DNA of 64,000 nt from Dendrobates tinctorius. Its lineage: Eukaryota. The position numbers and the translations under genes are program-made. Every line of letters starts with the position of its first letter. Position 1 is the stretch's first letter. Location of the stretch: positions 992,001-1,056,000 of the forward strand of contig NW_027362015.1 in assembly GCF_039654945.1 (NCBI RefSeq), in the 5' to 3' direction. Positions 1-64,000 of this stretch are shown piece by piece. Under the pieces are notes generated by a model. The model saw only the letters and a list, made by a program, of their open reading frames with translations. It had not been told where the DNA came from and made no database searches.

Positions 1-210
1 GCAGCGCAGGTCAAAGCGCAACTAGCGCACGGCCTGCGCACGATCGGCGCACCCTATGCTAAAGATAGGGTGCGCCGATCGCAGGCGCCGCTGTCCGCTA
101 GGAGGCGGCGCTACAAGGAAGGGGCGGGCACGCCGGGCAGAGAGCCGGCTCGGGGGCGGAGCTACCCCCGGCCGTGCGCGCGCTGAAAATGCGCTAATGT
201 GAAACCGGCC
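1..210. mobile_element. Right part of a PIF/Harbinger-type MITE (cut by window start)
   Basis: Ends GTGAAACCGGCC followed by TTA, like the termini of the complete MITEs in this window. Confidence 0.55.
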
Positions 211-212
211 TT

Positions 213-478
213 ACATATACATATTTCACTACACACATACTGGTCGGTGACCGGGTCATACATGTACATATACACAGATACTGGCCGGTGACCGGGTCAT
301 ACATGTACATATACACATACTGGCCAGTGACTGGGTCATACATGTAAATATACACATACTGGACGGTGACCGGGTCATTCATGTACATATACAGATACTG
401 GCCGGTGACCGCGTCATACATGTACATATACACATACTGGCCGGTGACCGGGTCATACATGTACATATACAGATACCG
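213..478. repeat. 39-bp minisatellite, ~6 copies
   Basis: Unit CATACATGTACATATACACATACTGGCCGGTGACCGGGT. Confidence 0.9.
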
Positions 479-520
479 TGCCAACACAGACCACCCTCTG
501 ACACAGACTGCAGGGGGAGC

Positions 521-1295
521 AGAGTATCACACAGGATAGGATTAGATACACAGCTCAGCAGTCAGTATCACACAGGAGAGGATTAGATACATGGCTCAGC
601 AGACATTATCACACAGGATAGGATTAGATACACGGCTCAGCAGTCAGTATCACACAGGATTGGATTAGATACACGTCTCAGCAGTCAGTATCACACAGGA
701 GAGGATTAGATACACGGCTCAGCAGTCAGTATCACACAGGAGAAGGATTAGATACACGGCTCAGCAGTCAGTATCACACAGGAGAAGGATTAGATACACG
801 TCTCAGCAGTCAGTATCACACAGGATAGGATTAGATACACGTCTCAGCAGTCAGTATCACAGGAGAGGATTAGATACACGGCTCAGCAGTCAGTATCACA
901 CAGGAGAGGATTATATACACAGCTCAGCAGTCAGTATCACACAGGATAGGATTAGATACACGTCTCAGCAGTCAGTATCACAGGAGAGGATTAGATACAC
1001 GGCTCAGCAGTCAGTATCACACAGGAGATGGATTAGATACACGGCTCAGCAGTCAGTATCACACAGGAGATGGATTAGATACACGGCTCAGCAGTCAGTA
1101 TCACACAGGATAGGATTAGATACACGTCTCAGCAGTCAGTATCACACAGGATAGGATTAGAAACACGTCTCAGCAGTCAGTATCACAGGAGAGGATTAGA
1201 TACAGGGCTCAGCAGTCAGTATCACACAGGAGAGGATTATATACACAGCTCAGCAGACAGTATCACACAGGATAGGGTTAGATACACAGCTCAGA
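521..1295. repeat. 41-bp minisatellite, ~19 copies
   Basis: Unit CAGTATCACACAGGATAGGATTAGATACACGGCTCAGCAGT. Confidence 0.95.
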
Positions 1296-1296
1296 A

Positions 1297-3108
1297 ACAG
1301 GCTGTGCCAAAGGAGAGGACATTTTCATTCCAAAAATTCCACTCATTCCATCTGATTTGTTTTTTTATTTTAAACGCCTCCAGTTTCCAGTTCAACTGCT
1401 ATTTGCAATGTCCATTAACAATGCTCAGGGACAATCCTTGAAAGTAGTAGGGATCGATTTGCAATCTCCATGCTATTCTCATGGTCAACACTACTCTGTC
1501 CTCCTCCTCCTGGACCTGTCGGCTGCCTTTGACACAGTGGACCATTCCCTATTATTACAGACCCTCTCATCCCTCGGCATCACAGACTTGGCCCTCTCCT
1601 GGATCTCATCATACCTAACAGACCGGACATTCAGCGTCTCCCACTCACACACCACCTCCTCACCTCGCCCCCTATCTGTCGGAGTCCCACAAGGTTCAGT
1701 CCTTGGGCCCCTGCTGTTCTCTATTTACACCTTTGGCCTGGGACAGCTCATAGAATCTCATGGCTTTCAGTATCATCTTTATGCTGATGACACACAGATC
1801 TACATCTCTGGACCAGATATCACCTCCCTACTAACCAGAATCCCTCAATGTCTGTCCACTATTTCATCCTTCTTCTCCACTAGATATCTGAAACTCAACA
1901 TGGACAAAACAGAATTCATCATCTTTCCCCCATCTCACGTGACCCCCCCTACGAACCTATCAATTACAGTAAATGGCTGCCCACTCTCCCCAGTCCCACA
2001 AGCTCGCTGCCTCGGAGTAATTCTTGACGCTGATCTCTCCTTCAAACCACATATCCAAACCCTTTCCACTTCCTGCCGACTTCAACTCAAAAATATTTCA
2101 CGCATCCGTTCATTCCTCACCCAAGAATCTGCAAAAACCCTAGTCCATGCCCTCATTATCTCTCGCCTTGACTACTGCAACCTCCTGCTCTGTGGCCTCC
2201 CCTCAAACACTCTCGCACCCCTCCAATCTATTCTAAACTCTGCTGCCCGACTAATCCACCTGTCCCCACGCTATTCCCCAGCTTCTCCCCTCTGTCAATC
2301 CCTTCACTGGCTCCCCATTGGACAGAGACTTCATTACAAAACCCTAACCATGACATACAAAGCCATCCACAACTTGTCTCCTCCATACACATACATCTGT
2401 GACCTCGTCTCCCGGTACTTTCCTGCACGCAACCTCCGATCCTCACAAGATCTCCTTCTCTACTCCTGTCTTATCTCCTCTTCCCACAATCGCATACAAG
2501 ATTTCTCTCGCGCATCACCCCTACTCTGGAACTCTCTACCACAACATATCAGACTCTCACCTACCATCGAAACCTTCAAAAAGAGCCTGAAGACCCACCT
2601 CTTCCGACAAGCCTATAACCTGCAGTAACCACAGATCGACCAAACCGCTGCACGACCAGCTCTACCCTCGCCTACTGTATTATCACCCATCCCTTGAAGA
2701 TTGTGAGCCCTCGCGGGCAGGGTCCTCTCTCCTCCTGTACCAGTTATGACTTGTATTGTTTAAGACTATTGTACTTGTTTTTATGTATACCGCTCCTCAC
2801 ATGTAAAGCGCCATGGAATAAATGGCGCTAGAACAATAAATAATAATAATAATAATAATAATAACTTTACGTGGCCTGTTGGAGCAGCCAAAAATCTGTT
2901 CATCTTTGCACCGAAAGGAAAAACCAAAAATCTTGAATGAGTTGAAAATAAAATACTATCAATACCTGGGTAATCGTTTAGTTAATTTGTGCTGCAGATC
3001 TGTAGTGTTGAATATATGATGTGAAATGTTTTTATGTGCAATATAATCATTATAATTTGCTATAACCACAGTTTACTATGCCCGGGCAACGCCGGGCTCT
3101 TCAGCTAG
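1297..3108 (+). mobile_element. Helitron 3' remnant (PIF1-type helicase C-terminus + 3' terminus), interrupted by an L2
   Basis: [47 protein letters not shown], resuming as LYVAC at 2865. 3' GC hairpin GCCCGG-GCAACG-CCGGGC (3080-3097), then CTAG (3105-3108) followed by T. Confidence 0.85.
1489..2864 (+). mobile_element. 5'-truncated L2 LINE (reverse transcriptase, open to 2628)
   Basis: [39 protein letters not shown] motifs; (TAA)n tail. Confidence 0.92.
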
Positions 3109-3574
3109 TATGTACATATACAGGCAGACCCTTCCCTTTTCCAGTGATTTCTGGTATTCTCTGCACACGTCCCCGCTGATAGTCACCTCCAGATCAAAAA
3201 TATTTCCAGAATCCGTCCTTTCCTCAACCCTCAATCTACTAAAATGCTTGTGCATGCCCTCACCATCTCCTGCCTCGACTACTGCAACATCCTTTTCTGT
3301 GGTCTCCCTGCTAACATCCTAGCACCTCTCCAGTCCATCCTTAACTCTGCCGCCCGACTAATTCATCTCTCTCCTCGCTACTCCTCCTCTTCTCCCCGCT
3401 ACAAATCTCTTCACTGGCTCCCATTCCCTCAGCGTATCCAGTTCAAATTACTAATACTGACCTACAAGGCCATCTACAACCTGTCTCCCACATATGTCTC
3501 TGAACTAATCTCCCGATATCTTCCCTCACACAATCTCCGGTCCTCCCAAGACCTCCTTCTCTCCTCCACACTTA

Positions 3575-3894
3575 GGCTATGTGCACACGCTGCGGATTCA
3601 CCTGCAGGTTTTTTCGCGCGGATCCGCAGGTAAAACCGCAGGTAAAGTGACCTGCGGTTTTCATGTGGATTAGCCTGTGGTTTTACACCTCTACTATGCT
3701 AAAGGTGTGAAACCGCTGTGGAATCCGCACAAACAATTGACATGCTGCGGTTTGTAAACCGCAGCAAAACTGTGCGGAAAAAAACACAGCGTGAGCACAG
3801 CGGATTTGAAATGCCATAGGCTAACATGGTACTGTGCCATGTCTGCAGAACTGCTGCGGAAACGCAGCAGAATCCGCAACGTGTGCACATAGCC
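3575..3894. mobile_element. PIF/Harbinger-type MITE
   Basis: TIR GGCTATGTGCACACG...CGTGTGCACATAGCC with TTA target duplication. Confidence 0.88.
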
Positions 3895-4057
3895 TTATTC
3901 GCTCCTCACCCAACCGCCTCCAAGACTTCTCCCGAATAGCCCCTATTCTCTAGAATTCTTTGCCCCAACACGTCCGGCTATCATCCACACTCGGATCCTT
4001 CAGACGGAACCTGAAAACCCATCTCTTCAGGAAAGCCTACAGCCTGCAATGACCCCG

Positions 4058-5303
4058 CTGCCTCCTCACCATCACTGGAGCTGCCTCCTCACCATCACTG
4101 GAGCTGCCGCCTCACCATCACTGGAGCTGCCGCCTCACCATCACTGGAGCTGCCGCCTCACCATCACTGGAGCTGCCGCCTCACCATCACTGGAGCTGCC
4201 GCCTCACCATCACTGGAGCTGCCGCCTCACCATCACTGGAGCTGCCTCCTCACCATCACTGGAGCTGCCTCCTCACCATCACTGGAGCTGCCGCCTCACC
4301 ATCACTGGAGCTGCCGCCTCACCATCACTGGAGCTGCCGCCTCACCATCACTGGAGCTGCCGCCTCACCATCACTGGAGCTGCCTCCTCACCATCACTGG
4401 AGCTGCCTCCTCACCATCACTGGAGCTGCCTCCTCACCATCACTGGAGCTGCCTCCTCACCATCACTGGAGCTGCCTCCTCACCATCACTGGAGCTGCCG
4501 CCTCACCATCACTGGAGCTGCCTCCTCACCATCACTGGAGCTGCCTCCTCACCATCACTGGAGCTGCCGCCTCACCATCACTGGAGCTGCCGCCTCACCA
4601 TCACTGGAGCTGCCGCCTCACCATCACTGGAGCTGCCGCCTCACCATCACTGGAGCTGCCTCCTCACCATCACTGGAGCTGCCTCCTCACCATCACTGGA
4701 GCTGCCTCCTCACCATCACTGGAGCTGCCGCCTCACCATCACTGGAGCTGCCTCCTCACCATCACTGGAGCTGCCTCCTCACCATCACTGGAGCTGCCTC
4801 CTCACCATCACTGGAGCTGCCGCCTCACCATCACTGGAGCTGCCGCCTCACCATCACTGGAGCTGCCGCCTCACCATCACTGGAGCTGCCTCCTCACCAT
4901 CACTGGAGCTGCCTCCTCACCATCACTGGAGCTGCCGCCTCACCATCACTGGAGCTGCCTCCTCACCATCACTGGAGCTGCCTCCTCACCATCACTGGAG
5001 CTGCCTCCTCACCATCACTGGAGCTGCCTCCTCACCATCACTGGAGCTGCCGCCTCACCATCACTGGAGCTGCCGCCTCACCATCACTGGAGCTGCCTCC
5101 TCACCATCACTGGAGCTGCCTCCTCACCATCACTGGAGCTGCCTCCTCACCATCACTGGAGCTGCCGCCTCACCATCACTGGAGCTGCCGCCTCACCATC
5201 ACTGGAGCTGCCTCCTCACCATCACTGGAGCTGCCGCCTCACCATCACTGGAGCTGCCTCCTCACCATCACTGGAGCTGCCTCCTCACCATCACTGGAGC
5301 TGC
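4058..5303. repeat. 23-bp minisatellite, ~54 copies, inside the L2 3' UTR
   Basis: Unit CTGGAGCTGCC(T/G)CCTCACCATCA. Confidence 0.97.
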
Positions 5304-5579
5304 TGCAGCCCCCCAGCCTACTGTCTCTTCCCCACCATCCTGTAGCATGTAAGCCCCCGAGCAGGGTCCTCTCCCCTCTGTATCAGTCTGTGATTGTTAG
5401 TTACTGTAAGTGATATCTGTAATTTGTATGTAACCCCTTCTCATGTACAGCACCATGGAATCACTGGGGCTATAGAAATAATAATAACCGTACAGCGCTG
5501 CGGTATAAGCCGGCGACATACACATTACTACTACAAACATACATGGTATGAGGGTAACTACCATTAGAAACCTCGTTAT

Positions 5580-5947
5580 TAGATACCTGGGCCCCTCAGG
5601 GTCTGCACTCTCCGCTCCTGGGGGTCCTGACAATCTGCACACAGGTTGCGGGCCACAACGCACTGGTCGCCGCCATCTTGGTGTGCGGTGACGCGCTGCG
5701 CATGCGTGCTCCTCCACCTTACTGCGCAGCCGCAGACTTTTCTTGAGGAGACTACTGCCGCCAATCACTTCTCTCTCGCCACTACCAAGATGGCGTCCGG
5801 CAGAGCAGAGGGCGGAGGCGGCACTGGACGGTCATTTCCGGTTTGTTAGCCGAACACACACGTGTTCCTGGCCGGTATCCTGCGCTCCTGTAATCCGGAA
5901 CCCAACCGGCTGCTATACCGGCAGAAAACAACCGAAGCAACGGAACC
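5580..5947. promoter_or_regulatory. CpG-rich, probably bidirectional BOP1 promoter
   Basis: Divergent YY1 motifs (CAAGATGGCGGC on - at 5669-5680; CAAGATGGCGTC on + at 5786-5797). Also NRF1-like TGCGCATGCG at 5697-5706, CCAAT at 5761-5765, a GC box near 5810 and ETS TTCCGG near 5837. Confidence 0.75.
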
Positions 5948-5980
5948 ATGAAGAGGCGGAGCACGGAGAGCGCGAAGCCG
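5948..5980 (+). CDS. BOP1: BOP1 coding exon 1 (MKRRSTESAKP)
   Basis: ATG in Kozak-like context GAACCATGA at the end of a CpG-rich promoter. Donor CCG|GTGAGG at 5981 in phase 0 joins exon 2 in frame. An MKR start resembles amphibian Bop1 as recalled. Confidence 0.75.
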
Positions 5981-6001
5981 GTGAGGAGAAAGGAGACGTG
6001 A

Positions 6002-9000
6002 CCCCCCCCTGTACCGAGAATTCCCCCCCCCCCCCGTACCGAGAATTTCCCCCCCCCCCCCCCCCGTACCGAGGAGAATGTCCTCCCTCCCCCCCTGTAC
6101 CGAGGAGAATGTCCTCCCTCCCCCCCCTGTACCGAGGAGAATGTCCTCCCCCCCCCCCCTGTACCGAGGAGAATGTCCTCCCTCCCCCCCTGTACCGAGG
6201 AGAATGTCCTCCCTCCCCCCCTGCACTGAGGAGAATGTCCTCCCTCCCCCCCTGTACCGAGGAGAATGTCCTCCCCCCCCCCCCCCTGTACCGAGGAGAA
6301 TGTCCTCCCCCCCCCCCCTGTACCGAGGAGAATGTCCTCCCTCCCCCCCCCTGTACCGAGGAGAATGTCCTCCCCCCCCCCCCCCCTGTACCGAGGAGAA
6401 TGTCCTCCCTCCCCCCCCCTGTACCGAGGAGAATGTCCTCCCCCCCCTCCCCCCCTGCACTGAGGAGAATGTCCTCCCTCCCCCCCTGCACTGAGGAGAA
6501 TGTCCTCCCTCCCCCCCTGCACTGAGGAGAATGTCCTCCCTCCCCCCCTGCACTGAGGAGAATGTCCTCCCTCCCCCCCTGCACTGAGGAGAATGTCCTC
6601 CCTCCCCCCCTGCACTGAGGAGAATGTCCTCCCTCCCCCCCTGCACTGAGGAGAATGTCCTCCCTCCCCCCCTGCACTGAGGAGAATGTCCTCCCTCCCC
6701 CCCTGCACTGAGGAGAATGTCTGTCCTCCCCCCCCCCCCTGTACCGAGGAGAATGTCTGTCCTCCCCCCCCCCTGTACCGAGGAGAATGTCCTCCCTCCC
6801 CCCCTGTACCGAGGAGAATGTCCTCCCTCCCCCCCCCCTGTACCGAGGAGAATGTCCTCCCTCCCCCCCCCCTGTACCGAGGAGAATGTCCTCCCTCCCC
6901 CCCCCCTGTACCGAGGAGAATGTCCTCCCTCCCCCCCCCCTGTACCGAGGAGAATGTCCTCCCTCCCCCCCCCCTGTACCGAGGAGAATGTCCTCCCTCC
7001 CCCCCCCCTGTACCGAGGAGAATGTCCTCCCTCCCCCCCCCCTGTACCGAGGAGAATGTCCTCCCTCCCCCCCCCCTGTACCGAGGAGAATGTCCTCCCT
7101 CCCCCCCCCCTGTACCGAGGAGAATGTCCTCCCTCCCCCCCCCCTGTACCGAGGAGAATGTCCTCCCTCCCCCCCCCCTGTACCGAGGAGAATGTCCTCC
7201 CTCCCCCCCCCCTGTACCGAGGAGAATGTCCTCCCTCCCCCCCCCCTGTACCGAGGAGAATGTCCTCCCTCCCCCCCCCCTGTACCGAGGAGAATGTCCT
7301 CCCTCCCCCCCCCCTGTACCGAGGAGAATGTCCTCCCTCCCCCCCCCCTGTACCGAGGAGAATGTCCTCCCTCCCCCCCCCCTGTACCGAGGAGAATGTC
7401 CTCCCTCCCCCCCCCCTGTACCGAGGAGAATGTCCTCCCTCCCCCCCCCCTGTACCGAGGAGAATGTCCTCCCTCCCCCCCCCCTGTACCGAGGAGAATG
7501 TCCTCCCTCCCCCCCCCCTGTACCGAGGAGAATGTCCTCCCTCCCCCCCCCCTGTACCGAGGAGAATGTCCTCCCTCCCCCCCCCCTGTACCGAGGAGAA
7601 TGTCCTCCCTCCCCCCCCCCTGTACCGAGGAGAATGTCCTCCCTCCCCCCCCCCTGTACCGAGGAGAATGTCCTCCCTCCCCCCCCCCTGTACCGAGGAG
7701 AATGTCCTCCCTCCCCCCCCCCTGTACCGAGGAGAATGTCCTCCCTCCCCCCCCCCTGTACCGAGGAGAATGTCCTCCCTCCCCCCCCCCTGTACCGAGG
7801 AGAATGTCCTCCCTCCCCCCCCCCTGTACCGAGGAGAATGTCCTCCCTCCCCCCCCCCTGTACCGAGGAGAATGTCCTCCCTCCCCCCCCCCTGTACCGA
7901 GGAGAATGTCCTCCCTCCCCCCCCCCTGTACCGAGGAGAATGTCCTCCCTCCCCCCCCCCTGTACCGAGGAGAATGTCCTCCCTCCCCCCCCCCTGTACC
8001 GAGGAGAATGTCCTCCCTCCCCCCCCCCTGTACCGAGGAGAATGTCCTCCCTCCCCCCCCCCTGTACCGAGGAGAATGTCCTCCCTCCCCCCCCCCTGTA
8101 CCGAGGAGAATGTCCTCCCTCCCCCCCCCCTGTACCGAGGAGAATGTCCTCCCTCCCCCCCCCCTGTACCGAGGAGAATGTCCTCCCTCCCCCCCCCCTG
8201 TACCGAGGAGAATGTCCTCCCTCCCCCCCCCCTGTACCGAGGAGAATGTCCTCCCTCCCCCCCCCCTGTACCGAGGAGAATGTCCTCCCTCCCCCCCCCC
8301 TGTACCGAGGAGAATGTCCTCCCTCCCCCCCCCCTGTACCGAGGAGAATGTCCTCCCTCCCCCCCCCCTGTACCGAGGAGAATGTCCTCCCTCCCCCCCC
8401 CCTGTACCGAGGAGAATGTCCTCCCTCCCCCCCCCCTGTACCGAGGAGAATGTCCTCCCTCCCCCCCCCCTGTACCGAGGAGAATGTCCTCCCTCCCCCC
8501 CCCCTGTACCGAGGAGAATGTCCTCCCTCCCCCCCCCCTGTACCGAGGAGAATGTCCTCCCTCCCCCCCCCCTGTACCGAGGAGAATGTCCTCCCTCCCC
8601 CCCCCTGTACCGAGGAGAATGTCCTCCCTCCCCCCCCCCTGTACCGAGGAGAATGTCCTCCCTCCCCCCCCCCTGTACCGAGGAGAATGTCCTCCCTCCC
8701 CCCCCCCCTGTACCGAGGAGAATGTCCTCCCTCCCCCCCCCCCCTGTACCGAGGAGAATGTCCTCCCTCCCCCCCCCCCTGTACCGAGGAGAATGTCCTC
8801 CCTCCCCCCCCCCTGTACCGAGGAGAATGTCCTCCCTCCCCCCCCCCTGTACCGAGGAGAATGTCCTCCCTCCCCCCCCCCTGTACCGAGGAGAATGTCC
8901 TCCCTCCCCCCCCCCTGCACCGAGGAGAATGTCCTCCCTCCCCCCCCCCTGCACCGAGGAGAATGTCCTCCCTCCCCCCCCCCTGCACCGAGGAGAATGT

Positions 9001-9812
9001 CCTCCCTCCCCCCCCCCTGCACCGAGGAGAATGTCCTCCCTCCCCCCCCCCTGCACCGAGGAGAATGTCCTCCCTCCCCCCCCCCTGCACCGAGGAGAAT
9101 GTCCTCCCTCCCCCCCCCCTGCACCGAGGAGAATGTCCTCCCTCCCCCCCCCCTCCACCGAGGAGAATGTCCTCCCTCCCCCCCCCCTCCACCGAGGAGA
9201 ATGTCCTCCCTCCCCACCCTGCACCGAGGAGAATGTCCTCCCTCCCCCCCCTGCACCGAGGAGAATGTCCTCCCCCCCCCCTCCCCCCCTGCACCGAGGA
9301 GAATGTCCTCCCCCCCCCCCTCCCCCCTTGTACCGAGGAGAATGTCCTCCCCCCCCCCCTCCCCCCTTGTACCGAGGAGAATGTTCTCCCCCCCCCCTCC
9401 CCCCCTGTACCGAGGAGAATGTCCTCCCCCCCCCCCTCCCCCCCTGTACCGAGGAGAATGTCCTCCCCCCCCCCCTCCCCCCCTGTACCGAGGAGAATGT
9501 CCTCCCCCCCCCCTCCCCCCCTGTACCGAGGAGAATGTCCTCCCCCCCTGTACCGAGGAGAATGTCCTCCCCCCCCCCCTCCCCCCCTGTACCGAGGAGA
9601 ATGTCCTCCCCCCCCTCCCCCCCCCCCCTGTACCGAGGAGAATGTCCTCCCCCCCCCCCCTGTACCGAGGAGAATGTCCTCCCCCCCCCCCCTGCACAGA
9701 GGAGAATGTCCTCCCCCCCCCCCCCTTCTCTGTACTGAGGAGAATGTTCTCCCCCCCCCCCACCTCTCGCTGTACTGAGGAGAATGTCCTCCCCCCCCCC
9801 CCCTCTTATACT
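6002..9812. repeat. ~34-bp C-rich minisatellite, ~110 copies, filling BOP1 intron 1
   Basis: Unit TGTACCGAGGAGAATGTCCTCCCT(C)10. Confidence 0.97.
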
Positions 9813-9853
9813 GAGGCCTCCCGTGTATAATTTGCTGTCTCTCCTTCCTGCAG

Positions 9854-9988
9854 GGGGCGCTGTTCGGGGAGGGCGCGGTGCTGAGTGATGCTGATGAGTC
9901 GGACCTCAGTGACAGTGAGGAGAGTCAGTACTCCGGGCTGGAGGACTCCGCCACTGACAGCAGCGAGGAGGTTGAGGATGAGGACGCG
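9854..9988 (+). CDS. BOP1: BOP1 exon 2 (GALFGEGAVLSDADESDLSDSEESQYSGLEDSATDSSEEVEDEDA)
   Basis: Pyrimidine tract + CAG acceptor and GTAAGT donor; 135 nt. Contains the acidic Bop1 motif SDSEESxxSGLEDS. Confidence 0.92.
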
Positions 9989-10546
9989 GTAAGTCAGCCA
10001 TGTTTACAGGCCCCGTCTTCTCATACTGCAGCCATCATCTCTACAAGCTGCTCATAGAAAGACGGTTCTGCTGCGTTCTTGTTGTCTCTTGTGCATGCTG
10101 ATAACGTTTAGGGCCCCAAACAATCATTCTGCACCTTCCTTAAAGAGATTGTCCCCTACTAGGACAGACATCCCCTCCTCATACCCCTCACCTATACTCT
10201 GCTCCCGTGCCAGCGCCGTTCCTGCAGTGTCCGTGCTCGCTATCCCTGGGGTGCTGCTGTCGTGATCCCGGCGCCCAATCAGCGCTGGCGTCACGGTCTC
10301 CACCTGCTGTCGAATTGAGCAGGAAGCAGAAGTCTGAGATCAGCTGGAGCCCGGACTTCATGTTCAATGTGTTCAAAGGCGGAGACAGTGACGCCGCTGC
10401 TGATGAGTTTGCCGGGGTAACACCAGCAACACGAGAGCCCCGGGCTGCAAGTGCCGGCATTCCGGGAACAGCGCCGCCACGATAGGTGAGCATAGGCTTT
10501 ATGCACCAGAATCGGAGCAAAACCTGATATCTGCATGTTATGTTGC

Positions 10547-13500
10547 ATGACAAGTGCGTCTGATGAGAGCTGTGAGTGAGAAGCGAGCAGAGGAACAGTG
10601 GCAAGTGCGTCTGATGAGAGCTGACAGTGAGCGGAGGAACAGTGGCAAGTGCGTCTGATGAGAGCTGACAGTGAGCGGAGGAACAGTGGCAAATGCGTCT
10701 GAGAGCTGTCGGTGAGCGGAGGAACAGTGGCAAGTGCGTCTGATGAGAGCTGTCAGTGAGCAATGAGCGGAGGAACAGTGACAAGTGTGTCTGATGAGAG
10801 CTGTGAGTGAGAAACGAGCAGAGGAACAGTGGCAAGTGCGTCTGATGAGAGCTGACAGTGAGCGGAGGAACAGTGGCAAATGCGTCTGAGAGCTGTCGGT
10901 GAGCGGAGGAACAGTGGCAAGTGCGTCTGATGAGAGCTGTCAGTGAGCAATGAGCGGAGGAACAGTGACAAGTGCGTCTGATGAGAGCTGTCAGTGAGCG
11001 GAGGAACAGTAGCAAGTGCGTCTGATGAGAGCTGTCAGTGAGCAATGAGCGGAGGAACAGTGACAAGTGCGTCTGATGAGAGCTGTCAGTGAGCGGAGGA
11101 ACAGTAGCAAGTGCGTCTGATGAGAGCTGTCAGTGAGCGGAGGAACAGTAGCAAGTGCGTCTGAGAGCTGTCGGTGAGCGGAGGAACAGTGGCAAGTGCG
11201 TCTGATGAGAGCTGTCAGTGAGCAATGAGCGGAGGAACAGTGGCAAGTGCGTCTGATGAGAGCTGTCAGTGAGCAATGAGCGGAGGAACAGTGGCAAGTG
11301 TGTCTGATGAGAGCTGTCAGTGAGCAATGAGCGGAGGAACAGTGACAAGTGCGTCTGATGAGAGCTGTCAGTGAGCGGAGGAACAGTAGCAAGTGCGTCT
11401 GATGAGAGCTGTCAGTGAGCAATGAGCGGAGGAACAGTGACAAGTGTGTCTGATGAGAGCTGTGAGTGAGAAACGAGCAGAGGAACAGTGGCAAGTGCGT
11501 CTGATGAGAGCTGACAGTGAGCGGAGGAACAGTGGCAAATGCGTCTGAGAGCTGTCGGTGAGCGGAGGAACAGTGGCAAGTGCGTCTGATGAGAGCTGTC
11601 AGTGAGCAATGAGCGGAGGAACAGTGACAAGTGCGTCTGATGAGAGCTGTCAGTGAGCGGAGGAACAGTGGCAAGTGCGTCTGATGAGAGCTGTCAGTGA
11701 GCAATGAGCGGAGGAACAGTGACAAGTGCGTCTGATGAGAGCTGTCAGTGAGCGGAGGAACAGTAGCAAGTGCGTCTGATGAGAGCTGTCAGTGAGCGGA
11801 GGAACAGTAGCAAGTGCGTCTGAGAGCTGTCGGTGAGCGGAGGAACAGTGGCAAGTGCGTCTGATGAGAGCTGTCAGTGAGCAATGAGCGGAGGAACAGT
11901 GGCAAGTGCGTCTGATGAGAGCTGTCAGTGAGCAATGAGCGGAGGAACAGTGACAAGTGTGTCTGAGAGCTGTCAGTGAGCAATGAGCGGAGGAACAGTG
12001 ACAAGTGCGTCTGATGAGAGCTGTCAGTGAGCGGAGGAACAGTAGCAAGTGCGTCTGATGAGAGCTGTCAGTGAGCGGAGGAACAGTAGCAAGTGCGTCT
12101 GAGAGCTGTCGGTGAGCGGAGGAACAGTGGCAAGTGCGTCTGAGAGCTGTCAGTGAGCAATGAGCGGAGGAACAGTGGCAAGTGCGTCTGAGAGCTGTCG
12201 GTGAGCGGAGGAACAGTGGCAAGTGCGTCTGATGAGAGCTGTCAGTGAGCAATGAGCGGAGGAACAGTGACAAATGTGTCTGATGAGAGCTGTCAGTGAG
12301 TGGAGGAACAGTAGCAAGTGCGTCTGAGAGCTGTCGGTGAGCGGAGGGACAGTGTGACAAGTGCGTCTGATGAGAGCTGTCAGTGAGCAATGAGCGGAGG
12401 AACAGTGTCAAGTGTTAAGGAGACTTAATAGCTGTCTACAAATATCTAAAGGGCTGTCACATTGTAGAAGGATCAACTTTATTCTCATTTGCACAAGGAA
12501 AGACTAGAAGCAATGGGATGAAACTGAATGGGAGGAGACACAGATTAGATATTAGAAAAAACTTTTTGACAGTTAGAGTGATCAATGAGTGGAACAGGCT
12601 GCCACGAGAAGTGGTGAGTTCTCCTTCAATGGAAGTCTTCAAACAGAGGCTGGACAGACATCTGACTGGGATGATTTAGCGAATCCTGCTTTGAGCAGGG
12701 GGTTGGACCAGATGGCCCAGGAGGTCCCTTCCAACTCTACGATTCTATGATTCTAAGTGCGTCTGAGAGCTGTCAGTGAGCAATGAACGGAGGAACAGTG
12801 ACAAGTGTGTCTGAGAGCTGTCAGTGAGCGGAGGAACAGTAGCAAGTGCGTCTGAGAGCTGTCAATGAGCAGAGGAACAGTGACAAGTGTGTCTGATGAG
12901 AGCTGTCAGTGAGCGGAGGAACAGTAGCAAGTGCGTCTGATGAGAGCTGTCAGTGAGCGGAGGAACAGTAGCAAGTGCGTCTGATGAGAGCTGTCAGTGA
13001 GCAATGAGCGGAGGAACAGTGACAAGTGTGTCTGATAAGAGCTGTCAGTGAGCGGAGGAACAGTGACAAGTGTGTCTGAGAGCTGTCGGTGAGCGGAGGA
13101 ACAGTGACAAGTGTGTCTGAGAGCTGTCGGTGAGCGGAGGAACAGTGACAAGTGTGTCGGTGAGTGGAGGAACAGTGACAAGTGTGTCTGAGAGCTGTCG
13201 GTGAGCGGAGGAACAGCGACAAGTGCGTCTGAGAGCTGTCAGTGAGCGGAGGAACAGTGGCAAGTGTGTCTAATGAGAGCTGTCAGTGAGCAGTGAGCGG
13301 AGGAACAGTGGCAAGTGTGTCTAATGAGAGCTGTCAGTGAGCAGTGAGCGGAGGAACAGTGGCAAGTGTGTCTAATGAGAGCTGTCAGTGAGCAGTGAGT
13401 GGAGGAACAGTGGCAAGTGTGTCTAATGAGAGCTGTCAGTGAGCAGTGAGCGGAGGAACAGTGGCAAGTGTGTCTAATGAGAGCTGTCAGTGAGCGGAGG

Positions 13501-15880
13501 AACAGTGGCAAGTGTGTCTAATGAGAGCTGTCATTGAGCGATGAGCAGAGGAACAGTGACAAGTGCGTCTGATGAGAGCTGTCAGTGAGCGATGGGTGGA
13601 GGAACAGTGATAAGTGCATCTCATGAGAGCTGTTAGTGAGCGATGAGCGGAGGAACAGTGGCAAGTCTGTCTGATGAGAACTGTCAGTGAGCGATGAGCG
13701 GAGGAGCAGTAACAAGTGCGTCTGACGAGAGCTGTCAGTGAGCGGAGGAACAGTAACAAGTGCATCTAATGAGAGCTGTCAGTGAACGATGAGCGGAGGA
13801 ACAGTGACAAGTGTGTCTGATGAGAGCTGTTAGTGAGCGGAGGAACAGTGGCAAGTGTGTCTAATGAGAGCTGTGAGTGAGAATTGAGCAGTGGAACAGT
13901 GACAAGTGCGTCTGATGAGAGCTGTCAGTGAGCGGAGGAACGGTGGCAAGTGTGTCTAATGAGAGCTGTGAGTGAGAATTGAGCAGAGGAACAGTGGCAA
14001 GTGCATCTGATGAGAGCTGTCAGTGAGCAATGAGCAGGCAAACAGTGACTAGTGCATCTCATGAGAGCTGTCAGTGAGCGATGAGTGGAGGAACAGTGTG
14101 ACAAGTGCGTCTGACGAGAGCTGTCGGTGAGCGAAGGAACAGTGTGACAAGTGCGTCTGAGAGCTGTCAGTGAGCGATGGGTGGAGGAACAGTCACAAGT
14201 GCGTCTGAGAGCTGTCAGTGAGCGGAGGAACAGTTATAAGTGTGTGAGAGCGGTCAGTGAGCAATGAGCAAAGGAACAGTGGCAAGTGTGTCTAACAGAG
14301 CTGTCAGTGAGTGGAGGAACAGTGTGACAAGTGCGTCTGACGAGAGCTGTCGGTGAGCGGAGGAACAGTGGCAAGTGCGTTTGACGAGAGCTGTCGATGA
14401 GCAGAGGAACAGTGGCAAGTGTGTCTAATGAGAGCTGTGAGTGAGAATTGAGCAGTGGAACAGTGGCAAGTGCGTCTGATGAGAGCTGTCAGTGAACGAT
14501 GAGCGGAGGAACAGTGACAAGTGTCTGGTGAGAGCTGTAAGTGAGCGGAGGAACAGTGGCAAGTGTGTCTAATGAGAGCTCTGAGTGAGAATTGAGCAGT
14601 GGAACAGTGGCAAGTGCGTCTGACGAGAGCTGTCGGTGAACAGAGGAACAGTGTGACAAGTGCGTCTGACAAGAGCTGTCGGTGAGCGGAGGAACAGTGT
14701 GACAAGTGCGTCTGACGAGAGCTGTCGGTGAGCGGAGGAACAGTGTGACAAGTGCGTCTGACAAGAGCTGTCGGTGAGCGGAGGAACAGTGTGACAAGTG
14801 CGTCTGACGAGAGCTGTCGGTGAGCGGAGGAACAGTGACAAGTGCATCTGGCGAGAGCTGTCGGTGAGCGGAGGAACAGTGACAAGTGCATCTGGCGAGA
14901 GCTGTCGGTGAGCGGAGGAACAGTGTGACAAGTGCGTCTGATGAGAGCTGTCTGTGAGCGGAGGAACAGTGTGACAAGTGCATCTGATGAGAGCTGTCTG
15001 TGAGCGGAGGAACAGTGTGACAAGTGCGTCTGACGAGAGCTGTCGGTGAGCGGAGGAACAGTGTGACAAGTACGTCTGACGAGAGCTGTCGGTGAGCGGA
15101 GGAACAGTGTGACAAGTGCGTCTGATGAGAGCTGTCTGTGAGCGGAGGAACAGTGTGACAAGTGCATCTGATGAGAGCTGTCTGTGAGCGGAGGAACAGT
15201 GTGACAAGTGCGTCTGATGAGAGCTGTCGGTGAGCGGAGGAACAGTGTGACAAGTGCGTCTGATGAGAGCTGTCGGTGAGCGGAGGAACAGTGTGACAAG
15301 TGCATCTGATGAGAGCTGTCTGTGAGCGGAGGAACAGTGTGACAAGTGCGTCTGACGAGAGCTGTCTGTGAGCGGAGGAACAGTGTGACAAGTGCATCTG
15401 ATGAGAGCTGTCTGTGAGCGGAGGAACAGTGTGACAAGTGCGTCTGATGAGAGCTGTCGGTGAGCGGAGGAACAGTGTGACAAGTGCGTCTGATGAGAGC
15501 TGTCGGTGAGCGGAGGAACAGTGTGACAAGTGCATCTGATGAGAGCTGTCTGTGAGCGGAGGAACAGTGTGACAAGTGCGTCTGACGAGAGCTGTCTGTG
15601 AGCGGAGGAACAGTGTGACAAGTGCATCTGATGAGAGCTGTCTGTGAGCGGAGGAACAGTGTGACAAGTGCGTCTGATGAGAGCTGTCGGTGAGCGGAGG
15701 AACAGTGTGACAAGTGCGTCTGATGAGAGCTGTCGGTGAGCGGAGGAACAGTGTGACAAGTGCATCTGATGAGAGCTGTCTGTGAGCGGAGGAACAGTGT
15801 GACAAGTGCATCTGATGAGAGCTGTCTGTGAGCGGAGGAACAGTGTGACAAGTGCGTCTGATGAGAGCTGTCGGTGAGCA
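10547..15880. repeat. ~42-53-bp minisatellite array
   Basis: Unit CAAGTGCGTCTGATGAGAGCTGTCAGTGAGC(AATGAGC)GGAGGAACAGTG and variants. Confidence 0.95.
12418..12754 (+). mobile_element. Short 5'-truncated CR1 insertion
   Basis: CR1 3' end with ATTCTATG tail; AAGTG duplicated at 12410-12414 and 12755-12759. Confidence 0.92.
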
Positions 15881-16129
15881 ATCCGTCACACTGTAATTAC
15901 ACACATCCATTTATTATGATACATTGGAGGTGTTTATTATTGTATAAGGTGAGTAGATAAATTAGATGATTAATATATTTATGTTCTTAAAATTATGATA
16001 TTCTGTTCTTGTTGATTGGAATAGTTTTACCAATGAGGAGATCCATCAATCAGTTCAGTGATGCACAAATGCCGGTTGCGCACATGCTGGCTACACTAAA
16101 GCAAAAATAACTCCTAGCATCCCCACAAG

Positions 16130-17181
16130 TTTCGCCTAGCCAGGCTTCCTCAGGGGAGGGTTAGGTCACTTCACGGGGGATTCTGCTCTTCTGGCACTCG
16201 GCATATCTGCAAATGGAGTCCTCAGACTATACTTGCAAACTGCAATAGTGAATAGCGCTCTGTCCTTCCTCAATCCTGCTGTGCTGCTAGACAGTACTGC
16301 TCAGCCATATATAGAGTATTGGTGTACTGAGGAGAAATTACACGTCGATTGTGAGGTTTTCTGTTTTTAAACTGGTGAAAATGGAAGATGGAGGCTAAAT
16401 CAACGTTCATGAAAAAAAAAAACACATTTCATTTTCATGTCCCAATATTTTAAAATTCTGTGAGGTACCTGTGGTATAAAGATGATCATCACACCAGCAG
16501 ATAGATTCCTCCAGGTGTCTAGTTTCCAAATTGGGATCACCTGTGGGGGTTTTCCACTGTTAAGCCATATCGGGGGTCTCCACAAACGCGACGTTGCGCC
16601 TGCTCTTGATTCCAGTTAATTTTGCGCTCAGAGTCAAACGTCAGTCCATCCCCTCAGCACTGCCGTGTGCCCAAATAGTAGTTTTCCCCCACATATGGGG
16701 TATCTGTGTCCTCAGGAGCGTTTGCAATACAAACTGTATAGTGCACTTTCTCCTGTTACCCTTGTGAAAATCTAAAATTTAGAGCTAAAGCAACATTTTT
16801 GTGATAAGTAAAATTTTTATATTTTTTTTCCCCTTATATATTGCTTAATTCCTGTGAAGCTTTTGAAGGGTTAATACATTTCTTGAACGTAGTTTTCAGC
16901 ACCTTTTAGAATGGCGTCACTTTTGGGTATTTTCACTGGTCAACTCTTAACCCATATAACTTCCTAACTAAAAAAAAATGTTTTAAACATTGTTCTGATG
17001 TGAAGTCGACGTGTGGGAAATGTGACTTATACAAACGCAAAAATTATCCTCCTGAATTTACCACCATCATGAAGTACAATATGCCCAAAAGACCCACAAT
17101 CGCAGGGACGCTCCGGAGCCAATGGCACATAAAGTGAGACGGGGCAGGAAGATGAAAACGGACTGGGTGTGAAGGGGCTAA
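16130..17181. mobile_element. Degenerate interspersed repeat, possibly a non-autonomous TTAA-type DNA transposon
   Basis: Ends GAAGGGGCTAA, resembling an AAGGGG-TTAA terminus. The other end was not found and the family is uncertain. Confidence 0.3.
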
Positions 17182-19090
17182 TCACGTGATGTCATAGATG
17201 GAGAAGAGTTACCTGGTAGGTAGGACACACCATATTAGCGATGGGGCCGCCGCTGATCATTCCCCCTAGACACACCATATTAGCGATGGGGCCGCCGCTG
17301 ATCATTCCCCCCTAGATACATTGTATTAGCGATGGGGCCGCCGCTGATCATCCCCCCCAGATACATTGTATTAGCGATGGGGCCGCCGCTGATCATTCCC
17401 CCTAGACACACCATATTAGTGATGGGGCCGCCACTGATCATTCCCCCCTAGATACATTGTATTAGCGATGGGGCCGCCGCTGATCATCCCCCCCAGATAC
17501 ATTGTATTAGCGATGGGGCCGCCACTGATCATCCCCCCTAGATACATTGTATTAGCGATGGGGCCGCCACTGATCATCCCCCCTAGATACATTGTATTAG
17601 CGATGGGGCCGCCACTGATCATCCCCCCTAGATACATTGTATTAGCGATGGGGCCGCCGCTGATCATCCCCCCCCACATACATTGTATTAGCGATGGGGC
17701 CGCCGCTGATCATTCCCCCTAGACACACCATATTAGTGATGGGACCGCCACTGATCATTCCCCCCTAGATACATTGTATTAGCGATGGGGCCGCCGCTGA
17801 TCATCCCCCCAGATACATTGTATTAGCGATGGGGCCACCGCTGATCATCCCCCCCAGATACATTGTATTAGCGATGGGGCCGCCACTGATCATCCCCCCT
17901 AGATACATTGTATTAGCGATGGGGCCGCCGCTGATCATCCCCCCCAGATACATTGTACTAGCGATGGGCCGCCGCTGATCATCCCCCCCAGATACATTGT
18001 ACTAGCGATGGGGCCGCCGCTGATCATCCCCCCCAGATACATTGTACTAGCGATGGGGCCGCCGCTGATCATTCCCCCCCCCCTTAGATACACCCTATTA
18101 GCGATGGGGCCGCCACTGATCATCCCCCCCTAGATACATTGTATTGGCGATGGGGCCGCTGCTGATCATTTCCCCCCCAGATACATTGTATTAGCGATGG
18201 TGCCGCCGCTGATCATCCCCCCTAGATACATTGTATTAGCGATGGGGCTGCCACTGATCATCCCCCCTAGATACACCATATTAGCGATGGGGCCGCCGCT
18301 GATCATTCCCCCTAGACACACCATATTAGCGATGGGGCCGCCGCTGATCATTCCCCCTAGATACACCATATTAGCGATGGGGCCGCCGCTGATCATTCCC
18401 CCTAGACACACCATATTAGCGATGGGGCCGCCGCTGATCATTCCCCCTAGATACACCATATTAGCGATGGGGCCGCCGCTGATCATTCCCCCTAGACACA
18501 CCATATTAGCGATGGGGCCGCCGCTGATCATTCCCCCTAGACACACCATATTAGCGATGGGGCCGCCGCTGATCATTCCCCCTAGACACACCATATTAGC
18601 GATGGGGCCGCCGCTGATCATTCCCCCTAGACACACCATATTAGCGATGGGGCCGCCGCTGATCATTCCCCCTAGACACACCATATTAGCGATGGGGCCG
18701 CCGCTGATCATTCCCCCTAGACACACCATATTAGCGATGGGGCCGCCGCTGATCATTCCCCCTAGACACACCATATTAGCGATGGGGCCGCCGCTGATCA
18801 TTCCCCCTAGACACACCATATTAGCGATGGGGCCGCCGCTGATCATTCCCCCTAGACACACCATATTAGCGATGGGGCCGCCGCTGATCATTCCCCCTAG
18901 ACACACCATATTAGCGATGGGGCCGCCGCTGATCATTCCCCCTAGACACACCATATTAGCGATGGGGCCGCCGCTGATCATTCCCCCTAGACACACCATA
19001 TTAGCGATGGGGCCGCCGCTGATCATTCCCCCTAGACACACCATATTAGCGATGGGGCCGCCGCTGATCATTCCCCCTAGACACACCATA

Positions 19091-21125
19091 AACTGTGTTC
19101 CAAATTATTATGCACAAAGAGTTTCGGAGTGATAAGGTTAGAATGTTTTTGTCCTTTACACTCATTGCTGGTGATGTGTCAGGCTCTTTATATCACTGAG
19201 AGCAATTGCAGATTCCTGTGCACATTAGTTTGGCCGGTGTGTCCAAATAAAGGCAAGACTACTGAAGAAGGCTGTTCCACATTATTAAGCAGCCAACATT
19301 TTTTGCCAAAATGGGAAAGAAAAAGGATGTGTCGGCTGCTGAGAAGCCACAAATTGTGGAGTATTTAGGTCAAGGCATGACTACAATCAACATTGCCAAG
19401 ACCCTTCATCGTGATCATCGCACAATCAAGAAGTCTGTCGCTGATTCCCAGCACACACGTGTGCGGCTGATAAGGAAACATTGAGGACTCTTTCCAACAG
19501 GCAATTGCGTCAGGTTAAAAGAGCAGCTGCAGAAATGTCTTGTCATAGCAGCACACAAGTTTTTGAAGCTGCTGGTGCCTCCAACGTCCCCCGAACAACA
19601 AGATGCAGGGTCCTTCAGAGGTTTGCAGCTGTGCGTAAGCCGTCCTGTCGACCACCTCTATCCACTGCACACAAGCAGAAACGGCTCCAGTGGCCAAACG
19701 AGACATGAAGACCGATGAGTGCCGTGCAACGCTCGATGGTCCAGATGGATGGAGTGGAGGATGGCTGGTTGATGGACACCCCATGAAAACACGGCTAAGG
19801 CCTGTTTCACACTTCCGTTTTTTCAAATCCGTCAAAATCCGTTTTCCGTAAAAAAACGGATCCGCCATTTTTTTGCAGGATCTGTTTTTTTTGTCCCATA
19901 GACTTCCATTACGGTTACCGCGGATCCGTCAAAAAAACGGATCCGTTTTTTTAAAAACGGATCCGTTGGCATCCGTTTCCGTCAAAAAAACGGAAACGGA
20001 TCCGTTTGACGGACACAAAAACGGAAGTGTGAAACAGGCCTAAGGCGCCAACAAGATGGAGGTGGAGTAATGTTTTGGGCTGGAATCATGGGGAGAGAGA
20101 TTGTCGGCCCCTTTAGGATCCCTGAAGCAGTAAAGATGAACTCCATAATCTATGTGGAGTGTCTAAAACAGCACTGCCTGCCATGGTTCAAGAGGAAGAG
20201 CCGTGCTTTCCGCAGCAAGATCATTGTCATGCCTGATAATGCGCCGTCTCCTGCTGCAAATAACACATCTGCATCTCTGGCTGCTATGGGCATAAAAGAG
20301 GGCAAACGTCTGGTGTGGCCACCATCTTCCCCTGACCTCAACCCCATTGACAACCTCTGGAGCATCATCACAAGGAGCGTCTATGATGGCGGGAGGCAGC
20401 TCACATCTAAGCAACAGCTCTGGGAGGGGATTCTGTCCACAGGCAAAACAACTGAAGCACAAACCGTCCAAAACCTGACAAATCCAATGGACGAGAGAGT
20501 TCAGAAGCTTCTTTCCAAAAAGGGTCCTATGTGCAAATGTAACATCACCGAGAAGAAAGGTTTGACTTGAAAACTGTTTGATGTCATTGTTATTAGCGAT
20601 GGGGCCGCCGCTGATCATTACCCCCTAGATACATTGTATTAGTGATGGGGCTGCCACTTATCATCCCCCCCTAGATACATTGTATTAGTGATGGGGCCGC
20701 CGCTGATCATTACCCCCTAGATACATTGTATTAACGATGGGGCCGCCGCTGATCATTACCCCCTAGATACATTGTATTAACGATGGGGCCGCCGCTGATC
20801 ATCCCCCCCCCATCACTGAGAAGAAAGGTTTGACTTGAAAACTGATTTCATTTTGTAATAAGCTGATAATGCTTATCATTTCACAACTGACCATTTTTCT
20901 GTTCAAAATAAAAAGGTTGAAAACTCTGCTGTGCATAATAATTTGGAACATGCATTTTGAGTGTTATTTTTAAAAATATACTGTTTTCATAGGCAGTTTG
21001 TTCAAAAACATTACAATTATACTAGAATATTAGATGACTGGAAAATAACAATGACGGCAATTCATAGAGGGAATTTACAGAAAATAGGAGGAAATAGTTT
21101 TTGCATAATAATTTGGAACACAGTG
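19091..21125 (+). mobile_element. Tc1/mariner element, degenerate transposase
   Basis: TIR (C/A)ACTGTGTTCCAAATTATTATGCA with TA flanks; MGKKKD start at 19311; DNAP and WPPSSPDLNPIDNLW motifs; stops and frameshifts present. Confidence 0.9.
19799..20040. mobile_element. PIF/Harbinger-type MITE nested in the Tc1
   Basis: TIR GGCCTGTTTCACACTTCCGTTTT with TAA duplication. Confidence 0.9.
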
Positions 21126-21246
21126 TATTAGCGATGGGGCCGCCGCTGATCATTCCCCCCTATACACAGTGTATTAGCGATGGGGCCGCCGCTGATCATT
21201 CCCCCCTAGACACACCATATTAGCGATGGGGCCGCCGCTGATCATT

Positions 21247-24200
21247 AAACTAGAACAACATGGGAAGGGAAGCAAAAGACCAGAAAAAGCCATACACCTG
21301 ACAAATGCTATTGAGAACTCTGCTATTAGAAGTGGAAAGGAAGAACAAAGACGAAAGAATCTAATTAATAAAAATATTGGAGAAAGAGAAACCAATCACA
21401 AACTAAAATGTTTCCATACTAATGCACAAAGCATGGGCAACAAAGAAGGAGAATTGGAACTACTAACACAGGAAAAGAAATATGATGTCATTGGAATCAC
21501 TGAGACTTGGTGGGACAATACACATGATTGGAATACAAGACTAGAAGGATACAACTTATTTGCAAGAAACAGACTTGATAAACGAGGAGGGGGTGTCGCA
21601 TTGTATGTTAGAAACGCGTATATCTGCACAGAGATTGAAGCTTCAGAGACTGGGAGTTCTGTGGAAACTGTTTGGGTAAGAATACAAGGACAGAACAATG
21701 GAAAGGACACCATTGTAGGCATTTACTACAGGCCGCCTGTGCAAGCTGAAGCTATGGATGAACTCTTTATGCATCAAATGGCCAAGTTCTCCAAAAAATA
21801 TGACATAGTTGTCATGGGAGATTTCAACTATCCAGACATTTGTTGGGAACCTCTCTCAGGCAAAACTAACAGGTCAAGGAAATTCTTATCCTCTCTTGCT
21901 GACAACTTTATCTTCCAAAAGGTAAGGGAGAAAACAAGGGGAACTGCTACTTTGGATCTAATCCTTATAAACAGGGAGGAAATGGTTGAGGAGGTAAAAG
22001 TGGCTGGGACCCTAGGAGGTAGCGACCATGCTATTTTAGAATTTTGGATAACTAGAGGCGGAAGACCTGTGAAGACTCAGACGTCAAGGTTAGATTTCAG
22101 AAAGGCAGATTTTAAGGGATTCAGAAAGAGAATTGGAGGGATCCAATGGCTGGATATCCTTAAAGACAAAAATGTCCAGGAAGGATGGGAAATCTTGAAA
22201 AATGAAATTCTCAAAGCACAGTTGTTAACAATTCCGAAAAGAGGGAAGAATAGGAAGCAGTTAAGGAAACCAGGATGGATGAACACAGAACTTAAGCACA
22301 TGCTAAAAAGGAAGAAAAAAATGTTTATAAAATGGAAAGAGGGAGGCATATCTAAAGAAGAATATAATGCTGTCTGCAGAACCTGCAGGGCACAAATCAG
22401 ATTATCTAAAGCTGAAAATGAATTGAGGCTTGCAAGAGATGTCAAAAGCAATAATAAAGGATTTTGGGGATATGTCAAAAGTAAAAGAAAAGTCAAAGAT
22501 GCCATAGGATTTTTACAGGATGAAAATGATGAAATGGTAAGACAGGATGTTGAGAAGGCTGAACTTTTAAATTCCTATTTTGCATCTGTTTTCTCTCAGA
22601 AAGGAAATGTAACATCAACTGTTATTCACTGTCCTATTAAGGGAATAGAAGAATCCAGGATATCTATAAACAGAAAGATAGTGAGGAAACACTTAGCTAG
22701 CCTAAATGAATTCAAGTCTCCAGGTCCAGATGAATTACACCCCAGAGTACTGAAGGAGATAGCAGAAGAAATTTTTGAACCCCTCTCTATAATCTTTGAA
22801 AATTCTTGGAGAACTGGAGAAGTGCCAGAAGACTGGAGAAGAGCAAATGTTGTTCCTATCTTCAAAAAGGGGAAGAAGGTGGACCCAGGTAACTATAGGC
22901 CGGTGAGTCTGACTTCTATACCAGGAAAGATCTTTGAACAAATTATTAAACAACATGTATGTCAATACCTGGATAAGAATGAAGTGATTAAACAGAGTCA
23001 GCATGGGTTTGTAACTAATAAGTCATGTCAGACTAACTTAATTTCCTTCTATGACGGTATCACTGATTGGGTGGATCAAGGAAATGCTGTAGATATAGTA
23101 TATCTTGACTTCAGCAAAGCATTTGACAAAGTCTCTCATACAATCCTTATTGAAAAAATGATTAAGTATGGAATGGACAAGGCAACTGTTAGGTGGATTC
23201 ATAACTGGCTTAGTGATCGGACCCAAAGAGTGGTCGTAAATGGCTGCACATCCAGTTGGAAGAATGTCTCAAGTGGGGTACCACAGGGCTCTGTCCTGGG
23301 CCCTGTATTGTTCAACATCTTTATCAACGATTTAGATGAAGGAATTGAGGGTAAACTGATTAAATTTGCTGATGACACAAAGCTAGGAGGGATAGCTAAT
23401 ACTAGAGAAGAGAGAGAGAGAATTCAAAAAGATTTAAATAAACTGGAGAAGTGGGCAGCAACTAACAGAATGGTTTTTAACAGGGAGAAATGCAAAGTAC
23501 TACATCTGGGCAATAAAAATGGAAAAGGCATATATAGAATGGGAGGAATAGGGCTAAGTGACAGCACATGTGAAAAAGACTTGGGTATACTAATAGATCA
23601 CAGACTGAATATGAGTCAACAGTGTGATGCAGCAGCAAAAAAGGCAAATGCAATTCTAGGATGTATTAACAGAAGCATACAGTCTAGATCACGTGAAGTC
23701 ATTATTTCCCTCTACTCATATTTGGTCAGACCTCATCTGGAATATTGTGTCCAGTTTTGGGCACCACATTTTAAAAAAGACATCAACAAACTGGAGCAAG
23801 TTCAGAAAAGAGCGACCAGAATGGTGACCGGTCTGCAAACCCTGTCTTATGAGGAAAGGTTGCAGGATTTGGGAATGTTTAGTTTGCAAAAGAGAAGACT
23901 GAGAGGAGACTTAATAGCTGTCTACAAATATCTAAAGGGCTGTCACATTGTAGAAGGATCAACTTTATTCTCATTTGCACAAGGAAAGACTAGAAGCAAT
24001 GGGATGAAACTGAATGGGAGGAGACACAGATTAGATATTAGAAAAAACTTTTTGACAGTTAGAGTGATCAATGAGTGGAACAGGCTGCCACGAGAAGTGG
24101 TGAGTTCTCCTTCAATGGAAGTCTTCAAACAGAGGCTGGACAGACATCTGACTGGGATGATTTAGCGAATCCTGCTTTGAGCAGGGGGTTGGACCAGATG

Positions 24201-24253
24201 GCCCAGGAGGTCCCTTCCAACTCTACGATTCTATGATCCTATGATTCTATGAT
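21247..24253 (+). mobile_element. CR1 LINE, 5'-truncated, with intact ORF2 (APE endonuclease + RT)
   Basis: Uninterrupted ORF to 24165 with [32 protein letters not shown] and FADD motifs. 8-bp-repeat tail; TCATT duplicated at 21242-21246 and 24254-24258. Confidence 0.95.
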
Positions 24254-26689
24254 TCATTCCCCCCTAGACACACCATATTAGCGATGGGGCCGCCGCTGAT
24301 CATTCCCCCCTAGACACACCATATTAGCGATGGGGCCGCCGCTGATCATTCCCCCCCCCCCCCGGATACACCATATTAGCGATGGGGCTGCCACTGATCA
24401 TCCCCCCTAGATACATTGTATTAACGATGGGGCCGCCGCTGTCATTCCCCCCCCCCCCCCCCTTAGATACACCACATTAGCGATGGGGCCGCCGGTGATC
24501 ATTCCCCCCTAGATACATTGTATTAGCGATGGGGCCGCCACTGATCATCCCCCCTAGATACATTGTATTAGCGATGGGGCCGCCACTGATCATCCCCCCT
24601 AGATACATTGTATTAGCGATGGGGCCGCCACTGATCATCCCCCCTAGATACATTGTATTGGCGATGGGGCCGCCACTGATCATCCCCCCTAGGTACATTG
24701 TATTGGCGATGGGGCCGCCGCTGATCATCCCCCCCAGATACATTGTATTAGCGATGGGGCCGCCGCTGATCATTCCCCCCTAGACACACCGTATTAGAGA
24801 TGGGGCCGCCGCTGATCATTCCCCCCTAGACACACCATATTAGAGATGGGGCCGCCGCTGATCATTCCCCCCTAGACACACCATATTAGCGATGGGGGCG
24901 CCGCTGATCATTCCCCCTAGACACACCATATTAGCGATGGGGGCGCCGCTGATCATTCCCCCTAGACACACCATATTAGCGATGGGGCTGCCGCTGATCA
25001 TTCCCCCTAGACACCATATTAGCGATGGGGCCACCGCTGATCATACCCCCTAGACACACCATATTAGCGATGGGGCCGCCGCTGATCATTCCCCCCCCCC
25101 CCCGGATACACCATATTAGCGATGGGGCTGCCACTGATCATCCCCCCTAGATACATTGTATTAGCGATGGGGCTGCCACTTATCATCCCCCCCTAGATAC
25201 ATTGTATTAACGATGGGGCCGCCGCTGTCATTCCCCCCCCCCCCCTAGATACACCATATTAGCGATGGGGCTGCCACTGATCATCCCCCCTAGATACATT
25301 GTATTAGCGATGGGGCCGCCACTGATCATTCCCCCCTAGATACATTGTATTAGCGATGGGGCCGCCACTGATCATCCCCCCTAGATACACCATATTAGCG
25401 ATGGGGCCGCCGGTGATCATTCCCCCCTAGATACATTGTATTAGCAATGGGGCCGCCACTGATCATTCCCCCCTAGATACATTGTATTGGCGATGGGGCC
25501 GCCACTGATCATCCCCCCTAGATACATTGTATTGGCGATGGGGCCGCCGCTGATCATCCCCCCCAGATACTTTGTATTAGCGATGGGGCTGCCACTGATC
25601 ATCCCCCCTAGATACATTGTATTAGCGATGGGGCCGCCGCTGATCATTCCCCCTAGATACATTGTATTAGCGATGGGGCCGCCGCTGATCATCCCCCCCA
25701 GATGCATTGTATTAGCGATGGGGCCGCCGCTGATCATCCCCCCCAGATACATTGTATTAGCGATGGGGCCGCCGCTGATCATCCCCCCCAGATACATTGT
25801 ACTAGCGATGGGGCCGCTGCTGATCATTTCCCCCCCAGATACATTGTATTAGCGATGGTGCCGCCGCTGATCATCCCCCCCTAGATACATTGTATTAGCG
25901 ATGGGGCTGCCACTGATCATCCCCCCTAGATACATTGTATTAGCGATGGGGCTGCCACTTATCATCCCCCCCCTAGATACATTGTATTAACGATGGGGCC
26001 GCCGCTGTCATTCCCCCCCCCCCCTTAGATACACCATATTAGCGATGGGGCCGCCGGTGATCATTCCCCCTAGATACATTGTATTAGCGATGGGGCCGCC
26101 ACTGATCATCCCCCCTAGATACATTGTATTAGCGATGGGGCCGCCACTGATCATCCCCCCTAGATACATTGTATTGGCGATGGGGCCGCCGCTGATCATC
26201 CCCCCCAGATACATTGTATTAGCGATGGGGCCGCCGCTGATCATCCCCCCCAGATGCATTGTATTAGCGATGGGGCCGCCGCTGATCATCCCCACCCAGA
26301 TACATTGTATTAGCGATGGGGCCGCCGCTGATCATCCCCCCCAGATACATTGTACTAGCGATGGGGCCGCTGCTGATCATTTCCCCCCCAGATACATTGT
26401 ATTAGCGATGGGGCTGCCACTGATCATCCCCCCCCCCCCCTTCGATACACCATATTAGCGATGGAGCTGCCACTGATCATCCCCCCCTAGATACATTGTA
26501 TGAGCAGTGGGGCTGCCACTGATCATTACCTCCTTCGTATGCCATACAAGTGATAGAGGCGCCGCTGATCTCCCTATACATGCTTTTTCTATTGATGGGA
26601 TGTACTTTCATGCTACCTATCGTGATGATGTAGGTATCGGGATCGGGGGGCATCGCTTGACTCTTCCTCACTTATTGCCTTTCTTTTAG

Positions 26690-26761
26690 GCTCCACAGAT
26701 GAGACCGAATCCAGAGACCAGAGGGAAGGATGAGTACGAGCAGGACTCCTCAGATGAAGAG
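26690..26761 (+). CDS. BOP1: BOP1 exon 3 (APQMRPNPETRGKDEYEQDSSDEE)
   Basis: TTCTTTTAG acceptor and GTAAGA donor; 72 nt. EYExDSSDEE continues into DIRNTVGN of the next exon. Confidence 0.92.
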
Positions 26762-27269
26762 GTAAGATACTGCTAGGGAGGCTGCCATGTGATTGTATGA
26801 GTCAGCGAGGAGTCTGAAGGGAGGAGTCACCAGTATGATGGGAAGTGTGGACATGGTGGAGAGAAGAGCATTAATACCGCCAATGTGACACTGATTATCT
26901 TGTGACAATGCCGTCACTCTATGGTCCTGCAGGCGAACCGCAGTGCTCTGCTCAGCACTACTGGACCAGACTCTCCAGGTAAAGTGCAGTCTCTGGTCAC
27001 TCTGTGGTTCCCCATAATCCCTTCTCAGGTGAGGGGTAAAGGAGCCCCGATCTGTGGTCACTATTTGGGTCTCCCCACTCTTTCATCTTTTTCCCTCCTC
27101 CCCTATTTTTCGTTCTGCCCTTTACACCCTCCTCCCCTATCTTGGGTCTGCCCTTTCTGTCCTTATCGTTGCATCCCCTCCTTCTTGTCCCCTGGCCCCG
27201 CTGGCCTCTTGGATCCCCTCCCCTATCCTTGGATCTCCTGTTTTCCTAAATCTTTGGGTCCCCCTATCT

Positions 27270-28500
27270 TTGCGTCACCCTGGCTCTGCTGGCCTCTGTA
27301 GGATCCCCCCCCTCTCTATCTTTGAGTCCCCAACTTTCCGCTGCTCTGGCCTCTGTGGGATCCCCCCTCTATCTTTTGGTTTCCCACTTTCCATCGCCCT
27401 GGCTCTGCTGGCCTCTGTAGGATCCCCCCTCTATCTTTTGGTCCCCCACTTTCCGTCGCTCTGGCTCTGCTGGCCTCTGTAGGTTCTCCCCCCTTTATCT
27501 TTTGGTCCCCCACTTTCCGTCACCCTGGCTCTGCTGACCTCTGTAGGAACCCCCCCCGCTTTATCTTTTGGTCCCCCACTTTCCATCGCCCTGGCTCCGC
27601 TGACCTCTGTAGGATCCCCCCTTTATCTTTTGGTCCCCCACTTTCCGTTGCCCTGACTGCTGGCCACTGTAGGGTCCCCCACTTTCGGTCGCCCTGGCTC
27701 TGCTGGCCTCTGTAGGATCCCCCCCCCTTTATCTTTTGGTCCCCCACTTTCCGTCGCCCTGGCTCTGCTGGCCTCTGTAGGATCCCCCCCCCCTTTATCT
27801 TTTGGTCCCCCACTTTCGGTCGCCCTGGCTCTGCTGGCCTCTGTAGGATCCCCCCCCCTTTATCTTTTGGTCCCCCACTTTCGGTCGCCCTGGCTCTGCT
27901 GGCCTCTGTAGGATCCCCCCCCCTTTATCTTTTGGTCCCCCACTTTCCGTCGCCCTGGCTCTGCTGGCCTTTGTAGGATCCCCCCCCCCCCTTTATCTTT
28001 TGGTCCCCCACTTTCCGTCGCCCTGGCTCTGCTGGCCTCTGTAGGATCCCCCCCCCCTTTATCTTTTGGTTCCCCCACTTTCGGTCGCCCTGGCTCTGCT
28101 GGCCTTTGTAGGATCCCCCCCCCCTTTATCTTTTGGTCCCCCACTTTCCGTCGCCCTGGCTCTGCTGGCCTCTGTAGGATCCCCCCCCCCCTTTATCTTT
28201 TGGTCCCCCACTTTCCGTCGCCCTGGCTCTGCTGGCCTCTGTAGGATCCCCCCCCCCTTTATCTTTTGGTTCCCCCACTTTCGGTCGCCCTGGCTCTGCT
28301 GGCCTCTGTAGGATCCCCCCCCCCCTTTATCTTTTGGTTCCCCCACTTTCCGTCGCCCTGGCTCTGCTGGCCTTTGTAGGATCCCCCCCCCCTTTATCTT
28401 TTGGTCCCCCACTTTCCGTCGCCCTGGCTCTGCTGGCCTCTGTAGGATCCCCCCCCCTTTATCTTTTGGTCGCCCTGGCTCTGCTGGCCTCTGTAGGATC
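27270..28500. repeat. ~60-66-bp minisatellite
   Basis: Unit CTGGCTCTGCTGGCCTCTGTAGGAT(C)nTTTATCTTTTGGTCCCCCACTTTCCGTCGCC. Confidence 0.93.
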
Positions 28501-29228
28501 CCCCTCCCCCGCGCCTTGGTTAGGAAGTTTTCAGCGGGGAGCACAATGTCTTTTCCAGCTGCTCAGGTAATGAATGAGCCCTCGGCTGCTGGCGCTGTCT
28601 CTCGCTGCCGTCTCCCCCCTCGCTGCAGAAGCTGAGTGTGACCCTGGAGGGGGGCGGAGGCGTTCGGTAGCTGCTCCTTGTGAGGTGCTCCCTCCTCTCC
28701 AGTACTTGGCAGCCCCTCGCCCCGTCCCTGCAGCTTCTAATAAAACTGGACTGAATTCTGGGCAGACTGCACATGAGCCGGACCAGCACATTAACCCTGA
28801 GGCTGCCGGCAAGGACTGAGCACTGTCTGGGGTCCTGCCCCTGTCAGCTCTGGTTAATAAGTGCCAGGACCTAATGATATGCAGCGCCACCTGCAGGAGA
28901 GGAGAAGGTACTGCAGCCAGATGGGGGTCTCCGGGTACAGAGTCCCATTACTCGCTTTCGCCCTCTGGGTGGCAGATCACTTTACATATGGAGCGATGCC
29001 AATCTCTGGACCATAGGGGGTCATCATTGCTGTTATGGACTGTCAGATCTCTGCTTGCTGTCAGTGTATGAACACTTTCTTATGACTAGTCAGGGGGGTT
29101 GGGGTCCGCCATAAGGGGTACATGGTCGCTGCTATCTGTGGTTAGGCGCCCCCATAATACTGACAGCTGCTATTATTTAGCCCTAACCCTATTAAAAGGA
29201 CCGGACCTCTTGTTTCACTACTGCAGTG

Positions 29229-29731
29229 CCCGGGGAGGAGGGTGGCGCCTCGTCACACGGCCACCCCGGAGGAGGGTGGCGCCTCATCACACGGCCACCC
29301 CGGGGGAAGGGGTGGCGCCTCGTCACACGGCCGCCCCGGGGGGGAGGGTGGCGCCTCGTCACACGGCCGCCCCGGGGGGGAGGGTGGCGCCTCGTCACAC
29401 GGCCGCCCCGGGGGAGGGGGTGGCGCCTCGTCACACGGCCGCCCCGGGGGAGGGGGTGGCGCCTCATCACACGGCCGCCCCGGGGGAGGGGGTGGCGCCT
29501 CGTCACACGGCCGCCCCGGGGGAGGGGGGTGGCGCCTCGTCACACGGCCGCCCCGGGGGAGGGGGTGGCGCCTCGTCACACGGCCGCCCCGGGGGAGGGG
29601 GTGGCGCCTCGTCACACGGCCGCCCCGGGGGAGGGGGTGGCGCCTCGTCACACGGCCGCCCCGGGGGAGGGGGTGGCGCCTCGTCACACGGCCGCCCCGG
29701 GGGAGGGGGTGGCGCCTCGTCACACGGCCGC
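29229..29731. repeat. 36-bp GC-rich minisatellite, ~14 copies
   Basis: Unit GGGGAGGGGGTGGCGCCTCGTCACACGGCCGCCCCG. Confidence 0.95.
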
Positions 29732-30519
29732 CTGTATAGTGTCAGAGGATAGGCTGAATACATTGTAACAAACCCTCTGCTGTGAGCAGCATTGGGACAG
29801 GACTTCAGCCTTCGGATACAGTAGGGGTTTCTGTTCACTGACAGATGGCGGAGCTCCTGAGCGATGAGGCCTTTGCGCAGGTGGACGGCGGCTTTCACAG
29901 GTCGCAGAGGCTTTTGCGCCGTTTTCTGTCTGTGGAATTTTCTTGCTGGTGTCCAAGGCCCGGCCCTTCATCGAGCCCCACCTACCTCAGCTCACATTGT
30001 GTGGCACACCAAACTTCCTGACCGGGGGCCACAAGCAGATGACGGGGCCCCACAGTGACGCCACCTCAGCAGTGACTGTCTAATGCCTCTCGTGATGTGA
30101 CGGGTTAATATTGGGGGCTGTTTTCCTCTGGCATTAAGGGGGTTAAAGCGTCACCTGCAGCGGGGAAAGCGGCCGTTCTTGTAAAGTGATCCGGGGGCTC
30201 AGGAAGGAGGAGAGTGGGGGGCGGATTATTGTCCCGTGGGGGGGAGATGAGGAGAGAGTGAAGTGTTCCAGAGGTGGCCGCTTCCTCCAGCCCCAGACAG
30301 GCCCGGGGGATCAGCGGCCCCCGCAGCTGCTGTCTGACACTCACCTGCTGCCAGTGCCGCCACTGAACTCTCATCTCCTTCACCTGCCTGCTTCTGGGTG
30401 TGCAGGGGTTAATTAAGGGCTGATCTGATCTGTGGAGCAGATGCCAGGCTGACCATTTACCCAGAGGTGACAGAAGATTTCAGGTTGAGTTGGCAAAAAA
30501 TTGTTTCTGATACTCATGG

Positions 30520-33500
30520 CCCTTGCCTTTCTCTGGGGGGGCTGGAGCGGGTGGCATTTTCTACCCCAGCAGCCTCTCTCCTCTCCTCTGGGGGGCCAGC
30601 ATGTGCGGCCTTTTCTGCCCTGCCAGCCTCCCTCTCCTCTATGGGGGGCCAGATCATGCAGCCCTTTTCTGCCCCATCGGCGCGCCTCTCCTCTCTTGGT
30701 GGTCGGAGCAGGTTACCTTTTTTCTGCCCTGCTGCTCACTCCTCTCAGGTTGGCCGGAGTGGGCGTCCTTTTCTGCCCCGCTGCTCACTCTCTCCTCTCT
30801 CTCCGAGGGGCTCGATTGGGCGTCCTTTTCTGCCCCGCTGCTCGCTCTCTCCTCTCAGGGTGGCCGGAGTGGGCGTCCTTTTCTGCCCCGCTGCTCACTC
30901 TCTCCTCTCAGGGTGGCCGGAGTGGGCGTCCTTTTCTGCCTCGCTGCTCGCTCTCCTCTCTGTCTCCGAGGGGCTCGATTGGGAGTCCTTTTCTGCCCTG
31001 CTGCTGGCTCTCTCCTCTCTGGGTGGCCGGAGCGGGCGTACTTTTCTGCCCCGCTGCTCTCTCTCCTCTCAGGGTGGCCGGAGTGGGCGTCCTTTTCTGC
31101 CCTGCTGCTGGCTCTCTCCTCTCTGGGTGGCCGGAGCGGGCGTACTTTTCTGCCCCGCTGCTCACTCTCTCCTCTCAGGGTGGCCGGAGTGGGCGTCCTT
31201 TTCTGCCCCGCTGCTCGCTCTCTCCTCTCTGGGGAGCCGGAGTGGGCGTCCTTTTCTGCCCTGCTGCTCACTCTCTCCTCTCAGGGTGGCCGGAGTGGGC
31301 GTCCTTTTCTGCCTCGCTGCTCGCTCTCCTCTCTCTCCGAGGGGCTCGATTGGGCGTCCTTTTCTGCCCCGCTGCTCGCTCTCTCCTCTCAGGGTGGCCG
31401 GAGTGGGCGTCCTTTTCTGCCCTGCTGCTCACTCTATCCTCTCAGGGTGGCCGGAGTGGGCGTCCTTTTCTGCCTCGCTGCTCGCTCTCCTCTCTCTCCG
31501 AGGGGCTCGATTGGGCGTCCTTTTCTGCCCCGCTGCTCGCTCGCTCCTCTCAGGGTGGCCGGAGTGGGCGTCCTTTTCTGCCTCGCTGCTCGCTCTCCTC
31601 TCTCTCCGAGGGGCTCGATTGGGCGTCCTTTTCTGCCCCGCTGCTCGCTCTCTCCTCTCAGGGTGGCCGGAGTGGGCGTCCTTTTCTGCCCTGCTGCTCA
31701 CTCTATCCTCTCAGGGTGGCCGGAGTGGGCGTCCTTTTCTGCCTCGCTGCTCGCTCTCCTCTCTCTCCGAGGGGCTCGATTGGGCGTCCTTTTCTGCCCC
31801 GCTGCTCGCTCTCTCCTCTCAGGGTGGCCGGAGTTGGCGTCCTTTTCTGCCCCGCTGCTCACTCTCTCCTCTCAGGGTGGCCGGAGTGGGCGTCCTTTTC
31901 TGCCTCGCTGCTCGCTCTCCTCTCTCTCTCCGAGGGGCTCGATTGGGCGTCCTTTTCTGCCCTGCTGCTGGCTCTCTCCTCTCTGGGTGGTCGGAGCGGG
32001 CGTACTTTTCTGCCCCGCTGCTCACTCTCTCCTCTCTGGGGGGCCGGAGTGGGCGTCCTTTTCTGCCCCGCTGCTCACTCTCTCCTCTCAGGGTGGCCGG
32101 AGTGGGCGTCCTTTTCTGCCTCGCTGCTCGCTCTCCTCTCTCTCCGAGGGGCTCGATTGGGCATCCTTTTCTGCCCCGCTGCTCGCTCTCTCCTCTCAGG
32201 GTGGCCGGAGTTGGCGTCCTTTTCTGCCCTGCTGCTGGCTCTCTCCTCTCTGGGTGGCCGGAGCCGGCGTACTTTTCTGCCCCGCTGCTCACTCTGTCCT
32301 CTCAGGGTGGCCGGAGTGGGCGTCCTTTTCTGCCCCGCTGCTCGCTCTCTCCTCTCTGGGGGGCCGGAGTGGGCGTCCTTTTCTGCCCCGCTGCTCGCTC
32401 TCTCCTCTCTGGGGGGCCGGAGTGGGCGTCCTTTTCTGCCCCGCTGCTCACTCTCTCCTCTCAGGGTGGCCGGAGTGGGCGTCCTTTTCTGCCTCGCTGC
32501 TCGCTCTCCTCTCTCTCCGAGGGGCTCGATTGGGCGTCCTTTTCTGCCCTGCTGCTGGCTCTCTCCTCTCTGGGTGGCTGGAGCGAGCGTACTTTTCTGC
32601 CCCGCTGCTCGCTCTCTCCGGGGGACCAGAGCCAGCGTCATCTGCCCCACTGGCCACTTTCTGGGTTGCCTGAGAGAGCGGCCTTTTTCTGCCCTGCTGA
32701 CCTCTCGCTCTCTCTTGCACTCCCCTCTCAGGGACGCCAGAGTGGGCGGCCTTTTCTGCCCCACCGGCCTCTTGCTCTCTCGCCTCTGGTGTCCGTAGCG
32801 GGCGGCCTTTTTCTGCTGCACCAGCCTCTTGCTTGCTCTCTTGCACTCTCCTCTCTGGGGGGCTGGATTGGGTGGCCTTTTCTGCCCGGCCGGCCTCTCA
32901 CTCTATTCTGTAGGGCCGGCATGGGTGGCCTTTTCTGCCCCGCCGGTCTCTCTCTGAGGGACTTGGAGCGGGTGTTCTTTCCAGTCTCTCTCTGGGGGGC
33001 CGGAGCAGGTGGCCTTTTCTGCCCTGCTGACTTCTGTCTGGGGGGCTGCAGCGGTCGCCTTTTTTGCCTTGCCGACCTCTTTTTCGAGCTGTCTCTGGAG
33101 GACCACAGTGGGATGCCTTTTCTGCCCTTGCAGCCTCTCGCTTTCTCCTCTCTGGGGTGCCGGAGTAGGCAACCTTTTGTGCCCCGCCGGCCTCTTGCTC
33201 ACTCCTCTGGGGGGCCGGAGCGGGCGGCCTTTTCTGCCCCGCCGACCACTCTCTGGGGAGACGGAGCGTGTGACCTTCTCTGCGCAGCCGGCCTCTCGCT
33301 CGCTCTCTTGCACTCTCCTCTCTGGGGGTTTGGAGCGGGCGGCCTTTTGTGCCCCGCTGGCCTCTCGCTCACTCTTTCCTCTGGGGAGCCAGAGCGGGCA
33401 GCATTTTCTGCCCCGAGAGAGTCTAGTTCTCTCTTCACTGGGGGCCAGAGCGGGCAGCATTTTCTGTCCCGAAAGAGTCTAGTTCTCCTCTGGGGGGCCC

Positions 33501-34400
33501 AAGCGGGCTGCCTTTTCTGCCCCTCCGGCCTCTCTCTGGGGGGACGGAGTGTGTGACCTTTTCTGTCCCGCCGGCCTCTCGCTCACTCTATCCTCTCTAG
33601 GGGGCCAGAGCAGGCAGCTTTTTCTGATCCGACAGCCTCTCGTTCGCTCTACTCTGGGGGGCCAGAGCAGGTGGCCTTTTCTGCCCCGAGAGAGTCTAGT
33701 TCTCCTCTGGGGGGAGGGGGGCAGAGCGGGTGGCCTTTTCTGTCCCGCCGGCCTCTCGCTCACTCTATCCTCTCTGGGGGGGCTAGAGCAGGCAGCATTT
33801 TCTGATCCGCCAGCCTCTCCTCTCTTCTCTGGGGGGCCAGAGTGGGCGGCCTTTTCTGCCCCGCCAGCCTCTCTGGGGGGGCCAGAGCGGGCGGCCTTTT
33901 CTGCCCCGCCAGCCTCTTTGGGGGGGCCGGAGCGTGTGGCCTTTTTTGCCCCGCCGGCCTCTCGCTCACTCTATCCTCTCTGGGGGGGCATAGCAGGCAG
34001 CATTTTCTGATCCGCCAGCCTCTCCTCCCTTCTTTGGGGGGCTAGAGCGGGCGGCCTTTTCTACCCCACCAGCCTTTCTCTGGGGGGGCCAGAGCGGGCG
34101 GCCTTTTCTGCCCCGCCAGCCTCTTTGGGGGGGCCGGAGCGTGTGGCCTTTTTTGCCCCGCCGGCCTCTCGCTCACTCTATCCTCTCTGGGGGGGCATAG
34201 CAGGCAGCATTTTGTGATCCGGCAGCCTCTCGTTCTCCCTTCTTTGGGGGGCTAGAGCGGGCGGCCTTTTCTACCCCACCAGCCTTTCTCTGGGGGGCCG
34301 GAGCGTGTGGCCTTTTCTGCGCAGCCAGCCTCTCGCTCGCTCTCTTGCACTCTCCTCTCTGGGGGCCGGAACGGGCGGCCTTTTCTGCCCCGCCGGCCTC
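30520..34400. repeat. ~53-bp minisatellite with homogeneous core and degenerate flanks
   Basis: Unit TTTTCTGCCCCGCTGCTCACTCTCTCCTCTCAGGGTGGCCGGAGTGGGCGTCC. Confidence 0.92.
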
Positions 34401-35189
34401 TCTGCGTTATCAGTTGCTCGGGGGTTAATCGCCTCTGTGCCCCTGGGATGACATCATGCAGCATTAACCCCTCCATGCCCGGGTGGTCACCGCTCTGAGA
34501 TGCCTGTTTGGCCCCGCTCCGGGGTGGAATGATGAGATTCCTGCCAAACCCCAGCGGATCTGAGGGAGTTTTTCCTATAACCCATCTCCTCCGAAACTAA
34601 ACACCCCGAGACATTAACCCCTGCCGCTCTGCACAGCTAGTGAGGCTGCTGCAGCTGTACACCAGGAGCTCTCATGTGCCCCGTAGTGGGAGGAGTCTCA
34701 TGTCAGTGTTGCCCTTTGTCAGAGTAGTTGTTATTGGGGCTAATGTGTGGCTTCACTACCTGTCACTCATTTTATTGGGTCATTGCCCCTTAAAAGGTCC
34801 CCCTCAGCACAGAGCGCTGTTCACACCCAGTCCAAGCGCTGTGTGCACAGTGGTCGTCTCCTCCATCTCTTGACGCCTGTGGCTCTATGAAGGCAGAGCT
34901 GTCAGTCACAGGAGAGAGGGCGGAGCTAGAGGGCACCAAGCTGATGGGGATGAGCCCGATTCAGGAGCGCCCAGACTTGTCAGCACCGAACGACAGTTCA
35001 CACAGCGTCCCTCTATTACCCTAGTGTGGGCAGACCCACCATCCTCCCCACCCACATTACTCGGGAGGAGGAGGATATCATTCTCTTCCTGCTACACACA
35101 TGATGGGAGGTACAAGTACAAGAGCCAGACTTCCCTCGATACCACATTCATGAATGATCCTTGGTTCCTAAGGTTGCACCTCCTCGCTC

Positions 35190-36430
35190 CTCCCACATAT
35201 CTGTCTGAGGGGATCCCTGGGCCGTCCCTCCTTTGACCCCATATGTGCCTGTGGATAGTAGGGGGTCCTCAGGTCGCACGTACCTCCTCCCATATATGCC
35301 TGTAGGGAGATTATCAAACTGCACCCTTATTTTCCCTCCTGTGGGGGTCCTTGGTTGGCAAATTCCACCCCTTCATCTTCATATGTGCCTGTGGAGGATC
35401 CCCATGCTGATCCCCTGCTCCTTTATCTGCCTGGAGGGGAATCCTCGGGTTGCCCCCTTTGCCTTCATATGTGCCTGTGTGGGGTATAGTCAGGTTGCCC
35501 CCTTATCTGCCTGGGTGGATCCCCAGGCTTCCCCTTTATCTGCCTGTGGGGGAAGCCTCGGGCTACCCCCTTCACATGTGCATGTGGGGGATCCCCAGGT
35601 TGCCCCCTTATCTGCCTGGGGGTGATCCTCGGGCCACCCCTTCACCTCCCATATGTGCCTGTGGGGGTTCCCTAGGCTGCCCCCTGCCCTCTTATCTGCC
35701 TGGGGGGAATCCTCGGGTTGCCCAATTCACCTTCATATGTGCCTGTGGGGTATCGATTAGTTTGCCCCCTTATCTGCCTGGGCGGGTCCTTGGGCCACCC
35801 CCTATATGTGCCTGTGGGGGATCCCTAGGCTGCCCCCTGCCCTCTTATCTGCCAGGGGGGAATCCTCGGGTTGCCCCTTCACCTTCATATGTGCCTGTGG
35901 GGTATCGTCAGGTTGCCCCCTTATCTGCCTGGGCGGAGCCTCGGGCCACCCCCTTCACCCCTATATGTGCCCGTGGGGGATCCCCAGGCTGCTCCCCTGC
36001 CCCCTTATCTGCCTTGGGGGGGAATCTTTGGGCTGCCCCATCACCCTTATATGTGCATAGGGAACCCCAGGCTGCCCCCTTATCTGCCTGGGTGGATCCT
36101 CGGTTTGCCTCCTCCACCCACATATCGGCCTGGGGGCGATCCTCGGGCTGCCCCCTTGAACCCTGGCTGCCCCATGTATGCCTGTGGGAGATCCCCAGGC
36201 TGCCCCCTTATCTGCATGTGAGGTGGATCCTTGGATGTCGCCTCCTCCCCCCCCCCCCCCCCCTTAACTGCCTGTGGCGGGGCGGGATCCTCTGGGTAGC
36301 TCCCACCCTCCCTCTCTCATATCTAGCAGTGGGCAAAAAGGGTGCCCTCGATTCTCAAGTCCTCCCCCCCCCCATTTTTTGCCTGTGGGTATCCTCGGGC
36401 CGCCCCCATATCTGCATGTAGGGGGTCCTC
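35190..36430. repeat. Degenerate ~30-40-bp tandem repeat
   Basis: Recurrent CCCCTTATCTGCCTGGG and ATATGTGCCTGTGGGG motifs. Confidence 0.8.
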
Positions 36431-36475
36431 CGCTGTGACACAGACCGCATCGGTCGTATAAATAGACAACATCTC

Positions 36476-36481
36476 TTTATT
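36476..36481 (-). terminator. Probable SCX polyadenylation signal AATAAA
   Basis: AATAAA on the minus strand ~380 nt after the SCX stop, just before repeat DNA begins. Confidence 0.6.
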
Positions 36482-36857
36482 GAGGCAATGGACAGTACAC
36501 CAGTCCTAAAGTCTGGTATGGGCCACAGCGCGGGCCGCGGGTCTCCGAACAGTGACCCTCCAGGATTATCGGGCGGTAGGATGAGTGTTCTGTGGTGACC
36601 ACCATAGAGCGCAACCATTGGTCTTGTCCACGGCTGACATTTGCCACTTGGTGGCCTGTGTGCAACCCCCACTGCCTTCCACAGGCTCCTCCTTCCAAGA
36701 TGGAACCCTCGGAAAGGAGGCTCGGCATCTCATCTGTTGATCCCTGGATTTGGGATGCATCTGCCCCGTTCTTCTTGGATGTGTTGTCCTGGCTCACTGC
36801 TCTCATCCACTGTGAATTCAGGGAGTCACCGGGGGTCCTTGCCCCCCACAGCCTTCA

Positions 36858-36896
36858 TTAGGTTCTGATCGTAGTCTTCCTCTCTCGATCTTTTCC
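36858..36896 (-). CDS. SCX: Scleraxis coding exon 2 (GKDRERKTTIRT*)
   Basis: CTCTCTTTAG acceptor in phase 0. Matches the known SCX C-terminus (SKDRDRKTAIRS). Total protein 180 aa. Confidence 0.92.
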   Translation of the reverse strand, partial: GKDRERKTTIRT

Positions 36897-37020
36897 CTAA
36901 AGAGAGAATGAAGGAAAGCGTTAACCTGGAAAGACCCCAGTGACTAGCTCCCCTGTGCACCCCCTGGAGTGGCATCAAAGTTGCACTGATGGGTGCGCTT
37001 TGTTTTATGCGGGATATATA

Positions 37021-38631
37021 CACTACCGTTCAAAAGTTGAGGGTCACTTAGAAATTTCCTTATTTTTGAAAGAAAAGCACAGTTTTTTCCAATGAAGCTA
37101 ACATTAAATCATTCAGAAACACTCTATACATTGTGAATGTGGTAAATGACTATTCTAGCTGCAAACGTCTGATTTGTAATGCAGTATCTTCATAGGTGTA
37201 TAGAGGCCCATTTCCAACAACCATCACTCCAGTATTCTTATGGTACTTTGTGATTGCTTACTGTGTAAGAAGGCTAATGGATGGTTAGAATACTCTTGAA
37301 AACCCTTGTGCAAGTATGTTAGCACTGCTGAAAACAGTTTGGCTGATTAGAGAAGCTATAAACCTGACTTTCCTTTGAGCTAGCTTAGAATCTGCAGCAT
37401 TACATTTGTTGGTTCCATTAAACTCTCAAAATAGGCAGAAAAACAGAACTTTCATGTGAAACTCGACAGTCTATTCTTGTCCTTAGAAATGAAGGCTATT
37501 CCATGCGAGAAATTGCCAAGAAACTGAAGACTTCCTACAACGGTGTGTACTATACTCCCTTCAGAGGAGAGCACAAACAGGCTCTAACCAGAGTAGAAAG
37601 AGAAGTGGGAGGCCCCGCTGCAGAACTGATCAACAAGACAAGTACATTAGTGTCTGTAGTTTGAGAAATCGACACCTCACAGGTCCTCAACTGGCAGCTT
37701 CATTAAATAGTACATGCAAAACGCCAGTGTCAATGTCTACAGTGAAGAGGCGACTCCGGGATGCTGGCCTTCAGGGCAGAGTGGCAAAGAAAAAGCCATA
37801 TCTGAGACTGGCTATTAAAAGGAAAGTATTAATACGGGCAAAAGAACACAGACATTGGACAGAGGAAGATTGGAAAGAAGTGTTATGGACAGACGAATCC
37901 AAGTTTGAGGTGTTTGGATCACACAGAAGAACATTTGTGAGGCGCAGAACAACTGAAAAGATGCTGGAAGAGTGCCTGACGCCTTCTGTCAAGCATGGTG
38001 GAGGCAATGTGATGGTCTGGGGTTGCTTTGGTGCTGGTAAAGTGGGAGATTTGTACAAGCTAAAAGGGATTTTGAATAAGGAAGACTATCACTCCATTTT
38101 GCAACGCCATGCCCTGTGGACAGCGCTTGATTGGAGCCAATTTCATCCTATAAAAGGACAATGACCCAAAGCACACCTCCAAATTATGCAAAAACTATTT
38201 AGGGAAGAAGCCGGCAGCTGGTATTCTGTCTGTAATGGAGCGGCCAACGCCGTTACCAGATCTCAACCCCATTGAGCTGTTGTGGGAGCAGCTTGACCGT
38301 ATGGTGCGCAAAACGTGACCAACAAGCCAAACCAACTTGTGGGAGGGGCTTCTGGAAGCATGGGGTGAAATTTCTCCAGATTACTGCAGCAAATTAACTG
38401 CTAGAATGCCAAAGGTCTTCAATGCTAGAACTGCTGCAAAGGAGCATTCTGTGCCGAAAGCAAAGTGTGAAGGAGAAAATTATTATTTCACATAAAAATC
38501 TTTTTTCCAACCTTGTCAATGTCTGGACGAGATTCTCAATTCATTTGGCAACTCATGTGATTAATAAAAGTATGAGTCTTCATGGAAAACACAAAATTGT
38601 CTGGGTGACCCCAAACTTTTGAACGGTAGTG
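37021..38631 (+). mobile_element. Full-length Tc1/mariner element with disrupted transposase, in the SCX intron
   Basis: TIR CACTACCGTTCAAAAGTT with TA flanks; WTDESKF, KHGGGNVMVWGCF and PDLNPIELLW motifs; frameshifts. Confidence 0.93.
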
Positions 38632-38749
38632 TACATTATTTTCAAAGAATTTTAGTTTCCTTATCAGAAACTGTCAAATGGTAACTGCTAGCAGCGAGAG
38701 GAGTAATAGGGGGAGGTGAGCGAGGTGGCACGGGGGGCTGCGGGGTGCA

Positions 38750-40325
38750 TTGCAAGATAGAGCGTTACACCATCCAGGACAGAGCAACAACGTGGCGGAA
38801 CCTGGAGTGTGGAGGGAGCAATACAAGAGCGTTACGCCATCCAGGACAGACCAGAAACATGGAGGAACCTGGAGTGTGGAGGGGCGCAATACAAGAGCGT
38901 TACGCCATCCAGGGCAGACCAGAAACGTGGAGGGGCGCAATACAAGAGTGTTACGCCATCCAGGACAGACCAGAAACGTGGAGGAACCTGGAGTGTGGAG
39001 GGGCGCAATACAAGAGCGTTATACCATCCAGGACAGACCAGAAACGTGGAGGAACCTGGAGTGTAGAGGGGCGCAATACAAGAGTGTTACGCCATCCAGG
39101 ACAGACCTGAAACGTGGAGGAACCTGGAGTGTGGAGGGGCGCGATACAAGAGCGTTCCGCCATCCAGGACAGACCAGAAACGTGGAGGAACCTGGAGTGT
39201 GGAGGGGCGCAATACAAGAGCGTTCCGCCATCCAGGACAGACCAGAAACGTGGAGGGGCGCAATACAAGAGTGTTACGCCATCCAGGACAGACCTGAAAC
39301 GTGGAGGAACCTGGAGTGTGGAGGGGCGCGATACAAGAGCGTTCCGCCATCCAGGACAGACCAGAAACGTGGAGGAACCTGGAGTGTGGAGGGGCGCAAT
39401 ACAAGAGCGTTCCGCCATCCAGGACAGACCAGAAACGTGGAGGGGCGCAATACAAGAGCGTTACGCCATCCAGGACAGACCTGAAACGTGGAGGAACCTG
39501 GAGTGTGGAGGGGCGCAATACAAGAGCCTTCCGCCATCCAGGACAGACCAGAAATGTGGAGGAACCTGGAGTGTGGAGGGGCGCAATACGAGAGCGGTAT
39601 ACCATCCAGGACAGACCAGAAACGTGGAGGCACCTGGAGTGTGGAGGGGCGCAATACAAGAGCGTTCCGCCATCCAGGACAGACCAGAAACGTGGAGGGG
39701 CGCAATACAAGAGCGTTACGCCATCCAGGACAGACCTGAAACGTGGAGGAACCTGGAGTGTGGAGGGGCGCAATACAAGAGCCTTCCGCCATCCAGGACA
39801 GACCAGAAATGTGGAGGAACCTGGAGTGTGGAGGGGCGCAATACGAGAGCGGTATACCATCCAGGACAGACCAGAAACGTGGAGGAACCTGGAGTGTGGA
39901 GGGGCGCAATACAAGAGCGTTCCGCCATCCAGGACAGACCAGAAACGTGGAGGGGCGCAATACAAGAGCGTTACGCCATCCAGGACAGACCTGAAACGTG
40001 GAGGAACCTGGAGTGTGGAGGGGCGCAATACAAGAGCCTTCCGCCATCCAGGACAGACCAGAAACGTGGAGGGGCGCAATACAAGAGCGTTACACCATCC
40101 AGGACAGACCAGAAACGTGGAGGAACCTGGAGTGTGGAGGGGGGCAATACACGAGCGTTACACCATCCAGGACAGACCAGAAACATGGAGGGCCGAGGGA
40201 CGCAATACAAGAGCGTTAGACCATCCAGGACAGAGCCGCAACGTGGAGGAACCTGGAATATGGGGGCCGAGGGTCGCAATACAAGAGAGAGTTAAACCAT
40301 TCAGGACAGAGCAGAAACGTGGAGG
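38750..40325. repeat. 68-bp/51-bp minisatellite
   Basis: Unit GCGCAATACAAGAGCGTTACGCCATCCAGGACAGACCAGAAACGTGGAGG(AACCTGGAGTGTGGAGG)G. Confidence 0.93.
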
Positions 40326-40387
40326 GGGCTGGCCCACGCCGCTGACATTCCTGTCAATCATGATAATATTAAAAACCTCAGCTATAA

Positions 40388-40743
40388 GGCTGCATGCACA
40401 CGTTGCAGATTCACCTGCGGAATTTTTCGCGCGGATTTAGCAAAATCTGCAGGTCAAAAGACCTGCGGTTTATCTGTGGATTAGCCTGCGGTTTACCCCT
40501 GCGGTTTCACACCTCTACAATGGAGAAGGTGTGAAACCGCTGTGGATTCCGCAGAAAGAAGTGACATGCTGCGAATTTGAAACCGTAGCAAATCCGCACA
40601 GAAAATTTCGCAGCATGTGCACTGCGGTTTTTGATTTCTATAGGTTATAATGGTACTGTACACCACAGCAAAAACTGCTGCAGATCCGCAGGGCTTAATC
40701 CACTGCAGATCCGCAGCAGAATCCGCAGCGTGTGCACATACCC
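40388..40743. mobile_element. PIF/Harbinger-type MITE (same family as 3575-3894)
   Basis: GGCTGCATGCACACG...CGTGTGCACATACCC with TAA duplication. Confidence 0.85.
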
Positions 40744-40923
40744 TAAGAAGTGTGGCTGCTTGGAGTTGGTATCCTGTTTACAAACGCTGATCACAAAGTC
40801 GGGGAATATTGCCCTGCACCGCACAATCTGTTGAGCCTGACCTCACACAATGCACTGATCTCCACTGACATGCATCCTGCAGCTTTAGGTGTGACTGGAT
40901 GATAAGACTTCAGGATACAGGAA

Positions 40924-43900
40924 TATAGTATATACCCAGGAGGACAGTGAGGAGGAGCGGACACTTCTAGTCCTGTCCTGTACTGATGTATATAGTATAT
41001 ACCCAGGAGGACGGTGAGGAGGAGCGGACACTTCTAGTCCTGTCCTGTAGTGATGTATACAGTATATACCCAGGAGGACGGTGAGGAGGAGCGGACACTT
41101 CTAGTCCTGTCCTGTACTGATGTATATAGTATATACCCAGGAGGATGGTGAGGAGGAGCGGACACTTCTAGTCCTGTCCTGTAGTGATGTATATAGTATA
41201 TACCCAGGAGGAAGGTGAGCAGGAGCGGACACTTCTAGTCCTGTAGTGATGTATATAGTATATACCCAGGAGGACGGTGAGGAGGAGCGGACACTTCTAG
41301 TCCTGTCCTGTACTGATGTATATAGTATATACCCAGGAGGACGGTGAGGAGGAGCGGACACTTCTAGTCCTGTCCTGTAGTGATGTATACAGTATATACC
41401 CAGGAGGATGGTGAGGAGGAGCGGACACTTCTAGTCCTGTCCTGTACTGATGTATATAGTATATACCCAGGAGGATGGTGAGGAGGAGCGGACACTTCTA
41501 GTCCTGTCCTGTAGTGATGTATACAGTATATACCCAGGAGGATGGTGAGGAGGAGCGGACACTTCTAGTCCTGTCCTGTAGTGATGTATACAGTATATAC
41601 CCAGGAGGACGGTGAGGAGGAGCGGACACTTCTAGTCCTGTCCTGTACTGATGTATATAGTATATACCCAGGAGGATGGTGAGGAGGAGCGGACACTTCT
41701 AGTCCTGTCCTGTAGTGATGTGTATAGTATATACCCAGGAGGATGGTGAGGAGGAGCGGACACTTCTAGTCCTGTCCTGTAGTGATGTATATAGTATATA
41801 CCCAGGAGGACGGTGAGGAGGAGCGGACACTTCTAGTCCTGTCCTGTAGTGATGTATATAGTATATACCCAGGAGGACGGTGAGGAGGAGCGGACACTTC
41901 TAGTCCTGTCCTGTACTGATGTATATAGTATATACCCAGGAGGACGGTGAGGAGGAGCGGACACTTCTAGTCCTGTCCTGTACTGATGTATATAGTATAT
42001 ACCCAGGAGGACGGTGAGGAGGAGCGGACACTTCTAGTCCTGTCCTGTAGTGATGTATATAGTATATACCCAGGAGGACGGTGAGGAGGAGCGGACACTT
42101 CTAGTCCTGTCCTGTAGTGATGTATATAGTATATACCCAGGAGGACGGTGAGGAGGAGCGGACACTTCTAGTCCTGTCCTGTAGTGATGTATATAGTATA
42201 TACCCAGGAGGACGGTGAGGAGGAGCGGACACTTCTAGTCCTGTCCTGTAGTGATGTATATACCCAGGAGGACGGTGAGGAGGAGCGGACACTTCTAGTC
42301 CTGTAGTGATGTATACAGTATATACCCAGGAGGACGGTGAGGAGGAGCGGACACTTCTAGTCCTGTCCTGTCCTGTAGTGATGTATATAGTATATACCCA
42401 GGAGGACGGTGAGGAGGAGCGGACACTTCTAGTCCTGTCCTGTAGTGATGTATATAGTATATACCCAGGAGGACGGTGAGGAGGAGCGGACACTTCTAGT
42501 CCTGTCCTGTAGTGATGTATATAGTATATACCCAGGAGGACGGTGAGGAGGAGCGGACACTTCTAGTCCTGTCCTGTAGTGATGTATATAGTATATACCC
42601 AGGAGGACGGTGAGGAGGAGCGGACACTTCTAGTCCTGTCCTGTAGTGATGTATATAGTATATACCCAGGAGGACGGTGAGGAGGAGCGGACACTTCTAG
42701 TCCTGTCCTGTAGTGATGTATATAGTATATACCCAGGAGGACGGTGAGGAGGAGCGGACACTTCTAGTCCTGTCCTGTAGTGATGTATATAGTATATACC
42801 CAGGAGGATGGTGAGGAGGAGCGGACACTTCTAGTCCTGTCCTGTAGTGATGTATATAGTATATACCCAGGAGGACTGTGAGGAGGAGCGGACACTTCTA
42901 GTCCTGTCCTGTAGTGATGTATATACCCAGGAGGACGGTGAGGAGGAGCGGACACTTCTAGTCCTGTCCTGTAGTGATGTATATAGTATATACCCAGGAG
43001 GACGGTGAGGAGGAGCGGACACTTCTAGTCCTGTAGTGATGTATACAGTATATACCCAGGAGGACGGTGAGGAGGAGCGGACACTTCTATTCCTGTCCTG
43101 TAGTGATGTATATAGTATATACCCAGGAGGTCTGTGAGGAGGGCGGACACTTCTAGTCCTGCCCTGTACTGATGTATATAGTATATACCCAGGAGGATGG
43201 TGAGGAGGAGCGGACACTTCTAGTCCTGTCCTGTAGTGATGTATATAGTATATACCCAGGAGGACGGTGAGGAGGAGCGGACACTTCTAGTCCTGTCCTG
43301 TAGTGATGTATATACCCAGGAGGACGGTGAGGAGGAGCGGACACTTCTAGTCCTGTCCTGTAGTGATGTATATAGTATATACCCAGGAGGACGGTGAGGA
43401 GGGCGGACACTTCTAGTCCTGCCCTGTACTGATGTATATAGTATATACCCAGGAGGACGGTGAGGAGGAGTGGACACTTCTAGTCCTGTCCTGTAGTAAT
43501 GTATATAGTATATACCCAGGAGGACGGTGAGGAGGAGCGGACACTTCTAGCCCTATCCTGTAGTGATGTATATACCCAGGAGGACGGTGAGGAGGAGCGG
43601 ACACTTCTAGTCCTGTCCTGTACTGATGTATATAGTATATACCCAGGAGGATGGTGAGGAGGAGCGGACACTTCTAGTCCTGTCCTGTAGTGATGTATAT
43701 AGTATATACCCAGGAGGATGGTGAGGAGGAGCGGACACTTCTAGTCCTGTAGTGATGTATATAGTATATACCCAGGAGGACGGTGAGGAGGAGCGGACAC
43801 TTCTAGTCCTGTCCTGTAGTGATGTATATAGTATATACCCAGGAGGACTGTGAGGAGGAGCGGACACTTCTAGTCCTGTCCTGTAGTGATGTATATAGTA

Positions 43901-45008
43901 TATACCCAGGAGGACGGTGAGGAGGAGTGGACACTTCTAGTCCTGTCCTGTAGTGATGTATATAGTATATACCCAGGAGGACGGTGAGGAGGAGCGGACA
44001 CTTCTAGTCCTGTAGTGATGTATACAGTATATACCCAGGAGGATGGTGAGGAGGAGCGGACACTTCTAGTCCTGTCCTGTAGTGATGTATATAGTATATA
44101 CCCAGGAGGATGGTGAGGAGGAGCGGACACTTCTAGCCCTATCCTGTAGTGATGTATATAGTATATACCCAGGAGGACGGTGAGGAGGAGCGGACACTTC
44201 TAGTCCTGTCCTGTAGTGATGTATATAGTATATACCCAGGAGGACGGTGAGGAGGAGCGGACACTTCTAGTCCTGTCCTGTAGTGATGTATATAGTATAT
44301 ACCCAGGAGGACGGTGAGGAGGAGCGGACACTTCTAGTCCTGTCCTGTAGTAATGTATATAGTATATACCCAGAAGGATGGTGAGGAGGAGCGGACACTT
44401 CTAGCCCTATCCTGTAGTGATGTATATAGTATATACCCAGGAGGACGGTGAGGAGGAGCGGACACTTCTAGTCCTGTCCTGTAGTGATGTATATAGTATA
44501 TACCCAGGAGGACGGTGAGGAGGAGCGGACACTTCTAGTCCTGTCCTGTAGTGATGTATATAGTATATACCCAGGAGGACGGTGAGGAAGAGCGGACACT
44601 TCTAGTCCTGTTCTGTAGTAATGTATATAGTATATACCCAGGAGGACGGTGAGGAGGAGCGGACACTTCTAGTCCTGTTATGTAGTGATGTATATAGTAT
44701 ATACCCAGGAGGATGGTGAGGAGGAGCGGTCACTTCTAGTCCTGTCCTGTAGTGATGTATATAGTATATACCCAGGAGGACAGTGAGGAGGAGCGGTCAC
44801 TTCTAGTCCTGTCCTGTAGTGATGTATATAGTATATACCCAGGAGGACGGTGAGGAGGAGCGGACACTTCTAGTCCTGTTATGTAGTGATGTATATAGTA
44901 TATACCCAGGAGGATGGTGAGGAGGAGCGGTCACTTCTAGTCCTGTCCTGTAGTGATGTATATAGTATATACCCAGGAGGACAGTGAGGAGGAGCGGACA
45001 CTTCTAGT
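40924..45008 (+). repeat. 67-bp satellite array, ~60 copies (left arm of a large inverted repeat)
   Basis: Unit TATAGTATATACCCAGGAGGACGGTGAGGAGGAGCGGACACTTCTAGTCCTGTCCTGTAGTGATGTA. Confidence 0.97.
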
Positions 45009-45020
45009 CATTCTAGGGTA

Positions 45021-46450
45021 CAATGTCTTGAGTCTTCCTACCCTGTGACCTTTTCTACATCTTTCACATTATACCTGTAAGCTTAAGGCTGTGTGCCCAC
45101 GTAGCGTTTTTTTAAGCGTTTTTGCTGCGTTTTTCGGGGTCAAACCGCATAAAAAACGCTTAAAAGAAGCATCCCATTCATTTAAATCCATTTTGGCCTT
45201 TTTGTGCCAATGGATGCGTTTTTTACCGCTAAAGAGACGCTTAGCGGTAAAAAGTGCAGCATGTTCATTAATTTCCGCTTAGGTCTGCGTTTTTGGCTAT
45301 TTCCTATAGTCCAAAAGATGCACGGAAAAAAAGCGCGTTTTCTGGGAAGGAGAACCCGTTTCCTGAGCGTTTAAAAAACTCTACGTGGGCACATAGCCTT
45401 AATGTATTTTTTGTGATACAACACAGTGTTTGTGACGTGTAAAGAAAATTATACAGAGTTTTCTAAACATTTTAACAATATAAATAATTATATCTATTCA
45501 GCCCCCTGTAGTCTGATGCCCCCAGAACTGACTTAATTAGTACATAGCGTTCACCTAGGTGATTTCTTCTCTGTATAACTACAGCTGTTTTCTGAAGGTT
45601 TGTGTGAGAACATTAGGGATCAAACAGCATCATAAAAAACAAAGGAACCCACCAGACAGGTCAGGGATAAAGTGGCGGAGAAGATGAAAGCAGAGAGAGA
45701 TTATATAAATAGCCCAAACACTGAACATTTCACAGAGCATCAATCCATCATCCAAGAATGGAAGGTGTATGGCCCAACTGAAAACCTATCAAGACATGTG
45801 TGTTCACCTCACGTGACATCCCAAGCAAAGAGAGCGTTAATTAGAGAAGCAGCCGAGAGACCTGTGGTCATGGGGAGCGACCCCGATCCACAGCTCAGGT
45901 GGGAGAATTTGTCCATAAGACAGATATTAGTCGTGTTCTCCATAAATCTAACCTTAATGGATGGGTGGCAAGAAGAAGTCATTTGTGAAAGCCTTAAGTC
46001 CTGTTTTCAGTTTGCAGAAAGCCATGACAAAATGAGCATGTGGAGGAAGGGGCCCTGGTCAAATGAGACCAATAAATTACTTTTTGGGCTAAATATAGAA
46101 CACTATGTCTGGTGGAAAACTAACAATGCACATCACCCTGAAAACATCATCGCCACCATCACACATGGTCGTGGCAGCCTCCTGCTGTGGGGAGGCTTTT
46201 CTTCAGCAGGGGCAGAAAAGCTGGTCAAAGGTGATGGGAAGATGGATGGAGCTAAACACAGAGCAATCCAGGAGGAAAACCTGCCAGAGGCTGCAGAAGA
46301 CTTCAGACTGGGGTGTAGGTTCACCTTCCAGCGGACAGTGACCCTCAACATCCTGCCAGGGCTACAATGGAGGGTTTAGATGAGAGCATATTCATGAGTG
46401 TGAACTTCCCAGTCACCATCCAGACCCAAATCCCAGAGAATCTGTGAAAA
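45021..46450 (+). mobile_element. Old degenerate Tc1-like element
   Basis: ORF 45672-46379 with WSNET, HGRGSLLLWGGFS and KMDGAKHR..ENL transposase-like motifs. Boundaries approximate. Confidence 0.75.
45087..45398. mobile_element. MITE (Harbinger-like termini)
   Basis: GGCTGTGTGCCCACGTAG...CTACGTGGGCACATAGCC flanked by TTAA on both sides. Confidence 0.85.
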
Positions 46451-46589
46451 TTGCTGATCACAGAAAGAGATGAGCGAATTTGTTCGGAATTGATCGCCAC
46501 AGTTGAATTTGCTATATTCGTGCTTCTGTTGGTACCCTATTTGTGCTGAATTTGTTTGAAGATTGGGTCCGAACATATATGGTCATTTC

Positions 46590-47655
46590 GCTGTGTCTAA
46601 CATCATGTTCTCACAACATCTGAAAGTGAACCTGTCAAAGACTGAACTCCTTGTGTTTCCTCCCGCTACTAATGTACCTATACCCAACATTTCCATTTCC
46701 GTGTGTGGTTCCACTATTACTCCCCAGCAACAGGCCCGCTGTCTTAGGGTCATACTTGACTCCACATTCGATCACTGTCTCGCTCTTGTTATCTGCACCT
46801 CAAAAACATTTCTAGAATTCGATCTTTTCTTACTTTTGACTCCGCAAAAACTCTTACTGTTTCTCTTATTCATTCTCGTCTGGACTATGTAACTCTCTTC
46901 TAATCGGTCTCCCTCTTACCAAACTCTCCCCCCTCCAGTCTGTCTTGAATGCTGCAGCCAGGATCATATTCCTCACCAATCGTTACACCGATGCCTCTAC
47001 CTTGTGCCAGTCATTACACTGGCTACCTATCCACTCCAGAATTCAGTATAAACTTATTACCCTCACCCACAAAGCTCTTCATGGCTCAGCACCACCCTAC
47101 ATCTCCTCCCTTGTTTCAGTATCCCACCCTACCCGCGCCCTCCGTTCTGCTGATGACCTGAGGTTAGCATCCTCAATAATCAGAACCTCCCACTCCCGTC
47201 TCCAAGACTTTACACGTGCTGCGCCAATTCTTTGGAATGCACTTCCCAGGTCAATACGATTAGTCACCAATCCCCAAGTTTAAGCGTGCCCTGAAAACTC
47301 ATTTATTCAGACTGGCCTATCGCCTCAACACATTAACCTAATCTGTCCCTGGGTGGCACAGCCAAACGTTTTACCATAATCAGGTTCCCCGCATCATGTT
47401 CCCACATGCTTTATGCATCCATTAGCCCTCTGTGTCTGTACTGTTACACACTTAACATTATGGCTGGTCCATACAATCAAGGCAACTGTTACCACCCATC
47501 TTTCGTGTTTACCTCTTTCCTCATAGACTGTAAGCTTGCGAGCAGGGCCCTCATTCCTCTTGGTATCTGTTATCATCTATGTGATTATTGTTATGCTGTA
47601 ATGTCTATTGTCTGTACAAATCCCCTCTGAAATGTAAAGTGCTGCGGAATATGTC
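46590..47655 (+). mobile_element. Degenerate L2 3' fragment
   Basis: LKVNLSKTELLVF, NAAARIIF, LHWLPI and SRLQDF motifs; L2-type 3' UTR. Confidence 0.85.
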
Positions 47656-47720
47656 GGCGGGGAGAGAGACACCCCAAAAGACTGCAGCATAGAAAGGGGG
47701 TAGAGACAGACCCCAAAAGA

Positions 47721-50700
47721 CTATATACTTCACTACAGGACAGGACTAGAAGTGTCTGCTCCTCCTCACCATCCACCTGGGTATATACTATATACATCAC
47801 TACAGGACAGGACTAGAAGCGTCCGCTCCTCCTCACCATCCTCCTGGGTATATACTATATACATCACTACAGGACAGGACTAGAAGCGTTTGCTCCTCCT
47901 CACCATCCACCTGGGTATATACTATATACATCACTACAGGACAGGACTAGAAGTGTCCGCTCCTCCTCACCATCCTCCTGGGTATATACTATATACATCA
48001 CTACAGGACAGGACTAGAAGTGTCCGCTCCTCCTCACCGTCCTCCTGGGTATATACTATATACATCACTACAGGACAGGACTAGAAGTGTCCGCTCCTCC
48101 TCACCATCCTCCTGGGTATATACTATATACATCACTACAGGACAGGACTAGAAGTGTCCGCTCCTCCTCACCGTCCACCTGGGTATATACTATATACATC
48201 ACTACAGGACAGGACTAGAAGTGTCCGCTCATCCTCACCGTCCTCCTGGGTATATACTATATACATCACTACAGGACAGGACTAGAAGTGTCCGCTCCTC
48301 CTCACCGTCCTCCTGGGTATATACTGTATACATCACTACAGGACAGGACTAGAAGTGTCCGCTCCTCCTCACCGTCCTCCTGGGTATATACTATATACAT
48401 CACGACAGGACTAGAAGTGTCTGCTCCTCCTCACCATCCACCTGGGTATATACTATATACATCACTACAGGACAGGACTAGAAGTGTCCGCTCCTCCTCA
48501 CCATCCACCTGGGTATATACTATATACATCACTACAGGACAGGACTAGAAGTGTCCGCTCATCCTCACCGTCCTCCTGGGTATATACTATATACATCACT
48601 ACAGGACAGGACTAGAAGTGTCCGCTCCTCCTCACCATCCACCTGGGTATATACTATATACATCACTACAGGACAGGACTAGAAGTGTCCGCTCCTCCTC
48701 ACCATCCTCCTGGGTATATACTATATACATCACTACAGGACAGGACTAGAAGTGTCCGTTCCTCCTCACCGTCCTCCTGGGTATATACTATATACATCAC
48801 TACAGGACAGGACTAGAAGTGTCTGCTCCTCCTCACCGTCCACCTGGGTATATACTATATACATCACTACAGGACAGGACTAGAAGTGTCCGCTCCTCCT
48901 CACCGTCCACCTGGGTATATACTATATACATCACTACAGGACAGGACTAGAAGTGTCCGCTCATCCTCACCGTCCTCCTGGGTATATACTATATACATCA
49001 CTACAGGACAGGACTAGAAGTGTCCGCTCCTCCTCACCGTCCTCCTGGGTATATACTATATACACATCACTACAGGACAGGACTAGAAGTGTCCGCTCCT
49101 CCTCACCGTCCTCCTGGGTATATACTATATACATCACTACATGACAGGACTAGAAGTGTCCGCTCCTCCTCACCGTCCTCCTGGGTATATACTATATACA
49201 TCACTACAGGACAGGACTAGAAGTGTCCGCTCCTCCTCACCGTCCTCCTGGGTATATACTATATACATCACTACAGGACAGGACTAGAAGTGTCCGCTCC
49301 TGCTCACCGTCCTCCTATGTATATACTATATACATCACTACAGGACTAGAAGTGTCCGCTCCTGCTCACCATCCTCCTGGGTATATACTATATACATCAC
49401 TACATGACAGGACTAGAAGTGTCCGCTCCTCCTCACCGTCCTCCTGGGTATATACTATATACATCACTACAGGACAGGGCTAGAAGTGTCCGCTCCTCCT
49501 CACCGTCCTCCTGGGTATATACTATATACATCACTACATGACAGGACTAGAAGTGTCCGCTCCTCCTCACCGTCCTCCTGGGTATATACTATATACATCA
49601 CTACAGGACAGGGCTAGAAGTGTCCGCTCCTCCTCACCGTCCTCCTGGGTATATACTATATACATCACTACAGGACAGGACTAGAAGTGTCCGCTCCTCC
49701 TCACCATCCTCCTGGGTATATACTATATACATCAGTACAGGACAGGACTAGAAGTGTCCACTCCTCCTCACCATCCTCCTGGGTATATACTATATACATC
49801 AGTACAGGACAGGACTAGAAGTGTCCGCTCCTCCTCACCGTCCTCCTGGGTATATACTATATACACATCACTACAGGACAGGACTAGAAGTGTCCGCTCC
49901 TCCTCACCATCCTCCTGGGTATATACTATATACATCAGTACAGGACAGGACTAGAAGTGTCCGCTCCTCCTCACCGTCCTCCTGGGTATATACTATATAC
50001 ACATCACTACAGGACAGGACTAGAAGTGTCCGCTCCTCCTCACCGTCCTCCTGGGTATATACTATATACATCACTACATGACAGGACTAGAAGTGTCCGC
50101 TCCTCCTCACCGTCCTCCTGGGTATATACTATATACATCACTACAGGAAAGGACTAGAAGTGTCCGCTCCTCCTCACCGTCCTCCTGGGTATATACTATA
50201 TACATCACTACAGGACAGGACTAGAAGTGTCCGCTCCTCCTCACCGTCCTCCTGGGTATATACTATATACATCACTACAGGACTAGAAGTGTCCGCTCCT
50301 GCTCACCATCCTCCTGGGTATATACTATATACATCACTACATGACAGGACTAGAAGTGTCCGCTCCTCCTCACCGTCCTCCTGGGTATATACTATATACA
50401 TCACTACAGGACAGGACTAGAAGTGTCCGCTCCTCCTCACCGTCTTCCTGGGTATATACTGCACACATCACTACAGGACAGGACTAGAAGTGTCCGCTCC
50501 TCCTCACCGTCCTCCTGGGTATATACTATATACATCACTACGGGACAGGACTAGAAGTGTCCGCTCCTCCTCACCGTCCTCCTGGGTATATACTATATAC
50601 ATCACTACAGGACAGGGCTAGAAGTGTCCGCTCCTCCTCACCGTCCTCCTGGGTATATACTGCACACATCACTACAGGACAGGACTAGAAGTGTCCGCTC

Positions 50701-52720
50701 CTCCTCACCGTCCTCCTGGGTATATACTATATACATCACTACATGACAGGACTAGAAGTGTCCGCTCCTCCTCACCGTCCTCCTGGGTATATACTATATA
50801 CATCACTACAGGACAGGACTAGAAGTGTCCGCTCCTCCTCACCGTCTTCCTGGGTATATACTGCACACATCACTACAGGACAGGACTAGAAGTGTCCGCT
50901 CCTCCTCACCGTCCTCCTGGGTATATACTATATACATCACTACGGGACAGGACTAGAAGTGTCCGCTCCTCCTCACCGTCCTCCTGGGTATATACTATAT
51001 ACATCACTACAGGACAGGGCTAGAAGTGTCCGCTCCTCCTCACCGTCCTCCTGGGTATATACTGCACACATCACTACAGGACAGGACTAGAAGTGTCCGC
51101 TCCTCCTCACCGTCCTCCTGGGTATATACTATATACATCACTACGGGACAGGACTAGAAGTGTCCGCTCCTCCTCACCATCCTCCTGGGTATAAACTATA
51201 TACATCAGTACAGGACAGGACTAGAAGTGTCCGCTCCTCCTCACCGTCCTCCTGGGTATATACTATATACATCACTACAGGACAGGACTAGAAGTGTCCG
51301 CTCCTCCTCACCGTCCTCTTGGGTATATACTGTATACATCACTACAGGACTGGACTAGAAGTGTTCGCTCCTCCTCACCGTCCTCCTGGGTATATACTAT
51401 ATACATCACTACAGGACAGGACTAGAAGTGTCCGCTCCTCCTCACCGTCCTCTTGGGTATATACTATATACATCACTACAGGACTGGACTAGAAGTGTTC
51501 GCTCCTCCTCACCGTCCTCCTGGGTATATACTATATACATCACTACAGGCAGGACTAGAAGTGTCCGCTCCTCCTCACCGTCCTCCTGGGTATATACTAT
51601 ATACATCACTACAGGACAGGAATAGAAGTGTCCGCTCCTCCTCACCGTCCTCCTGGGTATATACTATATACATCACTACAGGACAGGACTAGAAGTGTCC
51701 GCTCCTCCTCACCGTCCTCCTGGGTATATACTGTATACATCACTACAGGACAGGACTAGAAGTGTCCGCTCCTCCTCACCGTCCTCCTGGGTATATACTA
51801 TATACATCACTACAGGACAGGACTAGAAGTGTCCGCTCCTCCTCACCGTCCTCCTGGGTATATACTATATATATCACTACAGGACAGGACTAGAAGTGTC
51901 CGCTCCTCCTCACCATCCTCCTGGGTATAAACTATATACATCAGTACAGGACAGGACTAGAAGTGTCCGCTCCTCCTCACCGTCCTCCTGGGTATATACT
52001 ATATACATCACTACAGGACAGGACTAGAAGTGTCCGCTCCTCCTCACCGTCCTCTTGGGTATATACTGTATACATCACTACAGGACTGGACTAGAAGTGT
52101 TCGCTCCTCCTCACCGTCCTCCTGGGTATATACTATATACATCACTACAGGACAGGACTAGAAGTGTCCGCTCCTCCTCACCGTCCTCCTGGGTATATAC
52201 TATATACATCACTACAGGACAGGACTAGAAGTGTCCGCTCCTCCTCACCGTCCTCCTGGGTATATACTATATACATCACTACAGGACAGGACTAGAAGTG
52301 TCCGCTCCTCCTCACCGTCCTCCTGGGTATATACTGTATACATCACTACAGGACAGGACTAGAAGTGTCCGCTCCTCCTCACCGTCCTCCTGGGTATATA
52401 CTATATACATCACTACAGGACAGGACTAGAAGTGTCCGCTCCTCCTCACCGTCCTCCTGTGTTTATACTGTATACATCACGACAGGACTAGAAGTGTCCG
52501 CTCCTCCTCACCATCCTCCTGGGTATATACTGTATACATCACTACAGGACAGGACTAGAAGTGTCCGCTCCTCCTCACCGTCCTCCTGGGTATATACTAT
52601 ATACATCATTACAGGACAGGACTAGAAGTGTCCGCTCCTCCTCACCGTCCTCTTGGGTATATACTATATACATCACTACAGGACAGGACTAGAAGTGTCC
52701 GCTCCTCCTCACCATCCACC
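47721..52720 (-). repeat. 67-bp satellite array, ~75 copies, reverse complement of 40924-45008 (right arm)
   Basis: Unit TACATCACTACAGGACAGGACTAGAAGTGTCCGCTCCTCCTCACCGTCCTCCTGGGTATATACTATA. Confidence 0.97.
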
Positions 52721-52866
52721 ATATACATGTATAGTTGTCCTGCGGGGTTGAATGTTACAATTACAGGACCTTGGGATGTGCATGGTTTCAGGGAGGTATT
52801 ATAGCCCCCAGGTTGTGTGTGCCCCCCAGGTGGTGGCGATATAGGCCTTCTGACATCGGTTCTCAC

Positions 52867-53370
52867 CTGTTTCCGCTGGTTGCTGAGGCAGAAGGTGCAG
52901 ATTTGCTTAGGTTGGCCGTGCTCGGGCTCCAGATGTTTGGGACTGGCAGTGGTGGGGTGATGCTGGTAGTACGGGGGGCTCGTGTGGCAGGGTTGTCCGT
53001 CTCCGCATGCTTCTCCAAGCAGTAGTACATTTCCCAGATGTGAGATGTAGCTGGATGCCAGGCGTAGAGTCTCTATTTTGGAGAGTTTGCGGTCCGCGGG
53101 TTCGGTGGGAATGAGCGTGCGCAGGGCCGTGAAGGCGTTGTTGACGCTGTTGGTCCGGTCCCTCTCACGGGCGTTGGCCGTATGTCGCTGACGTGGTTCT
53201 CGATGCAGTCGCGGGCACTTTTTATGTTCCCTTTTACTTCCACCTCCTGAGTGATGGAATCCTTTTTCGCAGGAGCTGTCACTACTGCTGTCCTCATCGT
53301 CTGAGAGCATGCTGATGTCCGGGTAGAGAAAGCGGGCAGGCGGGGCATGGCGGAGCATCGCAAACGACAT
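52867..53370 (-). CDS. SCX: Scleraxis (bHLH transcription factor) coding exon 1, nested antisense in BOP1 intron 3
   Basis: MSFAMLR start; b[56 protein letters not shown]; [14 protein letters not shown]; donor CAG|GTGAGA at 52866. Confidence 0.97.
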
Positions 53371-53428
53371 ATTGAAGCGGTGGACAGCAATGCTGAAGGA
53401 TGACTTGGCCTCCACCTGTGACTGTATG

Positions 53429-54152
53429 GACGGATTGTCACTGCGTCCTCTGTGTCCCCGGACGGATGGTGCGCTGTCACTGCCTCCTCTGTGTCCTCGG
53501 ACGGATGGTGCGCTGTCACTGCCTGTGTCCCAGGACGGATGGTGCGCTGTCACTGCCTCCTCTGTGTCCCAGGATGGATGGTGCGCTGTCACTGTGTCCT
53601 CTGTGTCCCAGGACGGATGGTGCGCTGTCACTGCCTCCTCTATGTCCTCGGACGGATGGTGCGCTGTCACTGCCTCCTCTGTGTCCCCGGACGGATGGTG
53701 TGCTGTTACTGCCTCCTCTGTCCCCAGACGGATGGTGCGCTGTCACTTTCTCCTCTGTGTTCCCGGACGGATGGTGTGCTGTCACTGCAGACGGATGGTG
53801 CGCTGTCACTGCCTCCTCTGTGCCCAGATGAATGGTGCGCTGTGACTACCTGCTCTGTGTCCCCAGACGGATGGTGCGCTGTCACTGCCTCCTCTGTGTG
53901 CCTGGACGGATGGTGCGCTGTCACTGCCTCCTCTGTGTCCCCGAATGGATGGTGCGCTGTCACTGCCTCCTCTGTGTCCCTGGACGGATGGTGCGCTGTC
54001 ACTGCCTCCTCTGTGTCCCCGAATGGATGGTGCGCTGTCACTGCCTCCTCTGTGTCCCCGGACGGATGGTGCGCTGTCACTGCAGACGGATGGTGCGCTG
54101 TCACTGCCTCCTCTGTCCCCAGACGGCACGCTGTCACTGCCTGCTCTGTGTC
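53429..54152. repeat. 39-bp minisatellite, ~19 copies, immediately upstream of the SCX ATG
   Basis: Unit GGACGGATGGTGCGCTGTCACTGCCTCCTCTGTGTCCCC. Confidence 0.93.
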
Positions 54153-54199
54153 TCTGCTGCTGCCGTTCTGTCCATCTCTCTCCCCTGTATGGCGTCTCA

Positions 54200-54252
54200 C
54201 ACGTGTGGATGCAGCCCTCTGGCGGAGCTGCAGCTGTGATTGACTTTTTATA
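54200..54252 (-). promoter_or_regulatory. Probable SCX core promoter: TATAAAAA box and E-boxes
   Basis: Minus-strand TATAAAAA at 54252-54245; CAGCTG at 54231-54236 and CACGTG at 54200-54205. This is the first unique sequence upstream of the 39-bp repeat. Confidence 0.55.
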
Positions 54253-54989
54253 GTGACCCTTGAGAGTGAGTCTGGTTCCTCCCTCAGCCGGCAGCAGACA
54301 CGAGTGAGGGGGGCTCCATCGGAAGCTGGAAGAGGGGGGAAGGGAGTCCCCAGACGGCTGTGGGATTTAACAGCCTAGACTGGCCTGTGCTTCCTAACCA
54401 GCGCAGTATTAACCCTTTACACCGTCGCAGGCTTCTAACTGTGCCGCAGATTTCAGATTTTGCCATTATTTTGGAGAAGTGATGAAGTTTCAGCAATATT
54501 GATAACTTTTTGGGGATGTCTGTCCCTTAGTTGTGTTGGCCGTCATCCGTGATATCTGTGGTTCCTATTATACTTGGCCTTTGATTGTGCACGTGGACCT
54601 AAGGGAGCGCAGTAGATAATACTTGTGCCAGGAGTCTGTCCATACCTGTAGTCCTTGGCCTCTTGACTCCAACTTTCCCAATATTTGAACCACAATCAGA
54701 ATGTCAGAGTTGGAAGGGACCGCAAGAGTCATCGTGTCCAACCCCCCTGCCTAAAGCAGGAGTCACTAAACCATCTCAGACAGATGTCTGTCCAGCCTCT
54801 GTGTGAAGACTTCCATTGAAGGAGAACTCACCACCTCTCGTGGCAGCCTGCTCCACTCATTGATCACTCTAACTGTCAAAACGTTTTTCTAATATCTAAT
54901 CTGTCTCTCCTCCCATTCAGTTTCATCCCATTGCCTCTTGTGTATTCATGTGCAAATGAGAATAAAGATGATCCCTTCAGATATTTGTA

Positions 54990-55369
54990 ATAGGCGATAC
55001 TGTAGGAAAAGAAAGCGCCAATAGGGTCTTATCCAATGGAGATCAGAGTATAAATGCGTTTCCACTCACCTGATATTTCTTGGAGTTATAGCATACAAAG
55101 GAACTCAACAGAGTTAGCATCTGCCGCAGATCCACTGGTCAGACATTGACCGATTCAGAATTCTCAATTGGGAAGATTCGTGGATATTACCCGCTATGCT
55201 GCATAAAGGAATGTCCAGGCGTATTGGAGATACAAACGGTGGTTTTTATTCCCAACGCGTTTCAAAGTCACTAGGACTTCTTCAGGGGATGATACCTGAA
55301 GAAGTCCTAGACTGGACATTCCTTTATGCAGCAGCGCGGGTAATATCCACGAATCTTCCCATTTGAGAA
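54990..55369 (-). mobile_element. Penelope-like element fragment (pseudo-LTR with inverted partial copy)
   Basis: 14-bp flanking duplication TTCAGATATTTGTA (54976-54989 and 55370-55383). 55295-55372 is an inverted partial copy of 55158-55286. Contains a minimal hammerhead motif. Confidence 0.65.
55250..55289 (-). ncRNA. Minimal type I hammerhead ribozyme motif (possibly degenerate)
   Basis: UCCC-CUGAAGA-AGUC(CUAGU)GACU-UU-GAAA-CGCG-UU-GGGA: conserved core, stems I and II, palindromic stem III. Confidence 0.6.
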
Positions 55370-55438
55370 TTCAGATATTTGTAGTCAGCTATTAAGTCTC
55401 CTCTTCTTTTTTGCAGCTAAACATTCCCAGATCCTTCA

Positions 55439-55805
55439 GGGTGTGTGCACAAGCTGCGGATCCACAGCGTTTCTGGCCCTGCGGGTCCGCAGCAGAATCT
55501 GCTGCGTTGTACAGTACCATTTTACTCTATGTAAAATGGAAACCGCTGTGCACATGCTGCGGAATTTTCCGCGCGGTTTTGCTGCAGTTTCAAATCCGCA
55601 GAAAGAAATGACATGTCACTTCTTTTGTGCGGATTCCGCTGCAGTTTACAATCTCCTCCATTGGAGAGGTGATAAACCGCAGGGCAAAACCGCAGACTAA
55701 CCCGCACGTAAACCGCAGGTCTTTTGACCTGAAATTTATTTGCGCATTTTACAAAATCCGCGGGGAGGAATCCGCAGCACCTAAAAACTTCGTGTGCACA
55801 TACCC
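55439..55805. mobile_element. PIF/Harbinger-type MITE in the CR1 fragment
   Basis: GGGTGTGTGCACA...TGTGCACATACCC; flanks TCA/TTA; internally related to the 3575 and 40388 copies. Confidence 0.8.
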
Positions 55806-56080
55806 TTAACCATTCCTCGTAGGACATACTTTGCAGTCCGCTCACCATCCTGGGAGCGCTTCAGTACTTGCTCCCTTTTTTCAATGTCTTTTTCTAAAAT
55901 GTGATGCCCAGAACTGAACACAGTATCCAGATGAGGTCTGACCAAGGAGGAGTAGATGGGGATAACTGCTTCACATGATCTAGACTCTATGCTTTTCTTA
56001 ATACATCCTAGAACTGTTTGCCTTTTTTGCTGCTGCATCACACTGTTGACCCTTGCACAGTCTGTAATCTATTAGTATCC

Positions 56081-57258
56081 TAGAATCATAGAATGGTAGA
56101 GTTGGAAGGAACCTCCTGGGCCATCTGGTCCAACCCCCTGCTCAAAGGAGGATTCACTAAATCACCCCAGACAGATGTCTGTCCAGCCTCTGTTTAAAGA
56201 CTTCTATTGAAGGAGAACTCACCACCTCTCGTGGCAGCCTGTTCCACTCATTGATCACCCTCACTGTCAAAAAGTTTTTTCTAATATCTAACCTGTGTCT
56301 CCTCGCATTCAGTTTCATCCCATTGTTTCTAGTCTTTCCTTTTGCAAATGAGAATAAAGATGATCCTTCTACAATGTGACAGCCCTTGAGATATTTGTAG
56401 ACAGCTATTAAGTCTCCTCTCAGTCTTCTTTTTTGCAAGCTAAACATTCCCTAATCCTGTAACCGTTCCTCACAGGACATGGTTTACAGACTGGTCACCA
56501 TTCTGGTCGCTCTTCTCTGAACTTGCTCCAGTTTGTTGATGTGTTTTTTTTTTTTAAAATGTGGTGCCCAAAACTGGACACAATATTCCAGATGAGGTCT
56601 GATCAAAGAGAAGTAGAGGGGGATAATGACTTCACGTGATGTAGACTGTATGCTTCTGTTAATACATCCCAGAATTGTATTTGCCTTTTTTGCTGCTGCA
56701 TCACACTGTTGACTCGTGTTCAGTCTGTGATCTATTAGTATACCCAAGTCTTTTTCAAGTGGGCTGTTGCTTAGCCCTATTCTTCCCATTCTGTATATGC
56801 TTTTTCATTTTTATTGCCCAGATGTAGTACTTTGCATTTTTCCCTGTTAAAATACATTCTGTTAGTTGCTGCAGTTTATTTATATCTATTTGAATCCTCT
56901 CTCTCTCTAGTATTAGCTATCCCTCCTAGCTTTGTGTCATCAGCAAATTTAATCAGTTTACCCTCAATTCCTTCATCTAAATCGTTGATAGAGTTGTTGA
57001 ACAATACAGGGCCCAGGACAGAGCCCTGTGGTACCCCACTTGAGACATTCTTCCAACTGTATGTGCAGCCAGTTACGACCACTCTTTGGGTCCGATCACT
57101 AAGCCAGTTATGAATATACCTAACAGTTACCTTGTCCATTCCATACTTAGCCATTTTTTCAATAAGGATTGTGTGACATACTTTGTCATATGCTTTGCTG
57201 AAGTCAAGATATACTGTATCTACAGCATTTCCCTGATCCACCCAGTCAGTGATTCTGA
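56081..57258 (-). mobile_element. Degenerate 5'-truncated CR1
   Basis: RT fragments [19 protein letters not shown] and FADDTKL with frameshifts; ATTCTATG tail at the left end. Confidence 0.9.
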
Positions 57259-57802
57259 CATGACATTGGAGATGGCTATAGACAACCTGGAGCACCACCG
57301 GTCTCCGGGACAGTGGACGATTGGCCGGGAGGCGGAAAACTGCTTGATAATATGCGACCGATTCTTAGTAGCAAAAATTGTAACTAATATTGTAATCGGA
57401 CCACAAACTAACCCAACAATAATCATATATAAATAACATGGGAGACTTGGGAAGGCCTAAATGCTATCCCACCACGACGAGGTGAACCAAATTCGGGATG
57501 GTTCCAAACTCTAGTATTAAAACGTTTTCCCTTTCTGGGTCGCCAACTTGGACACCCACAATGGGAAGGTATATAAGCGTAATGTCCAGCTCAAAGAAAG
57601 GGCGGACACACCCTTACAGCAGGGGAGATATTCATTTTGTTTCTTAGGTTTTGTCTGTTTAATGGCCAGTATGAAACATGTTCCTATCTTTTGCATGCAT
57701 ACCAACTTATACTCCAGTCGGACAGGGGGCTGTCGGACCGACTGTAGATCACCTGTCTGATCATGGTTGGTCACTCCTGACCTGGCATCTGTTCCTTCTC
57801 AG

Positions 57803-57957
57803 GACATCAGGAACACTGTTGGGAATATTCCCATGGAATGGTACAAGGATTTCCCGCACGTCGGCTACGACCTGGATGGGAAGAAGATCTTCAAACCGCT
57901 GAGGAATAAGGACCAACTGGAAGAGTTTCTGGACAAGATGGAGAATCCAGATTACTG
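57803..57957 (+). CDS. BOP1: BOP1 exon 4 ([14 protein letters not shown]...KMENPDYW)
   Basis: BOP1NT domain start, canonical AG/GT, ends in phase 2. Confidence 0.97.
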
Positions 57958-58150
57958 GTGAGTGTCCACACCTCTACCCTGCCGACTCCAGGAGCACATT
58001 ACCTCCTCAACTCCGGTACCACGGTGATCCGATCCTGTCCGCACCAACTTCGGGACTGCGTACCTCACCCCGGGACTGTGTTACCCCCACTGATTTACGT
58101 GGTTTGTTTGTTTTTTAAGGTGTTTTTTTATTTATTTTTTTTTTTTATAG

Positions 58151-58268
58151 GCGAACTGTTCACGATAAGAAAACCGGTCGGGACATAAAACTGACAGATG
58201 AGCAGGTGGATCTCGTTGACCGGCTGCAGCGAGGACAGTTTGGAGATGTGAACTGCGATCCATACGAG
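58151..58268 (+). CDS. BOP1: BOP1 exon 5 ([39 protein letters not shown])
   Basis: Poly-T + TAG acceptor, GTATGG donor, frame continuous, Bop1 sequence. Confidence 0.96.
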
Positions 58269-58544
58269 GTATGGTGTAATGAGTGAGAAGTTTCCACCAG
58301 ACCCAACAAGCGCACCCTGCACTGCAGCGGGGAGACTCGCATGCTTGAGGCACTGCTTCTTTGTTAGATAAATTGCCTTTTAAATGTAAAAATTGTGCTT
58401 GGCCCTTTAGTAACTCATTAGTCACTACAATTTGTGTCTCACCTCCACTGGGTACAGAAGTCCCCTTTTTATTTCTCCAGCATTCTACTTGCCCCCCAAC
58501 CTTCTCTATAGCTAGTGCAGTCCTCCTGCCCAACCAACCCCATC

Positions 58545-60110
58545 CACAACTTTCCCAATGGTTGGTCATATCTTCCTGCCCCCAATCTCCCCAGTGGTTG
58601 GTGCAGGTTTACTGCCCCTCAACCTTCCCAGTGGTTGGTGCAGTCTTTCTGCCACATCCTCCATCCCCCTCTCCCACCTCAGTCTTCCCAGTGGTTGGTC
58701 CATCCCCCCTCCCACACCTTCCATCCCTCCTCAGTCTCCCCAGTGGTTGGTGCAGTCTTCCTTCCATCCCTCCTCAGTCTCCCCTGTGGTTGATGCAGTC
58801 TTCCTGCCACACCCTCCATCCCCCCTCCCACCCCAGTCTCCCCAGTGGGGTTGGTGTAGTCTTCCTGCCACACCTTCCATCCCCCCTCAGTCTCCCCAGT
58901 GGTTAGTGCAGTCTTCCTGCCTCACCCTCCATCCCCCCTCCCACCTCAGTCTCCCCAGTGGTTGGTGCAGTCTTCCTGCCACACCCTCCATCCTCCCTCC
59001 CACCTCAGTCTCCCCTGTGGTTGATGCAGTCTTCCTGCCACACCCTCCATCCCCCTCCCACCTCAGTCTCCCCAGTGGTTGGTGCAGTCTTCCTGCCACT
59101 CCCTCCATCCTCCCTCCCACCTCAGCCTCCCCAGTGGTTGGTGCAGTCTTCCTGCCACTCCCTCCATCCCCCTCCCACCTCAGTCTCCCCAGTGGTTGGT
59201 GCAATCCTCCTGCCACTCCCTCCATCCCTCTCCCACCAGTCTCCCCAGTGGTTGGTGCAGTCTTCCTGCCACACCCTCCATCCTCCCTCCCACCTCAGTC
59301 TCCCCTGTGGTTGATGCAGTCTTCCTGCCACTCCCTCCATCCCCCTCCCACCTCAGTCTCCCCAGTGGTTGGTGCAATCTTCCTGCCATTCCCTCCATCC
59401 CTCTCCCACCTCAGTCTCCCCAGTGGTTGGTGCAGTCTTTCTGCCATTCCCTCCATCCCTCTCCCACCTCAGTCTCCCCAGTGGTTGGTGCAGTCTTTCT
59501 GCCACACCCTCCATCCCCCCTCCCACCTCAGTCTCCCCAGTGGTTGGTGCAGTTTTCCTGCCACTCCCTCCATCCTCCCTCCCACCTCAGTCTCCCCTGT
59601 GGTTGGTGCAGTCTTCCTGCCACTCCCTCCATCCTCCCTCCCACCTCAGTCTCCCCTGTGGTTGGTGCAGTCTTCCTGCCACTCCCTCCATCCTCCCTCC
59701 CACCTAAGTCTCCCCTGTGGTTGATGCAGTCTTCCTGCCACTCCCTCCATCCCCCTCCCACCTCAGTCTCCCCAGTGGTTGGTGCAATCTTCCTGCCATT
59801 CCCTCCATCCCTCTCCCACCTCAGTCTCCCCAGTGGTTGGTGCAGTCTTCCTGCCACACCCTCCATCCCCCCTCCCACCTCAGTCTCCCCAGTGGTTGGT
59901 GCAGTCTTCCTGCCACACCCTCCATCCCCCCTCCCACCTCAGTCTCCCCAGTGGTTGGTGCAGTCTTCCTGCCACACCCTCCATCCTCCCTCCCACCTCA
60001 GTCTCCCCTGTGGTTGATGCAGTCTTCCTGCCACACCTTCCATCCCTCCTCAGTCTCCCCAGTGGTTGGTGTAGTCTTCCTGCCCCCTCCCTCCACCAGT
60101 AGTTGGTGCA
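58545..60110. repeat. ~58-bp minisatellite in BOP1 intron 5
   Basis: Unit CAGTCTCCCCAGTGGTTGGTGCAGTCTTCCTGCCACACCCTCCATCCCCCCTCCCACCT. Confidence 0.93.
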
Positions 60111-60468
60111 GTTTCTCCTTAGCTAGTTATTAATGCAACCACCGTCCTCTCCCCAGTACTCAGAGCAGTCCACCTTCTTCCCCAGTAGTGAGAAGCCTCG
60201 CGTTGGTATTTGGTGTGGCTGCTGTGCTCCATTGATGGGTGATATTACAGCCCAGCTCCCTGACACCCCACAGACGAGGCTAATTTCTGGCCCTTGTTCC
60301 ACCACTTGGTCACATAGAACCCCCTGTAACCCCTCCGTCCTTGAGGATGGCACAAGCCTCTTCTAGTGATAATTTGGTTTATCCTCCAATGAACCCACCT
60401 GTGCTGGCAGGCAGACTCTGCCATGTATGGTGCTTGCCGGTCTGATGAGCTCTGATCTTTTTCTGCAG

Positions 60469-60570
60469 CCATCAGTGGATTTCTTCACACATGAGACCAT
60501 GATCCATCCCATCACCAACCGACCGGCGGACAAGAGAAGCTTCATTCCTTCCCTCATTGAGAAGGAGAAG
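60469..60570 (+). CDS. BOP1: BOP1 exon 6 ([34 protein letters not shown])
   Basis: Canonical splice sites; conserved KRSFIPS motif. Confidence 0.96.
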
Positions 60571-60675
60571 GTAACAACATTTTGGCTGCTGGCAAGGGTG
60601 TGATCGGCCACATAACGGCAGCAGCTGATGCTGCTGCGGAACCTCCTCAGCGATCACATCTGTTGCTGTTTTTAG

Positions 60676-60888
60676 GTTTCTAAGTTGGTTCATGCCATTA
60701 AGATGGGCTGGATCCGTCCGCGGAAGCCTCGAGATGACACCCCTAGTTACTATGACTTGTGGGCTCAAGAGGATCCGAATGCCATACTAGGGAGGCACAA
60801 AATGCACGTTCCTGCTCCACGGCTGCCACTGCCAGGACACGAAGAATCGTACAACCCCCCTCCAGAGTACCTGATGACCGAGGAGGAG
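60676..60888 (+). CDS. BOP1: BOP1 exon 7 ([13 protein letters not shown]...[19 protein letters not shown])
   Basis: Conserved [15 protein letters not shown] motif; AG/GT boundaries. Confidence 0.97.
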
Positions 60889-60964
60889 GTGCGACATCTA
60901 TGTCTGTGAATCACCTGCTCTGTGTGTGAGGCATCATGTCCAACATCTCCTACATCCTCTGTAG

Positions 60965-61126
60965 AAATTGGCCTGGGAGCAGCAGGATGCCGAAGACCGA
61001 AAGTTGCCGTTCCTTCCCAAGCAGCACCTTTCCCTGCGCTCCGTGCCCGCATATGCCCGCTTCATACACGAGAGGTTTGAGCGCTGCCTGGACCTGTACC
61101 TGTGTCCTCGCCAGAGGAAGATGAGG
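60965..61126 (+). CDS. BOP1: BOP1 exon 8 (KLAWEQQD...[19 protein letters not shown])
   Basis: Hallmark [11 protein letters not shown] motif of Bop1/Erb1. Confidence 0.97.
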
Positions 61127-61196
61127 GTAAGCGATCACCAGACGAGCGCGCTGCACTTCATGGAACGGCCGCCTCATCTGTGCTTATATCACACAG

Positions 61197-61277
61197 GTCA
61201 ACGTGGATCCCGAGGATCTGATCCCCAAACTACCCAAACCCCGTGACCTTCAGCCGTTCCCTACCACACAGTCCATG
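61197..61277 (+). CDS. BOP1: BOP1 exon 9 ([27 protein letters not shown])
   Basis: Conserved LIPKLPxPxDLxPFP; CAG/GTGAGT boundaries. Confidence 0.97.
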
Positions 61278-61378
61278 GTGAGTGTAACTTCTGGCCGTTC
61301 CCCGGATTCTGCCGGTCCTGGTCCATCTGTCCCTTCTACCCCTCCGCTGATCGCTCTCCTTTCTGTTGCTCGCGTCAG

Positions 61379-61448
61379 ATTTATCGTGGTCACACATCCC
61401 TTGTGCGCTGTGTCAGTGTCTCTCCCTCCGGTCAGTGGATTGTCTCAG
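61379..61448 (+). CDS. BOP1: BOP1 exon 10 ([23 protein letters not shown]), first WD40 repeat
   Basis: GH WD40 start; CAG/GTACGT boundaries; ends in phase 1. Confidence 0.95.
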
Positions 61449-61809
61449 GTACGTGGATTCACAATCAGATGTTTTACGTTATTTCTGTGTTATGTCCTCC
61501 GCTGTCATCTGTGGAGCCGACACTGATTTATGGAAGGATGTAAAGATCTGCCATTCACATGTCTTGGAGACCTGGCTCGGAGGACGACGATTGCTCCACC
61601 ACTGAGATTTTGCCATCAGATAGTTTTTGTCTTCTGGATTATCACAATTTTTTGCCCAGCCGGTGCCAGACTAATGCAAGATTACTCTAATTCAGCCTTC
61701 TTAACCTGAGCACACTTGAACCTCAGAGGCCCCAAGGACAATATGTGGTCTACAGAACCCTGGTAAGTCACGTCACTAGCCAAGAGGATAACCTCACTGC
61801 TCTTCTTAG

Positions 61810-61942
61810 GATCTGATGACTCATCACTCAAGTTTTGGGAAATTTGTACCGGTCGTTGCATGAAAACAATTAATCTAGACGGGGCCATCAAAAGTGTGAG
61901 CTGGAACCCGAACTCCTCACTGGTGCTGGTGGCTGCATGTGT
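61810..61942 (+). CDS. BOP1: BOP1 exon 11 ([19 protein letters not shown]...[14 protein letters not shown])
   Basis: WD40 GSDD..W motif; TAG/GTGAGT boundaries. Confidence 0.95.
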
Positions 61943-61951
61943 GTGAGTATT

Positions 61952-62151
61952 CTGTATTATACTCCAGAGCTGCACTCACTATTCTGCTGGTGCAGTCACT
62001 GTGTACATACATTACTGATCCTGAGTTACCTCCTGTATTATACTCCAGAGCTGCACTCACTATTCTGCTGGTGCAGTCACTGTGTACATACATTACTGAT
62101 CCTGAGATATATCCTGTATTACACTCCAGAGCTGCACTCACTATTCTGCTG
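61952..62151. repeat. 81-bp tandem repeat (~2.5 copies) filling BOP1 intron 11
   Basis: ACTCCAGAGCTGCACTCACTATTCTGCTG recurs at 61961, 62042 and 62123. Confidence 0.9.
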
Positions 62152-62165
62152 ATTGTTTTGCTCAG

Positions 62166-62346
62166 GGAGACCTCCGTTGTCATTGTGAACCCCGGCCTTG
62201 GAGACCGTCTTCTGTGCAGTTCCACTGATCAGCATTTAGAGGGGTATGAGGCACCGGAGGAGCAGAAGCAGCAGCCAGTGACCTGGGCGACCGCAGAGGG
62301 GGCAGATTATGACCAAGGACTTCGGCTCCGGCTTCTCCATGAGAAG
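62166..62346 (+). CDS. BOP1: BOP1 exon 12 (ETSVVIVNPGLGDRLLCS...LRLLHEK)
   Basis: NPGLGDRLL motif; frame consistent. Confidence 0.95.
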
Positions 62347-62419
62347 GTAGACCTTTCCATGACCAGCGCTGTTTGCTGTGGCCTCTGCTGCTTTTCACAC
62401 TTGGCTTCTACTCCCACAG

Positions 62420-62708
62420 GCAGTGAAGCAAGTCACGTGGCACGGGCGTGGGGATTATTTTGCAGTGGTCCTTCCAGATAATGGGAATTCTCAAGTCTTT
62501 ATTCATCAGCTCAGCCGCAGACGCAGCCAAAACCCTTTCCGCAAAAACAAAGGCCAAGTCCAGCGCGTCCAGTTCCACCCCACTCGCCCCTTCTTCTTTG
62601 TGGCCACACAGCGATACATCAGGGTCTACAATCTGCTGAAACAGGAGCTGACCAAGAAGCTACTCGCTAACTGCAAGTGGATCTCCAGCCTCGCTATCCA
62701 CCCTGCAG
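62420..62708 (+). CDS. BOP1: BOP1 exon 13 ([14 protein letters not shown]...SSLAIHPA)
   Basis: WD40 repeats including [14 protein letters not shown]; donor GTTAGC at 62709. Confidence 0.97.
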
Positions 62709-63964
62709 GTTAGCGGAGAATGATGGAGGCGCTACACTGCTGCAGTGTAAGCGGTGGTGGGTCACTCCAGGGGATGAGGTCAGAGCATTCACGTCTCACT
62801 CTGCAGGTGAGCGGAGAATGATGGGGGTACTACTCTGCTGCAGTGCAAGCGGTGGTGGGTCTCTCCAGGGGATGAAGTCAGAGCAGTCACTTCTCACCCT
62901 GCGGGTGAGCGGAGAATAATGGGGGTGCTACACTGCTGCAGTGTAAGCGGTGGTGGGTCTCTCCAGGGGATGAAGTCAGAGCAGTCACTTCTCACCCTGC
63001 AGGTGAGCGGAGAATGATGGGGGTGCTACACTGCTGCAGTGTAAGCGGTGGTGGATCTCTCCAGGGGATGAAGTCAGAGCAGTCACTTCTCACCCTGCAG
63101 GTGAGCGGAGAATGATGGGGGTGCTACACTGCTGCAGTGTAAGCAGTGGTGGGTCTCTCCAGGGGATGAAGTCAGAGCAGTCACTTCTCACCCTGCAGGT
63201 GAGTGGAGATGAAAGGGAGAGGGTTAAATTAACCCTTCACGGTTGAACCAGTGATGTCCAAATTATTCCACAGAGTGTTGCTAGCAACTCAAATGTCCAC
63301 ACGGAGACGGGGGATCGAGACAGATAACTAGTCCCCTTTATTTTAGTCACTTCTTTTATAATGTTTTGCTTAATTATGCAAAGTTCTCAACTACCAATAG
63401 CATCATTTCACTTTATAAGCCAATAATATTGCAAGAAAACCGGAAACTACATATATGTTTGTATCCAAATAGCATAGAAAGCAATATAATGGCATATTCT
63501 TCAGAGTTCTACACCCCCGGTTCCCTTATCTTGCACCTGATGAGAACAGTCTGGTTTCGTGACAGCCCATCCCAATTACAAAAATGTATCTTACAGCAAC
63601 AAAAATGGAGAAACGAAACCTTCAGAGAATGGATAAAACGAAACTTCAGCTTTGATTTTAGTTTTAACCCTTCACAGAGAATGATGGGGTTAATACTCTG
63701 CTGCAGTGTAAGCAGTGGTGGGTCTCTCCAGGGGATGAGGTCAGTGCAGTCACTTCTCACCCTGCAAGGTGAGCGGAGAATGATGGGGGTACTACTCTGC
63801 TGCAGTGTAAGCAGTGGTGGGTCTCTCCAGGGGATGAGGTCAGAGCAGTCTCTTCTCACCCTGCAGGTGAGTGGAGAATGATGGGGGTACTATGCTGCAG
63901 TGTAAGCGGTGGTGGGTCTCTCCAGGGGATGAGGTCAGAGGAGTCACTTCTCATGTCTTTCCAG
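62699..63964 (+). repeat. 98-bp tandem repeat x8 forming BOP1 intron 13
   Basis: Units start with GT at 62709, 62807, 62905, 63003, 63101, 63199, 63769 and 63867. Confidence 0.95.
63210..63676 (-). mobile_element. Solo LTR (467 bp)
   Basis: TG...CA ends with short inverted repeats (TGAAAGGG / CCCTTCACA); 4-bp TSD GAGA (63206-63209, 63677-63680). Minus-strand TATAAAA (63360-63354) precedes AATAAA (63342-63337). Confidence 0.8.
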
Positions 63965-64000
63965 GTGATAATCTGATCTATGGAAGTTATGATTCCAAGT
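63965..64000 (+). CDS. BOP1: BOP1 exon 14, partial (GDNLIYGSYDSK), truncated by window end
   Basis: TCTTTCCAG acceptor; continues HPA-GDNL..GSYD in frame. Confidence 0.92.

What the first reader, a model, noticed from the sequence alone, without database searches (positions are those of the whole stretch)
62699..63964. BOP1 intron 13 is a tandem array of complete mini-introns joined by AG|GT junctions (candidate recursive splice-site array)
Seen: the 98-bp unit is the last 10 nt of exon 13 (CACCCTGCAG) plus the start of the intron. Internal junctions therefore read CACTTCTCACCCTGCAG|GTGAG(C/T): a pyrimidine-rich acceptor directly abutting a near-consensus donor. Six of the seven internal junctions keep AG|GT (62806/7, 63002/3, 63100/1, 63198/9, 63768/9, 63866/7); one is GG|GT (62904/5). 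The internal donors (GTGAG) fit consensus better than the authentic one (GTTAGC). Only the last unit has the real acceptor. Known: AG|GT sites are the signature of recursive splicing and zero-length exons. Inference: the intron may be removed stepwise in 98-nt units. Alternatively, retention of units (98 is not a multiple of 3) would frameshift an essential gene, so copy number could tune BOP1 output. It is a snapshot of splice-site multiplication by tandem duplication.
Basis: partly seen in the sequence, partly recalled or inferred. Interest (0 to 1): 0.72.

Follow-up and report, generated by a model that had tools for sequence, protein, structure and literature searches.

The report
Splice-junction minisatellite in frog BOP1 intron
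One intron of the ribosome-assembly gene BOP1 is filled by eight tandem 98-base copies of its own exon/intron junction. The assembled mRNAs still join the first splice donor to the last acceptor, so this is a real but already known kind of intronic repeat with no sign of a new function.

Summary
A 98-bp unit made of the last 10 nt of a BOP1 exon plus the first 88 nt of its intron is repeated eight times across 62699-63953, and unit 6 is split by a 467-bp high-copy insertion. Six of the seven internal joints read AG|GT and one reads GG|GT. Internal donors pair better with U1 (-9.6 to -13.3 kcal/mol) than the authentic GTTAGC donor (-7.1).

Spliced contigs from two runs (X5, X11) show a single joint across the array, 62708 to 63965. 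A loose end in a third run (X6) reads the same junction. That is the first donor joined to the last acceptor. No contig retains units, and intron-level signal is like that of a neighbouring intron.

All runs were assembled contigs, so stepwise (recursive) removal, which gives the same mRNA, is feasible but untested. Tuning of output by unit retention has no support.

The class is known: minisatellites whose first monomer spans an exon/intron border occur in human F7, IFI6, CBS, LMNB2 (100-bp unit) and PDGFA (81-bp unit) (PMC1557585). This scan had already noted the same thing in other genes of this genome (ROGDI, GALNT16, MRPL37, SURF2, perlecan).

The one twist here is that the unit is intron-sized and also carries an acceptor.

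Verdict: new member of a known kind, most likely a tolerated by-product of a minisatellite-prone region.

The parts
62420..62708 (+).
   Evidence: phmmer against PDB, E 1e-46 to human BOP1. Both exon borders are given by spliced RNA contigs X5 record 14 and X11 record 9.
62709..62714 (+). Authentic 5' splice site, CAG|GTTAGC. This is the donor used in assembled mRNA. The T at +3 also makes an in-frame TAG (62711-62713).
   Evidence: Joint 62705->62962(+3), which equals 62708->63965, with GT..AG ends in X5 and X11. U1 duplex -7.1 kcal/mol, 7 of 9 consensus matches. Translation reads IHPAG*.
62699..63209 (+). Array block 1: units 1-5 plus the first 21 nt of unit 6 (98-bp period)
   Evidence: TRF score 910, 5.2 copies, 94% matches; unit alignment.
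62804..62812 (+). Internal joint 1, CAG|GTGAGC (acceptor-like plus donor-like)
   Evidence: DNA contig X1 record 3 and RNA-run contig X5 record 15 cross it unspliced.
62902..62910 (+). Internal joint 2, CGG|GTGAGC (donor intact, acceptor AG lost)
63000..63008 (+). Internal joint 3, CAG|GTGAGC
   Evidence: X1 record 4 and X6 record 20 cross it.
63098..63106 (+). Internal joint 4, CAG|GTGAGC
63196..63204 (+). Internal joint 5, CAG|GTGAGT (9 of 9 consensus donor)
   Evidence: U1 duplex -13.3 kcal/mol.
63210..63676 (.). 467-bp insertion of a high-copy dispersed repeat inside unit 6, flanked by a GAGA duplication (63206-63209 and 63677-63680)
   Evidence: Sequence. DNA contig depth is about 13,000-18,000 against 3.6 for unique flanks. 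No inverted terminal repeats; a 12-nt direct repeat TTAACCCTTCAC lies near both ends.
63677..63953 (+). Array block 2: the rest of unit 6, then units 7 and 8
   Evidence: TRF score 475, 2.8 copies, 93% matches.
63766..63774 (+). Internal joint 6, AAG|GTGAGC (one inserted A)
   Evidence: contigs X1 record 6, X6 record 22 and X11 record 10 cross it.
63864..63872 (+). Internal joint 7, CAG|GTGAGT (9 of 9 consensus donor, 98 nt upstream of the true acceptor)
   Evidence: contigs X1 record 7, X6 record 23 and X11 record 11 cross it.
63942..63964 (+). Non-repeated 3' end of the ancestral intron: pyrimidine tract and true acceptor ...CTTCTCATGTCTTTCCAG|
   Evidence: RNA joint; 15 of 20 pyrimidines, branch-like TCAC with its A at -19.
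63965..64000 (+). Start of the next BOP1 exon (G)DNLIYGSYDSK; runs off the window
   Evidence: Direct reading; RNA joint; the same residues follow in relatives P0008 and P0014.

Best explanation
This is a locally born intronic minisatellite. An ancestral short intron of about 100 nt suffered a tandem duplication of a 98-bp segment. That segment ran from 10 nt before the 5' splice site to about 11 nt before the 3' splice site, with the breakpoint at a 2-nt CA microhomology. Unequal exchange then amplified the segment to eight units, and a dispersed repeat later landed in unit 6. Each unit starts with the exon end plus the donor and ends in the pyrimidine-rich tail of the intron, so every joint reads YAG|GTRAGY. 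The mature mRNA is made from the first donor and the last acceptor (shown). The internal sites are either ignored, as in the human junction minisatellites where the most upstream donor wins, or used now and then. Occasional use would do no harm, because removing any run of units from any internal donor to any internal acceptor recreates the same joint and leaves a substrate that can still reach the canonical mRNA (inferred). The array is a tolerated by-product of a very minisatellite-prone region and is not a regulator of BOP1.
For: Array and joints. The unit is specific to this locus: DNA contig depth over the array is 5.6-12 against 3.6 for unique flanks, whereas the insertion is at about 18,000. 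The last unit keeps a non-repeated 3' end, and units 3-5 differ by only 2 nt while unit 1 differs by 9-12. Seven RNA-confirmed neighbouring BOP1 introns measure 105, 76, 70, 101, 361, 223 and 73 nt. In two other animals the intron at this same position can be read through in frame and works out at 81 and 87 nt. A roughly 100-nt ancestor therefore fits. The only joint across the array in spliced contigs of X5 (depth 30.5) and X11 (49.4) is 62708->63965, and an X6 loose end at 63962 reads the exon end. In X6, exon bins are at 2,600-37,900 and array bins at 0-29, much like the 361-nt intron at 11. The window holds 84 TRF rows. The same genome has junction minisatellites in at least five other genes (unchecked notes). 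Human precedents exist in which only the first donor is used, including a 100-bp unit in LMNB2 and an 81-bp unit in PDGFA (PMC1557585).
Against: The authentic donor is the weakest of the eight (U1 duplex -7.1 against -9.6 to -13.3 kcal/mol). Two internal donors are CAG|GTGAGT, the one sequence that did compete with the first donor in F7 minigenes, at 70-90% use. Complete silence of the internal sites is therefore not a safe assumption. Contigs drop rare variants and cannot show intermediates, so the path to the mRNA is not shown. The orthologous intron of a close relative was not obtained, so the ancestral single-unit state and the direction of the G/T change at +3 are inferred. Copy number could not be checked with 31-mer contigs.
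Confidence: 0.65

Rival explanations
1. The intron is removed in several steps in a sizeable share of transcripts. As each 98-nt unit is transcribed it is spliced out as a mini-intron, or a strong internal donor pairs first with the true acceptor and the remainder is removed afterwards. Each step regenerates CAG|GT, and the end product is the canonical mRNA.
For: All the needed parts are present. Internal donors are stronger than the authentic one and than most of the 7 neighbouring real donors. Internal acceptors have 13-14 of 20 pyrimidines, within the 13-16 range of real acceptors of the same gene, and carry the same TCAC branch-like motif as the true 3' end, with the A at -16 against -19. 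The unit length of 98 nt lies within the 70-105 nt of neighbouring spliced introns. Recursive splicing has been reported in small human introns too (PMC10156609). The canonical-only mRNA is equally compatible with this path.
Against: No intermediate was seen, although contigs could hardly show one. In human junction minisatellites the first donor is chosen directly. For human introns under 1 kb, conventional lariats outnumber recursive ones. Joint 2 has lost its AG. There is no sign of selection keeping the joints.
Confidence: 0.3
2. The array tunes BOP1 output. Some transcripts keep one or more 98-nt units, are frameshifted or stopped, and are degraded, so copy number sets the dose.
For: 98 is not a multiple of 3. 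A retained intron gives GGT TAG at once. The strong internal donors could in principle be used with the true acceptor.
Against: No contig in three RNA-type runs carries an internal donor joined to 63965. Array depth is like that of another intron and is 100- to 1000-fold below exon depth in X6. Depth per contig is a rough measure, and decay of faulty mRNA could hide part of such products.
Confidence: 0.05
3. The downstream donor copies act as U1-binding sites that help recognition of the weak first donor (GTTAGC), so the array compensates for that weak site.
For: The first donor is weak and the seven copies downstream are strong. Downstream U1 binding that favours an upstream site is described in the splicing literature (my own knowledge, not checked here).
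Against: No test was done here. [quoted passage not shown] Neighbouring BOP1 donors that are equally weak (-5.4 to -6.5 kcal/mol) work without any array.
Confidence: 0.08
4. The array is an assembly artefact.
For: Repeats are prone to mis-assembly, and the copy number was not verified. The best DNA run may come from the same sample as the assembly.
Against: Contigs from four studies match unit-to-unit joints together with their own distinguishing letters, with 0-2 differing letters each: X1 records 2-8, X5 record 15, X6 records 20, 22 and 23, X11 records 10 and 11.
Confidence: 0.03

Closest known systems
[quoted passage not shown]
   Same: An intron-sized monomer whose first copy spans the exon/intron border. 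The array fills most of the intron, and only the authentic, most upstream donor is seen in mRNA.
   Different: A different gene and lineage, with fewer copies (8). Here the authentic donor has drifted to a weaker sequence than its copies, and a dispersed repeat has been inserted. I could not check whether the human monomers also end in a usable acceptor, because the original papers are not held in the library.
Human F7 IVS7 37-bp VNTR; also the IFI6 (6-16) and CBS IVS13 junction minisatellites (PMC1557585)
   Same: The first monomer spans the exon/intron boundary, so the donor is reiterated. In F7 the pseudo-sites are functional but silent, and the first site is selected.
   Different: In F7 the 37-bp unit is too short to be an intron by itself, so stepwise removal of single units is not possible there; the unit sizes of IFI6 and CBS were not checked here. 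In F7 the copies are identical to the authentic site, whereas here the copies are stronger. Two of them are CAG|GTGAGT, which competed in F7 minigenes.
Recursive splice sites (Drosophila ratchet points; vertebrate RS sites)
   Same: A juxtaposed pyrimidine tract, AG|GT and a donor consensus, so splicing to the site would regenerate a 5' splice site.
   Different: Known sites lie mostly in very long introns, are often conserved, and are defined by observed intermediates, lariats or saw-tooth read profiles. None of these is shown here, and the host intron is only 1.26 kb.
Intron gain by tandem duplication of an AG|GT proto-splice site (Rogers model, discussed in PMC2891723; Zhuo et al. 2007 PNAS, cited but not read)
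   Same: Tandem duplication copies an AG|GT site so that the stretch between two copies has intron borders.
   Different: No new intron position was created. The duplication sits at the edge of an existing, conserved intron and only lengthened it.

Membership tests
Exon/intron-junction minisatellite (F7 / LMNB2 / PDGFA / CBS / IFI6 type) | Tandem array lying in an intron | tested here: met
   TRF period 98, 5.2 + 2.8 copies; intron borders from RNA contigs.
Exon/intron-junction minisatellite (F7 / LMNB2 / PDGFA / CBS / IFI6 type) | First monomer spans the exon/intron boundary, so the donor site is reiterated downstream | tested here: met
   The unit starts at 62699, 10 nt inside the exon. There are seven further GT(G)AG copies.
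Exon/intron-junction minisatellite (F7 / LMNB2 / PDGFA / CBS / IFI6 type) | mRNA made from the most upstream donor (alone, or with the next one or two) | tested here: met
   The only joint across the array is 62708->63965 in X5 and X11, and an X6 loose end agrees. These are contigs, so rare isoforms are not excluded.
Exon/intron-junction minisatellite (F7 / LMNB2 / PDGFA / CBS / IFI6 type) | Copy number varies between individuals (VNTR) | not testable with these tools
   Only 31-mer contigs were available, and none spans the array.
Recursive splice site | Pyrimidine tract + AG directly followed by a GTRAGT-like donor | tested here: met
   Six of seven internal joints.
Recursive splice site | Observed intermediates: upstream exon joined to the site, lariats ending at the site, or a saw-tooth nascent RNA profile | not testable with these tools
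   All runs offered were assembled contigs. No such joint was listed, but near-identical units would hide it.
Recursive splice site | Site kept by selection / conserved in relatives | tested here: inconclusive
   Change rate in signal columns is 6 of 156 against 14 of 432 elsewhere; counts are too few, and no close relative's intron was obtained.
[quoted passage not shown] | A new intron appears at a position that was previously uninterrupted coding sequence | tested here: not met
   Relatives' genomic reading frames lose homology exactly after HP(A/G)G. Two read through an 81- or 87-nt intron and resume at DN(V/I)ICGSYDSK, so the intron position is old.

The most novel reading that the evidence does not exclude
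The array is in fact taken out unit by unit in vivo. That would make it a natural run of up to seven recursive or nested splicing steps within a 1.26-kb vertebrate intron. Self-regenerating joints would make strong decoy donors harmless, and this would explain how an essential gene tolerates a first donor weaker than all of its copies.
Probability: 0.3. Interest if true: 0.55.

Novelty: new member of a known kind. Interest (0 to 1): 0.3.

Why it matters
On its own this is one more junction minisatellite, a kind known from human genes and seen repeatedly in this frog genome. Its use is as a natural experiment. A weak authentic donor is followed by seven stronger copies, two of them perfect consensus, and each sits behind a usable-looking acceptor at ordinary intron spacing. 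It therefore sets 'the first donor wins' against 'stepwise, self-correcting removal' in one short intron of an essential gene. Taken with the other cases in this genome, it also shows how a minisatellite-prone genome multiplies splice signals without visible damage to the mRNA.

Tried and rejected
1. Hairpin masking of the internal donors. Each internal joint can fold CUCACC/GGUGAG around the AG (45-nt local folds of -11 to -17 kcal/mol). However, the local-folding accessibility of the 9-nt donor does not separate the authentic site (0.006) from the internal ones (0.002-0.08) or from the seven real neighbouring donors (0.00003-0.04). Rejected.

2. A hidden RNA gene in the unit, such as a snoRNA in a ribosome-biogenesis host gene. 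There was no Rfam match at E<=1 over 60100-64000, and the unit fold is ordinary (z -0.44). Rejected.

3. Selection on the joints. No difference in change rate was found, but the counts are too small to decide.

4. The orthologous intron in close relatives. The word search with the exon peptide found nothing above 80% identity in the permitted length range, so only distant relatives could be compared.

5. A dispersed satellite or transposon as the source of the unit. DNA depth over the array is only about 2-3 times the unique level. Rejected.

6. Zhuo et al. 2007 (PMC1783408) is not held in the library.

Full report
**What is there.** Reading 62400-64000 and running Tandem Repeats Finder confirm a 98-bp period. 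There are 5.2 copies at 62699-63209 (94% matches) and 2.8 copies at 63677-63953 (93%). A 36-mer from the unit occurs 8 times with at most one mismatch, and nowhere else in the 64-kb window, against 0 expected by shuffling. The two blocks are one array of eight units. Unit 6 is split by a 467-bp insertion (63210-63676) flanked by a GAGA duplication.

Every junction coordinate in the finding is correct:
- CAG|GT at 62806/7, 63002/3, 63100/1, 63198/9 and 63866/7.
- CAAG|GT at 63768/9, with one inserted A.
- CGG|GT at 62904/5.

**Gene and transcripts.** The exon 62420-62708 translates without stops. It matches human BOP1 residues 537-631 at E 1e-46, and yeast Erb1 at about 1e-31. Pfam gives only weak WD40 beta-propeller hits. 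The exon number 13 was not verified.

All 24 public runs offered were Logan contigs, none of them raw reads. I laid four runs on 60100-64000. X5 and X11 carry long spliced contigs (1,378 and 2,715 nt) that confirm seven neighbouring introns of 105, 76, 70, 101, 361, 223 and 73 nt. Across the array they show one joint, which skips 1,256 nt with GT..AG ends, from 62708 to 63965. X6 has a loose end at 63962 that reads the end of the exon, which is the same junction. So the mature mRNA uses the first donor (CAG|GTTAGC) and the last acceptor. No joint from an internal donor to 63965 and no unit-sized skip was listed.

**Is the array real?** Contigs from four studies match individual unit-to-unit joints together with their distinguishing letters, with 0-2 differing letters each. 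These are X1 records 2-8 (DNA), X5 record 15, X6 records 20, 22 and 23, and X11 records 10 and 11. None spans the array, so the count of eight units rests on the assembly. DNA depth over the array (5.6-12) is only about 2-3 times that of unique flanks (3.6). The unit is therefore specific to this locus. The insertion, at 13,000-18,000, is a dispersed high-copy repeat.

**Origin.** The unit shares exactly 10 nt with the exon end (CACCCTGCAG). The last unit shares the body of the unit up to ...CACTTCTCA and then continues with a non-repeated TGTCTTTCCAG. The two homologies overlap in CA. This is what one tandem duplication would produce if the 98-bp segment ran from -10 of the donor to about -11 of the acceptor of an intron of roughly 100 nt, followed by amplification.
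- Units 3-5 differ by 2 nt, which suggests recent copies.
- Unit 1 differs from the others by 9-12 nt.
- Variants are shared in a mosaic pattern, as expected from unequal exchange.

A short ancestor fits the neighbouring introns. It also fits distant relatives. In genomic reading frames from other animals, homology stops exactly after HP(A/G)G. Two of them (P0008, P0014) read through in frame and resume at DN(V/I)ICGSYDSK, which works out at introns of 81 and 87 nt. Several of those frames continue with G-E, that is GGT GAG, so a donor starting GTGAG is common at this position. This hints that the T at +3 of the frog's first donor is derived, but these species are too distant to settle the point.

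The whole window is packed with minisatellites, with 84 TRF rows. Earlier notes of this scan report the same kind of junction array in at least five other genes of this genome. Those notes call the organism a poison frog, which I did not verify.

**Quality of the internal sites.**
- Predicted pairing with the 5' end of U1 is -7.1 kcal/mol for the authentic donor.
- It is -11.1 for CAG|GTGAGC (three joints), -10.4 and -9.6 for the two altered joints, and -13.3 for the two CAG|GTGAGT joints.
- Seven RNA-confirmed donors of the same gene range from -5.4 to -11.1.
- Internal acceptors have 13-14 pyrimidines among the 20 bases at -23 to -4, and a TCAC with its A at -16. The true acceptor has 15 of 20, with the A at -19. 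Neighbouring real acceptors have 13-16 of 20.

So six of the seven internal joints have what a 98-nt intron needs. The joints are copies of a single ancestral site, however, and their change rate is no lower than that of the rest of the unit (6 of 156 against 14 of 432 cells). Their presence therefore says nothing about function.

**What the RNA says about function.** In X6, exon bins have contig depths of 2,600-37,900, array bins 0-29, and the 361-nt intron 11. In X5 and X11, array contigs are at about 3-9 against 30-49 for exons. Contig depth is a crude measure, but nothing suggests that units are retained. A retained intron would stop translation at once, since it reads GGT TAG. The idea that copy number tunes BOP1 output has no support.

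Stepwise removal cannot be judged from these data. Removing any stretch from an internal donor to an internal acceptor recreates ...CACCCTGCAG|GT..., so every route ends in the same mRNA. Short contigs of near-identical units cannot reveal the intermediates.

**Most likely working.** I take the array to be a tolerated by-product. The first donor is chosen, as in the human precedents, or internal sites are used occasionally and the products remain substrates that can still be resolved to the canonical mRNA.

The precedents are laid out in Borensztajn et al. 2006 (PMC1557585). Minisatellites whose first monomer spans an exon/intron boundary occur in several human genes:
- F7 IVS7 (37 bp).
- The 6-16/IFI6 gene.
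- CBS IVS13.
- LMNB2, with a 100-bp monomer in 10-15 copies, where only the authentic donor is used.
- PDGFA, with an 81-bp monomer in 16-18 copies.

In F7 minigenes the most upstream functional donor is selected even against better pseudo-sites. Only a perfect CAG/gtgagt competes, at 70-90% use. The frog array has that very sequence twice (63198/9 and 63866/7), 490 and 1,158 nt downstream of the first donor, yet the assembled mRNA is canonical. Either distance protects the first donor, or products made from those sites are spliced again. This is the one open point of interest. Recursive splicing has been reported in small human introns, although conventional lariats dominate below 1 kb (PMC10156609). 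I put about 0.3 on a sizeable share of multi-step removal.

**Things that led nowhere.**
- A hairpin at each joint does not make internal donors less accessible than real ones.
- There is no Rfam family in the region, and the unit fold is ordinary.
- The exon peptide found no relative above 80% identity in the permitted length range, so the orthologous intron of a close frog was not obtained.

**Verdict.** This is a new member of a known kind, with the modest twist that the unit is intron-sized and carries both splice signals.

Noticed in passing
window 61934-62195 (81-bp repeat, 2.5 copies at 61952-62151, in the preceding BOP1 intron): This element is extremely abundant. Summed contig depth is about 1.27 million in the DNA run against 3.6 for the flanks, and it is also very high in the RNA-type runs. 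It looks like a very high-copy dispersed or satellite repeat of this genome.
   Followed up: no
window 63210-63676: A 467-bp high-copy insertion lies in unit 6, with a GAGA flanking duplication. It has no terminal inverted repeats, and a 12-nt direct repeat TTAACCCTTCAC sits near both ends. Some RNA-run contigs carry a 165-nt internal deletion variant, 63403->63569. The family was not identified.
   Followed up: partly
window 1-60100: The window is unusually dense in minisatellites (84 TRF rows). Examples are 34 bp x111 at 6025-9804, 46 bp x115 at 10585-15879, 45 bp arrays at 17227-26526, and two 67-bp arrays in opposite orientation at 40923-45009 and 47720-52717. The last pair was already noted in this scan as s1-362346.
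   Followed up: no
window 58767-60084: A 59-bp pyrimidine-rich array (22.7 copies) lies in the BOP1 intron upstream of the exon that starts at 60467. Each unit contains CCCCAG and GTGCAG, so it carries many acceptor-like motifs. RNA contigs use the acceptor at 60467.
   Followed up: no
window 62711-62713: The G-to-T difference at +3 that weakens the authentic donor (GTTAGC against GTGAGC in the copies) also creates an in-frame TAG two codons into the intron. Any transcript that keeps the intron therefore stops at once. This may be coincidence.
   Followed up: partly
window 10551-15878: The 46/51-bp array unit contains GTGAGCGGAG, the same 10-mer as the start of the BOP1 unit's intron part. The rest of the two units does not look alike by eye. 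Probably chance.
   Followed up: no
runs X17-X20 (organism B): RNA-type runs of a second species label hold about a fifth of the sampled words of 62300-64000, roughly the share of the exon. A close relative with a near-identical exon therefore exists in public data and could serve for an intron comparison if DNA runs are available.
   Followed up: no
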